A stretch of DNA of 64,000 nucleotides from Obrimoposthia wandeli. Lineage: Eukaryota. This document shows, in pieces, positions 1 through 64,000 of this stretch. The stretch lies in the NCBI GenBank assembly GCA_977020255.1, contig CDROCS010003840.1, positions 1 through 64,000 on the forward strand, written 5' to 3'. Position 1 is the first letter of the stretch, and each line of letters starts with the position of its first letter. The notes under the pieces are model-generated. The model saw only the letters and a list, made by a program, of their open reading frames with translations. It did not search any database and was not told the DNA's origin. The translations under genes and the position numbers were made by a program.

Positions 1-528
1 ATCGCCAGAAAGATTACTGCTACAGCCACCTATATAGCCTCAACCCACACCGACAGTGAAATCAAATAGGCCTGCATGTTTACTGGCAGCAATGAATTCG
101 CCATCAAACAGCCCGATACCGCCAAAATCACGCACGTCAATGGCAGTTTCGGGTAGCCAGTAGCTTTCTTTTAAAAGACGAACTTTAAAATCAATGCCTT
201 TATCAGTGTATTTAGTGTCGCCACTGAAAGTGGGGTCATCACTGTAAAGAAGATCTTGCACCAAGGTGTAGCGAATAGTGGATTCTAACCAGGGTAATAA
301 TTGAAGAGATGCACTGTAATGCATATATTCATCGTTGTACGTTGCCCCAACGCTGAATTCACCTTCTGGTGCTGAACGCCCTGTCGGCATTTGGATCAAA
401 CCCACGCCGCCAAAATCTGACTGTGAAGGGGTTAATACGGTGTAGCTGTAGTCGTCGGCTTGCACATGCAGTACCGGTAGCATCGCCAATGTAATGGCAG
501 AGAGTGAGGTTTTTAAGACAGTATGCAT
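1..528 (-). pseudogene. yjbH: YjbH/GfcD-family outer-membrane protein, 5' part only (runs off the window), with an in-frame TGA at 40-42
   Basis: Signal peptide then SQSDFGGVGLIQMPTGR, a YjbH hallmark. The reverse strand reads G-V-G-TGA-G-Y-I-G where the family has GWGYxG, and the frame stays open after the TGA to the window edge. Confidence 0.85.
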
Positions 529-1396
529 TACAGTGCCCGATTCCTTAGCAGATTAATAATATCCTCGTTCAGCGTTTCAAACCCATCGGGTAGTGAAGAA
601 AAGCTTAAATACACAATCGCCCCTGGTGCAATATCGTGATGTTCACGATTCCAATACGCGATAGGGTGCTTTTCTACTGTGCCATCCGGTTGAATTACCC
701 AAGCATCACTATTATTGGCATTGCTGAGCGGTTTGGCTTGTTTCAGGTAAGCATTTGCATCAAACCGGTTTTGCCATTTTGCCCAGACAGGTTTTTCAAG
801 GGCTCCGAGCACTAAAATACGTTCAGGACGTGGCGGAAGAATGAGTGTGAGATCATCCGTAATCAGAGTGTTAGCCTGTTTGTTCAATCGCACATCGTCA
901 TAATCTAATGACGTGAAAATACGTTCACCAGTAGTGAGTTGTTCGATTTGTTGGCTTAAATTCAGTGCTGCTTGTTGTTGCTCATTTTGCCAATGCGTTG
1001 CTAATTGGTTGAGTTGGGTGACAACCGCGTGTTGCCGTGATGGGGAAGGTTTGAAGAAAGCCGCCCCGTCCACAAATGCTGTGGGTTTTGGTTTGACATC
1101 ATTCTTGCCAAGCAGCCGGCAAATGGGGTCAAGCTGTCTGATAATACTTGTTTTATGCGGACTGGCGCTGAATAACTCAGCTGCAGTTGACGCTCATGCT
1201 GTGATGATGTAGTCACATTGACTGCAAAGGGCTTAGCCTCTGTCGATGTAAGTGTGTTTGGATTCGAAATACTAGGCTTTGATGTATAAGCGGCCTGCGC
1301 ATAAGTAATAGAACAAAAACTAATAAGCGCGATCGGCAGTAGACGCCGTAATTGAGATCGCAATGAAAAGCGAGAAAATGATAAAAGTAAGGTCAT
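528..1396 (-). pseudogene. yjbG: YjbG/GfcC capsule biosynthesis protein split by a 1-nt frameshift
   Basis: Two overlapping ORFs (1001-1396 and 528-1073). Adding one base to the C4 run at 1064-1067 joins ...QHLWTG to AAFFKP.... The C-terminus has WVIQPDG and AYWN...IAPGAIVY, and the gene lies between yjbF and yjbH. Confidence 0.8.
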
Positions 1397-1408
1397 GATC
1401 GTCCGTGT

Positions 1409-2113
1409 TTATGAATAAGGCTTCAATAAAGTCATATTAATGAAAGGTAAGCCGGGCGCCAATTTTTGCTGGCTTTTTAGTACTTTCCCTGTTTTTCCAT
1501 CGATCCAAAATTGATTTTGGTAGTGGGTGTCTAGTGCGTCAATGGTGACAGATTCAATAAAATGCCAGGTTTCAACCGGGCGCTCATTGATCATAATGAC
1601 GGCATTGTCTTGGCGTGCAAACCGGGAGATTAATTGGTAACCAAAATGATAACCGGGTTGCCAATCAATACTACGCTGCCAGTGCATGGGGGTACTTGCG
1701 CGTTGTAAGCCTAAAACTAGCGGATCAGGCTGGTTACTGTGTGTTTCAATCAAATTCCCTTGAGGCAAGTTGAGGCTCTTAACTAATCGCCCGCCTTCCG
1801 TTACCAGCATCCCTTTATCGGATGATACCCATTTGAGTTGTGTTCTTTTGTTTGGGTTCTCTGGGGTTAATGGCAGAGCGGGTTCAGCCAAAGCCAATAC
1901 CATAAAAGCTTGTGGTCCATCGTCAACTTGCGCATAGAGGCTAGCGTAGGGCAAGCGTTGTACGTCATCACTGGCGAGTTCAGTATCGTTATCCCCAAAA
2001 AGGGCAACAGATAACGTATCGTTAACATCATTAAATTTTTGGCTACAGCCAGTAATGCCTGCAGACAGTAGAATCGTCAGTGTTAAAAGGGTAAAACGTT
2101 GAAATATCCGCAT
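1409..2113 (-). CDS. yjbF: YjbF/GfcB-family lipoprotein
   Basis: Lipobox ITGC, LPYASLYAQV and QFWIDGKTGKVLKSQQ motifs, and synteny. Confidence 0.88.
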   Translation of the reverse strand: MRIFQRFTLLTLTILLSAGITGCSQKFNDVNDTLSVALFGDNDTELASDDVQRLPYASLYAQVDDGPQAFMVLALAEPALPLTPENPNKRTQLKWVSSDKGMLVTEGGRLVKSLNLPQGNLIETHSNQPDPLVLGLQRASTPMHWQRSIDWQPGYHFGYQLISRFARQDNAVIMINERPVETWHFIESVTIDALDTHYQNQFWIDGKTGKVLKSQQKLAPGLPFINMTLLKPYS

Positions 2114-2277
2114 CCGAGCTGCTTATGTCCAAATTGGAAAAGTAAAGGGTACTGAAAGGGGGGTAGTCGCTACTGTGATCTAATTATTAGATAAAATAAC
2201 AACCGCACTCAAAAGTGCGATCATTAAATAACACAGCTGCTTTTATTCTTCTGTATTACTACACCGCAGACGATGTA

Positions 2278-2598
2278 TTAGCCTTGAGCGGCAGAAACAG
2301 AAGTTGTTGTGTTGTTGCTGCTACCTGAATCGGCTACAGCTACTGCTGCTACTGCTACTGCAACACCGGCTGCTACTGCTGTTGCCGTAATACCGCCAGC
2401 CGCTGCTGCTGTTGCGCCCGCTGTACCTGCCGCAGTACCCGTAGATGCTGTAGTTGTACCCGCTGTTGCAGCCGTACTTGTAGATGCTGATGTACCTGTA
2501 GTACCTGTAGTACCAGCAGTAGTACCTGTTTCAGTTGCAGCAAACGCAGAGCTCGCCATAGTCATTGCTGCTAATAACGCAATTGTTGTCTTCTTCAT
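2278..2598 (-). CDS. yjbE: YjbE/GfcA-like small secreted Thr/Ala-rich protein
   Basis: MKKT signal peptide, a T/A/G low-complexity body and a hydrophobic AVAAGVAVAVAAV tail. First gene of the yjbEFGH order. Confidence 0.8.
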   Translation of the reverse strand: MKKTTIALLAAMTMASSAFAATETGTTAGTTGTTGTSASTSTAATAGTTTASTGTAAGTAGATAAAAGGITATAVAAGVAVAVAAVAVADSGSSNNTTTSVSAAQG

Positions 2599-3050
2599 CC
2601 TAATTCCCTTATTTGTAAAAAATTATAAAATTATCAAAAGATCAAAGGTAATCTTCCTATTAATGATATGGGGATATGTAGTCAATGGCAATCAATCCTT
2701 AAAAATGTAATGAAATCATTTTTAAGTAGCTAGGCAAAACGTCATATTGTTAATTTTAAAGTGAATTGATAGAGCCGTTAATGTTAATTTGAGGTTTATT
2801 TACGATTTAGAGAGTTTGATCGCAACGCTTACTTGATAGATATAAATTGATTTCTATTTAACTATATTAAGTGTAAAATACAGCTCGATTTCATATGAGA
2901 GTTGATTTTTTTATCTACTTTTATATATAGCGATGATCGTACCATTCGGTCAATAAGTAGCGTTTAACAGCACTACCTTCGTTACAACATCAACAGTAAA
3001 GCAAGCGCTTAAAGACAAGCGCTAAATGCTTTGTCGCGGCGTCATATAAG

Positions 3051-3085
3051 CACATTGGGAGCTGAAACCTAAGGGCGGTAGCATG
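3051..3085 (+). promoter_or_regulatory. JUMPstart element containing the ops site (RfaH loading site)
   Basis: CACATTGGGAGCTGAAACCTAAGGGCGGTAGCATG, with the ops core GGCGGTAG at 3074-3081, about 135 nt upstream of wza. Confidence 0.85.
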
Positions 3086-3220
3086 GAAAAATCCATCAAT
3101 GTGCCTTATTCAAGATGATACTATCAATATAGGCTAATTTTCAGGAACGAAGCCTTAGCATCGTTTCACCCTTTGCTGCATCTGCAGTCCATCCATTTTT
3201 TAAGATTGAATTTATAGCAT

Positions 3221-4357
3221 ATGGATTTCACTAAGAAACTGCTCATTGCCGTTATGGCCTCGACCATGCTGGTAGGCTGTACCGTGCCTGGTTCACACTT
3301 AACGGTTGATGATAAAAATATTGTTGTCTCTAATCAGTCACAAAATAGCGATGTTAGCGATCAGGTTAATGTTTACCCTCTAACGGCAAATGCCGTTAAT
3401 CAATTTAAAGCCCCAGCGATTTTTTCTAAAACAAACCCTAGTTTAGATGCAGAAATTGTGCGTTATCAATATCTTATTGGTCCTGGTGATATTTTGAATA
3501 TTACGATTTGGGATCACCCTGAATTGACGATTCCAGCTGGTTCTTACCGAAGTTCTGAAGAATCGGGTAATTGGGTGCACGCCGACGGCACCATTTTTTA
3601 CCCCTATATCGGGTTGGTAAGAGTGGAAGGCAAAACGGTGACGGAAATTCGCACCGTAGTCGCGGAACGTTTGGCTGAATTCATTGAAAGCCCTCAAGTG
3701 GATGTCAATGTTGCTTCTTTTCGCTCGCAAAAATCGTATATAACAGGGGAAGTAAATACCCCAGGTCAACAGCCTATTACCAATGTACCGTTAACACTGC
3801 TTGATGCAATTAATCGCGCAGAGGGGCTAGCTGAAGATGCTGATTGGCGCAACATCACCTTAACGCGCAATGGCAAAGAAGAAAATCTATCTCTCTATGC
3901 TTTAATGCAACGTGGTGATTTAACTCAAAACCGATTACTGCGTGCTGGTGATATCATTCACGTGCCTCGTAACGATGCACAAAAAGTGTTTGTTATGGGT
4001 GAAGTGAACGATCCTAAATTACTTAAAATAGATCGTGCAGGCATGAGCCTGACTGAAGCGTTGAGTAATGTGGGTGGTATTAATGAATTATCTGCTGATG
4101 CAACTGGAGTTTTTGTTATTCGAAGCAAGAAAAAAACGGCAGAGAACGACCCTATTATTGCTGATATTTATCAGCTGAATATCCAAGAAGCGTCAGCTCT
4201 AGTGATCGGTACAGAGTTTGAATTACAGCCATACGATATTGTATATGTCACGGCAGCGCCATTAACGCGCTGGAATCGTGTAATTGCTCAGCTTATTCCA
4301 ACCATAAGTGGATTTAATGATCTTACTGAAGGTGTATTACGGGTTAGGAATTGGTAA
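3221..4357 (+). CDS. wza: Polysaccharide export outer-membrane lipoprotein Wza
   Basis: Lipobox LVGC, YLIGPGDILNITIWDHPELT (PES domain), SLBB repeats, C-terminal RWNRVIAQLIPTI. Confidence 0.97.
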   Translation: MDFTKKLLIAVMASTMLVGCTVPGSHLTVDDKNIVVSNQSQNSDVSDQVNVYPLTANAVNQFKAPAIFSKTNPSLDAEIVRYQYLIGPGDILNITIWDHPELTIPAGSYRSSEESGNWVHADGTIFYPYIGLVRVEGKTVTEIRTVVAERLAEFIESPQVDVNVASFRSQKSYITGEVNTPGQQPITNVPLTLLDAINRAEGLAEDADWRNITLTRNGKEENLSLYALMQRGDLTQNRLLRAGDIIHVPRNDAQKVFVMGEVNDPKLLKIDRAGMSLTEALSNVGGINELSADATGVFVIRSKKKTAENDPIIADIYQLNIQEASALVIGTEFELQPYDIVYVTAAPLTRWNRVIAQLIPTISGFNDLTEGVLRVRNW

Positions 4358-4362
4358 AACTT

Positions 4363-4806
4363 ATGTTCAATAAAATTCTTGTTGTCTGCGTTGGTAACAT
4401 TTGCCGCTCACCATCTGGCGAATATTTACTAAAGCAACACTTACCCAACAAAACGATTAACTCGGCAGGTGTTGCAACTGCCAAAAGTGGTTTAAGTGGT
4501 AAACCTGCCGATAAAATGGCGAATACGGTTGCGCAAGAGCACGGTTATTCATTGGATGCCCACCAAGCGCAACAATTAACCCCCGAGTTGTGTCGTGATC
4601 ATGACCTAATTTTAGTCATGGAGAAAGGGCACATTGACGCTGTTACTCATATAGCACCTGAAGCTAGAGGCAAAACAATGCTCTTTGGGCAATGGATAGG
4701 GCAGCAAGATATTCCCGACCCATACCGTCAAAGTAGAGAAGCCTTTGATCATGCGTATATGTTAATTGAGCAAGCCGCTAATGCATGGGTAGCTAAACTG
4801 AAATAG
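4363..4806 (+). CDS. wzb: Low-molecular-weight protein tyrosine phosphatase Wzb
   Basis: CVGNICRS (CX5R) and DIPDPY motifs. The ATG at 4363 is preferred over the upstream TTG. Confidence 0.96.
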   Translation: MFNKILVVCVGNICRSPSGEYLLKQHLPNKTINSAGVATAKSGLSGKPADKMANTVAQEHGYSLDAHQAQQLTPELCRDHDLILVMEKGHIDAVTHIAPEARGKTMLFGQWIGQQDIPDPYRQSREAFDHAYMLIEQAANAWVAKLK

Positions 4807-4892
4807 TGTGAATGTGAAGTATTGCTTTTGCGGTACTCATTTCAAGTAAAAACTTTGGCCTTCGGCCCCTTACGACCGAGCAATCTATTATC

Positions 4893-7061
4893 ATGAGCGT
4901 TACGCATAATTTACCCGAAAAAAATACCTCCTCTTCTGACGAAATCGATTTAGGCAAATTGTTCGGCATTTTGGTCGATAATCGTTGGTCTATTATTCTA
5001 ATTACCTTTGTGTTTGCCGTGGTTGGTGTGGCGTATGCGCTATTAGCAACACCTGTCTATAAAGCTGATGCACTAATCCAAGTAGAACAAAAAAGCAGTG
5101 GTATGCCAGCCCTTGGTGATATGGGTGAAATGTTTGGTAGTGAATCATCATCAACGACTGAAATTGAAATAATTAAATCACGAATGATCATTGGGAAAAC
5201 GGTTGATAAGTTAAACCTCACGACGGTTTCCAAACCACAATATATGCCAGTTATCGGCAAAGGTTTAGCCCGATTACAAGGTGCTTCGATTGAACTTGAT
5301 GTCAGCCGTTTTGAGATTCCTGCACATGTACTAAAATCTGCGTACACCTTGGTTGTAACTGATAGTGACAATGGTCAGTACGTATTAATCGATGCTGAAG
5401 ATCGTGAAGTATTAACGGGTAAAGTAGGTGAACTTGCTATGCAAGGCGATTACCGTTTATTTGTTACTTCTATCAATGCTGAAACAGGAACGACGTTTAA
5501 AATTGCTAAACGTAAACGTTTAGATGCAATACAGAAATTACAGAAAAACCTTTCAGTGAGTGAGCGTGGTAAAAAAACGGGTATTCTAGAGCTGTCTTTA
5601 ACGGGTGAAAACCGGAAAGATATTGAACGTATTTTAAATAATATTAGCCAAAATTATTTTTTACAAAACGTAGAGCGTAATTCTGCGGAAGCTGAAAATA
5701 GTTTGGAATTTTTACGTTCTCATCTTCCGGATATAAAAATTGAATTAACTTCAGCTGAAGATAAGCTTAACCGTTTTCGTCAAGATAATGACTCGATCGA
5801 TTTAGGGCTTGAAGCGAAATCAACCTTGGAAGTCATGGTAACGCTAGAAGCACAGTTAAATGAACTGACCTTTAAAGAAAGCGAAGTTTCTCAGCGTTTC
5901 ACTAAAGAACACCCAGCTTATCTGTCGTTATTAGATAAGCGTAAAACCTTATTAGGTGAGCGCGAAAGGTTAAATCGCCAAGTACAAAAATTACCGAAAA
6001 CGCAACGTGAAGTTCTGCGTATGACGCGTGATGTAGAAGTAAATCAGCAAATTTACGTGCAACTACTGAATAAAGTGCAAGAGTTGAACATTGTTAAAGC
6101 CAGCACGGTAGGTAATGTACGTATTCTAGATGCAGCTCAATCTTATACCCGTGCAGTAAAACCAAAGAAGCCGTTGATTGTGGTATTAGCCACTTTACTC
6201 GGTGGTATGCTGGCAGTGGCCATTGCACTATTACGCGCAGTGTTCAATCGTGGGGTCGAAAACCCAGATGATGTTGAAGCTATTGGTTTACCCGTTTATG
6301 CAAGTATCCCAATGTCTGATTGGCAGGTTGAGTTAGATAAAAAGATCCAAAATAAGAAAATAAAAACAGTTAATGAAACCTTATTAACCGTTTCAAACCC
6401 TGCTGATTTATCAGTAGAGGCACTACGTAGCCTACGTACTAGCTTACATTTTGCGATGATGGAAGCAAAAAATAATATATTAATGATATCGGGCCCTAGC
6501 CCAAGTATTGGTAAGTCTTTCGTTTCTGCCAATATGGGGGCTGTAGTTGCGAAAGCGGGGCAACGTGTTTTAGTCATTGATGCCGATATGCGTAAAGGCC
6601 AAATGGAGCGCCAAATGGCAGTCTCGAATAAGACAGGATTGTCTGACTATCTATCTGGTCAAATGAGCATTGAAGGTATCATTAAAGAACCGGGTGTTGA
6701 AAACTTGCACTTTATTAGTCGTGGTGATGTGCCACCTAACCCATCAGAGTTGCTGTTGCACCCCCGTTTTCAAGCGTTAATAGAATGGGCATCTGCGAAT
6801 TACGATATGGTTATTATTGACACGCCACCAATTCTTGCGGTTACCGATGCTGCGATTGTTGGCGCGCATGCCGGTACAACCTTTATGGTGGGACGATTTG
6901 GTCAGAATGCAGTTAAAGAAATTGAAGTTGCAAAGCAGCGGTTTGAGAAAAATGGTATTGAAGTGAAAGGCTTTATTTTAAATGCTGTAGTTCGTAAAGC
7001 GAGCAGTTATTACGGTGGGAACTATGGTTATTATAATTATAGTTACGAATCGAAAAAATAA
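4893..7061 (+). CDS. wzc: Tyrosine-protein kinase Wzc
   Basis: DEIDL N-terminus, two TM segments, Walker A GPSPSIGKS, IIDTPP, C-terminal Tyr cluster YYGGNYGYYNYSY. Confidence 0.97.
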   Translation: MSVTHNLPEKNTSSSDEIDLGKLFGILVDNRWSIILITFVFAVVGVAYALLATPVYKADALIQVEQKSSGMPALGDMGEMFGSESSSTTEIEIIKSRMIIGKTVDKLNLTTVSKPQYMPVIGKGLARLQGASIELDVSRFEIPAHVLKSAYTLVVTDSDNGQYVLIDAEDREVLTGKVGELAMQGDYRLFVTSINAETGTTFKIAKRKRLDAIQKLQKNLSVSERGKKTGILELSLTGENRKDIERILNNISQNYFLQNVERNSAEAENSLEFLRSHLPDIKIELTSAEDKLNRFRQDNDSIDLGLEAKSTLEVMVTLEAQLNELTFKESEVSQRFTKEHPAYLSLLDKRKTLLGERERLNRQVQKLPKTQREVLRMTRDVEVNQQIYVQLLNKVQELNIVKASTVGNVRILDAAQSYTRAVKPKKPLIVVLATLLGGMLAVAIALLRAVFNRGVENPDDVEAIGLPVYASIPMSDWQVELDKKIQNKKIKTVNETLLTVSNPADLSVEALRSLRTSLHFAMMEAKNNILMISGPSPSIGKSFVSANMGAVVAKAGQRVLVIDADMRKGQMERQMAVSNKTGLSDYLSGQMSIEGIIKEPGVENLHFISRGDVPPNPSELLLHPRFQALIEWASANYDMVIIDTPPILAVTDAAIVGAHAGTTFMVGRFGQNAVKEIEVAKQRFEKNGIEVKGFILNAVVRKASSYYGGNYGYYNYSYESKK

Positions 7062-7087
7062 TAATTATATCTAATAAACTTAAAGTT

Positions 7088-7120
7088 AAAGGTGCTGTAT
7101 TTTATATCGCACCTTTATTT
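7088..7120 (+). terminator. Possible intrinsic terminator after wzc
   Basis: AAAGGTGC / GCACCTTT stem, long loop, weak T tract. Confidence 0.45.
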
Positions 7121-7292
7121 ATCGCTATAAAGCTGCAGGGAAATCGCATGAAGGTGCCCGTATTTAAAGGGCTAAAGTCTAATTGTAATATTCATGATTT
7201 ACGATTATTTTCGTAACATTAATCACGTTATTGTTAATTCTTAAGGGATCAATTTGTAGATCATTTTCATTGTTTTCTAATGGTTCTGTATT

Positions 7293-8599
7293 CAGGGCAA
7301 GATCATGAAGACCCCTTATTCTGAAAGGGCTCAGCCACTGTTGAAATTTAATTAAAACTACCGTTTACTGCACAAAACTGCAATCCCTATTAGGATCAAT
7401 TTGACGATCTATATCATCTGTGATCATATACTTATCTTTAGGTATATGGACATCACTCATGAACGGACTTAGCCTTTTGGATCATATTTCAATAATCAAA
7501 GACCCACGGCAACAGTGGAAAATAGAACACAAATTGACAGACATTATATTTCTGTCGATTGTTGCTGTTATTGGTGGTGCTGATGGTTGGGAAGAAATAC
7601 AAGATTTTGGTGAAGACCACCTTGATTGGCTCAAGCAATATGGCGATTTCGAGAGTGGCATTCCCGTCCATGACACTATTGCTAGAGTGATGGGGATGAT
7701 ATCAGCCAAACAGATGCAAAAGTGCTTTGCTCTGTGGATGGATGACTGTCACCAAGCGACTGACGGTGATGTCATTGCGATTGATGGTAAAACTCTGCGT
7801 GGCACTTATGACAAAGGAAGGCGTCAAGGCGCAATCCACATGGTGAGTGCTTTTAGTGCTGCAAATCAAGTGGTTATTGGGCAGGTCAAAACATCAGAGA
7901 AATCGAATGAAATCACTGCTATACCTGAGCTTCTGAAGCTACTCGACATACGAGGATGCCTTGTCACTATTGATGCGATGGGCTGTCAGCGTGATATAGC
8001 TAAGGCTATAGTTGGCAAAGGTGCAGATTATTTATTGGCGGTAAAAGGTAATCAAAAGCGCTTAGAGAAAGCCTTTAATGACTACTTTAGAATGGAGATG
8101 CTGCAAAACTTCGAAGGAAGCTCATACAGTACTCAGGAAGAAGGGCATGGTCGTAAAGAAACCCGCGTAGCGTTAGTTAATGAAGATTTATCGGTACTAG
8201 GCGATATTGCTTATGATTGGCCAGAATTAAAAGTAATGGGTATCGTTGCATCTATTAGGCAAGTTGGAGATATTCCCGCAGAGGACATATCGATTCGATA
8301 TTACATTAGCTCTAAGAAACAAGATGCAAAAACGTTGCTTGAATCCAGCCGCTCACATTGGTCGATTGAGGTTCAATTGCATTGGAAACTGGATGTAGGC
8401 ATGAATGAAGATGCATGCAGAATAAGGCGAGATGAAGCGGGTGAAAACTTTGCGGCAATTCGTCATATTGCATTAAATCTATTAAATGCAGATAAATCCT
8501 TTAAAGCGGGTTTAAAAAGAAAGCGAACACGGGCAGGTAGAAATGATAGCTACCTATCTGGAGTCCTTATGGGGCAAGGAGCTTCGTAATCTTGCCCTG
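7293..8599 (+). mobile_element. ISAs1-family (H-repeat/IS1358-like) insertion sequence, complete copy
   Basis: Left IR CAGGGCAAGATCATGAAG at 7293 and right IR CTTCGTAATCTTGCCCTG ending at 8599 bracket a transposase. No flanking target duplication was seen. Confidence 0.93.
7459..8589 (+). CDS. ISAs1-family DDE transposase
   Basis: [58 protein letters not shown] motifs. Confidence 0.96.
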
Positions 8600-9477
8600 G
8601 TGCTTTGCTCTGTGGATGGATGACTGTCACCAAGCGACTGACGGTGATGTCATTGCGATTGATGGTAAAACTCTGCGTGGCACTTATGTCAAAGGAAGGC
8701 GTCAAGGCGCAATCCACATGGTGAGTGGTTTTAGTGCTGAAAATCAAGTGGTTATTGGGCAGGTCAAAACATCAGCGAAATCGAATGAAATCAATGCTAT
8801 ACCTGAGTTTTAAGCTACCTGACATACGTGGATGCCTTGTCACCATTGATGCGATGGGTTGTCAGCGTGATATAGCTAGTTAAGGCTATAGCTGGCGTAT
8901 GCGATTTATTTATTGGCGGTAAAAGGTAATCAAAAGCGCTTAGATAAAGCTTTTAATGACTACTTTAGAATGGAAATGCTGCAAAACTACGAAGGAAGCT
9001 CATACAGTACTCAGGAAGAAGGACATGGTCGTAAAGAAACCCGCGTAGCGTTAGTTAATGAAGATTTATCGGTACTGGGTGATATTGCTTATGATTGGCC
9101 AGAATTAAAAGTAATGGGTATCGTTGCATCTATTAGGCAAGTTGGAGATATTTCCGCAGAGGACATATCGATTCGATATTACATTAGCTCTAAGAAACTA
9201 GATGCAAAAACGTTGCTTGAATCCAGCCGCTCACATTGGTCGATTGAGGTTCAATTGCATTGGAAACTGGATGTAGGCATGAATGAAGATGCATGCAGAA
9301 TAAGGCGAGATGAAGCGGGTGAAAACTTTGCGGCAATTCGTCATATTGCATTAAATCTATTAAATGCAGATAAATCCTTTTAAAAGCGGGTTTAAAAGAA
9401 AAGAACATGGCAGGTAGAAATGATAGCTACCTATCTGGAGTCCTTATGGGGCAAGGAGCTTCGTAATCTTGCCCCTG
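8600..9477 (+). mobile_element. Truncated, frameshifted second ISAs1 copy in direct tandem
   Basis: 8600-9477 repeats 7722-8599 and ends in the same right IR (with one extra C). It carries several indels and substitutions. Confidence 0.92.
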
Positions 9478-9622
9478 ATATTCATGCGTTTTCGTGCGGG
9501 TATAAGCAATAATAGTTCCCAAACCTGTTATAAAATGATGGATAACCGTATTGCCTTCTTCTTTCTTATAAGTAAGGGACATAATATTCATTGCAATTAA
9601 TAAATATAATTTAGAGTTTGAA

Positions 9623-10729
9623 ATGAAAAATAAAATAATAACCATATTGAAATTAATAAAATTTGCTTTTCGATCGTCAATTATAGAAAACAAAAAAAGT
9701 AGAGTGCTGCCCAAAGTAATCCAATTACCAATTACCTATGAGTGCGATAGTCGGTGTGTAATGTGTAATATCTGGAAAATGGATCACAGTAATGAGGCGG
9801 ATGTAAATGAATTTGAGACGTTTATACTTGATGATTTATTTAGTGAAGTAGAAGCAATTGGAATTAATGGAGGTGAGGTATCGTTAGTTCCAGAATTAGA
9901 TAGGTATGTAGATAAATGTTTTACTTAAAAAATAATAAACAAATCAATATTATCAGTAATGGATTTAGAACTAAAGTTTTACTAAATCAACTTGAGGTGA
10001 TTTATAAACTTTGTAAAGCGAAGAATGTAGTATTTCATGTTTCAATTTCACTTGATGGATATGAAAAAGTTCATGACGAAATTAGAGGTATTCGTGGCGC
10101 CTATCGAAAAGCTAAATTAACGATCGACGAACTGATTAATAGTAAAAATAGATATTGTGATAGTTTTGATATTGGTTGCACCGTAATCAATCAAAATGTA
10201 AATCACTTAGTTTCATTTGACTATTATGTGAAAACACAAATTACCGGTAAGATATAGACTCGGTATAGAAAATGAAAGAATTAATAATTCAAATATTCTT
10301 AAAGATTTTTCAGTAACAATAAATGACAACAATCAAACTGCAATGGAGTTTTTCCACAAAAAATTTAATGAAGAGAAATTACAGAACATATACCAAAAGT
10401 TTAAATATTTTTCTGTCTATTATTGGTTGTTGAATGAATCTAAAAAAAGATTGATGGGATGTGCTTGGAAAAGCGAAGGAGTGACATTAGACTCTAGAGG
10501 TGACATGTTTTATTGTGCTGTGAAAAGTGAAAAAATAGGTTCCTTAAGAGAAAATAACGGAAAGTCAATTTTCCTTGATAGTAAAAATATTGACTATAGA
10601 GAGTATATAATCGATAACCATTGTAATAATTGCACTCATGATTATCATGGAGTTAAAAGTTATTTGAAAAGTTATTATTTTTATGAAGAAATATTTAAAA
10701 CAATTTTGTCAAATAAGATATATAGTTAA
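9623..10729 (+). pseudogene. Radical SAM protein with a C-terminal SPASM/twitch-like Cys cluster; frameshifted as given
   Basis: CDSRCVMC (CxxxCxxC) at 9743-9766, INGGE, SISLDG..HD.IRG..GAY, then GC..G.TLDSRGDMFYC...IGSL and CNNC. Spread over three frames. Confidence 0.85.
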
Positions 10730-10742
10730 AAGTGAAATTGCT

Positions 10743-11806
10743 ATGAAAATATATTGATAGTTGGATAGTGGCGAATAGAAAACAATTGGTGACCGCGCAA
10801 TTTTAGCGGGAATTATCTCGTTCATTAATAAGGCTTTTGATGATTATCATATCACTCTTGGAAGCTTATATCCATTTTTCTCAAAGAGGACCTTGAGTGA
10901 AGATCAATATTTCATTAACGAAATTATTAATAAAAAAATTGCTATCTCTATTATAGATACTAGAGATAGCAAAGTGTTTAGGAATAACAATATTTTAGAG
11001 TCTTGATTTGCTAATCATGGAGGGGGGGCTCCTTATGGATATTGGAAGAATTGGCTATGGTAGAATATGCCTTCAAATTTGCAAAAAACTAATATAAAAA
11101 CAGCAATTATTGGATGTGGAGTTGGGCCCTTATATAATAAGAAAAATAGAAAGACTGTTGATAATATCATAAGCAATTCAGATTTAACAATATTTCGTGA
11201 TAATAAATCCAATGAGTTTTATAATGAAATAAAAAGAATTCAACCCATTAACCATGTGATAATAAAAATTGCTTTGTTAGTTTCGATCCTGCTGTTGAAT
11301 GCGTGCGCTAAAGTTCAATGAAATTACGAAGAATAAGATAATTGAAGATGAAAAATATTATTTAAATCAAATCGCAGGAGTTTCCATTAGAACAGCAGTC
11401 AATCGAATAATGATGTCAATGATAGGCTTATATAATTAATGGAGGAATATTGATAATGAGTGAAATGCAATAAACTTATTCCAATGCATTATTTCTTTTT
11501 ATAGGTACAGACGACAGAGTTTTTTTGAAGAAGTAAAAGAACAAATACAAAATACTGTCCGTGTCTAAAATTGAGCTTAAACAAACTTTGAATTCCTTCA
11601 AATATGCAACAACAAATGTAGGCATGAGGTTTCACGTTGTTGTATTACAGACTATAGTATCTGGTAGAAACTATATACTCGACTATACAGAACCAAACAA
11701 AGGGAAAATTAGTGGATTTATAGAAGATATAGATGATTATAAATTTTATGAGAATAGATTTTATACATTGCAAGATTCAAATTCAAATTTGAAGACAACA
11801 AAATGA
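10743..11806 (+). pseudogene. Polysaccharide pyruvyl transferase family (WcaK/CsaB-like); frameshifted as given
   Basis: TIGDRAILAGII near the start, a GGG stretch, IIGCGVGPL, SDLTIFRD..S and VGMRFH motifs across several frames. Confidence 0.75.
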
Positions 11807-11875
11807 AAATTCTTTGATGAAAGCAAGCTATATAATAAACTAAATATTTATTCTGGATGAACTATAAAACACAAG

Positions 11876-13080
11876 ATGAAGGTATTAATAGTTAGCTTTT
11901 CAGATTTTAGTGGTGGTGCAGCTAGAGCTGCATTGAGGTTACATAAATCATTATTAAAAAATAGAAATGTATCAGAATCTAAAATGGTTGTTTTTAATAA
12001 ACAAACAGGTTTAAATTCTGTTATAGAAGCAAACCAAAAATTGAAAAAATTGAGGCCTGCATTAGATACTCTATTTTCAAAATCATATAAAAAAAACACA
12101 ATGCATAGCAACAACCTTCTTCCATCATCTGCGCTTATCAAAAATAATTGAAGATGAGTTTTAATAGAGAAACTTTGCATTGGGTAAATGGTCTAATTAG
12201 TATATTGAATAAAAATATTAATATGGTCACGGTGTATTCTACAAGAGTGTGGCCTTTACCGGAGGTTGTCATTACGTATCAACTTGTGATAAATATAAGT
12301 CATCATGTGGAAAGTGTCCAAATTTAAATAGTACTTATAAATATGATCTTTCTAGTTTAATCTTTGATCGGAAAAAATCGATATATAATAATTGTACAAA
12401 TTTATCAGCTATTGGTCTTAGCGAATGGATGGCTGAATCTGCAAAATCAAGTACATTATTTAAAGATAAGACAGTAGTTAACTTACCAAACCCAATTGAC
12501 CTAAATGTTTTCAGAAATTGTACAAGAGATTTTCGTAGTTTATGGGGATTGCCACCAAATAAAAAATTAATTTTATTTGGGGCAGTCTCAGCCGTGGATG
12601 ACCCACGAAAAGGTTTTACGGAACTAATTAAAGCGACTGATTACCTAGATTCTAATTATGAATTTGTTGTTTTTGGAGCAGAGGAGCCCAAAAGTCCAGT
12701 TATATTAAAACATAAAATTCATTATATTGGTAAACTTTATGATGATTTTACCATTATGTCATTATTGAACTCTGTGGATGTAATGGTTGTGCCTTCGCTA
12801 GAAGAAAATTTATCAAATGCGATTATGGAGAGTTTAGCTTGTAAAAACCTCTTTAAGCCAGCCTTTGATGTTGGAGGAAATAGATATGATACAACATAAA
12901 ATAAATGGTTATTTAGCTGAAGTTTAATCCATTATTAGACTGGCTTTGCATCGATTGGTTATTAGAGCAAGATTCGACGGAAATATCTCCCTTATGTACT
13001 GAAAGTGTGAGAATAAAATTCTCGGATGAAATAGTTTCACAACGTTATGTTGATTTCTGTCTTGGATTACTTCATAAATG
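11876..13080 (+). pseudogene. GT4 glycosyltransferase, WcaC-like; frameshifted as given
   Basis: SDFSGGAARAALRLH, AFTGGCHY..CDKYKSSCGKCP, VVPSLEENLSNAIMESLAC. Confidence 0.8.
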
Positions 13081-14322
13081 AGTAAATTAGATAATCCGAA
13101 ACTGCTGGTGATTGATAAGCTTATAAAAGTGTTATTTTATTTTCAATTGGTATGGCTGTTGCAAGATACTTAGGACCTAAACAGTTTGGGTTATATAGCC
13201 ATTACATTTCAGTGATGGCAATGTTTTTACCTATAGCCATGTTTGGGTTAGAGGCAATAACAATGCGTAAATTTGCCAATAATAACTACTATCGTAATAG
13301 TCCTTATCTTATGAGTGCTATAGTTTTTAGGTTTTTATCGGCGACATTAGCGTTATTGGCATTTAGTATTTATTCGTACTTTTACATTGATACTGAAAAT
13401 TCATTTTTAATAATATTAACAATATGCTCAGTTTACTATTATAGCTATTCAATTTATTTCTTCGAATATTATTTCAGAGCAAAATTATTTGTAAGGGAAT
13501 TATTACTAATTAGTTTTATTCAAATATTTAGTAGTTTGATTGTTAAAGAATCCTTTGATTTATTTTAACTTCAGTTATGAATATTTCCTGATGTCATTTT
13601 GTTTTCGACTTTGTAATTTCTGGAATACTATTTTTTGTTTTTTATTTATTTAAAGTCGATAGACTTTGCATGTCTTTCTCTCATGAAATATTGATTGAAT
13701 TGTTTATAAAGGGATCTCCATTATTTATTTCCTGTAAGCTTGTTGGATGGATTTTATAGAAACTATGATATTGTATTCTTTGGGAAAGCGGCTAGTGAGA
13801 ATTTAGTAGGTAACTATGCTATTGCTTCAAAATTGGTTGGCGGAACATTTATAATACCAGTTATTTTGTGTAATAATAAATTAAAAACATTAATGAATGC
13901 ATCCTCAAAAGAGTTATATCGAAAAGAATTTATAACTCTTTTTCGTAATGTTATTGTAATTTCATTTTTGATCTATATTGGATTGAATATAATCGTAGCG
14001 CCAATTGCAAAAATAATTTTGGGTGAAGGGTATGACGAGCCTGGTGACGTTATCATACGCATCATTATATATTGTAGTTGTATCTCTGGATACGCTAGTT
14101 CAAAATCACTTTATTAATTTAAATATGCAAAATCGGTTGCTAACATATTCATTGTTTATAGCGTCTTTTGTTTTTATAATGCATGGAATGCTTTTTGATA
14201 TATATGGAGTTTATGGGGTAATAGTATCTGTCATATTATCTTTCCCATTTGGAATTATAGCAAATTGTATTTTTGGGGATTGGAGGAGAAGTTTATATGC
14301 AATTATTAAAAATGGTCATTAG
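13078..14322 (+). pseudogene. wzx: Wzx-type flippase; frameshifted as given
   Basis: VARYLGPKQFGLY, multiple TM segments and LVGNYAIASKL across three frames. Confidence 0.75.
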
Positions 14323-15469
14323 AAAGTTGCCTTGGTTTATAAAAGATTTAATTGCTTATGCTTATAACAAAATAAGGAAAAGAAGAAGAATCAATGTGTT
14401 TAAACCGATCATGAAAAAAGCACTTCTTGTTTATATTGTTGAACCTTTTACTACAAAAAAAACACATTCTACTCATTCCAATTTTATGGAAGCAAGGCTA
14501 ATTGCTAATGGTTTGAATCTAAACGGATTTAATGTTGATGTTGTTAGTTATGATGAAGATTATGAGCACATAGAATTAAACATTATGATGTGATTGTAGG
14601 TTTTGGCAACCTGTTGAAAAAGCAGTTAAGTTGGGTGTCTCTCCAGTTGCTATTTTTGTATGCTACTGATGTGAGTTCATGTAAAATATTAAAATATTAA
14701 GGAGAGCATTCTTTTAAAATGAACGGAGTTCATTGTTTTTATATAGAACCCCTAAATATTCTTTCTCCTTCAACATGCTTTTTTCTGATGCGGTATTTTA
14801 TTTGGGTAATAAAGCTAGAGCTAAAACTTTTGAAACATTTAGTGAGCGAGTTGTTGTAAACGCATGTCTTCCGCCTATTTCAAATATTGTATGTGACAAT
14901 ATTGATGATCTTTCATTTGTTAAAAAGTATCGGAGGAGTTTTGTATGGTTCAAAGTTCTGAGTAAAGCATAAAGGTCTTAATTTATTATTACAATTTTTC
15001 ATTAAGCATAAAAATTATAAGTTATATGTGTGCGGGAATATACATGATGAATTGATTAATTGGGATGAATATAGAGCTGCTTACCAATGTGATAATATTA
15101 TATTTTATGGATTGAAGATATTGCTAATAAGTGTACTTTACGATGTTTCTTTTCGACAGGTTTTGTTTACTTTTATTTTACCTTCTTTGTAAAGTAAAGG
15201 GCTCCTGAGCTATAGTGAATACAATATATTCAGGAGGAATGATTCCAATCATAACAGCTGAATGTGGCTTTTCCGTAGATAAAAATTTCTTAATTGATGG
15301 TCTATCATATGCTGATTTGGAAGATTGTATTTTGAAATTAGATAAGCTACCTGATGATTTTTTATATACATATAGAAACGAAATATTTAATAAGGTTTTT
15401 ACGGATTTTACAGAGAAGAATTACTCTGAAAAGTTTGATTATGTTATAAATCAAGTTTGTAAGGACTAA
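14297..15469 (+). pseudogene. Probable glycosyltransferase; fragmented
   Basis: GGAGGA SD before the ATG at 14297. Fragments include HSNFMEARLIANGL and GGMIPIIT.ECG (GT-B-like C-terminus). Located in the capsule cluster. Confidence 0.5.
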
Positions 15470-15473
15470 TATT

Positions 15474-16219
15474 ATGATTGATTACTCTATAATAATTGCA
15501 ACATTCAATGCAGAACGATATATCACTAAAGTGTTAGAATCGGTAAAAAACCTTCACGTAGAACCCTCTTTTAAGTTTGAACTTATTGTGGTAGATGGAA
15601 AGTCCAGCGACAACACCTTAAAGCTATTAAGTAAATTTGAGGATTTAATAGATATATTAATTGTCGAAAAGGACTCTGGTATCTATGATGTGGAATAAAG
15701 GTGTTAATGCGTCACAAGGCAAAATGGATTATGTTTATTGAAATGATGATGAAATATTGCCAGATGCTTTAATTTCTTATCATAATCACATTAAATCTAA
15801 TTCATTATATAGTTTTGATTTTATTAGTTCTAGAGTCCAGTTAGTAACCGATAAAGATGAAAATTTAAGAGTAATAGGAGATGAGTTTAACTGGCGTATT
15901 TTCAGAAAACCGATGAATGTGGCTCATGTTGGAGCTTTGCATTCAAGACGATTATTTGAAGTACTGGTATCTATGATCTTAATTTCAAGATTTGCGGTGA
16001 TTATGAGTTACTTCTAGGAAAGAGATAAGCTGCGTTCATCATATTTACCTGAGGTGACTGCCAATATGATGATTGGTGGTGTTAGCTATGCATCACCCAA
16101 AGCTGTTATTGAAAACAATTTCTGCACAAAAAATTACATTCCGGATCATCAAGGTTATCTCTTTTATTTCGAAAGTTTTATTTGTTATTTAAATTAAAAG
16201 TTAAATGTTGGTTAAGTAA
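15474..16219 (+). pseudogene. GT2 glycosyltransferase, WcaE-like; frameshifted as given
   Basis: YSIIIATFN, VVDGKSSDNT, EKDSGIYD(..W)NKG, AHVGALH. Confidence 0.8.
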
Positions 16220-17385
16220 TGATGGTTAAAATTGTGTTTTTTTTACTTTTTTTTCTCCCTTCACTATTTTCAGGCTTATTTAATGTGTCATTTGCACCGG
16301 GCTCTATCGTTGCTCTATTTATTTGTAATAGCCTTATGCTTTCCGGATGTCAAACTATATAAAATAAGCAAAGTGATCTAACTGCTTTTATTGTTCTATA
16401 TTAGTGTTAACTTTGTTTTCAATAGTTTTTTCATTATTTCAATATCATGGTTTTAATGGGGTTGAGGGTAAAGTTATTATATCTTACTTTATTTTTTCTT
16501 TTATGGTTTTGTGTTGTTATGTTTTATACCAATACTTTAATTCTTTAAGTGATAATAGTATTTATACCGTAATATCTTTCTATTATAAATCATGCGTGGT
16601 ATTAGCTATAGTATGTATCTTTTTTACGTTAATAGGTATTCTGACTAGCAAAAGTATGTACTTTTTTTCTGAACCATCTCATTTCGCATTGATTTATGGG
16701 GTGTTATCTCTATATTTGTCAGTAAGTGAAAAGGGAAGGCGATTTAGAAACCATATATTGATAATTTCTCTTTTTTTTGGTCTAGGTTTAAGCAATCTCG
16801 TTTTGTTAGTGTTTTCTCTTTGTAATTGGTTTTTCTCCATAAGAAGAATAAATGAATACCTATACTTGTTTTTTTATGTTTATACTCTCTATTGATTATA
16901 CCTATATTCTTTGATGTTCACATTTACAGATAGGTTAGCAATTTAAATGACTCAACGGATAACCTTCTGGGTATTGGTTTACATGTCAGGAGTTGCTAGA
17001 TTTTTTTAAACTTCACTAATCTGAATTATATGGTGTTGGATTTCATGCAAGGGTACATTAATTCAGTAGTAGGGAAGTATCAACAGTTACTGGATAATCT
17101 TAAGGTTGGCACTTTAAATTTAAAAGATGGTTCATTTATTCTCTCTAAGTTAATTGTAGAGTTTGGCCTTTTGGGGGTATTTGGAGTTATTATATATGTT
17201 TTTTTCCTTTTTAAATTAAACTCCAAGTTTAGGTGCTCTGAGATTTCGACTGAAAGAGATTTACTTTATTATACTATACTGCTCTTCTTTGTTCCTCTGT
17301 TTGTTAGGAGGGGTATTTTAACCTAACGTGGTGCTTTTCTTATATCCATTTTTAGCGTTTTTTTTCTTTTATAAAAGAGGTCCTG
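16219..17385 (+). pseudogene. Wzy-like polymerase (polytopic membrane protein); frameshifted as given
   Basis: Very hydrophobic AT-rich fragments with FFSEPSHFA and LIVEFGLLGV, between GT genes in a wzx/wza/wzc locus. Confidence 0.55.
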
Positions 17386-18660
17386 ATGGAACCTGAATCT
17401 TTAAATAGTCAAAATATAGTAATAATCAACTTTCTGATTACTGTGGTAGTGCAGCAATAGCGGCAGTTACAATATGAAATTGTTCTACTACAATACAAAT
17501 TCAAGAATTAAACTTATTACTTCTGAAAAGAAAAAACCTAATGTGAACGAAAGGCTGTCATACTTTTTTAATTTTGGATTTAGGCTTATATCTCATGCTA
17601 TTATGAAGGTGAGCTTTAAGAAACAAGAGCACAAGTCCTCACTAAATATATTCAGTTCATCATTGATTAAACGATATTTAAGAAAAAACTTCGACAATAT
17701 TGATATAGTTCACTTTCACTGGATAAATAACGAAACTTTGTCTTTGTTTTTTGTAAGAGAATTGTTATCAAATGGTAGAAGTAAAAGGTTTGTATTTACA
17801 TTGCATGATGATTGGTTTTTCAGTAACAGAGCATGCTTTCGTATGATGATAGCTATAAAGTGGCTATAGAATGATTTGCTTTTCAAATTAAATATTGATT
17901 ATCTTATTTTTAATTTGAAATGACTATGTTACCTTTTTTAAAAAAAGTAATGTTCTATTTACTGTACCTTCTAGCTATTTATATGAAAAGGCTAAATCTA
18001 GTTTGCTACTTAATGATGCTATTATAAAGTATTGTTCCTTTAATTATATTGATTGTGTGACATTCCAACCACTAGAAATGCCCCAGTAAGATTAGAGTTT
18101 GGCTTGCCAATGGATAGGGTTTTTATTTTTGCTCTGATCTGCTGGTGAATTTGAATTCTATAGTGTGGATTTTGTTGGAAGCATACTTTGGGTAAAATTA
18201 AAAAAAGGCACCCTAAATTCAATTCATTGTTTGTTAACTTTGGTGGCAAAGCACCTGGCAAGCTCAATGTGTGGTTTTGATTTAGTTGAGTTAAAGCTAT
18301 ATTTCTGACAAAGTTGCACTTGCGGCTATATTCCAGGTAGATTGTACTGTAGTGCCATCTCGTACAGAATCCTTTGGTCAGGTTGCCGCTGAAAGCTTAT
18401 CTTGTCAAACGCCTGTATGTGCTTTTAATAACAGTGGATTAACTGATATTGTTTTTAATAATATCTCAGGTTTTTTGGTTCAAGCATTCGATATCGAGTT
18501 ATTCTCGGAAGCACTATTTAATGTATATATTATGGACCCGGAAAAGAGAAAAAATTTAGGTGTTAATGGTCGTAAAACATATTATTTTAAGTGAATTTTC
18601 TAAAGATATTATTCAAAATAAATGGGAATTAATTTATAATGGTGAAGAAAATAATGAATA
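17386..18660 (+). pseudogene. Second WcaC-like GT4 glycosyltransferase; frameshifted as given
   Basis: IINFSDY.GSAAIAA, DIVHFHWINN, FTLHDDW, PSRTESFGQVAAESLSCQTPV. Confidence 0.75.
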
Positions 18661-19760
18661 AAGTAGCTTTAATTTCTACTATAACTGATGGTTTGCTCTT
18701 ATTTAGCTGAGCTTTTGCTGAAAAAAGGTTATGAGGTACATGGACTTATTCGCCGTGCTTCCTCTTTTAATACACAACGTATAGATAGTTTAATTTTTAG
18801 CTCAGATAAAGTTCATCTTCATTATGGTGATTTGACTGATTCTTCTAACCTAATTCGTCTTGTAAAAGATATTCAACCTGATGAAGTTTATAATCTGGGT
18901 GCGATGTCGCACGTGGCTGTTTCATTTGAATCGCCAGAATATACTGCTGATGTGGATGCGATGGGCACCATTCGTTTGCTGGAAGCGATCCGTATTAATG
19001 GTCTTGAGAAAAAGACCCGCTTTTATCAAGCTTCAACTTCCGAGCTGTTCGGTGAAGTTCAAGAAACGCCACAAAAAGAAACCACTCCTTTTTACCCGCG
19101 CTCTCCTTATGCCGTAGCCAAAATGTATGCGTATTGGATCACGGTAAACTACCGTGAGTCGTATGGTATGTATGCTTGTAACGGTATTTTGTTTAACCAT
19201 GAGTCACCACGTCGGGGTGAAACCTTTGTTACCCGTAAAATCACCCGCACCCTTGCGAACATCTCTCTGGGTTTAGAGTCGTGCTTAGAGTTGGGCAACA
19301 TGGACGAGACTGGGTGATCAGTCATGCAAAAGATTATGTGCGTATGCAATGGATGATGTTGCAACAAGACGTGGCGGATGATTTCGTTATCGCCACCGGT
19401 AAGCAAATCTCAGTGCGTGAATTTGTCCGTATGTCTGCGAAAGAAGCGGGTATCGAGCTGGCGTTTACTGGCGAAGGTGTGAATGAAATCGCGACAGTTA
19501 CAGGGGTTGATAGCGCAAAAGTATCTGATGTTGCTATCGGCGATGTGATTGTGCGTGTTAATCCTAAGTTCTTCCGTCCTGCAGAAGTTGAAACGCTATT
19601 AGGCGACCCAAGTAAAGCCAAAGCAAAACTTGGTTGGGTACCTGAAATTACCGTTGAAGAAATGTGTATTGAAATGGTGCAGTCGGATGTCGCGAAATCA
19701 AAGCAGCACGCGTTATTGAAAGCCCACGGTTTTGATGTGTCTATCTCTTTGGAAAACTAA
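18654..19760 (+). pseudogene. gmd: GDP-mannose 4,6-dehydratase; frameshifted near 18680 and 19315
   Basis: [70 protein letters not shown]. Confidence 0.95.
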
Positions 19761-19765
19761 ACACT

Positions 19766-20737
19766 ATGTTAGTGAATAAAAAACGTGTTTTTGTCGCCGG
19801 GCACCGCGGCATGGTGGGCTCCGCCATTGTGCGTCAGTTATCAGCCCGTGATGACATTGAGCTGGTGACGCGTAACCGCACAGAATTAGACTTGACCAGC
19901 CAACAGGCGGTGAGTGATTTTTTTGCGGCTGAACGTATCGATGAAGTGTATTTGGCGGCGGCAAAGGTGGGGGGCATTCATGCCAACAACACTTACCCAG
20001 CTGAGTTCATTTTTGAAAACCTGATGATGGAATGCAATATTGTGCACGCTGCGCATCAGAATGATGTGCAAAACCTGCTCTTTTTAGGCTCTTCGTGCAT
20101 TTACCCGAAATTGGCTGAGCAGCCGATGACCGAAACGGCGCTATTAACGGGTACGTTAGAAGCGACCAACGAGAGCGTACGCGATTGGCAAGATTGCGGG
20201 TATCGTTGTGTGAATCGTACAACCGCCGGGTTACGGTCGTAATTACTCTCGCGTGATGCCGACTAACCTGTATGGCATGAACGATAATTTCCATCCGGAC
20301 AATTCTCACGTTATTCCGGCATTGATGCGCCGCTTCCACGAAGCAAAGCTGAACAATGACAAAGAAGTGGTGGTGTGGGGTACGGGTACCCCGATGCGCG
20401 AGTTCTTGTATGTGGATGACATGGCTGCGGCCTCTATCCATGTCATGGAGCTAGACACGCAGACTTATCAGGACAATACCCAGCCGATGCTGCTTCTGCC
20501 ATCAATGTAAAATGGGTGTGATTGCAATTATTCGCGAAATGGTGAAACCATGGCGAAAGTCGTGGGTTTCACGGTGATGTCGTGTTTGACAGCACCAAAC
20601 CTGACGGTGCGCCCTGTAAGCTGATGAACGTGAGCTGCTTAGCCGATTTAGGTTGGCGTTACCAGATTGAGCTTGAGCAAGGTTTAGCTACAACCTATCA
20701 GTGGTTCTTGGCCAACCAGGCGAACTTTCGCGCTTAA
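19766..20737 (+). pseudogene. fcl: GDP-L-fucose synthase; several frameshifts
   Basis: [57 protein letters not shown]. Confidence 0.93.
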
Positions 20738-20760
20738 GCGTACACACCAGCAAGGATAAG

Positions 20761-21228
20761 ATGGACTATGACACAGCGCTTAGAGTTGGCGTTATTTAAA
20801 CGGTGGTGGCGAATACCCCGTTGATATCCATTGATTTGATTGTGTGCAATGCGCAAGGTCAGGTGCTGCTCTCGGTCAGCGCCTGAAACTGTCCGGCCAA
20901 GGGGACTGGTTTGTCCCTGGTGGGCGTATTTGCAAAAGATGAATCGATGGCCGTGGCGTTTTCGGTTAGTACAGGCGTTGTTAGGCTGCGGATCAGATTC
21001 CGTGACGCCCAGTTTATCGGGCCGTTTGAACACTTCTATTCAGATAACTTTTCCGGTGTCGACTTTTCTACCCATTACGTGGTGCTGGGCTATCGCCTGG
21101 TTGATATTGACCTTGATAGCCTGCCTCAAGAGCAACATCATCATTACTGCTGGTTTGGCGTCAGAGAGTCACGGCCTGACGAGGCGCACCTGCACACCAA
21201 GTGGTACTTTATGAATGGAAATCAGTAA
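20761..21228 (+). pseudogene. gmm: GDP-mannose mannosyl hydrolase (Nudix); frameshifted
   Basis: VVANTPLISIDLIV, WFVPGGRI.KDES, EHFYSDNF...STHYVVLGY. Confidence 0.85.
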
Positions 21229-21231
21229 ATC

Positions 21232-22430
21232 ATGTTATTACCTGTCATTATGGCGGGCGGCTCAGGCAGTCGTTTATGGCCATTATCGCGTACGCTATAC
21301 CCCAAGCAATTTCTCTCTCTGACCAACAATACCACCATGCTGCAAGAAACGGTGGCACGCTTGGAGGGGCTCTCGCATCAGGCGCCTTTCTTCATTTGTA
21401 ATGAAGAGCACCGTTTCATTGTGGCCGAGCAGCTGCGTCAGCAGCAGTTATCACACAGTGGTATCGTGTTAGAGCCAGTCGGGCGTAATACCGCCCCCGC
21501 GATAGCCTTGGCCGCCTTGCATGCTACCGCGAATGATGATGACCCATTGTTATTGGTACTGGCAGCAGACCATGTCATCTTAAATCAATCGGCGTTTGTG
21601 GATGCGGTGAATTCAGCCATTCCTCAAGCTGAAGTTGGCAAGCTAGTCACTTTTGGTATTGTGCCTCACGCCCCTGAAACCGGGTATGGGTATATCCGAC
21701 AAGGGCTAGCTGTTTCTGATGTGGCGTACACCGTGGATGCGTTTGTTGAAAAACCGGATGCAGAGACAGCCCAGCAATACTTGAGAGTGGGGAGTATTAT
21801 TGGAACAGTGGGATGTTTTTATCCAAAGCGTCCCGTTACCTGCAAGGGCTTGAAGCCCACCGTCCCGATATTTTGACTGCGTCAGCAAGTTACGATGGTG
21901 CCTATGCAGATTTGATTTCACCGTTTGATGAGCGGCTTTTTCCCGCTTGCCCGGCGATTCGGTCGACTATGCGGTCATGGAAAAAACCCAGGATGCGGTG
22001 GTTGTGCCGATGGACGCAAACTGGAGTGATGTGGGCTCTTGGTCTGCACTCTGGGAAGTGAATGCAAAAGACACCCAAGGTAATGCCACTCGGGGTGATG
22101 TCTTAATGGAAAATACCACTAACAGCTACATTTATTCGCAGAGTAAATTGGTGGCCACTGTTGGGGTGGACAACTTGGTGGTCGTAGAAACTAAAGACGC
22201 GGTCTTGATTGCGCATAAAGACAACGTGCAAGATGAAAGCGAATAGTCAATCAGTTAAAAAAGCAGACCGCCCCGAATACCTGCAACACCGTGAGGTTTA
22301 TCGTCCTTGGGGCTCGCATGATGCTATCGCTGATGGTGTGCGTTTTCATGTGAAGCGTTTGACGGTGAAGCCTGGCGAGAAAACGGCGACCCAAATGCAT
22401 TATCACCGCGCCGAGCACGGGTGGTGGCAT
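21232..22430 (+). pseudogene. manC: Mannose-1-phosphate guanylyltransferase/isomerase; frameshifted, 3' end missing
   Basis: [61 protein letters not shown]. Confidence 0.92.
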
Positions 22431-22469
22431 CTCCAGTTTTTAAAGAGGAGGCCTTATATTGGCGGGGGA

Positions 22470-23605
22470 ACTCTGACATCCTTCTGTTCTGAGCCTAATA
22501 GCCAGGCCCTCTATTTTGCCACCAAATACCTGGGTGTCGATGGGGGTATTGAAGTCACGGCGAGTCATAATCCGATGGATTATAACGGCATGAAATTAGT
22601 ACGTGACGACGCTAAACCCATCAGTGGTGATACAGGGTTACGTGATATTCAGCGATTAGCAGAAGTGAATGATTTTGCCCCTGTCACCCAACGAGGCTTG
22701 TTGACGAAGCAATCGAACCTCATGCCTTATGTCGATCATTTGATGACGTATATTTCGTGGTCATCAAGCCGATGAAACTGGTGGTGAATTCAGGAATGGG
22801 GCGGCGGGTCACGTGATTGATGAGCTTGTACGTTTTAACGCCTTAGATATTCCTGTGGAATTTATCAAGGTGCATCATCAGGCTGATGAATTTCTACCCA
22901 GTACCCAACCCGTTACTGCATGATTGCCGCGCCGATACCGCGAATGCGGTGATTGAACATCAAGCTGATATGGGCATTGCTTGGGATGGTGATTTTGACC
23001 GTTGCTTCTTGTTTGATGAAAACGGGCAATTTATTGAAGGGTATTATATCGTGGGCTTATTAGCGGAAGCTATAAAAATATTGATCCGCGTTTAACTTGG
23101 AATACCATTGATGTGGTTACTGCCGCAGGTGGTGAGCCTATCCTGTCTTTAAACGGGTCATGCTTTCATCAAAGAACGCATGCGTAAAGAAGACGCGGTA
23201 TACGGCGGTGAAATGAGCGCCCATCATTATTTCCGCGATTTTGCGTATTGTGACAGTGGAATGATCCCTTGGTTGTTGGTAGCAGAATTACTTCGCCGCG
23301 AAAGGCATGAAGTTATCGGATACGGTGAAAGCACGTATTGAAGCTTATCCATCATCAGGTGAGATTAATTCTAAATTAACAGATCCTCTAGCTGCGATTA
23401 CTCGTATTCGTTCTGTTTATGAACCTGACGCACTTAAACGTTGATGAGACTGATGGACTTGGAGTTTAGAGTTTACTGATTGGCGTTTTAATTTACGCGT
23501 TCATCGAATACTGAGCCTGTTATTCGTTTAAATGTTGAGTCACGAAAAAATATTCCTTGTGATGAAAGAAAAGACGGAAGAAATTTTACATTGCTTCGTC
23601 AGTAA
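22470..23605 (+). pseudogene. manB: Phosphomannomutase; 5' end missing or garbled, frameshifted
   Basis: [64 protein letters not shown]. Confidence 0.92.
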
Positions 23606-23622
23606 TTTATGATAATCGCAAA

Positions 23623-23787
23623 TTTGAGCAAGTACTCAAAGAAAATAAATTCTTCCGTTCGTTAGTGTTAACCGATTTAGAGCAGTTTAAATCATCGTGT
23701 GATGTGATTGTCTCGAACCGCATGGCTGAAGAGTTGACGGATGTGGTCGACAAAGTCTACACCCGTGATTTATTTGGTAATGACTAA
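23623..23787 (+). pseudogene. ugd: C-terminal 54-codon remnant of UDP-glucose 6-dehydrogenase
   Basis: Uninterrupted [13 protein letters not shown]...[28 protein letters not shown] matches the Ugd C-terminus. It has no start codon or N-terminal part. Confidence 0.85.
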
Positions 23788-24063
23788 GACACTGAGTGCG
23801 ACAGCCAATAGTTAAACCTATTGGCGACGAGATTGATGAGTGGATATATAGCACTTGTTAACGGGAACTTTCGCTACAAGCCGTTTTTCTCCTGAGCTAC
23901 CCCTGAGACAGTTTGATTGTCTTAACAATAACAACACTCAATATTATACGCTACCGATAAGTGACCGCTTACCGGTAGTGGTCATCGCTATTAAAACAGT
24001 ACGCTGACATGCATCTTATTAATAGAGTGCTGCAGGGCTGTTATCCCTCAAAAGGATTTATAC

Positions 24064-24984
24064 ATGCACCACATCACCAAAGCCGTTATTCCTGTGGCAG
24101 GACTCGGCACACGTATGCTACCTGCAACCAAAGCGATTCCGAAAGAAATGCTGCCTATCGTTGATAAGCCGCTGATCCAATATATTGTCAATGAATGTGT
24201 AGCGGCGGGTATTAAAGAGATTGTATTAGTCACACACTCATCGAAAAATGCGATCGAGAACCACTTTGATACTTCGTATGAATTGGAAGCCACGCTTGAA
24301 AAACGTGTAAAGCGTCAATTACTTGACGCGGTGCAATCAATTTGTCCGAAAGATGTGACCATTATGCATGTGCGCCAAGGCCATGCGAAAGGGTTAGGTC
24401 ATGCAGTTTTATGTGCAAAACCGTTAATTGGTGATGCGCCGTTCGTGGTGGTATTACCGGATGTGATCTTAGATGAATATACCGCGGATCAATCACGTGA
24501 AAACTTAGCGGCGATGTTAGCACGTTATGAAAGCACGCAAATCAGCCAAATTATGGTTGAGCCAGTAGCGATGCACGATGTGTCGAAGTACGGTGTGGTC
24601 GATTGTAACGGCGCTACTCTAAAAGGTGGAGAGTCTCACCCAATGACGGCGATGGTTGAAAAGCCTGCGATGGAAGATGCCCCGTCGAATCTAGCCGTTG
24701 TCGGTCGCTATGTACTATCTGCTAAAATTTGGGATAAGCTTGCGATGACACCGCCTGGTGCTGGTGATGAAATTCAGCTGACTGACGCGATTGATATGCT
24801 AATGGCAGATGAAACCGTGGAAGCGTTTCACATGACGGGTAAATCTCACGATTGTGGTGATAAATTAGGTTACCTGAAAGCCTTCGTCGAATACGGTGTG
24901 CGTCACGAGTCATTAGGTGATGACTTTAAACAATACCTACAAGAATTCATGAAAGAAGATAACATCTTAAAACTGGTCAGCTAA
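24064..24984 (+). CDS. galU: UTP-glucose-1-phosphate uridylyltransferase (copy 1)
   Basis: [42 protein letters not shown]-like motif. Confidence 0.93.
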
Positions 24985-25069
24985 ATACCATTGTTTAATC
25001 AATAATGAGTTTCTAGTTTCTAGTTATCGCAACCTTTTACCCATTTCCCTCTTTAGTAAGTTCACTATT

Positions 25070-26170
25070 ATGATTAATGCATTTATCTTTGTTTTTATAA
25101 CATCGTTTTGCAGCTTGTTTGTATTTCGAAAAGTCGCCAAATATGTAGGGTTAGTGGATAAACCCAACGCCCGTAAACATCACCAAGGGGTGGTACCGTT
25201 AGTGGGGGGGGTCTCTATATTCTTTACGCTCGCCATTACTTTCTTGCTCTTTACGACAATTGATTCTGGCCTAGTACTATTTTTGATCTGCGCTACGATT
25301 TTAGTGGTAATGGGCGTGATTGACGACCGTTATGACATCAGTTTTAAAATTCGCTTGGTGATCCAGACGGGGGTATCGTTAGCCATGATACTCATTGGTG
25401 ACAAAAGCTTACACAGCCTGGGTTACCTCATGGGCAGTGAGGCGATTGAACTGTCACCCATTGCCAGTGCTTTTATTACTATTTTTGCGGTCATTGGGGC
25501 CATCAACGCGTTTAATATGGTCGATGGCATCGATGGTTTACTGGGCGGACTAGCGTCAGTCACGTTTGGTGCCTTAGGTTATTTATTCCTTATCGACGGT
25601 AATACCGAATTGGCTCTAGTATGTGGTTTATTGGTCACCGCGATGATCCCGTATATTTTATTGAATCTTGGCTTTCCGTTGGGGCGTCGATTTAAAGTCT
25701 TCATGGGCGATGCGGGCAGTATCTTTATTGGCTTTACCGTTATTTGGCTATTGATTGAAGCCACTCAAGGGGTGAAATCGACGCCTATTCGCCCTGTTAC
25801 TGCTTTATGGGTGATTGCATTACCTTTGATGGATATGGCCACCATCATGGTGCGTCGTATCCGTAAAGGACAATCACCGTTTAAACCTGATCGCGAGCAT
25901 TTGCACCACATTTGCCAGCGCATTGGTTTGTCATCGCATATGTCATTGTTTGTTATTTGCCTTTGTGCATCGATAATGGCCGGTGTAGGCATTTGGTCTG
26001 ATATGACTCAAATGAATGAGACCGTGATGTTTGGTAGTTTCTTGGCAGTATTTGCGGTGTATTTTTGGATGATCAGCCATATTTGGAAAATCACCACTTG
26101 GGTGCACAAACTGTTTGGCAAAACAGGCCCTATCCAGCTTAACCTTGATGAGAGTGAAGCGGGTAAATAA
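25070..26170 (+). CDS. wecA: WecA-family undecaprenyl-phosphate GlcNAc-1-P transferase (copy 1)
   Basis: VDKPNARKHHQGVVPLVGG, GVIDDRYD, NAFNMVDGIDGL, FMGDAGS, PDREHLHH. Confidence 0.93.
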   Translation: MINAFIFVFITSFCSLFVFRKVAKYVGLVDKPNARKHHQGVVPLVGGVSIFFTLAITFLLFTTIDSGLVLFLICATILVVMGVIDDRYDISFKIRLVIQTGVSLAMILIGDKSLHSLGYLMGSEAIELSPIASAFITIFAVIGAINAFNMVDGIDGLLGGLASVTFGALGYLFLIDGNTELALVCGLLVTAMIPYILLNLGFPLGRRFKVFMGDAGSIFIGFTVIWLLIEATQGVKSTPIRPVTALWVIALPLMDMATIMVRRIRKGQSPFKPDREHLHHICQRIGLSSHMSLFVICLCASIMAGVGIWSDMTQMNETVMFGSFLAVFAVYFWMISHIWKITTWVHKLFGKTGPIQLNLDESEAGK

Positions 26171-26194
26171 TCACAGAGTGTAAAATGGGTAATG

Positions 26195-26232
26195 AAGGAG
26201 CGATAAACCGTATAAGGTTATCGCTCTTTTTA
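26195..26232 (+). terminator. Intrinsic terminator after wecA copy 1
   Basis: GAGCGATAA / TTATCGCTC stem followed by a T tract. Confidence 0.7.
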
Positions 26233-26343
26233 TTTCTAGTGATCACCCGTATTCCTCCTCGAACGATTCAAAACTGGCAAAGACCGATTAAGAAATAACG
26301 TCAAACGGCAATTAACATTCCACATGAAGAATAGATAATTATT

Positions 26344-26473
26344 ATGACTAGAAAATATTTTGGCACCGATGGTGTTCGCGGCAAAGTGGGTGATTACCCA
26401 ATCACACCTGATTTTGCACTAAAGCTTGGCTGGGCTGCAGGGCGTGTTTTATCACGTTTAGGAACAAAGAAAG
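26344..26473 (+). pseudogene. glmM: Phosphoglucosamine mutase, first 43 codons, cut by IS66
   Basis: [33 protein letters not shown]...GTKK, then the IS66 left IR. Confidence 0.92.
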
Positions 26474-26548
26474 GTAAGCGTCTAATTAACCCCACATTCA
26501 AATCACAGCAATACTTTGTCATAGTTTTTCCAATCTAACGGAGGAACT

Positions 26549-26848
26549 ATGACGCAATCAGAAAAACAACAACACTGGACAACAATCGTTACTCAGCAAC
26601 AGGAAAGTGACCTTTCCATTCCACACTTTTGCAAAGAGCACGATATCAATTACGCCACTTTTCACTATTGGTTAAAAAAGCTTAAACAAACCGACGGCGA
26701 ACAAGTAGCCCAGCAAGTGATAATGAATGACTATCCATCTTTAGGTGGGGAGATGGTTGTCGTGCACTTACCTAATGGGCTGAGAGCGGAGCTACCCACA
26801 TCGCTTTCATTGGTTCAAATTAAGACCTGGGTTGAAGCGCTACAATGA
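26549..26848 (+). CDS. tnpA: IS66 accessory protein TnpA
   Basis: W...QQESDLSIPHFCKEHDINYATFHYWLKK HTH-like motif; overlaps tnpB by ATGA. Confidence 0.85.
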   Translation: MTQSEKQQHWTTIVTQQQESDLSIPHFCKEHDINYATFHYWLKKLKQTDGEQVAQQVIMNDYPSLGGEMVVVHLPNGLRAELPTSLSLVQIKTWVEALQ

Positions 26849-27189
26849 TCCCAACAGGTAAGGTTTATCTTGTCTCTGGGGTGACTGATATGCGTAAATC
26901 CATTGATGGCCTGTCTTTGATTGTCGCTGAAACGCTAGAGATGGATCCCTTTAGTGAGGCGTGGTTTATTTTTTGCAATCGAGGAAAAGATAAACTCAAA
27001 ATATTGTTCTGGGACACCAATGGATTTTGGCTCTATTATCGCCGTTTGGAAAAAGGGCGATTTAAATGGCCAAGCCCTAAACAAGATGACACCATTCACA
27101 TATCAAAGCAGCAGTTACACTGGTTGTTGTCGGGTCTGAGCTTAGAGCACCCAAGAGCACATCAGCCCCTTAATGGGCTAGAAGTGTGA
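26845..27189 (+). CDS. tnpB: IS66 accessory protein TnpB
   Basis: TDMRKSIDGL, FIFCNR, KILFWDTNGFWLYYRRLEKGRFKWP. Confidence 0.93.
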   Translation: MIPTGKVYLVSGVTDMRKSIDGLSLIVAETLEMDPFSEAWFIFCNRGKDKLKILFWDTNGFWLYYRRLEKGRFKWPSPKQDDTIHISKQQLHWLLSGLSLEHPRAHQPLNGLEV

Positions 27190-27274
27190 CGGCTGAAACT
27201 GATCATCATATTGGGGTTGAACGATCCTTTTTTGCTGTCAAACTTAGGGCTCTATAATCTTATTGAGCCTAGTG

Positions 27275-28783
27275 ATGACCGACCTTCCTGATGATGTAGA
27301 CCAACTCAAAGCTATGTTGCTACAGCTTCAGCAAGATAGCGAAGCGAAAGACAAGTTACTCCAAGCTAAACAAGAAGAAGTCGCAGAGTTAAAAACTCAG
27401 GTACAACTGCTTGTTGAGCAACTTAACCTCAGTAAATCTAAACGCTTTTCCTCACAAAGTGAAAAAGTCGCGAAAGGGACATTCAACGAGGCTGAGCAGC
27501 AACATGGTCTACCAAAACCTGAGCCGAAACATCATAAAAAAGGCCGTAAACCTTTACCTGCGGCGCTTGAACGAGAAACCCATAAGCATGAGCTGAATAC
27601 CCCGTATTGTGAGTGTTGTGATATTCCATTGCATGAGTGCGGTACCGAAGTCTCTGAAGAGCTGAAAATCATTCCTCAAAAAGTCAGTGTTATCCGCCAC
27701 GAGCGCACCAAATATACGTGTCGTCAGTGTGAGAAGACACAGACAAGCAGTAAAATCATTACCGCTCCAAAACCAGCCAGCATGATACCGAAAAGCATGG
27801 GCTGTGCGGATGCTTTTGCTGCCATCGTGACGGCTAAGTATGTCGATGCGCTGCGCTGTATCGACAAGTCGCTATCCTGAACCGCTCAGGTATTGAAATG
27901 AGCCGAGGTACGCTAGCTAACTGGTGTGTGCAGCTGGGCAATAAGGTGCAAGTTATCATCGACACGATGAAAGCGGCGTTATTGAAAGAAAAGCTTATTT
28001 GTGCGGATGAAACCACGGTTCAGGTACTGAGGGAAGAAGATAGAAAGGCGCAATCCAAATCGTATATGTGGGTGTATCGTGGCGGTGAATTTAACGTAAA
28101 CCCATCGTGATGTGATTACCAATAATCGCGCAGCCGAGTTGTGCCAAGGAATTTTTAGGCGATTACTCCGGATACCTGTTATCGGATGGCTACGATGTTT
28201 ATGACACTCTCGATAACGTCACTCAAGCTGCCTGCTTGGCGCATGGCACGCCGCAAAATTTACCGATCAGAAGGCACAGCCATCGAAAAAAGCGGGAAAA
28301 GTACAAGCGTTGAACTAAAAGCATCGGCAAACTTTACGGACTAGAGCGCCGGCTAAGACCTTGACCTCCACAAGAACGTCAAATCCTACGGCAAAGAAAA
28401 AGCCCAAGGCCAATCCTCAATGAATTTACCGAGTTTGAGTAGCCAAAATGTGTTACCGAAGGTGCGCTAGGCAAGGCCATTAGTTACACACTGAATCAAT
28501 GGCCTAAATTGCTGACCTACCTGAAAGATGGTGACATAAGTATCTCGACAATAATGTGACTGAGCGAGTAGGCCGTTCGACGGGGCGAAAAATTGGATGT
28601 TCTCCACATCGGTTGATGGAGCAAACGAGCGCAAATTTATATTAGTGAACGACCTGTCGTGCTAATGACATTAATCCATATTATTACTTTCAACATCTGT
28701 TTACTGAGTTACCGAAACGACAACCTACCGACAATATGATGGACTTGATGCCATGGAATGTGGAGCTAGGTGAGGCTGAGTAA
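27275..28783 (+). pseudogene. tnpC: IS66 transposase TnpC; frameshifted from about 27860
   Basis: Coiled-coil N-terminus, KRFSSQSEK, CECC...CGTE zinc finger, CADETTVQVL, LGKAI.YTLNQW, DLMPWNV end. Confidence 0.9.
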
Positions 28784-28810
28784 GGCCTCACTGCTTCATT
28801 GCGCGCTTAC

Positions 28811-29287
28811 CTAGAAGTGGCATTATCGAAATTGGGGATCCCTTTTGTTCGTGCAAATGTGGGTGATCGCTATGTGATGGAACAACTGCTGGAAAGACAG
28901 TGGTGGTTTGGTGGTGAAAACTCCGGTCATGTTATTTGTCGTCAGCAAGTAACAACCGGTGATGCCATTGTTGCGGCATTACAAGTGCTAGCGGTTATTA
29001 TGAGCAGCGGTAAAACCTTGGATACTTTGGTCGCCGAAATGCCAATGATGCCGCAGGTGTTGGTCAATGTTCGATTCAGTGGTGATACTGATCCATTAAG
29101 CTCTGAAGCGGTACAAACGGCGTTACGTGAAGCCGAAACGGCGTTAGAAGTAGGCACCGAGACACCAAAAGGTCGAATTTTGTTACGCAAATCTGGTACT
29201 GAACCGTTAATCCGCGTGATGGTTGAAGCGGAATCCGATGCGCAAAAATGGGCGCAACATATTGCAGACCAAGTGAAAGCGGCTTAA
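28811..29287 (+). pseudogene. glmM: Phosphoglucosamine mutase, last 158 codons
   Basis: [50 protein letters not shown] begin immediately after the IS66 right IR. Confidence 0.92.
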
Positions 29288-29304
29288 ATAACAATTGAAC
29301 CATT

Positions 29305-29340
29305 AAAAGCGGTGTCTTCGAGAGAAGGCGCCGCTTTTTT
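29305..29340 (+). terminator. Intrinsic terminator after glmM
   Basis: AAAAGCGGTGTCTTC-GAGA-GAAGGCGCCGCTTTTTT. Confidence 0.8.
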
Positions 29341-29598
29341 CGTTTCAGGGGAAGCGCCTGATACTGCTCTTTTTTTGTACTGCCTATTTATTGTGTCATG
29401 TTTTTATAATAGAGTGTAGCAAGATTATACTAATGAGCGTTATGTTGCATATCGGCATTTATGTTAACTGTAGTGAGTAAATAACAGTATTCTTGGTTAG
29501 CCTCTCTGGGGTTGTTTAAAGAGTAATGCTATTTACTTTCTATATGTCAAAGCGTATGGATGCGTTTGGGCAAATTTAAAATTTATAAGGTCATTGTG

Positions 29599-30901
29599 AT
29601 GACATCTGCATTTTTGTTTGTTTTTATAACATCGTTTTGCATGCTTTTTATCTGCCGAAAACTAGCTAAAGCTGTTGGATTGGTCGATAAGCCAAACGCC
29701 CGAAAACATCACCAAGGTGTCATTCCTTTGGTGGGTGGCGTTTCAATATTCCTGACACTGATCGTGACATCTTTTCTGTTCCCTCAACTTAAGGTTGTGT
29801 CGCCACTCTTTATAAGTTGCGCCACAATTTTGGTGGTAACGGGGGTGATCGACGATCGCTATGACATCAGCTTTAAAGCGCGGTTAATTATTCAAACAAT
29901 TATATCGCTAGTTATGATTGGTGTTGGCAAATGGCAGGTTACCAAAAGAAATCAAGAAGTCTGGCAACCTTATTTTCCGCTTCATATTAAACATATGTGG
30001 TTTTGCCATTTTTACCTAAGAGAAATGGTATTTCTGCATTAGTATTTATTGGAAGGACGATGATGTCATTGAGTGATAAATGTCCTTTCGTTGCCGCAGT
30101 ATCGGTCGTACCTAAATCTCTCGTTATTTCTGATGGTTAATACCGTATTAGGGGCTTTGGAATAAAACAGGCGCTTCCAATCTTGAAAATGCTCGAACAG
30201 CCTAACAGCACCGATGCGCTAGTTGCGATTGGTGCTGGCAATAAAAGTAGCCTTGCAATGGGTTACTCGGTGGGTTAGCATCGGTTACCTTTGGCGCTTT
30301 AGGCTTCGTATTTTTAATGAGTGGTAATACTGATTTAGCGATCTTTTGTGGTTTAATGGTGACCGCAATGGTGCCTTACATTTTACTTAATATGGGCTTT
30401 CCCTTAGGGCGTCGCTTTAAAGTTTTTATGGGGGATGCTGGCAGCATATTCATCGGCTTTACGGTTATTTGGTTACTGATAGAAGCGACTCAGGGGCCTA
30501 ATGCAACACCTATCCGACCTGTTACTGCATTGTGGATGATCGCGATTCCCTTAATGGATATGGCCACCATTATGGTACGTCGTATTCGCAAAGGGCACTC
30601 ACCGTTCAAGCCCGACAGAGAACATTTACACCATATATGCCAGCGTTTAGGAATGTCGAATTATATGGCATTATTTATTATTTGTTTAATGGCTTCTATT
30701 ATGGCCAGTGTGGGTATTTGGGCTGATATGGCACTAATATCAGAGTCGGTTATGTTCATTAGCTTTCTCTGCATTTTTGCTATGTACTTTTTTGTGATTA
30801 GTCATATATGGCGTATTACGACACTTGTACACCGTATTTTTAAGGTTAGAGAGCCTGTTATATCAGAATCGTCCAGCAGTGATGTGCGTACGAATCTATA
30901 A
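29599..30901 (+). pseudogene. wecA: WecA-family transferase (copy 2), interrupted by unrelated or garbled sequence at about 29930-30258
   Basis: The N-part matches copy 1 to ...SLVMIGVG, and the C-part resumes at GLLGGLASVTFGAL through FMGDAGS and PDREHLHH. Confidence 0.85.
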
Positions 30902-30996
30902 CGCAATAGTTCAATAGCAGAACTAATGTAGCCTATAGAAAGTCTAAAAGTGTCCTTTATTGGACACTTTTTGCATATTGATGTTTTATTCAAATT

Positions 30997-32073
30997 TTAT
31001 TTTGTAGGTGACGTGCTGAATGAATGTAAACGAATAAAAAATACAAATAGACGTGAAAGGTATGACACAAAAATAAAATACACAATAAACAAGCTTAAAA
31101 AGCTATATAGCATAACCATTTCAGATATATCATTGAGCTCACTCCAAATGGCTATGTATGCAAAAAAAGCAGACAAAGCGCATAGTATTAAGAAGATAAG
31201 TCGGTTCGTTAATCCTAGAGCTTGAAGTTTATGGTGAAGGTGTTGTTTATCGGGTTGAAAGGGTGAGCAACCATTTATCATACGGCTTACTATAATCGTT
31301 GCCATATCCATTAATGGGAATGCGATTAACCATAAAGCGGTGACAGGTTTAAAGGATGGGGAACTGTTGAGTTGAGTGCCATTTAAAAGTAGCCAAATTA
31401 CGGTAAAACCAATAAAAAGGCTGCCAGCATCGCCCATGAAAACCTTCAAGTTTTTACCAAAAACAAACTCAAGGTTTAAGATAAGGTAAGGTATTACTGC
31501 AACAATCATAATGGAACAGAAATAATAGAGTTCAACATTATTGTTAAGCCAGAATAAATACCCTAAAGCCGAAAATACAACAATGGTCACCCCGCCAAGT
31601 AGCCCATCGATACCGTCAATCATATTAAATGCATTCATTGCGCCTACTATTGCCAATATAGTGACTATATTGCTTAGTAGTGGTGCTAGCATTAATTCTT
31701 TTGGGCTAAATATAGCGCCTAAGTTATGTATGCTTATGTTTCCAAATTCCATTACCACTATTGATACAAGTATTTGAATAGCCAAACGTATGTTTACCTG
31801 TATATTGTTTTTGTCATCAATAATGCCAGTTAGAACTAATATTGATGAGCATAATAAAAAAACATTATATTTAATGGTGAGTGGTGGGTGTAAAAATAAA
31901 GCCATTGATAGGGTTAGGAAAATAGAAATTCCACCCACCAGAGGAATGAATCCACTGTGTGATTTTCTTAATGAGGGTTTATCAACTAGACCTACATTTT
32001 TAGCAATACGCCTTAACGTAAAAATCAAAATAAACGATAATAAGAAAACAATAATCAACTCAATAAATATCAT
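30997..32073 (-). CDS. wecA: WecA-family transferase (copy 3, convergent, more divergent)
   Basis: VDKPSLRKSHSGFIPLVGG, GIIDD, NAFNMIDGIDGL, FMGDAGS, PDKQHLHH. Confidence 0.88.
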   Translation of the reverse strand: MIFIELIIVFLLSFILIFTLRRIAKNVGLVDKPSLRKSHSGFIPLVGGISIFLTLSMALFLHPPLTIKYNVFLLCSSILVLTGIIDDKNNIQVNIRLAIQILVSIVVMEFGNISIHNLGAIFSPKELMLAPLLSNIVTILAIVGAMNAFNMIDGIDGLLGGVTIVVFSALGYLFWLNNNVELYYFCSIMIVAVIPYLILNLEFVFGKNLKVFMGDAGSLFIGFTVIWLLLNGTQLNSSPSFKPVTALWLIAFPLMDMATIIVSRMINGCSPFQPDKQHLHHKLQALGLTNRLIFLILCALSAFFAYIAIWSELNDISEMVMLYSFLSLFIVYFIFVSYLSRLFVFFIRLHSFSTSPTK

Positions 32074-32426
32074 GAATCAAGACCTTATTAATCAAGTTAT
32101 CAATCGAAACATTGCCTATCGCTTTAATATCAATGAGTTATGTATATCCTGTTGCGTTCATCTTAATTTTGTTTTATCAGTGTTTACTGACCAATCAATT
32201 ATATTGAGCTTAGTGTCAGTATTACAAGTATGTCAAAGTAAAGAGCAAAATATTCATATGTTTCTATAATTATTTTATGGTTTATTAGAGGGTTTTTTGT
32301 GTTTAATATTGATTAACGCTTTATTTTTAAAGTTATTTTCGTGATGTGACTCGAGCAATTTTTCTTCTATTTACTTTCCACTTATTTGCTTTGGCATTAT
32401 TCATGTCTTCTCACGTTCATTAAGGT

Positions 32427-33788
32427 ATGGCAGTGGAGATTTTGCATCACGGGGCTAAGGTGGGTGTTACTGGCTCATGTCATGAAATTAAGCTGGGACA
32501 ACATGGATTACTTATCGATTGCGGTATGTTTCAGGGTGATGAATCTAAATATACGTTAGATATCGACTTTCCTATCGAACATATTCACGCATTGCTTTTA
32601 ACCCACTGTCATATTGATCATGTTGGACGTATTCCTTGGTTATTAGCGGCTGGATTTAAAGGGAAAATTTATGCGTCTGAAGCAACAGCAGCTTTATTAC
32701 CTTTAATGCTTGCAGATGGGCTGAAAATTCAACTGGGATTTAATCAACAGCAATGTGATCAATTCACTTCACTTGTAAAATCACGTTTAAAGGCGATTCC
32801 GTATGATTGTTGGGCTCAACTCATTTTGCCTTCTGGTGAACTGGTTAAAATTCGATTCCGTCCTGCGGGTCATATTTTAGGTTCAGCGTATATCGAAATA
32901 ATGCTTTCAACTGGCGAAATAGTAGTGTTTTCAGGAGACCTCGGGCCATGTAATACGCCACTCTTAGTGGACCCTATTTCGCCTCAAACCGTTGATACAT
33001 TGATTATTGAAAGTACTTATGGTGATCAGACTCATCATGGTATTGAAAGGAGAGAATGTCAGCTAAAGGAAATTATCGAGCGTTCGCTAATCGATGGTGG
33101 GGTAATACTGATACCTGCTTTTAGTGTGGGCCGCACACAAGAGCTATTGTTTGATATTGAAAATATTATTGCCGCGTCTAACGTCAAGAAGGATGCTGTG
33201 AATTGGCAAGAAATCCCAGTCATACTCGATTCGCCTTTAGCTGGGGAAATTACAGCGCAATACCGAAATTTTAAAATGCTATGGGCAAAAGAAGCGAAAG
33301 AACGAAAACAGCAAGGACGTCACCCGTTGTCTTTTGCTCAGTGTATTACTATTGAGCAGCATAGCGATCATCTGGCGTTAGTGAACAGGCTTAAAATGTC
33401 GGGTGAACCTGCGATTGTGGTGGCAGCCAGCGGTATGTGTTCTGGTGGGCGGATTGTGAATTATCTTGAAGCCTTGCTACCTGATAAAAGAACCGATGTG
33501 ATTATGATCGGTTACCAAGCTAAGGGGACGTTAGGGCGTGATCTATATAGTGGCAAGCGTGTGATTACAATTAATAATACGGTTATGAACGTTAAGGCTC
33601 AAATACATACGATGTCAGGTTATTCTGCCCATGCAGATCAGGCTGATTTATTAAAATTTGTGGGTGGAATTGAACAAGGCCCCAAAAAAATTCATGTTGT
33701 GCATGGTGATAAACAGGCTCAGTTAGCCTTCGCAGAATTACTTCAACAAATAAAACCACAAGCTAAAATAGTGACTGGATTTTCTTAA
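32427..33788 (+). CDS. Metallo-beta-lactamase fold hydrolase with beta-CASP/RNA-specificity domain
   Basis: IDCGMFQG, THCHIDHVG (HxHxDH), AGHILGS, FSGDLG, IESTYG, AFSVGRTQE, ASGMCSGG, SAHADQ, VHGD. Confidence 0.9.
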   Translation: MAVEILHHGAKVGVTGSCHEIKLGQHGLLIDCGMFQGDESKYTLDIDFPIEHIHALLLTHCHIDHVGRIPWLLAAGFKGKIYASEATAALLPLMLADGLKIQLGFNQQQCDQFTSLVKSRLKAIPYDCWAQLILPSGELVKIRFRPAGHILGSAYIEIMLSTGEIVVFSGDLGPCNTPLLVDPISPQTVDTLIIESTYGDQTHHGIERRECQLKEIIERSLIDGGVILIPAFSVGRTQELLFDIENIIAASNVKKDAVNWQEIPVILDSPLAGEITAQYRNFKMLWAKEAKERKQQGRHPLSFAQCITIEQHSDHLALVNRLKMSGEPAIVVAASGMCSGGRIVNYLEALLPDKRTDVIMIGYQAKGTLGRDLYSGKRVITINNTVMNVKAQIHTMSGYSAHADQADLLKFVGGIEQGPKKIHVVHGDKQAQLAFAELLQQIKPQAKIVTGFS

Positions 33789-33891
33789 AAATGATAAAAA
33801 AGTTCAATTAAGAACCTGTTTATTTTATCTCATCTATAATTTTATCAGTAATTAATTACGAACGATGTTCGTCGTTACTGATAGGGATTTG

Positions 33892-34185
33892 ATGATGAAA
33901 GCGTGTTCAATAATTCTTTTGTTAAGCAGTATATTCACTTTTTCTGTGAATGCCGCCGATGAAGTAGTGACAAAGTCTACTGTGAATGCCGCAGAGGCAA
34001 CAACAGAAGCCGCTGCTTCTAAAGGTACAGCTGCAGGTATTGATACTGCCTTTGCTGCATCTGCGGGGGGGATAACGGCAACAGTCGTGGCCGTAGGGGT
34101 AGCGGCTATTGTTATTGGTGTCGCAGTCTCAGATTCTGGCGGTGGAGATGATCCGGCACCACCAGTAACTGCTGCTGTAAATTAA
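33892..34185 (+). CDS. Second YjbE/GfcA-like small secreted protein
   Basis: Signal peptide ending SVNA, an Ala/Thr-rich body, and AGGITATVVAVGVA...VAVSDSGG matching the tail of the 2278-2598 protein. Confidence 0.7.
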   Translation: MMKACSIILLLSSIFTFSVNAADEVVTKSTVNAAEATTEAAASKGTAAGIDTAFAASAGGITATVVAVGVAAIVIGVAVSDSGGGDDPAPPVTAAVN

Positions 34186-34322
34186 GTCGTTATATTCAGT
34201 GCTGTATTGAATCTTACGCCGAATCGACAATCGTGTTCGGCGCAATGAGCTTTGTATATACGCTGTTTGCTTTTATTTACGCTAGTTGCTGTTATATACG
34301 CTAGTGCTTAGGGTCTAACCCT

Positions 34323-36323
34323 CTAGCTTTTACTGCCGAGTTGTTTTCCTCGTACTAATCGACGTACCCACATTCGTCCTGGATGTAGGGCGTTGAGCAC
34401 GGTATGAGGCAGTGGTAATGGATCGCCACAAATTTGAGATGCCAGTAGCTCGCCCAGTAGTGGGGCAGAGCTTAACCCTCGGGAGCCTAATCCTACGATG
34501 GAATACAAATTCGCATAGATAGGTACGGTTTCGGCCGTCGCTTGGTTATCTCTTAGATCTTTATACTGCTCAATCAATTCTTCATATCGACAAATATTCC
34601 CGACAAAAGGTAAGTGGTCACGACTGGCACAGCGCACACCAGCACGAGACTGATTGGCAGAAATGTCGACGTTTTTAGGCCATTCGACATCTGGAATACA
34701 ATGGACTAAACGTTGCTTATTATCTTGGTGTTCTGCTTCACAAAAGGTTAAATCTGCGCTGTTTCGACGGTAACTTGCGCCAATACAGTGTGTTTTTGTG
34801 GTTGTATTTTGTGGTGTTAAATACCCGTCATAACACAGTACTGTTTTTAATTTTGATAATGTATCGTCAGTGGGGATGTGGCTGACTTGCCCGCGCACAG
34901 AGTAAGCAGGGATCTGTTTAGCTTGTTCAAATTCAGAAAAACGATGACCATTCGCAATAATTACCGTGTTATGAGTAAATTGATTACCCATTGAATCGGT
35001 TAATTGCCATTGTTCATTAATCGATTCCAAACCACAAATATCTACATCTGATTTTAACGTAAGCCGCCCTGTATCTTGCGCTTGTTTTATTAAGGCTCGG
35101 GTCAGTTCTTGAGGGCATAGCCAACCTCCGAATGGGTAGTGAACACTTGAGAAATTCGATTTTATTGCCGTTTTTTGTTCTGTTTTATCTATATCTAACG
35201 CTTGCACTAGTTCTGTAGGGAAGTTACCTGACAGCATTTTATTAATTTTGCTGGTTGATTTTTCATCCCATGCCAGCTGTGTAACGCCGCACCAGTCGTG
35301 TGAAAAAGTGCTATTCATTGCTGCCTGTTCAACAAATTGACGGGCATAAAAAAAGGCAGGGCCAAAGAATCGGGTTAAACAATCATTTGAACCATTGAGC
35401 AATGGATAAACAGCGCCTTGTCGGTTCCCTGATGCACCTTCAGCAGGCAAAGGATCGGCACAATACAGTGTGACATTCACCCCTCGTCGAATTAATGCGA
35501 GTGCCGTTGTCGCAGAAGCAACACCGCCTCCGATGATTGCCACGTCGTTTGCATCAGACGCCGAGGTGCGTGTAAACCATGGCTTTGAGTTAGCTTGGTA
35601 TCGACGTGTTTTCACACTGCCCACAAGTAAGTGGTGTGTAGGGTTAATACGAATGTTATTGCTATGACTATGGCTTTCAGTCATATCAAAACCTGCTTCA
35701 GTCAGGCTTTGTTCGAGTACGTCTTGCTGGGTGCTCTGGTCAGATGTTATGGCATGAATCGTACTGTTTTCGCGAGCCAGTATTGCGATGCTCTCAGCGA
35801 CTTGATGTATATCTGCTGCTTCTATCTGGCTAAAATCTGCAAACCAAGCATCCACAATTCCGTCATCATTCGTCCATACTTGAGGAATGGAGTCCGTTAT
35901 ATCACCAAACCATAAATCGAGAGTGATTAAACCCTCATCAAGCACAATGCGATGGCAATCTGAAATATCTGGTGGATAATGAGCCTGAAGCTGTTGGGAA
36001 AAATGGGCGAATTCAGGCTTGGCTTCAGTGGCTTTAATAAGCGCACTTTTCGTAAGAGGGTGTTGCTCAAAGCTGATGAAGTGCAGCTCTTTTACTTTCG
36101 CGGTAGGGTTTGCTTTACGAAATTGCATAAATTGCTGGCAAGCATTAAGAAAGCTAAGACCCGTACCAAAGCCTGTTTCAGCGATGACGAAGCGGCGACG
36201 TGTAAAGGCTTTCCAACGTTCTGATAATCCATTGCCTGGTAGAAATGTATCGCATACATGGGATGGCGATATACGATTATCATTAGAATTAAGAACAGTT
36301 TGTTTAATACGCTTGTCAGACAA
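34323..36323 (-). CDS. mnmC: MnmC (tRNA mnm5s2U34 synthesis) with intact FAD oxidase domain and atypical methyltransferase domain
   Basis: ETGFGTG, HFISFE, LWFGDI, then [29 protein letters not shown]. Divergent from fabB as in other gammaproteobacteria. Confidence 0.93.
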
Positions 36324-36349
36324 GGGGAAAGCCTCGGTTACTTATTTAT

Positions 36350-36409
36350 TATACCCAAGTTACCTCAAGATTCTCGCTGAATCCTGCATCTTGAGGTAGC
36401 TTGGGTATA
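36350..36409. repeat. Short palindromic ERIC/MITE-like element
   Basis: 22-bp arms TATACCCAAGTTACCTCAAGAT / ATCTTGAGGTAGCTTGGGTATA (1 mismatch) with TATA ends. Confidence 0.8.
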
Positions 36410-36602
36410 TATGTTTCTGAGTTTCATCTAATTTTTCATCTGTTAGTTGATAATTAGTGAAAAATCAGAGAATGTATACCGTTAAAAATGAACGTTAATA
36501 ACGAATTTATCGGCGATTGTACCCGATTGAGGGGAAAGCTGACCACTTTCTGTGAATAAACCCGTTATTATCGTCAACGTTAAATGACAGTAGGAATTCA
36601 TC

Positions 36603-37817
36603 ATGAAACGAGCCGTAATTACAGGCATGGGTATCGTATCCAGCATTGGTAACGACGTAAAAGAGGTGTTGGCATCTCTTAAAAGTGGTAAGTCAGGAAT
36701 TAACTTCTCTGAGCAATTCGCAGAAAATAAACTGCGTAGTAATGTTTGGGGCGATTTGAAAATGAATCCGGCTGAACACATCGATCGTAAAAAAATGCGT
36801 TTCATGGGCGATGCAGCAGCATTTGCGTATTTGTCGATGGAACAAGCAATTGAAGATTCAGGTTTATCTGACGATCAAGTTTCTAATGACCGAACTGGCC
36901 TTGTGGCGGGTTCTGGTGGTGCGTCATCTTATAATCAGGTGGCAGCAGTCGATATTATTCGTAACAAAGGTGTGAAGCGTGTTGGCCCTTACATGGTACC
37001 TCGTACTATGTCTTCAACTGTTTCAGCTTGTCTTGCGACACCCTTTAAAATCCGTGGCGTGAACTACACAATGAGTTCTGCATGTGCAACATCTGCACAC
37101 TGTATTGGTCACGCGGTAGAGCTTATTCAACTGGGTAAACAAGATGTTGTTTTTGCTGGTGGCGGTGAAGAGCTTGATTGGTCGTTAACAATGATGTTTG
37201 ACGCAATGGGCGCTTTATCAACCAAATATAACGATGACCCGACAAAAGCATCGCGTACTTATGATGCAGACCGTGACGGTTTTGTTATCTCTGGTGGCGG
37301 CGGCATGTTAGTGGTTGAAGAGTTAGAACATGCTCTTGCTCGCGGTGCGAAAATCTACGGCGAAATAGTCGGTTATGGTGCAACGTCTGATGGCTACGAT
37401 ATGGTAGCGCCATCGGGTGAAGGTGCTGTTCGCTGTATGAAGATGGCAATGCAAGATCTTGATGCACCTATTGATTACATCAACACGCACGGCACATCAA
37501 CGCCAGTTGGTGACGTGAAAGAGCTGGGTGCGATTCAAGAGTTGTTCGGTAAAAATAGCCCTGCAATTTCAGCAACCAAAGCGATGACTGGTCACGCATT
37601 GGGTGCTGCTGGTGTTCACGAAGCGATTTATTCGACGCTAATGTTGAATCATAACTTCGTTGCGCCAAGCATTAACATCGATAATCTAGACCCTGCAGCT
37701 GAAGGTTTGGATATCGTAACAGAAACCCGCGAAACTGAACTAACGACAGTAATGTCAAATAGCTTCGGTTTTGGTGGCACTAACGCGACGTTAGTGATCA
37801 AAAAATACGAAGGTTAA
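36603..37817 (+). CDS. fabB: Beta-ketoacyl-ACP synthase I
   Basis: [50 protein letters not shown]. Confidence 0.98.
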
Positions 37818-37889
37818 TCATGTGATTTTGGACGTAGGGGGCTATACGTAATGTTATAGGCTGTTATTTCTGAAGGCAGTTTTCCGGGG

Positions 37890-38114
37890 TAGACACTGGC
37901 TAACCGTTTCTATTTTTACAGTAGAAGCGGAACCATTCAAAGAGACGGCTTTTAGCGGAGACATCTTTCAAGTGGTTACATAGCCAGTGCCTTAAATAAA
38001 CAGACGCAACATTAGCTAGCACGAATGATATTTTCTTTTAAGGGAAGTGTCTATCTCTGGCTGCTAATGCTTTTACCTGGATTTTTTTAACCCGGCTATA
38101 TGCCGGGTTTTTTT
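37890..38114 (+). ncRNA. Candidate structured 3'-UTR sRNA (FarS-like locus)
   Basis: About 300-nt ORF-free region after fabB with nested inverted repeats, ending in a strong terminator. Identity with FarS was not verified. Confidence 0.35.
38089..38114 (+). terminator. Intrinsic terminator closing the fabB transcript
   Basis: AACCCGGC-TATAT-GCCGGGTT followed by T5. Confidence 0.8.
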
Positions 38115-38260
38115 ATGATTTTTTTTACTGAATTTGTCGATAATCATCATACTGGTATCAACTAGCGGCGTAATTATCTGAACACTTATTTACTCTGATT
38201 GGTATTATGTCGATGGTGTATTTTTACCACGTCAATCTCATTTCTTTTTCCGGAGATATA

Positions 38261-39436
38261 ATGAAAATCCTTATCGATGAAAACATGCCTTATGCGGCAG
38301 AACTGTTTGGCCGGCTTGGTGAAGTGATAACTAAGCCTGGGCGCACGTTGTCAGCCGATGATCTCATTGATATCGACGCATTAATGATTCGCTCTGTTAC
38401 CAAGGTAAACCAGACTCTTATCAGCAAGGCGAATAAACTGAAGTTTGTCGGTACTGCCACAGCAGGGCAGGATCATGTTGATCAGGCATTGCTCGCTGAA
38501 CGAGGCATTACATTTACCGCTGCTCCTGGTTGTAACAAGGTCGGCGTTGCAGAGTATGTACTTAGCGCCCTAATGGTTATTGGTCAGCAGCAAGGCTTTT
38601 CAATTTTTGATAAAACCATTGGCATTATTGGTGCAGGCAATGTAGGCAGTTATTTGGCGCAATGCCTTGATGCGCTTGGCATTCGTTATTTACTGAATGA
38701 CCCAATAAAAGAGCAAGATGGGGATACAAGGCAATTCCATTCATTAGAGGCAATGAAAGCCCAGTGTGATGTGATAACGGTGCACACTCCGATCACGCAA
38801 GAAGGTGAATACCCAACCCACCACCTGATTAATGAGGCTTTTCTTGACGCTTTGCAGCCTGATGCGATTTTGATCAATGCGGCACGTGGTCCCGTTACTG
38901 ATAATCATGCTTTAAAGAAAGTGCTTAAATTATCGCAATCTGGTTTGGGTAAAAAATTAACGGCGGTGTTAGATGTTTTTGAGTTTGAACCACACGTCGA
39001 TTTAGAATTATTATCTTTGTTAGCATTTGCAACGCCACACATAGCTGGCTACGGTTTAGAAGGTAAAGCTCGTGGAACCACCATGGTATTTAATCGCTAT
39101 TGTGCTTTTCTAAATATAGATCAGGCAGTGGAAGCATCGAGCTTATTACCGATAGCCCCCGTTCCCAATGTATCGTTAAGCCGGAAGTGGGATGACGCGA
39201 CGTTATTTAGCTTGCTCCAATTGATTTACGATATTCGAAAAGATGACGCCTTGTTTAGACGAAATATGCTGGCGACAAAAGGCAATGAAGCACAAATGGC
39301 GACTGCATTTGATCAGATGCGTAAAAATTACTGGGATCGACGTGAATATAGTGCGATTACAGTAACAGGTAAGGTCGGTTTTGGGGTAGAGTCGCTGGCT
39401 AAATTAGGTTTTACAGTCGTAGAGGACATTCAATGA
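38261..39436 (+). CDS. pdxB: Erythronate-4-phosphate dehydrogenase
   Basis: [44 protein letters not shown]. Confidence 0.97.
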
Positions 39437-40446
39437 GTCAGGAATTTGATATAGCAGTACTTGGCGCAACAGACGCTGTTGGTGAAGCTATCGTTCAGGT
39501 GTTAGAAGATCGCAATTTCCCTATTCGTAATCTCTACCTACTAGCAGATGAAAATGGCGCAGGTGGTGCGTTACGTTTTCATGGTAAATCAAAGTTAGTA
39601 AAGAATGTAGATAATTTTGATTGGAGCCAAGTGCAGATTGCATTTTTCTCTGCGGGTGAAGAAGCGTCTGAACATTGGGCGCCAATTGCGACTGACCATG
39701 GCGTTATCGTAATTGATAACTCCTCACTTTTCCGTTACGACCATGATGTACCGCTCGTGATCCCAGAGGTCAACCCTCATGCGATTGCTGACTACCGTAA
39801 CCGTAATATCATCGCGACCCCGAGCAGTACGACGATTCAAATGCTGGTGGCGCTTCAACCTATTCACGAAGCGTACGGTATCGAACGTATTAACGTTGCG
39901 ACTTATCAATCGGTATCTGGTTCAGGTAAAAAAGGGATTGATGAGCTAGCGGGGCAAACGGCAAAATTGTTGAACGGTCTTGCAGCAGAAACGAAAGTAT
40001 ACGATAAGCAGATCGCATTTAACTGTCTGCCTCATATCGATGAATTCTTGGATAACGGCTATACCAAAGAAGAAATGAAAATGGTGTCGGAAACACAGAA
40101 AATCTTGGGTGACGGTAATATCCGTGTTAACCCAACCTGTGTACGTGTACCGGTTTTCTATGGTCATGCTGAAGCGCTACACGTTGAAACAACCCAACCT
40201 GTAAACGTCGAAGAAGCAACACGCTTATTAGACGAGGCAGATGGTATTGAAGTGTTCCATAATAACGAGTATCCAACGCAGGTAAGTGATGCGACGGGTA
40301 AAGACCACGTTATGGTGTCGCGTATTCGTGAAGATATCAGTCATCCATGTGGTTTAAACATGTGGGTTGTTGCTGATAATGTCCGTAAAGGGGCTGCGAC
40401 CAACAGCGTTCAAATCGCCGAGCTACTGATTCGCGATTATATGTAA
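39433..40446 (+). CDS. asd: Aspartate-semialdehyde dehydrogenase homologue (Usg-like) lacking the catalytic Cys
   Basis: [48 protein letters not shown] is replaced by ATPSSTT. Confidence 0.9.
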
Positions 40447-40681
40447 AAAAAATGAGTGTGGCAGCCATGATGCGTTGCTCACGACTGCCCACACTTCATT
40501 TTCATGATCCTTTTGGTAAAAGCGCTTTGACTGTCTTGACTTTCGTTGCGTACAAGCAACAATCGTTAAAATCGACTTCAGTTATTTTTTGAAATGCCGA
40601 TAGAAATTTGGATGGAAGTTTTTACTTTAACTATTAGAACTAGCTTTCAATTTCATACCCTGCCAGAGAGGATAGCGGGCA

Positions 40682-43600
40682 GTGCCTAACCTACCTAAAT
40701 TCGTAACACGCTTCATTTTACCGGTTGTCTTCGTAACAACAGTTTTTCACTTACCGGTGCAAGCGAATACCGTACGTATCATTGGCCCATCTGATGATGA
40801 TCAGCCGTTTACTGTTACCGATCGTTATCGTGATACTGGGGTGGCAAATAGCTATTCCTCGTTAGCGACTAATCAAGCGAATAGCCTTTATGGTCCTACA
40901 GCAGCCAATGAGACCTTATGGGGTATAGCCTCTCGTTATCGTCCGAACAATTCAGTTTCTATTTACCAAGTAATTGGCGCTATTCATCGTGCTAACCCAC
41001 AATCTTTTGAAAATAATAATATTCATGGGTTAGTGCCAGGTAGCCAGTTACGCATGCCAACTATGGCGCAGATTCAGCGTGAAGACGTTACAAGTGTTAA
41101 GCGTCGTTTAGAGGCAGATCAACGTCGTCAAACACGCTCAGCCTCGACAACGTCTAGAACCACTAAAGCGGTAAAATCGTCGACGCAATCAACTGCTCAG
41201 GTTGTTGCAACACCAATAGCAAAACCTGAAAAAGCCAAAGTGGAATCGGTAACGCCACCGAAAGCCCGTTCTATATCGCAAAAAAGCACATCGAAAACCA
41301 GTACATCAGAACGAGCATTTATACCTGAAAAACCTGAACCGACAGAATTACAAGAACAACTTGATGCTTCTGATGTACAGATGACAAAGCTGTTAGAAAG
41401 CAATCATCTGCTTCGTGTACGCTTATCTGAAATGCAATATGAAGTTTCGGCGCTAAAAGACCAAATCACCGATGATGAAGCATTACGTGGTGAGATTATA
41501 GGCTTTCTTGAACAGCAAAAAGAACAGGTTCAAGTACAAACAACAGACGTGGAACCGTCGTGGTTTGATCGATTTATATCTAACCCTTGGTTGTTGGCTG
41601 CGGCAGGGTTGATTCCTGGTGGTCTGATTGCGGGTGCGATAGCATTTTTCATGTTACGTCGCCGTAAAGATGATGAAGATTCAGATATTAAATCATTAGA
41701 AAATCAGGAAGGTAAAGAGTCACCAATTGCACCTGTACCATTAATGGAAGAAGCCACAGGTAGTGAATCTGATTTAATGTTAAGTGAAGATCAAGATATT
41801 GATGATCTATTTGCTTCAGATGACTCTCTGTTTGGTAATCCTGAAGAAAGCTTGCTTAGTAATGATTCAAGCTCTGCGTTCAGTGGCACCCTCGATGAGG
41901 GTGCGGCAAGTTTGGATTTATCCTCTGATCTTGATGATGAGTTTGGTTTAGATTTCGATAGCAATAATGGACTTTCATCGCGCAGTATTTCAGTTAAAGG
42001 TGATGATCAGGCGATTGGTCTTGAAGATATGGAGCGTGCTCTTGATCAAATGGAGCCATCCTCAGAGCTGAGCTCAGATGAAGCACTTGCCGCAATGTGG
42101 GAGAAATCGCTGCAAGAGCAAGCGGATGATGAGCAAGATTTTGATTTATCTGATGATGCAGATAGTGAATTTGACACTGATTTGATGAGCAGTAATAGCA
42201 TTGAGGATGGTCTATTAGATCAATCTATTCTTGATGACCTATTAGCGGAAGTCGAAGCAGAAAATACAAATACAAAAAATAATACGACAGCGTTTACAGA
42301 AACCCTAGAAAGCAATGTAGATAAACGTACAGCATCCAATGCCGAGCAAGTTGTCGATCAAAGCGAATTGGATGCATTATTCGATTCGTTTGATAGTTCG
42401 GATGGCGATTTATCATTAGAAAATGGTAACAGTGATGAGGCAGATCAAGCCGCTGTTGATCAAGCACTTGCAGACGCTGAAGCGATGTTTAATCCGGCAG
42501 TGGTGACAGAAAGTGACTATTTTTCGGTAGCAGAAATGCATAAAGAGGAAGCCACTGCAGCCCAACAAACTGACTTTGATTTGAACTCAGAAGCCGATGC
42601 CAGTGATGACTCGGTATTTGAAGAGGGGAGCACGGCATTACTTGATGACATTGTTGAAGATGATGAATTAAGCAGTGATATCAAAATTGAAGAAAATAGT
42701 ACGGCATTGCTTGATGAATTGTTATCAGACGACAGTACTGATGATGAATTAACGTCATCCATTGAAATTGATGAAAATAGTACCGCCTTACTGGATGAGT
42801 TAATTGGTGATACCGATGATGATACTGATACTGATAGTGAAGTAAGCTCTTTTTATGAAGATGAATTAGAAGATAACACTGAATTTGATCAACTGATCAT
42901 TGATGAAAATAGTACAGACTTACTCGATGAAATTCTTGATCAAAAAAATCATGCACTAGATGCTGACGATAAAGCGGTTACCGATAATGCTGACGATGAA
43001 TTCAGTGATCCTGAATTTGAAAATGCATTATCAACACCGTTGCAAGAACAACAAGGTTTAACCAAAGAAGACTTCGCTAAAGAAGACGTAGCCAATAAGC
43101 CAGATGCTGATTTTCCAGAATTAGAATCTGAGGCCGCTGCATTTGACGCCATTTTAAACGAAGCATTGCAGGCTGATGAGGTTACAAAAAACACCTCAGA
43201 AAAAGCAGTGTTGGAGTCAGAAACAGATAAATCATCCACAGACAAGCCAGCTGATGATATTGATACATTGATCACTGATATTGACCGTGTAATCAATGAA
43301 ATAGATACAGATGAGCCTGAAGGCAATGATGTTGAAACAATCGAGCGCAGTGTTACAGAACTACTGGAAGAGTTAGATGCAGAAGAAGCGCTTGTTGCTG
43401 AAAATGAGAGTAAAAGTGAAGAGCATCCGATTGTCGATTTGGATGACTTTCCTATTTTTGATGAAGCAGCAGCATTATCTGAATTAGACGAAAGAGCACC
43501 CGTTAATAGCTCAAACCCTGTGGGCTCTCTGGTGGGGGAATCACTCTCTGTCGATGAGCTGCCTGAATTTGATGAAGATACCGCCTTCAATGACCCTGAA

Positions 43601-44899
43601 GCTGACGCATTAGAAGATGATCTCTCACTATTATCAGAAGATGATGAGCGAATTGCATTTGATAATGTGGTTAAAAACTTGCAAAAAGCGGTAGAAGCCT
43701 CTGAATCAAAAAGTAATAAAGTTGCTCAAGCATCACAAGATGAAGCATCCTTTGAACCTGAACCTGAGCCTGAACCTGAACCTGAATTTGAAGCGATTGA
43801 TCCTAGTACGTTACCTGAATTCAGTGAAGATGATGCATTACTAGCATCGTTTGAAGAGCAACATGAGCTTGAGCAGTACGAATTAGAGCAAGGTCTTAAG
43901 GTTAAGTCTCCCGTTGCCCAAACGGCAGTACAAGACGTAAATCCCCCTCAAGTGAATGCGCGTTTTCAAGAACCCACCGCTGATATGTTCGATGAAGATC
44001 TTGTCGATTCCGCAGGGTTAGACATGGAAGCACTGCTGACTGAACCCGTAGCCATGTTTACAGAAGCTATGTCTACAGAAGCAATGTTTACAGAAACGGA
44101 GGGTGAACAAGCAATAGAAACACAAGCGATGGCTGAACAAGCAATCGCTGAACAGCAAGCTGAAGATAAGGAACAGAGCCCACAAAAATCCAACGCTGAA
44201 CTTGATGATCCGATAGTGCCAGAACATACCAAACAAGATGCAAAGGTAAGCGTTAATCAAGAAATTGAAGCAGCAGAACGTGATGGATTGTTATTTGATG
44301 AGCCGTTAGGTAACACTGAGCAAGATCTAGATTTTAATAGTCTTGATTTCATGAACAGCGACATGATTGAAAATGACGCTATTGATTTATCTGTACCAGA
44401 AGAAGACGCTGCTGTTTGGGCTGGCTCAACACCTGAACCTGAATTGGAAAGTGAAGATTGGTCTGTTCAGCCCGAGATGCAAGTTGAAGATGTCACCTCG
44501 TTTGATCCTGAATCTTTAAGTGAAGAAACCGAAGCGTCTTCTTTAACGTTTGCTGAGCCAGCCAGCGTTTTACTAGATGAAGGCGAATCGCTTGTTTCAC
44601 CGTACATCAGCATTGATGAATTAATGAAAGAAGAAGAGCGAACAAACCCTGTCGATGTAGATGCAGAGCCACTAAATCTGGATGTAGGGTTAGATGAGTT
44701 CCCTGATGTATTGGCTGGCATAACATCTTACGATGTTGATAGTCATGGTGAATATTCGAGCAAGCTGGATCTCGCAAAAGCCTATTTGGAAATGAATGAT
44801 GCAGAGGGCGCGATAGGTTTGCTTGAAGAAGTTGCACAAAAAGGTGACCCAGCAAGTCAGCGTGAAGCAACGCATTTATTAACACAATACAAGCGTTAA
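40682..44899 (+). CDS. fimV: FimV/HubP polar landmark protein
   Basis: LysM (NETLWGIASRYRP), one TM segment, a long acidic region, C-terminal KLDLAKAYLEMND.EGA..LLEEV. Sits in the asd-fimV-truA order. Confidence 0.95.
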   Translation: MPNLPKFVTRFILPVVFVTTVFHLPVQANTVRIIGPSDDDQPFTVTDRYRDTGVANSYSSLATNQANSLYGPTAANETLWGIASRYRPNNSVSIYQVIGAIHRANPQSFENNNIHGLVPGSQLRMPTMAQIQREDVTSVKRRLEADQRRQTRSASTTSRTTKAVKSSTQSTAQVVATPIAKPEKAKVESVTPPKARSISQKSTSKTSTSERAFIPEKPEPTELQEQLDASDVQMTKLLESNHLLRVRLSEMQYEVSALKDQITDDEALRGEIIGFLEQQKEQVQVQTTDVEPSWFDRFISNPWLLAAAGLIPGGLIAGAIAFFMLRRRKDDEDSDIKSLENQEGKESPIAPVPLMEEATGSESDLMLSEDQDIDDLFASDDSLFGNPEESLLSNDSSSAFSGTLDEGAASLDLSSDLDDEFGLDFDSNNGLSSRSISVKGDDQAIGLEDMERALDQMEPSSELSSDEALAAMWEKSLQEQADDEQDFDLSDDADSEFDTDLMSSNSIEDGLLDQSILDDLLAEVEAENTNTKNNTTAFTETLESNVDKRTASNAEQVVDQSELDALFDSFDSSDGDLSLENGNSDEADQAAVDQALADAEAMFNPAVVTESDYFSVAEMHKEEATAAQQTDFDLNSEADASDDSVFEEGSTALLDDIVEDDELSSDIKIEENSTALLDELLSDDSTDDELTSSIEIDENSTALLDELIGDTDDDTDTDSEVSSFYEDELEDNTEFDQLIIDENSTDLLDEILDQKNHALDADDKAVTDNADDEFSDPEFENALSTPLQEQQGLTKEDFAKEDVANKPDADFPELESEAAAFDAILNEALQADEVTKNTSEKAVLESETDKSSTDKPADDIDTLITDIDRVINEIDTDEPEGNDVETIERSVTELLEELDAEEALVAENESKSEEHPIVDLDDFPIFDEAAALSELDERAPVNSSNPVGSLVGESLSVDELPEFDEDTAFNDPEADALEDDLSLLSEDDERIAFDNVVKNLQKAVEASESKSNKVAQASQDEASFEPEPEPEPEPEFEAIDPSTLPEFSEDDALLASFEEQHELEQYELEQGLKVKSPVAQTAVQDVNPPQVNARFQEPTADMFDEDLVDSAGLDMEALLTEPVAMFTEAMSTEAMFTETEGEQAIETQAMAEQAIAEQQAEDKEQSPQKSNAELDDPIVPEHTKQDAKVSVNQEIEAAERDGLLFDEPLGNTEQDLDFNSLDFMNSDMIENDAIDLSVPEEDAAVWAGSTPEPELESEDWSVQPEMQVEDVTSFDPESLSEETEASSLTFAEPASVLLDEGESLVSPYISIDELMKEEERTNPVDVDAEPLNLDVGLDEFPDVLAGITSYDVDSHGEYSSKLDLAKAYLEMNDAEGAIGLLEEVAQKGDPASQREATHLLTQYKR
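43754..43786 (+). repeat. Hexamer tandem repeat (GAACCT)5.5 encoding EPEPEPEPEPE in fimV
   Basis: GAACCT GAACCT GAGCCT GAACCT GAACCT GAA. Confidence 0.85.
44051..44095 (+). repeat. Three 15-bp tandem units encoding AMFTE/AMSTE/AMFTE in fimV
   Basis: GCCATGTTTACAGAA GCTATGTCTACAGAA GCAATGTTTACAGAA. Confidence 0.8.
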
Positions 44900-44904
44900 A
44901 TCGG

Positions 44905-44975
44905 TATACCCCAATTACCTCGAGGTGCTCGTTTCAGTTATTCTGAATCCTGCATATTGAGATAGCTTGGGTATA
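44905..44975. repeat. Second copy of the ERIC/MITE-like element
   Basis: TATACCC...GGGTATA ends. The right arm CTGAATCCTGCAT(A)TTGAG(A)TAGCTTGGGTATA differs from the 36350 copy at two positions. Confidence 0.8.
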
Positions 44976-44978
44976 ATA

Positions 44979-45020
44979 CCCCCTTAGGCGAGCTATCAAG
45001 TGCCTAAGGGGGTTCTTTTC
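44979..45020 (+). terminator. Hairpin/terminator between fimV and truA
   Basis: Perfect 11-bp stem CCCCCTTAGGC / GCCTAAGGGGG, then TTCTTTTC. Confidence 0.65.
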
Positions 45021-45088
45021 CTACACTCTATTCCTTATAATCCCTCTCTTTGAAATTGGCCATGTGCCGCTCTGAGAACGAATTAATT

Positions 45089-45874
45089 ATGCGAATAGCT
45101 TTAGGTATTGAGTATGACGGTGCAAAGTACTGTGGTTGGCAACGTCAAGTCGATGTAGATAGCGTACAAGAACGCTTAGAAAAGGCGCTATCGCATATCG
45201 CAAATAAACCGATTGCCGTATTTTGTGCAGGGCGTACAGATACCGGCGTTCACGGCACGGGGCAAGTTGTTCACTTCGATGTAGACGTTGATCGCCAAAT
45301 GGTCGCATGGACGATTGGTGTTAATGCACATTTACCTCGCGATATCTCAGTTCGCTGGGCAACACCAGTGAGTGATGATTTTCATGCTCGCTTTAGTGCT
45401 ACAGCACGCCGTTATCGTTATATCATCTTCAATAGTGCACTACGTCCTGCTATTTTTGGTGTTGGTGTTAGCCACTACCATGGGCATTTAGATGAAAAGA
45501 AAATGCACGAAGCAGCGCAGCACTTAGTTGGTGAGCATGATTTTACGTCAGTACGTGCGAGTCAGTGCCAATCTCGAAGCCCATGGCGCGCTATGAAGCA
45601 TGTAAATGTTAGCCGTCAGGGTGATTTCGTCATTATTGATATCAAAGCGAATGCTTTTGTCCATCATATGGTACGTAATATTGCGGGTAGCTTAATTCGT
45701 GTCGGTCGTGGTCAAGAAACACCCGAATGGATGAAATGGGTGCTGGATCAAAAAGATCGTCGTGTGGCGGGTGAAACGGCAAAAGCGGCTGGATTATATT
45801 TGGTTGCCGTTGATTATCCTGAAGAGTTTGGTTTACCAAGTTCGCCATTAGGCCCGATTTTTCTTCCAGACTAA
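45089..45874 (+). CDS. truA: tRNA pseudouridine(38-40) synthase
   Basis: [37 protein letters not shown]. Confidence 0.97.
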
Positions 45875-46016
45875 CCGTTTTTTTGGGACCTCGCATATGG
45901 TACAACCAGTTTTTTATCTACAGACTGGCAACTTTGTGCTTTAATTCCCCTCTTATAATTATTGAATTTGTATCCTCGGCGTAAAATTAGCGGGGGAATT
46001 AAATTAAAGGTCATTC

Positions 46017-46940
46017 ATGAGCTGGCTTGAAAAGATTCTAACTAAAAGCAATATTGTCTCTTCTCGTAAAGTGTCAATCCCTGAAGGGGTTTGGACTAAA
46101 TGTACTTCGTGCGAGCAAGTGCTTTATCACGCCGATTTGGAACGTAACCTAGAAGTTTGTCCAAAGTGCGATCATCACATGCGAATGAAAGCTCGTCGTC
46201 GTCTTGAAACGTTTCTTGATACGGAGAGTCAAGTGGAGTTGGCTGCAGAACTAGAGCCAAAAGACATATTAAAATTCCGTGATTCTAAGAAATATAAAGA
46301 TCGTATTTCTGCCGCTCAAAAATCAAGTGGTGAAAAAGACGCACTTATCGTTATGAAAGGTACATTGCTAGAGCAACCGATTGTTGCTTGTGCATTTGAG
46401 TTCTCTTTCATGGGTGGCTCTATGGGCTCGGTTGTGGGTGCTAAGTTTGTTCGTGCTGTTAATGAAGCCATGGAAAGTAATTGTGCATTAGTGTGCTTTT
46501 CTGCCAGTGGCGGTGCACGCATGCAAGAAGCATTGACGTCACTGATGCAAATGGCGAAAACGAGTGCTGCATTAGAGCGCTTATCTGCAAAAGGTTTGCC
46601 GTTTATTTCCGTATTGACTGACCCAACAATGGGCGGCGTATCTGCTAGTCTTGCAATGTTAGGTGATATCAATATCGGCGAGCCAAAAGCATTGATTGGT
46701 TTTGCTGGTCAACGTGTTATTGAGCAAACAGTACGTGAAAAACTTCCTGAAGGTTTCCAACGTAGTGAGTTCCTGCTTGAGCATGGTGCGATTGATATGA
46801 TTGTTAACCGTCGTGAAATGCGTCAGCGCATAGGTGGTCTTGTTGCTAAAATGACCAATCATTCTTCACCTTTAGTTGTTCCAATTGAACAGCCTAAATT
46901 AGAAGAAAGCGCACCAGAGCAAACACCAGAACAAGAATAA
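46017..46940 (+). CDS. accD: Acetyl-CoA carboxylase carboxyltransferase beta subunit
   Basis: WTKCTSC...CPKC zinc finger, [24 protein letters not shown]. Confidence 0.98.
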
Positions 46941-46994
46941 GCCATTTTTATTCATGTTTTAAACATGGTTTGAATATGGTTTAAAATCGAATTG

Positions 46995-47031
46995 AAAGCG
47001 CTTGTTGAAGATATTCAACAAGCGCTTTTTT
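46995..47031 (+). terminator. Intrinsic terminator after accD
   Basis: AAAGCGCTTGTTGAA-GATA-TTCAACAAGCGCTTTTTT. Confidence 0.75.
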
Positions 47032-47160
47032 ATATCAATCTTTTGAGGCTTTTTAACCAGAAAATGTTTCAAAATGCTAGCAGTAACAATTTATTAGTTT
47101 GTTTGGATTAATTTAACGACAGTTCAGTGTTAGATTAGACGTTCCAATGGGTATCAATAA

Positions 47161-48441
47161 GTGAATATATCACCAATGTCTGGATTGACAGCACCACATG
47201 CCACAGCCTCTTTGCCTTCATGGCTGACCTATTTAGAAAAACTTCATACAAGCGCGATTGATCTAGGTTTAGATCGTGCGTTTGCTGTTGCTCAAAAAGA
47301 GCAATTGATCAAACCAGCAGAACGCGTTATTACCGTTGCGGGAACGAACGGGAAAGGGTCTACCTGCGCTATCCTTGAAGCGATACTGATTGATGCAGGC
47401 TACAAGGTGGGAGTGTACAGTTCGCCTCACCTCATTCGTTATAACGAGCGTGTCCGTATTAATGGACAAGAACTTGATGACAGTCACCACAGTGCTGCTT
47501 TTGCTCATATCGAACAAGCCCGTGGTGACATCAGTTTAAGTTTATTTGAATTTGGCACATTAGCCGCACTGCATTTATTTAAACAGCAGCGTGTTGATGT
47601 CGTGATTCTAGAAGTTGGCTTAGGTGGGCGATTAGATGCGACCAATATTGTCGATCACGATGTTTCTGTTATTACTAGCCTAGCAGTTGATCATGTTGAT
47701 TGGCTTGGTGATGATATTGAAGTTATTGGTTTTGAAAAGGCGGGTATCTTCCGTTCTGAAAAGCCGGCGATTTGTGGGCAACCTAACCCACCTGCAAGCG
47801 TGCCAGCTCACGCCGATGATATTGGGGCTGAGCTTTATCAGGTTGGTTATCAGTTCAGCTATGAGCAGCAAGGGGATACTTGGAGCTGGAATTGTGGGGC
47901 ATTTGATTTAACCGATTTACCTGTTCCTGCATTACCTCTTCCTAATGCCGCCACGGCGCTTATGGCGTTGGGTGCAGCAGATCTTGATATTAGCGATGAG
48001 AACATCGCAAATGGTTTAGCTAAAGTGTCATTACCGGGGCGTATGGAAAGGGTGAGTGAGTCACCACTAGTGTTGATGGATGTGGCACATAACCCTCATG
48101 CTGCTGAGTACTTTTCATCACAATTAACGCAGTTGAAATTACGCGAAAATAAAACGCGTATTCATGCGGTTGTTGCTATGCTGCACGATAAAGATATCGC
48201 TGCAACAATTGATGAGATGAAAACCATTGTTGATAGATGGTACCCCGCATCGCTAGAGGGTCCGCGTGCTGCGAAAGCAGAAGAGATCATCGGCCATTTA
48301 TCTGCTGATGTAACAGGTTTTGCCTCTCCAGAGTTGGCATTTGACGCAGCGTTAACACAAGCAGCACCAGACGATGTGGTAATCGTCTTTGGCTCGTTTT
48401 ACACTGTTGGTCAAGTATCGAGTTATCTCTCCCATTGTTAA
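47161..48441 (+). CDS. folC: Bifunctional folylpolyglutamate synthase/dihydrofolate synthase
   Basis: VAGTNGKGST, YSSPHL, EVGLGGRLDATN, DVAHNPHA. Confidence 0.97.
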   Translation: MNISPMSGLTAPHATASLPSWLTYLEKLHTSAIDLGLDRAFAVAQKEQLIKPAERVITVAGTNGKGSTCAILEAILIDAGYKVGVYSSPHLIRYNERVRINGQELDDSHHSAAFAHIEQARGDISLSLFEFGTLAALHLFKQQRVDVVILEVGLGGRLDATNIVDHDVSVITSLAVDHVDWLGDDIEVIGFEKAGIFRSEKPAICGQPNPPASVPAHADDIGAELYQVGYQFSYEQQGDTWSWNCGAFDLTDLPVPALPLPNAATALMALGAADLDISDENIANGLAKVSLPGRMERVSESPLVLMDVAHNPHAAEYFSSQLTQLKLRENKTRIHAVVAMLHDKDIAATIDEMKTIVDRWYPASLEGPRAAKAEEIIGHLSADVTGFASPELAFDAALTQAAPDDVVIVFGSFYTVGQVSSYLSHC

Positions 48442-48518
48442 TATATTCATGATTAATGAAGAGAGTCATTTTCGCAGAAGGTATTTTGCGACTAGCCCCA
48501 GAATAAACAGGAGTATAT

Positions 48519-49106
48519 GTGGCGAGTAAATTTCAAAATCGTCTTATCGGCACCATTATTTTAGTGGCAATTGGTGTGATTTTTTTACCCGATTTATTTG
48601 ATGGAAAAAAAGAGCATTACCAAGAGCAATTTGCCAGTATTCCGTTACAGCCTGACATTGCTGATCAGGAGGAATATGCTGTTATTCCTGAACCTGAGTT
48701 TGAAGATATTGTATTGCCACAAGAACCGGTATCTGCCGTTATTGGTGAGGACGGATTTGAACTTACGTCTGACTCTAAAATGGCAGCCGTGGTAAAAAAT
48801 GCTGAACCTTTAGCGGTGAAACCGCAGCCCGTTGAGTTACCAAAAACAAACAATATAAACAGCGGTTGGGTTGTACAGCTGGGTGTGTTTCGTAATTTTG
48901 ATAACGCACATAAGCTGGTGGCAGATTTACGCAAAGCGGGATTTCAAGCGCATGTCTTTCCTAAACAACCAAAATCGGGTGATTTGGCACGAGTGGTTGT
49001 TGGTCCAGATGTCTCGAAAGATAAACTTTCAGGCCAAGCTGTTCAATTGGAAAAATTAACCGGATTAAAAGGCCAATTGGTCAGATTTAACCCACTAAAC
49101 CCTTAG
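48519..49106 (+). CDS. dedD: SPOR-domain cell division protein DedD
   Basis: MASKFQNRLIGTIILV TM segment, C-terminal SPOR (WVVQLGVF). Confidence 0.92.
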   Translation: MASKFQNRLIGTIILVAIGVIFLPDLFDGKKEHYQEQFASIPLQPDIADQEEYAVIPEPEFEDIVLPQEPVSAVIGEDGFELTSDSKMAAVVKNAEPLAVKPQPVELPKTNNINSGWVVQLGVFRNFDNAHKLVADLRKAGFQAHVFPKQPKSGDLARVVVGPDVSKDKLSGQAVQLEKLTGLKGQLVRFNPLNP

Positions 49107-49167
49107 GTAAACGTTTGCGTTCGCATTTTTTCTGTTAGAATACGCATCAACAAGACGATATATATAA

Positions 49168-49662
49168 ATGATGATCTGGATAGATTACGTAATATTAGGC
49201 GTGATTGGCTTCTCTGCACTGGTCAGTTTGATCCGTGGTTTTGTTAAAGAAGCTTTATCGTTAGTTATTTGGTTTGCTGCCTTTTTCATTGCAAGCAACT
49301 TCTATAATCAGTTGGCAGCTTACTTTACCAATATTCAGGACGACACACTGCGAAATGGTAGTGCGATTGCCGTTCTGTTCATTTCAACGCTGGTTGTTGG
49401 CGCGGTAGTGAACTACGTTATTGGGCAACTCGTCCAGAAAACAGGTTTGTCAGGTACAGACCGTGTACTCGGCGTTGTATTTGGTGGTGTGAGAGGGGTA
49501 CTTATTGTATCTGCCATACTGTTTTTCATTGATACCTTTACTGGATTTTCAAGTGCTGATTGGTGGAAAGCGTCAGAGCTGATCCCTCAGTTTGGTATTG
49601 TGATTGAATGGTTCTTTTCATACATCAAAGATACATCAAGTTTTTTACCCGGCGCACTGTAG
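49168..49662 (+). CDS. cvpA: Colicin V production protein CvpA
   Basis: [34 protein letters not shown]. Confidence 0.95.
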
Positions 49663-49755
49663 CGTCGGCTTCTTATCAATTGTATGTGGCAACAGCGTTA
49701 CCGATGTTATTGCTGCGTACAATCTGATATTTAATGCGTGACGAGGATTTAGGAC

Positions 49756-51273
49756 ATGTGTGGTATTGTCGGAATCGTGGGGTCTACCCCAGTAAACCAG
49801 TCTATCTATGATGCACTGACCGTGTTGCAACACCGTGGTCAAGATGCTGCCGGTATTGTTACTCTGGAAAGCAATCGTTTCCGTCTGCGTAAAGCGAATG
49901 GACTTGTTCGTGATGTGTTTGAAGCTAGACACATGCAGCGTCTTCAAGGGAATGTGGGTATTGGTCATGTACGTTACCCAACAGCAGGAAGTTCTAGTGC
50001 TTCAGAAGCTCAACCATTTTATGTGAATTCACCTTACGGTATTTCTTTGGCACATAATGGTAATTTAACAAATGCTGCTGACGTTAAAGAATCTCTATTT
50101 ACCCATGCTCGTCGTCATGTTAATACAACATCAGATTCTGAAATTCTGTTGAATGTATTGGCTAATCAACTCGAACTGTCTAAGTCTTACCCTTTGAAGC
50201 CTGAAGATATTTTCACTGCGGTACGTGAAGTTCATCGCAATGTAAAAGGTGCATATGCCGTTGTTGCTATGGTGATTAGTCATGGTTTAATCGCATTTCG
50301 TGACCCACACGGTATTCGTCCTTTATGTATTGGTAAGCGTGAAATTGATGGTTCAACGGAATACATGGTTGCTTCTGAATCTGTAGCACTTGATGCGGTA
50401 GGTTTTGATTTCATGCGTGATGTTGCGCCTGGCGAAGCGGTATATGTTACTTTTGATGGTCAACTATATACTGAACAATGTGCTGATAATCCTGTATTGA
50501 ATCCGTGTATTTTTGAATTCGTTTATTTTGCTCGTCCAGATTCATTTATGGATAAAGTGTCTGTCTACAGTGCACGCGTGTGCATGGGGCAGAAATTGGG
50601 TGAGAAAATCAAGCGTGAGTGGGATGATCTGGATATTGATGTTGTTATTCCTATTCCAGAAACATCGTGCGACAGTGCATTAGAAATTGCACGTACAATC
50701 GACAAACCTTATCGTCAGGGTTTTGTGAAGAACCGTTATGTCGGTCGCACATTTATCATGCCTGGTCAGCAAATGCGCCGTAAATCAGTGCGTCGTAAAC
50801 TGAATGCGATTCGTTCTGAATTTAAAGGCAAGAATGTACTGTTAGTCGATGACTCTATTGTTCGTGGTACAACATCTGAACAGATCATTGAAATGGCACG
50901 TGATGCAGGTGCTAACAAAGTGTACTTAGCATCAGCGGCACCAGAAGTACGTTTCCCGAATGTTTACGGTATTGATATGCCATCGGCAAATGAGTTAATT
51001 GCTCATGGTCGCGAAGTTGACGAAATCAGTAAGATGATTGGTGCTGACGGTCTTATTTTCCAAGATCTGGACGATTTAGTGGCGGCGGTAGCAGAAGGTA
51101 ACCCTGATATTAAATTATTCGAAACGTCGGTATTTAATGGCAATTATGTAACCGGTGATATTGATCAACAGTACCTTGATTTTTTAGATTCGTTACGTAA
51201 CGAAGACTCTAAAACTCAACGTGAAATTCAGCAAGACCTTGCTAATTTAGAGCTTCATAACGAAGGCGTTTAA
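49756..51273 (+). CDS. purF: Amidophosphoribosyltransferase
   Basis: [31 protein letters not shown]. Confidence 0.98.
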
Positions 51274-51317
51274 TCAGCGCTGAGTACTAAAGCTTAATAT
51301 ATAAAAAAGCGTGCAAT

Positions 51318-51348
51318 AAAAAAGCGAAGCCAAGTACTTCGCTTTTTT
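51318..51348 (+). terminator. Intrinsic (bidirectional-type) terminator after purF
   Basis: Perfect 12-bp AAAAAAGCGAAG-CCAAGTA-CTTCGCTTTTTT. Confidence 0.85.
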
Positions 51349-51350
51349 GT

Positions 51351-53200
51351 GTTTGCTCGGCGAAGCCAGCAAACCCGTCTGCTTGAAAGAAAGCAGAATC
51401 ACCCAGACTGAGGGGAAGATAATCCGAATGGCAAGGGCGTCATTGGCCAACGATGAGGTCTGAAGGAAGCCATAGGAAGTTAGAGGTACATAACGCAAGT
51501 GAACCCATATGTGGCGGGATTGGTGGGTAAGTGTCCGCAATAGCACGAAGCCCGATACTCAGACAAACCAATCACGTGAAAGGGATGGGATCTCTAACAG
51601 GGACTGGTGCAGTAACCGAGGAAGCCTGGCATCAACTCCAGCATAAGGCTGGAAGAAGTATTCAAGGCTTATGTTGGTGTGAGGTAACCCGTAGTAGTGA
51701 GTAAAGTTCAGCCAGTGAAACCCAGTAATGGTGTGGAGGATAAAACTGAACCGACCAGCAGCAACGTGTTTGCTGGAGCTAACATATGCCAAAAGCTATG
51801 TGGTTGCGAAGGGAAGTAATCTTTAATACACTGAAAAGAAGCGAAAAACCAAAACAGGTGCAATGCCGATTAGGCGGGGCATCCTCTCAATGGCAAAGAA
51901 TGAAATCGGCGCGATGGCTAGGAGCTGCACACAGGGAGTAGTCATTCCTACTCATTGGAGGCAAGAAGGCGGGTTGGGCAGATTGCGAAATGCTAGAACA
52001 CCTAACTGCGGTGACGAAACAAACCGAACTGACTTGGAAATAGCGAATGGACAGTGATGTGAGACGTAACCGTGCGAATATATTACAGCCTGTATGGACG
52101 CCTGCTTTCAATGCAAGCGCTCTATGATTCAGAAAAAGTGTGGAAAAACAAAGGCGCTCCCGGCGTAGGCGTAGACGGGCTTCAGTGCGTTTTTTGGCGC
52201 AAGATCTTAACAAACAGTTACTGCTAACTGCATATGCATGTTAAGCGCGTAGAGATCCCGAAAGATCGAAAGATGACGGCATACGTTGTGGGATCCCCGC
52301 AGTCCCGCAGTTCGGAGACCGCAACAATGTCTACCCATCATCATGACCCCCCATCTTCGATCCCGAGCAGGAGTTGTCATCAGGCCATCAGTAAAGCCAC
52401 GATGTATACGCCAATGGGCGTCGACGTTATGTGGTGGATATGGATCTGTCCAGCTTTGATATGCTCTCGATCATGACCTGATCATCGAATCAAGACGACG
52501 AATCACAGATGTAAGCAGTATGCGCTGATAACATAAATAATCATGGTGGTGATGGTTGGCAGGAAAGTGAGATTGGAAGTCCACAAGGTGGCAGTCCAAG
52601 ATGCCTTTGATCAGGACATGAAGCAGCGAAATCACCGAATGCTTACGCTGACGATATTCCTGATCTTGTGCTGCACGCAAGCTGCCGCCGAGTGCGAGAA
52701 AAGTCGCCAGTCATATCTTGGAAAAGCAACTGAAGCTAACAGTGCTCATATCGCACAGCACGAAGGGGTTAAATTTCTATAGGGACACACTCTACACGGA
52801 TACAAGATTCAACCACTTTAAAGCCAAAGTAAAGCGGCTCAACGAAACAGTGGAAAGAACTTAGCCGCCATGGTGCTAAAGAACTGAATCCCAGGTGGCG
52901 AAACTGAGGCACATGGGTATGGCGATCCATGCGATAAAATGCAGGCGAGTGTTAATATAGGATACTGACCAACACTAATTTTCCATACATGGCAATACAT
53001 TCTAGAAATAAGCAAAGAGGGGCGGTATATGCATCAAGGCAGCATATAATAAGATACTGACCAGACTTGCTGATCATGCTATGTCACAACCTTCTTACAT
53101 GTAGAAATACATGTCAAGCGAAATAAACCACGGTAAAGTGGCAATGATAAGGATGTGACTGAGACTTTTTGTCACTCCTTCATGTTCCCTGTCAATAGTG
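51351..53200 (+). mobile_element. Group II intron (class C-like behaviour); 3' boundary uncertain
   Basis: Starts GTTTG two bases after a terminator. Domain I-like GCAAGGGCGTC...TCTGAAGGAAGC at about 51431-51470 resembles IIC introns, and RT motifs follow. A clean D5/D6 was not found. Confidence 0.8.
52072..53100 (+). pseudogene. Group II intron reverse transcriptase/maturase, heavily frameshifted
   Basis: GTG start, then IYYSLYGRLL, NKGAPG(VG)VDG (52147), VKRVEIPK (52240), RSCHQAI, VVDMDLS, PQGG (52581), YADD (52644), GVKFL and LNP. No endonuclease motif is recognisable. Confidence 0.88.
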
Positions 53201-53423
53201 CGCCACTCTTGTTTGGGGTGGGCGTAAATTCCAAATAAATGTCCCAAAATCATAACGTTTCCTCGTTAAAAAGTGCTAGTTGCGCACATAACTGTCGTTA
53301 GATGTTCGATATTGAAAGGCAAAATAGCGCATTTCACTACTATTAACATTTAGTCGGAGATTGGAAAGTTAGCAAGAAATGGTGTTATTCACTTTCTATG
53401 AGTTAAACGCGATGAGGCCACAT

Positions 53424-53451
53424 AAAAAAGCCAGTCATCATAACTGGCTTT
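53424..53451 (-). terminator. Intrinsic terminator after aphB
   Basis: AAAAAAGCCAGT-CATCATA-ACTGGCTTT; the A tract gives a U tract on the minus strand. Confidence 0.7.
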
Positions 53452-53473
53452 AATCTGAACACGGAAATGACCG

Positions 53474-54352
53474 TTAGCTTAATGCAAAAAACTGACTCGC
53501 AAATTCAATGAATATGCGAAGCTTTTCTGGTTGGTAATCTCGATGGTTGTAAAGGATATAGACTTCACGAGGGTTTGCAGACCAGTTATCTAGAACACGT
53601 ACAAGCTCGCCAGACTCAATGTATTGCTCTAGCATAGCATCTGGCATTAGTGTAATGCCTAAACCTGCACAGCATGCCTTACGAACGACATTAAGTTGAT
53701 TTGCTTCAAAGTGACCACGTTCATTGATAGTAACGGTATCACCATTGTGATCTGAGATACGCCAACGTAGTAGTGGGTTACCTTTTAGCAAGGTATGATC
53801 ATGAAGATCTTGAGCATGTTTAGGTTCTGGGTTGTTTTTGAGATAAATAGGGCTCGCAACCAGAATATCTTTTACAGCGCCAATGCGGCGGGCGATAAGC
53901 GTAGAATCACGCTGTGGGCCGACTCTAAACATAATATCCCAATCAGTTGGATCTAACTGTTCGGGCTCGCTACTCATATGCAATTCAATATTTATTGCAG
54001 GGTGCTTTAGCATAAATGCATTCAACATTGGCTGTAGCAGCACTTTTGTTAAATTAGATGGTGCAGCTATTTTTAACTTACCAGCAGCCCCTTTACATTC
54101 TTCACTAATGTGCTCCGTTGTATCAACAAGCTGTTGAAGTAAGGGGGCACAATCATCATAAAATTTTTGTCCAGCTTCGGTTAATGACAGTTTACGAGCG
54201 TGACGGTTGAGTAATCGAAGGTTCAAACATTCTTCCAAGGCTTGAATACGACGGGTTAGAGTTGCTACCGGCACTTGTGTTTTGCGAGAGGCACCCGTGT
54301 AGCTGCCATTCTCGACTACCATGCGGAATAAATTTAAATCATCAAGTTTCAT
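53474..54352 (-). CDS. aphB: LysR-type regulator, AphB orthologue
   Basis: MKLDDLNLFR.VVENGSYT, LLNRHARKL, FRVGPQRDS, YNH...QPEK match V. cholerae AphB as I recall it. Divergent from a response regulator, as in Vibrio. Confidence 0.85.
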   Translation of the reverse strand: MKLDDLNLFRMVVENGSYTGASRKTQVPVATLTRRIQALEECLNLRLLNRHARKLSLTEAGQKFYDDCAPLLQQLVDTTEHISEECKGAAGKLKIAAPSNLTKVLLQPMLNAFMLKHPAINIELHMSSEPEQLDPTDWDIMFRVGPQRDSTLIARRIGAVKDILVASPIYLKNNPEPKHAQDLHDHTLLKGNPLLRWRISDHNGDTVTINERGHFEANQLNVVRKACCAGLGITLMPDAMLEQYIESGELVRVLDNWSANPREVYILYNHRDYQPEKLRIFIEFASQFFALS

Positions 54353-54690
54353 ATGGGATCATTTTTGAAAACTCATTACAAGGAATTGTATAACAAAATG
54401 TTTCTAAATATGTCGCTTATCTTAAAGTTTTTAATTTAAATCGCAGGTAAGCATTTTCACGCTCTTAAGTTGATGATTAGGTTTTATAAAAATGTCTGTT
54501 TTTTTGATGTGGACTGCAGAAATGAGTACTTTTTACTGTTCTTCATCCACCCTTCCTGACGAATGGGTATTTTCATTCTATGCTTCTGATAGGGAGATTA
54601 ATAGCCTTACCACCCTAATGTATTTTATTATTGATATAGGCATTTGATTAAGCTGCAGTTAATCGAAACTCATTGAGTTGATTAAATTTA

Positions 54691-55776
54691 ATGCTACTTG
54701 ATGCTTATCTGTGGAGGATACTCTCATTGCTTGAGGGAAAAGATGTACTCGTTGTTGAGGATGACCCCGTTTTTCGACACATGATCTGTGGCTTTCTAAA
54801 GAGCCAAGGATGCATGGTGCGTGAAGCAGAGGATGGATTAAAAGGGCTTCAAGCATTACGTGAAGTGATTCCTGATATATTGTTATGCGATCTTGCGATG
54901 CCTATTTTATCAGGCATGGAATTTGTCGAAGAAATATCGATGCAGTATCCGATGGTGCCTGTCATTGTTATCTCTGGTACGGGTGATATGGCAGATGTCG
55001 CGACGGCATTACGGCACGGTGTTAAAGACTTTTTGATAAAGCCGCTCGATAATATCATGGTATTAAAGGCGTCTCTTTTATCGGTGCTTAAGGCGCAAGA
55101 CTCTTCTGAGGAAGGCAGAGATTTCACGAATCAATGGTTCGGTGCGGGAGAAGATAAAAGTGTTATTGATGAAGAGCTTGAATGGCATATTCAAGAGTTG
55201 CAAGACAACCCAATTATTGCAAGAGAGTTATTGGTTGGATTGATGCCCGAAACCGAATCAAAATTTGGTGATTGGCAACTCAATTATTGCGTGCTTCAAT
55301 CTATAGACGTGCAACCTGTTTTACTCGATTACACGTGGCTAATGGATGGACGGTTAGCGTTTTACTTAGTGGATTTAGCGTCTGATAGTGAGAAAGGAAC
55401 AGCAACCACATTACTTATACGTGCACTGTTTAATGACTATATTCGTACTCGAATGGCAGATGAAAATAATTTAAATCACCTTGTTCAATTAATTGAAAAG
55501 GGGATGAAGCACTCTGATTATTCTTCGCCGATTAAAGGTTTATTTGGAATATTTAGTGCTTGTGATCGCAGCTTGAATGTTATTTCAGCAGGCTTAGGTG
55601 CAGTATTACAAACCAGTGAAAAAACAACATCCATTATGGCACAACCGTGGCTTGGTCAAGGTGCCATAAATAATGACACTATTCATTTATCATTATCAGA
55701 TTCTGGTGGCAGGTTATCTTTAAGTGAAATAGGTTCGGCAAGTTTCAGTGTCACACTGAAGCGATTGGATACGTGA
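54691..55776 (+). CDS. rssB: RssB-like response regulator (REC plus degenerate PP2C-like domain)
   Basis: VLVVEDD, LLCDLAMP, DFLIKP. Position next to aphB matches the Vibrio rssB locus; the start codon is uncertain. Confidence 0.7.
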   Translation: MLLDAYLWRILSLLEGKDVLVVEDDPVFRHMICGFLKSQGCMVREAEDGLKGLQALREVIPDILLCDLAMPILSGMEFVEEISMQYPMVPVIVISGTGDMADVATALRHGVKDFLIKPLDNIMVLKASLLSVLKAQDSSEEGRDFTNQWFGAGEDKSVIDEELEWHIQELQDNPIIARELLVGLMPETESKFGDWQLNYCVLQSIDVQPVLLDYTWLMDGRLAFYLVDLASDSEKGTATTLLIRALFNDYIRTRMADENNLNHLVQLIEKGMKHSDYSSPIKGLFGIFSACDRSLNVISAGLGAVLQTSEKTTSIMAQPWLGQGAINNDTIHLSLSDSGGRLSLSEIGSASFSVTLKRLDT

Positions 55777-55887
55777 TAAGCGATACAGAGGAAGAGGAGG
55801 GAGAAAGCGTTTATACGAAAGGAAGTAGGGCGAGTATTAAGAATCGGGATTCTAACACTCGCCCTGGTTTTAGCTAAAAACTATGAA

Positions 55888-57273
55888 TTATGCTTCTACA
55901 GCTTTACCATTCACATCTTCAACTACTTTTCCTTCCGCTCCATGCATCCAACGAACAAGTTGGTTTGAGCAAAGAAGTAGTAATACGCCTGCAACTACTG
56001 CAGCAATTGCGATACCACTGAATATAGCCATTGGACCTGATTCACCCATTAAAGAACCAATAATACCCGCGACATAGTTAGCAACCGCATTGAAGCCAAA
56101 CCATGCACCCATCATTAATGATGCTAAACGTAGTGGTGCAAGTTTAGTGACCATAGATAGACCAATAGGTGATAGGCATAGCTCTCCAAGTGTATGGAAG
56201 AAATATGCACCCACTAACCACAGCATTGACGTTTTCACTGTGATATCGCCACCTTGCTGCATTACTGCACCCATCATGAACACGAAGCCGATTGCAAGGA
56301 AGAATAAACCCATTGCGAATTTGACTGGAGAATTCGGCTCTTTAGGACCCATCTTCACCCAAAGTGCAGCAATGATTGGCGCTAATGTGATCACGAAGAA
56401 TGGGTTCAATGATTGGAACCAAGCTGCTGGTACTTCAAAACTACCAATCATGCGATCAGTATATTGCTGTGAGAAGATGTTCATCAAACCGCCAGCTTGT
56501 TCAAAGCCAGCCCAGAAGATAACAACAAACAAGCCCATAACCATGATGACTTTTAATCGGTCACGCTCTTGTAAGGTTAGTGGCTCTTTTTTACCTGATT
56601 TATTCATTTCTGCAGCGCGTTTAGCGGCGGGTACTTTACCAATGTTACCAAGGATACGTTCAGCAAAAATAAGTTGAGTGATTAAGCTGATAACCATACC
56701 AATACCAGCAGTAAGGAACCCCGCTTTCCAGCCATAAGTCATTGATGCAGAACCAGCAATAATACCTGCTAATAAAGAACCAAGGTTGATGCCCATGTAG
56801 AAAATAGTGAATGCACCGTCACGACGATGATCGCCATCTTGGTAAAGATCGCCAACCATTGTCGAGATATTTGGCTTGAAAAGGCCATTACCGACAATTA
56901 ATAACGCAAGGCCTAAATAGAATGCTGTTACCGCATTAGGGTCAATCATGCTGTGTGGTAATGCTAGTGTAAATTGACCTAAGGCCATTAATACACCACC
57001 AATGATAATTGAACGTCGTTGGCCTAAGAAGTTATCAGCAATCCATCCACCAATTAAAGGGGTGATGTAAACAAGGCCGGTGTAGATGCCGTATAAGTTA
57101 AGTGCGTCTTGTGTCGACCAACCAAGACCGCCGTTGATGGTTTTATCTGTAAGGTATAGAACTAAAATTGCGCGCATGGCGTAATATGAAAAACGTTCCC
57201 ATAATTCGGTACCAAACAGAAGAAACAAACCTTTTGGGTGACCGAGTAAGTCACCACTACTGCGATTGTTCAT
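55888..57273 (-). CDS. POT/PTR-family proton-dependent oligopeptide transporter
   Basis: ELWERFSYY, GGWIADNFLGQRR, GLFKPNISTMVG, FYMGINLG, ELCLSPIG. Confidence 0.95.
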   Translation of the reverse strand: MNNRSSGDLLGHPKGLFLLFGTELWERFSYYAMRAILVLYLTDKTINGGLGWSTQDALNLYGIYTGLVYITPLIGGWIADNFLGQRRSIIIGGVLMALGQFTLALPHSMIDPNAVTAFYLGLALLIVGNGLFKPNISTMVGDLYQDGDHRRDGAFTIFYMGINLGSLLAGIIAGSASMTYGWKAGFLTAGIGMVISLITQLIFAERILGNIGKVPAAKRAAEMNKSGKKEPLTLQERDRLKVIMVMGLFVVIFWAGFEQAGGLMNIFSQQYTDRMIGSFEVPAAWFQSLNPFFVITLAPIIAALWVKMGPKEPNSPVKFAMGLFFLAIGFVFMMGAVMQQGGDITVKTSMLWLVGAYFFHTLGELCLSPIGLSMVTKLAPLRLASLMMGAWFGFNAVANYVAGIIGSLMGESGPMAIFSGIAIAAVVAGVLLLLCSNQLVRWMHGAEGKVVEDVNGKAVEA

Positions 57274-57678
57274 AATTATTCTCTATATTTTATTATTTAT
57301 GTGTTTGCTAATGCTGCTAGTTTTATAAAGCACAAACTTTTACTCTGCAAGTTTTCACAATCATGAAATATAATGCCAACATCGCAAGTCATTGTTTATT
57401 AAGGTTATGTATTTAAATTATACAAAAGTGGAAACTAAGTTCCCCTTGAATCAAATGAAGTTTAAATCTTGTTAACCTCACCTTGATGGCTTTTTATGCT
57501 GTTTATTTGGTTTTATTTTAGTTTTTATGCTGATATTTTTACTGGTTAATGATTTTTACATTTGTAACATCTTAAGAGAGATGAATCCCAAAGTATAAAA
57601 ATGGATACATATTTTGAGTTGTTCTTTATGGTGGAATTATTATAATTTGATCAGCGTATGTAGATTGCAGAGATTGTT

Positions 57679-58176
57679 ATGAAAGATTGGTTCCTTCTTT
57701 ACTGTAAGCGAAGTGAGCAAGAGCGTGCGGTAATAAATTTGGACAGGCAAGGTGTCGAATGTTATTACCCCCAAGTTAATGTGAATAAAATTGTACGTGG
57801 TAAGCGAGTTGAAACCAGTGAGCCCCTCTTTCCTAGTTATATCTTTGTTTATTTTGATCCTGAACATTTAAGCTACACGACGGTACGTTCTACGCGTGGT
57901 GTTGCAGATTTTATTCGTCAAGGTGCCCGACCGCAAATGGTTCAGCAAGAGCTGGTATACGGTCTGATGATGAATGAAAACTGTGAAGATCACCAAGCTA
58001 AGCTCTCTCGTTTACCTATCCCTGGTGAGTGCCTACAGCTAAAGCAAGGGCAATTCAAGGGGATAGAAGCGATCTACCAAGAAGCTGATGGTGAAAAACG
58101 ATCATTTATGTTGATTAATTTATTGGGTAAGCCCGTAAAAGTCAGTGTTGAAAATGAAGACATTGTAAAAGATTAA
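57679..58176 (+). CDS. rfaH: Transcription antiterminator RfaH
   Basis: WFLLYCK, EPLFPSYIF, VRSTRGV (NGN domain) and a C-terminal KOW-like domain. Confidence 0.93.
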   Translation: MKDWFLLYCKRSEQERAVINLDRQGVECYYPQVNVNKIVRGKRVETSEPLFPSYIFVYFDPEHLSYTTVRSTRGVADFIRQGARPQMVQQELVYGLMMNENCEDHQAKLSRLPIPGECLQLKQGQFKGIEAIYQEADGEKRSFMLINLLGKPVKVSVENEDIVKD

Positions 58177-58194
58177 CCTTTAATTATTGAGAAT

Positions 58195-58229
58195 CCCGTC
58201 AATTTCAGATGAAATTGACGGGCTTTTTT
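58195..58229 (+). terminator. Intrinsic terminator after rfaH
   Basis: CCCGTCAATTTC-AGAT-GAAATTGACGGG followed by a T tract. Confidence 0.8.
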
Positions 58230-58392
58230 ATATAAGAAAGACAACAAAGAGCAAGGCTTGTATAGTTGGGACATTAAAAGCTTATATAAAACAGTGACAC
58301 ATATTTAATTACCGCTTATTAAAAATCAGCATGATGATGTTGGTGTTGGTATTGATATCACCACTATCTTTTGAAAATTAATGGAACTTATA

Positions 58393-59301
58393 ATGACGAA
58401 GACTTCCCTTGTTCGTAAAGCCGTTATCCCTGTCGCTGGTCTTGGTACGCGTATGCTGCCAGCCACCAAAGCCATCCCGAAAGAGATGTTGCCGATTGTT
58501 GACCGTCCTTTGATCCAATACGTGGTTAACGAGTGTGTTGCGGCGGGTATTAAAGAAATTATCTTGGTTACTCACTCATCAAAGAACTCAATTGAAAACC
58601 ATTTTGATACCTCTTTTGAATTGGAAGCGACATTAGAGAAACGTGTTAAGCGTCAATTGCTTGAAGAAGTACAAAGTATTTGTCCAAAAGGTGTAACGAT
58701 CATGCACGTACGTCAAGGTCAAGCGAAAGGCTTAGGTCATGCTGTATTGAGTGCTCGCCCGTTGGTGGGGGATGAACCTTTTGCTGTTGTTTTACCTGAT
58801 GTTGTTCTTGATGATGTTGCCAGTGACTTACGCACTGAAAATATGGCAGCAATGATTGCAGCGTTCAATGAAACAAAAATAAGCCAAGTAATGGTAGAGC
58901 CTGTTCCGATGGCTGATGTATCGAGTTACGGTGTTGCTGATGTGAGTGGTGTTGACTTAAAGCCCGGTGAAACCGCAGCAATGACTAAAGTGGTAGAAAA
59001 GCCAGCGCTTGAAGATGCCCCCTCAAACCTCGCGATTGTGGGGCGTTACGTGCTTCCTGCTGAAATTTGGGGAATGCTAGAACGTACCCCTGTTGGTGCC
59101 GGTGATGAAATTCAGTTAACAGATGCTATTGATATGCTGATGGAGTCTCAGCAAGTCAATGCTTTCCATATGTCAGGTAAGAGCCACGATTGTGGTACTA
59201 AGCTTGGATACATGAAGGCTTTTGTTGAGTACGGTCTGCGTCATAATAGCCTTGGTGATGATTTTACGGCTTATTTAAAAGACATGGTTAAAACACTTTA
59301 A
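58393..59301 (+). CDS. galU: UTP-glucose-1-phosphate uridylyltransferase (copy 2)
   Basis: [42 protein letters not shown]. Confidence 0.93.
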
Positions 59302-59351
59302 ATGGGAAGTGGCGAGAGGCACCAAGGCCACTCGCTTTTTCTTTCCTGCGC

Positions 59352-60209
59352 TTAGTCCGAATGATACTGCTCACAAGCTAATAATGTATTCTCGATTAAC
59401 GTGGCGACTGTCATTGGACCCACGCCGCCAGGTACGGGGGTAATGTATTTTGCTTTCTCACGGGCAACATCATATTCCACATCACCCGCTAGTTTTCCGT
59501 TATCTAAACGATTGATACCCACATCTATAATTGTAGCCCCTTCTTTAATCCAATCTCCTGGAATAAAGTGAGGCTTGCCCACAGCAACAACCAAAATATC
59601 AGCTTGTCTTATATGGTGTTCAAGATCTTGAGTGAAGCGGTGACACGTTGTGGTTGTTGCTCCAGCTAAAAGCATTTCTAACGTCATTGGTCGACCAACA
59701 ATATTGGATGCGCCAACAATAACGGCATGTTTTCCGCGAACAGGAATGTTGTAGCGCTCTAGCAGAGTGATGATGCCTTTTGGCGTACACGAGCGTAATT
59801 TAGGAATACGCTGGCTTAAACGGCCCACATTATATGGGTGGAAACCATCGACATCTTTTTCTGGGTCGATATGCTCAAGTATTTTTGTGGTATCAATACC
59901 TGCAGGTAAGGGGAGCTGTACTAAAATCCCATCAATTTCGTTATTGGTATTGAGTTCGTTAATTAACGCTAAAAGTTCTACTTCTTTTGTGTTCGCAGGC
60001 AAATCGAATGATTGAGATATGAACCCAACTTCTTCACAAGCTTTACGTTTGCTACTAACATAAATTTGAGAGGCTGGATCTTGCCCTACAAGTACCACGG
60101 CTAAACCAGGTGCGCGCAACCCAGCGTCAACACGAGCTTTAACGCGCGCTGCTACTTCTTGTCGAACAGTTTGGGCTATTAATTTGCCATCAATAATTTG
60201 AGCTGCCAT
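59352..60209 (-). CDS. folD: Methylenetetrahydrofolate dehydrogenase/cyclohydrolase
   Basis: [30 protein letters not shown]. Confidence 0.98.
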
Positions 60210-60466
60210 GTTTTTCCTATTGGGGGAGGGCTAAGAATGAGCAACACAATTGTCTCAGATAATGTGATTCAGGTCCACCGCGCAAACGTTTGCCTTTTTG
60301 TTTGTTCGAGTACATGCCTATCATTAATCGCTAAATGGTAGGCATGCAATTGGTTAAAATCACTTCTGAGGAAAAAGATAGAGGGGATATTTCAGAGTTG
60401 AATTAAACCATGTTGTTGGAACTTTGACCGCTTAACGATTAAAGTGGCGAAATTCAGGGAAAAACA

Positions 60467-60494
60467 TTGACCTTGTATCGTAGCGACGTATAAT
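60467..60494 (+). promoter_or_regulatory. Sigma70 stable-RNA-type promoter for the tRNA
   Basis: TTGACC-16 bp-TATAAT followed by a GC-rich discriminator (TCTGCCTC). Confidence 0.7.
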
Positions 60495-60571
60495 TCTGCC
60501 TCGTAACGCAATGTTACTTCAGTGATTTCGTTTTTAGTTATCACGAACTTAGTTATTAAAAATAGTACAGA

Positions 60572-60648
60572 GCGCCCTTAGCTCAGCTGGATAGAGCACG
60601 TCCCTTCTAAGGATGTGGTCGCAGGTTCGAATCCTGCAGGGCGCACCA
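60572..60648 (+). tRNA. argU: tRNA-Arg (anticodon TCT)
   Basis: GCGCCCT acceptor stem, D arm GCTCAGCTGGATAGAGC, anticodon loop CT-TCT-AA, GGTTCGAATCC, encoded CCA. Divergent from folD. Confidence 0.97.
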
Positions 60649-61008
60649 CTTCTTTATATCTCATCCCTTTGTATCAATCACCTTTGTGTAATTGCATCTT
60701 AGCACTAAGCTATTGCCTCCTGACTTTGCCTTTTTTCGATAATTATTACTAAATTTGTCACGTAATCTGCTTTGTGTAGTCACTATTATCGATAATTTTA
60801 TTTTTTTGAAGCGCAAAATTTGATCTGATGAGGTTGAATCTTTTGCTTAATCTTTATACTTGTCATATTTCAGTTCGGTTGTTTTTGCGTCTTTTACGTT
60901 AAAAAAGCATGCTTGAAGCAGATTTTTTACTTTTCGCCCTTGAAAATCGAATTTTAGCCCCTATCTTGTCCTGAAGTTGCATTTGATTGCGGTTTGACAT
61001 TATCTGCC

Positions 61009-61037
61009 TCGACGGCACGTGATCATATCGCTATAAT
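61009..61037 (+). promoter_or_regulatory. Possible sigma70 promoter of tig
   Basis: TCGACG-17 bp-TATAAT, then GC-rich AGCGCG. Confidence 0.45.
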
Positions 61038-61238
61038 AGCGCGTTAAATTTCTAGTCCTGTGGCTTTTTGCCCTTTGAAGATGTGTCATCTTTGGAGTTA
61101 TTAAGATCAGAAGTACTAGAAATTAGCAGAATTAGAGGTGTTATGGTTTTAGCCGTAGCACGAAAGGATGCCACCGTCTTAAATGACTGTTCGGCGACAT
61201 CACTCAGGAATACTGAGTAAGATTTGAGGTTAAATAAA

Positions 61239-62540
61239 ATGCAAGTTACCGTTGAAACTACTGAAGGCCTAGAACGCCATCTAACTATTACAGTTCCTGC
61301 TGCTAACATTGAAAACGCAGTAACTGCAGAGCTGAAAAAAATTGCTAAAAACCGTCGTTTCGATGGTTTCCGTCCAGGTAAAGCACCGATGAAAATGGTT
61401 GCTCGTATGTTTGGCGGTTCTGTTCGTCAAGACATCCTAGGCGAAGTAATGCAGCGTCACTTTATCGAAGCTATCGTTAAAGAGAAAATCAATCCAGCGG
61501 GCGCACCTACTTTTACTCCAGTAGACATCGCTGAAGGTAAAGATCTTATATTTAAAGCTTCTTTCGAAGTATTCCCAGAGATTGCTTTAGCGGGTCTAGA
61601 CAAAATTGCTGTAGAAAAGCCAGCAGTTGAAGTAAAAGACGAAGACGTGACTAACATGCTTGATACGCTACGTAAGCAGCAAGCAACTTGGTCTGCCGTT
61701 GATGCAGCAGCAGAAGCTGATAGCCGCGTAACGATCGATTTCATCGGTTCTATCGACGGTGAAGAATTCGAAGGCGGTAAAGCTGAAGGTTTCGCTCTAG
61801 CAATGGGTCAAAACCGTATGATCCCTGGCTTTGAAGACGGCATCGTTGGTAAAAAAGCAGGCGAAGAATTTACTCTAGAAGTCACCTTCCCTGAAGAATA
61901 CCATGCTGAAAACCTAAAAGGTAAAGCAGCATCTTTCGCAATCACTCTACATAAAGTTGAAGCACAGGAATTACCTGAGCTAACTGAAGAGTTCATTGCT
62001 AAGTTTGGTGTTATTGACGGTTCTATTGACGGTCTGAAAACTGAAGTTCGCAAGAATATGGAACGTGAACTTAAGCAAGCTGTTAAAGGCCGCATTAAAG
62101 AACAGGTTCTTGACGGTCTTGTTGAGCAGAACGACATTAATGTTCCTGCTGCTCTTATCGACCAAGAAATCAATGTTCTACGTCAGCAAGCTGCAAAGCG
62201 TTTTGGTGGTGATGCGAAGAACACGCCTGAACTACCACGTGAGCTTTTCGAAGAACAAGCTAAGCGTCGCGTAGTTGTTGGTCTTCTAATCGGTGAAGTC
62301 ATCAAAACTGAAGAGCTAAAAGCAGACGAAGATCGCGTTAAAGCAATCATCGCTGAAATGGCTTCTGCATACGAAGATCCAACAGAAGTTGTTTCTTACT
62401 ACGAGCAGGACGAGAAGATGATGAACAACATGCGTAATGTTGCACTAGAAGAGCAAGCAATTGATGCGCTTCTTGCTAAAGCTCAGGTTACAGAAAAAGA
62501 AGTTGGTTTTAACGACTTAATGAACCAACCAGCAGCTTAA
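61239..62540 (+). CDS. tig: Trigger factor
   Basis: [23 protein letters not shown] ribosome-binding motif, FKBP domain. Confidence 0.98.
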
Positions 62541-62645
62541 TTTGCTGAAATTACTGTAGAGATTTGACTTTGTTTCGAATCATCTGCTAACAATGGTCCG
62601 TGTGAGTCATTTCATTCGGGCCATTTATTTTAGGGAAATAACGTT

Positions 62646-63269
62646 ATGAGCTACCAAGAAAGAAACGCAATGTCTCCAATTACGGATGCGCTGGTTCCAA
62701 TGGTGGTCGAGCAGACTTCTCGTGGTGAGCGTTCTTACGACATCTATTCCCGATTACTAAAAGAGCGTGTGATTTTCTTGACCGGTCAGGTTGAAGATCA
62801 TATGGCTAATTTAGTAGTTGCACAGCTATTGTTTCTTGAATCTGAAAATCCAGATAAAGACATCTTCCTTTACATCAACTCTCCAGGTGGTTCTGTTACT
62901 GCTGGTATGTCAATTTATGACACTATGCAGTTTATTAAACCAAATGTGAGCACTGTATGTATGGGGCAAGCATGTTCTATGGGTGCATTCCTGCTAGCTG
63001 GTGGCGCAAAAGGTAAGCGTTACTGCCTACCTAACTCTCGCGTTATGATTCACCAGCCGTTAGGTGGCTTCCAAGGACAAGCATCGGATATTCAAATCCA
63101 TGCAAAAGAAATTCTAACTATCAAACAACGATTGAATAACCTACTTGCTGAACATACAGGTCAACCTTTAGAAGTTGTTGAAGGTGATACAGACCGTGAT
63201 AACTTTATGTCAGCAGATCAGGCGGTTGAATACGGTTTGGTTGATTCTGTTTTGACGCAGCGTGACTAA
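62646..63269 (+). CDS. clpP: ATP-dependent Clp protease proteolytic subunit
   Basis: [34 protein letters not shown]. Confidence 0.98.
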
Positions 63270-63384
63270 TTCTTTCTGATGGTTTTGTTGTGCAGCTTTA
63301 CTGCGTAACGGAGCAAAATCGTAAGAATTGTTATACACTCAAAACAAAGCAATGATGGGTGTAAACCCAAAATGAGGTTAGCGA

Positions 63385-64000
63385 ATGACAGATAAGCGAA
63401 AAGAGACTGGTAGTGGAAAACTGCTGTACTGCTCTTTCTGTGGAAAAAGTCAACACGAAGTTCGTAAGCTAATCGCTGGCCCTTCTGTGTATATTTGCGA
63501 TGAGTGTGTCGATCTTTGTAACGACATCATTCGCGAAGAAATCAAAGAAGTGATGCCTAAGCGTGACGGCAATGAACTTCCGACTCCGCAAGAAATTCGT
63601 ACAAACCTGGATGATTATGTTATCGGTCAAAACCATGCGAAAAAGGTTTTGGCTGTAGCGGTATACAACCACTACAAACGTCTTCGTAATGGCGACACTA
63701 CCAGTGATGGTGTTGAGCTAGGTAAAAGTAATATTCTACTTATCGGTCCTACTGGTAGTGGTAAAACGCTTCTAGCTGAAACGTTAGCACGTATGCTAGA
63801 CGTTCCATTTACAATGGCTGATGCAACGACGCTGACTGAAGCGGGTTATGTCGGTGAAGATGTCGAAAACATCATTCAGAAGCTGCTACAGAAATGTGAT
63901 TATGATGTAGCTAAAGCTGAGCGCGGTATTGTTTATATCGATGAGATCGATAAGATTTCTCGTAAGTCTGATAACCCATCAATTACGCGTGACGTATCTG
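63385..64000 (+). CDS. clpX: ClpX ATPase (partial, runs off the window)
   Basis: [10 protein letters not shown]...ICDECV zinc finger, [16 protein letters not shown]. Confidence 0.97.

What the first reader, a model, noticed from the sequence alone, without database searches (positions are those of the whole stretch)
9623..11806. Radical SAM/SPASM gene one base away from fusion with a pyruvyltransferase-like gene, heading a capsule cassette
Seen: a CxxxCxxC/GGE/SPASM-like radical SAM ORF is the first cassette gene. Its TAA (10727-10729) lies 13 nt before the ATG of a WcaK/CsaB-like ORF. Removing one T gives read-through S-K-S-E-I-A-M in frame, and single-base errors are common here. Established: pyruvyltransferases add ketal pyruvate from PEP and need no radical chemistry; SPASM enzymes oxidise sugars (BtrN) or mature proteins (anSME). 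Inference: a coupled or fused enzyme making an uncharacterised polysaccharide modification, such as sugar oxidation or a non-pyruvate ketal substituent. This is my best candidate for an undescribed system in the window.
Basis: partly seen in the sequence, partly recalled or inferred. Interest (0 to 1): 0.72.

Follow-up and report, generated by a model that had tools for sequence, protein, structure and literature searches.

The report
Radical-SAM plus pyruvyltransferase capsule gene pair
Two neighbouring sugar-coat genes in a Photobacterium contig (an iron-sulfur "radical" enzyme and a pyruvate-adding enzyme) belong to a very widespread, unstudied pair that most other bacteria carry welded into one protein, but this copy is riddled with reading-frame breaks and its "almost fused" look is an accident of those breaks.

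Summary
Neither gene is an open frame, though. The radical SAM gene lies in three frame pieces. The pyruvyltransferase gene has at least 12 stops or shifts and runs to about 11860, not 11806.

A roughly 93% identical copy in a food metagenome has one extra A after 10723. That makes the radical SAM gene end at a TGA overlapping the next ATG (ATGA). "One base from fusion" is therefore not meaningful.

Relatives of this radical SAM enzyme are tied to PS_pyruv_trans almost everywhere:
- Of 80 genome loci from more than 12 phyla, 61 are single fused proteins, 8 have the transferase directly downstream and 3 have it elsewhere in the locus.
- The fused form alone has at least 974 sequence clusters, including Vibrio cholerae, Enterobacter cloacae and Microcystis.
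- The window's gene sits in a well-supported clade of two-gene forms.

No curated family model and none of eight full-text literature searches describes the pair. The enzyme has the CxxxCxxC motif plus four invariant cysteines, which suggests one auxiliary cluster (twitch-like, not full SPASM). Its product is unknown.

Whether the breaks are assembly error (about 60-65%) or real decay is unsettled.

The parts
9623..10729 (+). Radical SAM enzyme gene with a twitch-like auxiliary-cluster domain, about 369 codons, written in three frame pieces (9623-9928, 9916-10257, about 10253-10729). Judged by the relative, its native end is probably the TGA at 10744-10746.
   Evidence: Frames. Pfam Radical_SAM and SPASM give weak hits on the pieces. 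tblastn with P0004 and L013 covers the full length at 40-53% identity across the three pieces. All invariant residues of the family are present.
10743..11860 (+). Polysaccharide pyruvyltransferase (PF04230) gene, broken by at least 12 stops or frameshifts. The stop at 11804-11806 is premature.
   Evidence: Pfam PS_pyruv_trans E = 3.4e-6 on 11067-11318. CsaB model matches on two pieces. The L013 and L009 transferases align over 10779-11854, 31-46% identity by segment, with stops inside. Signature motifs GD, GGG, GCGVGP, RD, MRFH and DYT..KGK are kept.
11876..12899 (+). GT4 glycosyltransferase gene, also in pieces. It is the third member of the recurrent order radical SAM - transferase - GT4.
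   Evidence: Pfam Glycos_transf_1 and Glyco_trans_1_4 on 12249-12896. A GT4 gene lies within 300 nt downstream of the module in 27 of 80 loci.
12900..18600 (+). Rest of the low-GC cassette: Wzx-type flippase pieces (13152-14117), unassigned membrane-like pieces, and GT4 pieces (17474-18594). All are fragmented.
18688..22775 (+). gmd, fcl, gmm, manC and the start of manB (GDP-fucose/mannose supply), each carrying 1-nt frameshifts or stops.
   Evidence: tblastn with the Enterobacter cloacae genes of L089, 45-80% identity. The junctions are not in long homopolymers. Pfam.
3221..7061 (+). wza, wzb and wzc export genes, intact, upstream of the cassette.
   Evidence: Pfam.
7420..9383 (+). One intact DDE_Tnp_1 transposase gene (7420-8589) and a partial second one (8913-9383), lying between wzc and the cassette.
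   Evidence: Pfam.

Best explanation
The window is a Photobacterium (P. profundum group) contig inside a 1.35-Gb host assembly. Positions 9623-11860 hold two separate, translationally coupled genes. In the intact state their stop and start overlap as ATGA. The first gene encodes a radical SAM enzyme with one auxiliary 4Fe-4S cluster. The second encodes a PS_pyruv_trans-family transferase.

Together they are the two-gene form of a widespread module that most lineages carry as one 720-800-residue protein, always in polysaccharide loci.

Inferred mechanism: both enzymes act at the cytoplasmic membrane face on the same sugar of a lipid-linked repeat unit or chain end.
- The transferase adds a three-carbon unit from phosphoenolpyruvate (PEP).
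- The radical SAM partner abstracts a hydrogen with the 5'-deoxyadenosyl radical, using its auxiliary cluster as electron sink.
- The final substituent would therefore be something other than a plain pyruvate ketal.

Of the possible orders, I favour the radical step acting on the PEP-derived group or the carbon next to it, as PolH does on 3'-enolpyruvyl-UMP. I put that at about 35-40%. The radical step preparing the acceptor sugar first is about 25%.

The copy written here cannot make either protein. The breaks are more likely consensus errors in a poorly covered, strain-specific stretch (about 60-65%) than real decay.
For: Shown:
- Fusion and adjacency statistics: 61 fused, 8 directly downstream, 3 elsewhere in the locus, out of 80 loci that were picked by a radical SAM motif alone.
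- 64 of the 150 best representatives are 651-900 residues long, and 79 of 150 hit both window genes colinearly.
- The fused form has at least 974 clusters at 90% identity.
- Four stand-alone homologues are each followed directly by the transferase gene, one with a 4-nt and one with an 8-nt overlap.
- On the tree, fused and split forms are separate starred clades with only 3 state changes, and the window lies in the split clade.
- The neighbours are GT4, GT2, Wzt/Wzm, Wzx and Wzc genes.
- Invariant residues are the CxxxCxxC motif, GGE and four C-terminal cysteines.
- The AlphaFold model of a stand-alone homologue has pLDDT 95. Its nearest structures are tied: SkfB, BlsE, SuiB, anSME, viperin, MoaA, DesII and BtrN, Z 17-23.
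- The fused protein models as one rigid body, pTM 0.92 over 775 residues, with a helical connector.
- Organism: the window's PurF falls in a 90%-identity cluster with P. profundum, P. indicum and P. frigidiphilum.
- ATGA overlap in the relative.
- PolH precedent: PMC5365060.

For error rather than decay:
- Substitution divergence from the X1 copy is even (5.5-7% in most pieces, 9.7% in one), but gaps range from 0 in 279 nt to 19 in 375 nt.
- 25 substitutions in the radical SAM 3' half include none at codon position 2 (P = 4e-5).
- A frame-restoring run of three indels within 23 nt garbles seven otherwise conserved residues.
- All catalytic motifs are kept.
- Other agents reported error-ridden patches in other bacterial contigs of this assembly (unchecked leads).
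Against: - No experiment, known glycan structure or literature ties the module to any product. The chemistry is inference from family habits and from one analogy.
- Structural neighbours are tied and do not pick a reaction.
- Eight loci, mostly a basal Acidobacteriota clade, have the radical SAM gene with no transferase nearby.

Against the error reading:
- Intact genes sit inside or beside the broken stretch: an IS at 7420-8589, a galU-like gene at 24064-24984 and a wecA-like gene at 25070-26170.
- manB is split by an insert that carries an IS66 fragment.
- Frameshift sites in gmd, fcl and manC are not in long homopolymers.
- Lesion density differs sixfold between the two genes.
- The X1 copy consists of short contigs of depth 3-6 and may hold errors of its own.
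Confidence: 0.6

Rival explanations
1. The lesions are real. After IS insertion between wzc and the cassette, the whole polysaccharide locus (9.6-30 kb) stopped being used and is decaying, so the pair is a pseudogene remnant in this strain.
For: - Fragmentation covers 9.6-30 kb whatever the GC content, while 30-64 kb is intact at the same homopolymer density.
- Intact IS, galU-like and wecA-like genes lie inside or beside the broken stretch.
- manB is split around an IS66 fragment, and there are three wecA-like copies.
- There are nonsense substitutions and a 2-nt insertion at the transferase start.
- Frameshift sites are not homopolymeric in gmd, fcl and manC.
Against: - Substitution level against the X1 copy is uniform while indel density varies more than tenfold.
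- There is no excess of second-position changes.
- Every catalytic motif is retained.
- A compensated cluster of three indels occurs within 23 nt.
- A free-living Photobacterium would be expected to delete so much dead DNA.
- Similar noisy patches were noted in other contigs of the assembly.
Confidence: 0.35
2. The locus encodes, or recently encoded, a single fused radical SAM-pyruvyltransferase protein, and the stop at 10727 is a sequencing slip.
For: Fused homologues are the majority form in nature. One deleted T would join the frames.
Against: - The window lies in a 99%-supported clade of 14 rows, all of them two-gene forms.
- Stand-alone homologues end at the same position: P0004 aligns to residue 378 of 386.
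- Fused proteins carry roughly 45 more connecting residues, part of a helical connector. The window has no sequence for them.
- The near-identical relative gives an ATGA overlap, not a joined frame.
Confidence: 0.04
3. The two enzymes share only an operon. The radical SAM enzyme makes or alters a nucleotide sugar (dehydrogenase, epimerase or decarboxylase like BtrN, DesII or BlsE) independently of pyruvylation.
For: BlsE, DesII and BtrN, all sugar-acting twitch enzymes, are among the nearest folds. Some relatives lack a nearby transferase.
Against: Fusion in 61 of 80 loci, a fixed gene order, a rigid two-domain model (pTM 0.92) and stop/start overlaps all argue for action on a common substrate. 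Precursor-making enzymes are rarely fused to tailoring transferases.
Confidence: 0.12

Closest known systems
BtrN / BlsE / DesII (twitch-domain radical SAM enzymes acting on sugars)
   Same: Partial TIM barrel with CxxxCxxC, plus a short C-terminal domain. Four cysteines spaced C-x17-C ... C-x2-C could hold one auxiliary 4Fe-4S cluster. Fold matches: BlsE Z 21.3, DesII 18.8, BtrN 17.2.
   Different: Only 12-16% identity. No NCBIfam model of these enzymes reaches its cut-off. None of them is fused or paired with a pyruvyltransferase. They act on soluble small molecules, not polysaccharide intermediates.
anSME, SkfB, SuiB (SPASM/twitch peptide-modifying radical SAM enzymes)
   Same: Best or near-best fold matches: SkfB Z 22.8, SuiB 21.2, anSME 20.3. 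A weak Pfam SPASM hit.
   Different: The seven-cysteine SPASM motif is absent; only four cysteines are invariant. There is no peptide-binding RRE domain and no precursor peptide gene. The context is glycan synthesis.
PolH/NikJ with the enolpyruvyl transferase NikO/PolA (octosyl acid pathway)
   Same: A PEP-derived group is placed on a sugar hydroxyl, and a radical SAM enzyme then works on that product (PMC5365060).
   Different: That transferase is of the MurA type as I recall (not checked here), not PS_pyruv_trans. The substrate is a nucleotide. No sequence kinship was tested here. This is an analogy of logic only.
CsaB / WcaK / Pvg1p polysaccharide pyruvyltransferases (PF04230)
   Same: The second gene, and the C-terminal half of the fused proteins, match PF04230 (up to 119 bits) and the CsaB model. 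The fold is GT-B-like.
   Different: CsaB model scores are far below its cut-off (77-130 against 213). As far as I know, the characterised members work alone and need no iron-sulfur partner.

Membership tests
Radical SAM superfamily (PF04055) | CxxxCxxC motif that binds the SAM-cleaving 4Fe-4S cluster | tested here: met
   C-D-S-R-C-V-M-C in piece 1. Invariant in 88 relatives.
Radical SAM superfamily (PF04055) | Pfam score above the gathering cut-off | tested here: inconclusive
   Window pieces score 16.1 and 20.2 bits against 29.5, because the gene is cut into pieces. Full-length homologues score 43-59 bits.
Radical SAM superfamily (PF04055) | GGE SAM-binding motif and partial TIM-barrel fold | tested here: met
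   G-I-N-G-G-E in the window. The homologue model has pLDDT 95 and Z about 20 to many radical SAM structures.
SPASM subfamily (PF13186) | Seven-cysteine motif for two auxiliary clusters | tested here: not met
   Only four C-terminal cysteines are invariant: C284, C302, C338 and C341 of P0004:8-386. The window has the same four. The Pfam SPASM hit is below cut-off (17.5 against 21.5).
Twitch-type radical SAM enzymes | Short C-terminal domain with one auxiliary cluster | tested here: inconclusive
   The cysteine count and spacing fit, and BlsE, MoaA, SkfB and BtrN are fold neighbours. The NCBIfam twitch model NF033640 scores 30-63 against a cut-off of 170. Cluster content needs spectroscopy.
PS_pyruv_trans (PF04230) | Pfam score above the gathering cut-off | tested here: met
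   27.6 against 25.3 on window piece 11067-11318. Neighbouring or fused homologues score 65-119 bits.
PS_pyruv_trans (PF04230) | Transfer of pyruvate from PEP to form a ketal | not testable with these tools
   No biochemical data. Motifs conserved in the fused family are present in the window's broken gene.
Fused radical SAM-PS_pyruv_trans proteins | Both domains in one reading frame, joined by a helical connector | tested here: not met
   The window's clade is split. A stop codon and a separate ATG are present. The relative shows an ATGA overlap.

The most novel reading that the evidence does not exclude
The radical SAM-pyruvyltransferase module makes a so far undescribed sugar substituent. 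This would be a PEP-derived three-carbon unit reworked by radical chemistry, for example carbon-carbon bonded to the sugar, oxidised or decarboxylated. It would sit on capsules, O-antigens and, in ABC-transporter loci, perhaps on chain ends, across more than a dozen phyla.
Probability: 0.45. Interest if true: 0.78.

Novelty: new variant of a known kind. Interest (0 to 1): 0.55.

Why it matters
Pyruvate ketals are among the commonest charged decorations of bacterial surface sugars. As far as I know, the characterised transferases work alone. Here, at least a thousand sequence clusters weld such a transferase to a radical enzyme, including Vibrio cholerae, Enterobacter cloacae, Providencia, Pectobacterium, Microcystis and many marine Bacteroidota. 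This points to a piece of glycan chemistry that nobody has assigned. It may affect serotype, phage and immune recognition, and export signals. The question is directly testable, because intact copies sit in culturable, genetically tractable bacteria. For this window itself the lesson is cautionary: the locus is unreadable as written and should not be taken as a fusion.

Tried and rejected
- The fusion-by-error reading was rejected on the tree, the homologue end points and the X1 relative.
- Full SPASM membership was rejected because only four cysteines are invariant.
- Eight full-text literature searches on radical SAM or Fe-S oxidoreductase with pyruvyl transferase, O-antigen, capsule or carboxyethyl found nothing relevant. 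I opened two candidate papers and both were off topic.
- NCBIfam has no model above cut-off.
- A blastn search of plasmids found no match.
- I looked for an E. coli serogroup carrying the fused gene, hoping to read the product from a known O-antigen structure. There was no DNA match.
- The search for a close intact orthologue of the window's gene reached 53% identity at best.
- GTDB relatives of the window's assembly are not available.
- Runs X2 and X3 hold none of the stretch.
- The protein atlas gave generic names only.
- The promoter and terminator scan was at chance level, with no terminator between the genes.
- Word-index protein searches cannot reach full-length kin from the broken pieces, so I spent the one exhaustive search on the 158-residue C-terminal piece.

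Full report
WHAT IS IN THE SEQUENCE

The window is contig C3840:1-64000 of a 1.35-Gb, 6912-contig assembly that has no relatives among bacterial species genomes. It is therefore a bacterial contig inside a host assembly. Its PurF protein falls in a 90%-identity cluster with Photobacterium profundum, P. indicum and P. frigidiphilum.

Upstream of the finding lie:
- yjbF/gfcC/yjbH-type genes on the minus strand, partly broken;
- intact wza, wzb and wzc (3221-7061);
- one intact and one partial DDE transposase gene (7420-9383).

From 9.6 to 18.6 kb the GC content falls to 28-30%, against about 42% elsewhere. This is the cassette that the finding heads.

THE OBSERVATION

The two "ORFs" do not exist as such.

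- The radical SAM gene is in three pieces: 9623-9928, 9916-10257 and about 10253-10729. The frame changes beside an A6 run (9927-9932) and near 10235-10240.
- The transferase gene has at least 12 stops or shifts. Homologues align up to about 11854, so 11806 is a premature stop.
- Pfam sees Radical_SAM and SPASM weakly on the pieces, and PS_pyruv_trans above its cut-off on 11067-11318.

A NEAR-IDENTICAL COPY ELSEWHERE

One food-metagenome run (X1) holds short contigs 92-94% identical to 9560-12400. Its differences from the window are informative.

- At the second frameshift it reads A6-T where the window has A4-C. That is two more bases, and it restores the frame.
- At the transferase start it reads M-K-K-I-L-I-I-G-W-Y-G, where the window has a 2-nt insertion and a TGG-to-TAG change.
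- It has an extra A after 10723. With that base the radical SAM frame runs five codons further and ends at a TGA that overlaps the transferase ATG.
- Between 10653 and 10675 three indels (+1, -2, +1) turn the window's K-S-Y-L-K-S-Y-Y into P-K-L-S-S-V-I-V. The latter matches the Carboxylicivirga homologue better.

The 13-nt gap, and hence "one base from fusion", is therefore a product of lesions. The native state is a 4-nt ATGA overlap, as in locus L007. Locus L004 has an 8-nt overlap.

ERROR OR DECAY?

Fragmentation covers 9.6-30 kb regardless of GC content. The 30-64 kb stretch is intact, including a 4.2-kb ORF, at the same homopolymer density. So the damage is local.

For consensus error:
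- Substitution divergence from X1 is even (5.5-7% in most pieces, 9.7% in one), but gaps vary from 0 in 279 nt to 19 in 375 nt.
- Of 25 substitutions in the radical SAM 3' half, none is at codon position 2 (P = 4e-5). Thirteen codon changes are silent and ten are mostly conservative.
- Every catalytic motif survives.
- The compensated cluster of three indels fits a noisy patch better than natural mutation.
- Other agents reported error-ridden patches in other bacterial contigs of this assembly (these are leads I did not check).
- A strain-specific capsule locus in a mixed Photobacterium population would get the least read depth.

For real decay:
- Intact IS, galU-like (24064-24984) and wecA-like (25070-26170) genes sit inside or beside the broken stretch.
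- manB is split (about 22.5 kb and 28.8 kb) around an insert that carries an IS66 fragment.
- Frameshift sites in gmd, fcl and manC are not in long homopolymers.

I put error at about 60-65%. Only the raw reads can settle this.

THE FAMILY

The pieces are too short for the word-index search to reach full-length kin. I therefore spent the one exhaustive search on the 158-residue C-terminal piece. It returned 254 hits.

- Of the best 150, 64 are 651-900 residues and 45 are 300-460 residues.
- The long ones carry Radical_SAM at the N-terminus and PS_pyruv_trans at the C-terminus.
- 79 of the 150 match both window genes in order.
- Four stand-alone homologues with enough contig are each followed directly by a PS_pyruv_trans gene, and in three of the four a GT4 gene follows close behind, as in the window.

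A scan of species genomes used only a radical SAM motif plus tblastn and gave 80 loci from more than 12 bacterial phyla, a Methanosarcinales archaeon and a candidate-phyla-radiation (CPR) bacterium. Of these, 61 are fused, 8 have the transferase directly downstream, 3 have it elsewhere in the locus, and 8 have none. Most of the last group form a basal Acidobacteriota clade.

On the tree, fused and split forms are separate starred clades with three state changes. The window sits with L009, L013, L010 and P0004 in a 99%-supported clade of two-gene forms.

The fused form has at least 974 clusters at 90% identity. Their names are only "polysaccharide pyruvyl transferase family protein" or "radical SAM protein". 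They occur in Vibrio cholerae, Enterobacter cloacae, Providencia stuartii, Pectobacterium, Pantoea, Agarivorans and Pseudoalteromonas. The split form has at least 380 clusters.

Neighbours are GT4 (directly downstream in 27 loci), GT2, sugar epimerases, Wzt/Wzm ABC exporters (23 loci, all fused forms, with Wzt directly upstream in 6), Wzx and Wzc. In E. cloacae the fused gene lies in the O-antigen cluster: galF, wzx, fused gene, GT4, wzy, GT2, gmd, fcl, gmm, manC, manB. The window has much the same gene set.

THE ENZYME

Invariant in 88 relatives are the three cysteines of CxxxCxxC, the GGE motif, and four C-terminal cysteines spaced C-x17-C ... C-x2-C. Several arginines and histidines are nearly invariant. 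The window keeps all of these.

Four cysteines mean one auxiliary cluster, as in twitch enzymes, not the seven-cysteine SPASM.

- The AlphaFold model of P0004:8-386 has pLDDT 95.2.
- Its nearest solved folds are tied: SkfB Z 22.8, BlsE 21.3, SuiB 21.2, anSME 20.3, viperin 20, MoaA 19.6, DesII 18.8, BtrN 17.2. They do not pick a reaction.
- No NCBIfam model reaches its cut-off.
- The fused protein P0018 models with pLDDT 91.8 and pTM 0.92 over 775 residues, with a helical connector. This implies a fixed arrangement of the two domains. Its C-terminal half matches GT-B folds.

HOW IT PROBABLY WORKS (INFERENCE)

Fusion, fixed order, coupling overlaps and a rigid two-domain model indicate that both activities act on one substrate. 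Given the context, that substrate is a lipid-linked repeat unit or a chain end. Twitch and SPASM enzymes mostly carry out two-electron oxidations or radical couplings, with the auxiliary cluster as electron sink (established knowledge of anSME, BtrN and the sactisynthases).

A direct precedent for radical chemistry on a PEP-derived group is PolH, which cyclises 3'-enolpyruvyl-UMP to octosyl acid phosphate (PMC5365060).

I therefore favour this order: the transferase installs the three-carbon unit, then the radical enzyme reworks it or the adjacent sugar carbon (35-40%). The reverse order is about 25%. Independent action is about 12%. The product is unknown.

WHAT IS KNOWN

Eight full-text searches found no paper that links the two enzyme types in glycan synthesis. 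The architecture is visible in public annotation (JGI double names), so it is not unseen. It appears uncharacterised.

HOUSEKEEPING

- For the tree I joined the three radical SAM pieces with X at each break, inside a script.
- For one search I applied the differences that read laying listed to about 150 nt in order to read the frames.

Noticed in passing
window 22209-32073: manB appears split: domain I at about 22.5 kb and domains III-IV at 28799-29287. Between them lie an intact galU-like gene (24064-24984), an intact wecA-like gene (25070-26170) and an IS66 transposase fragment (27263-27880). There are three wecA-like copies in all: one broken (29560-30901) and one intact on the minus strand (30997-32073).
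   Followed up: partly
loci L062, L065, L044, L070 and 19 others (genome contigs): All 23 loci that hold Wzt/Wzm ABC-exporter genes carry the fused form. In 6 of them Wzt, which has a Wzt_C sugar-binding domain, lies directly upstream. The fused enzyme might make the chain-end cap that such exporters recognise.
   Followed up: partly
loci L048, L058, L059, L063, L071, L086, L088: A basal clade of the radical SAM family, mostly Acidobacteriota, has no pyruvyltransferase within 10 kb. It may show the enzyme's ancestral, transferase-independent role.
   Followed up: no
window 9623-11860: Lesion density differs about sixfold between the two adjacent genes: 2 frame breaks in the radical SAM gene against at least 12 in the transferase gene. 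Substitution divergence from the X1 relative is the same in both.
   Followed up: partly
window 40-1396 (minus strand): yjbH stops after 161 residues of a profile about 658 long, and gfcC is in two pieces. Both lie right at the contig start, where read depth is usually lowest.
   Followed up: no
L089:13694-15413: In one Enterobacter cloacae genome the wzy (EpsG-type) gene next to the fused radical SAM-transferase gene is interrupted by IS1. The sister contig L090 has it intact.
   Followed up: no
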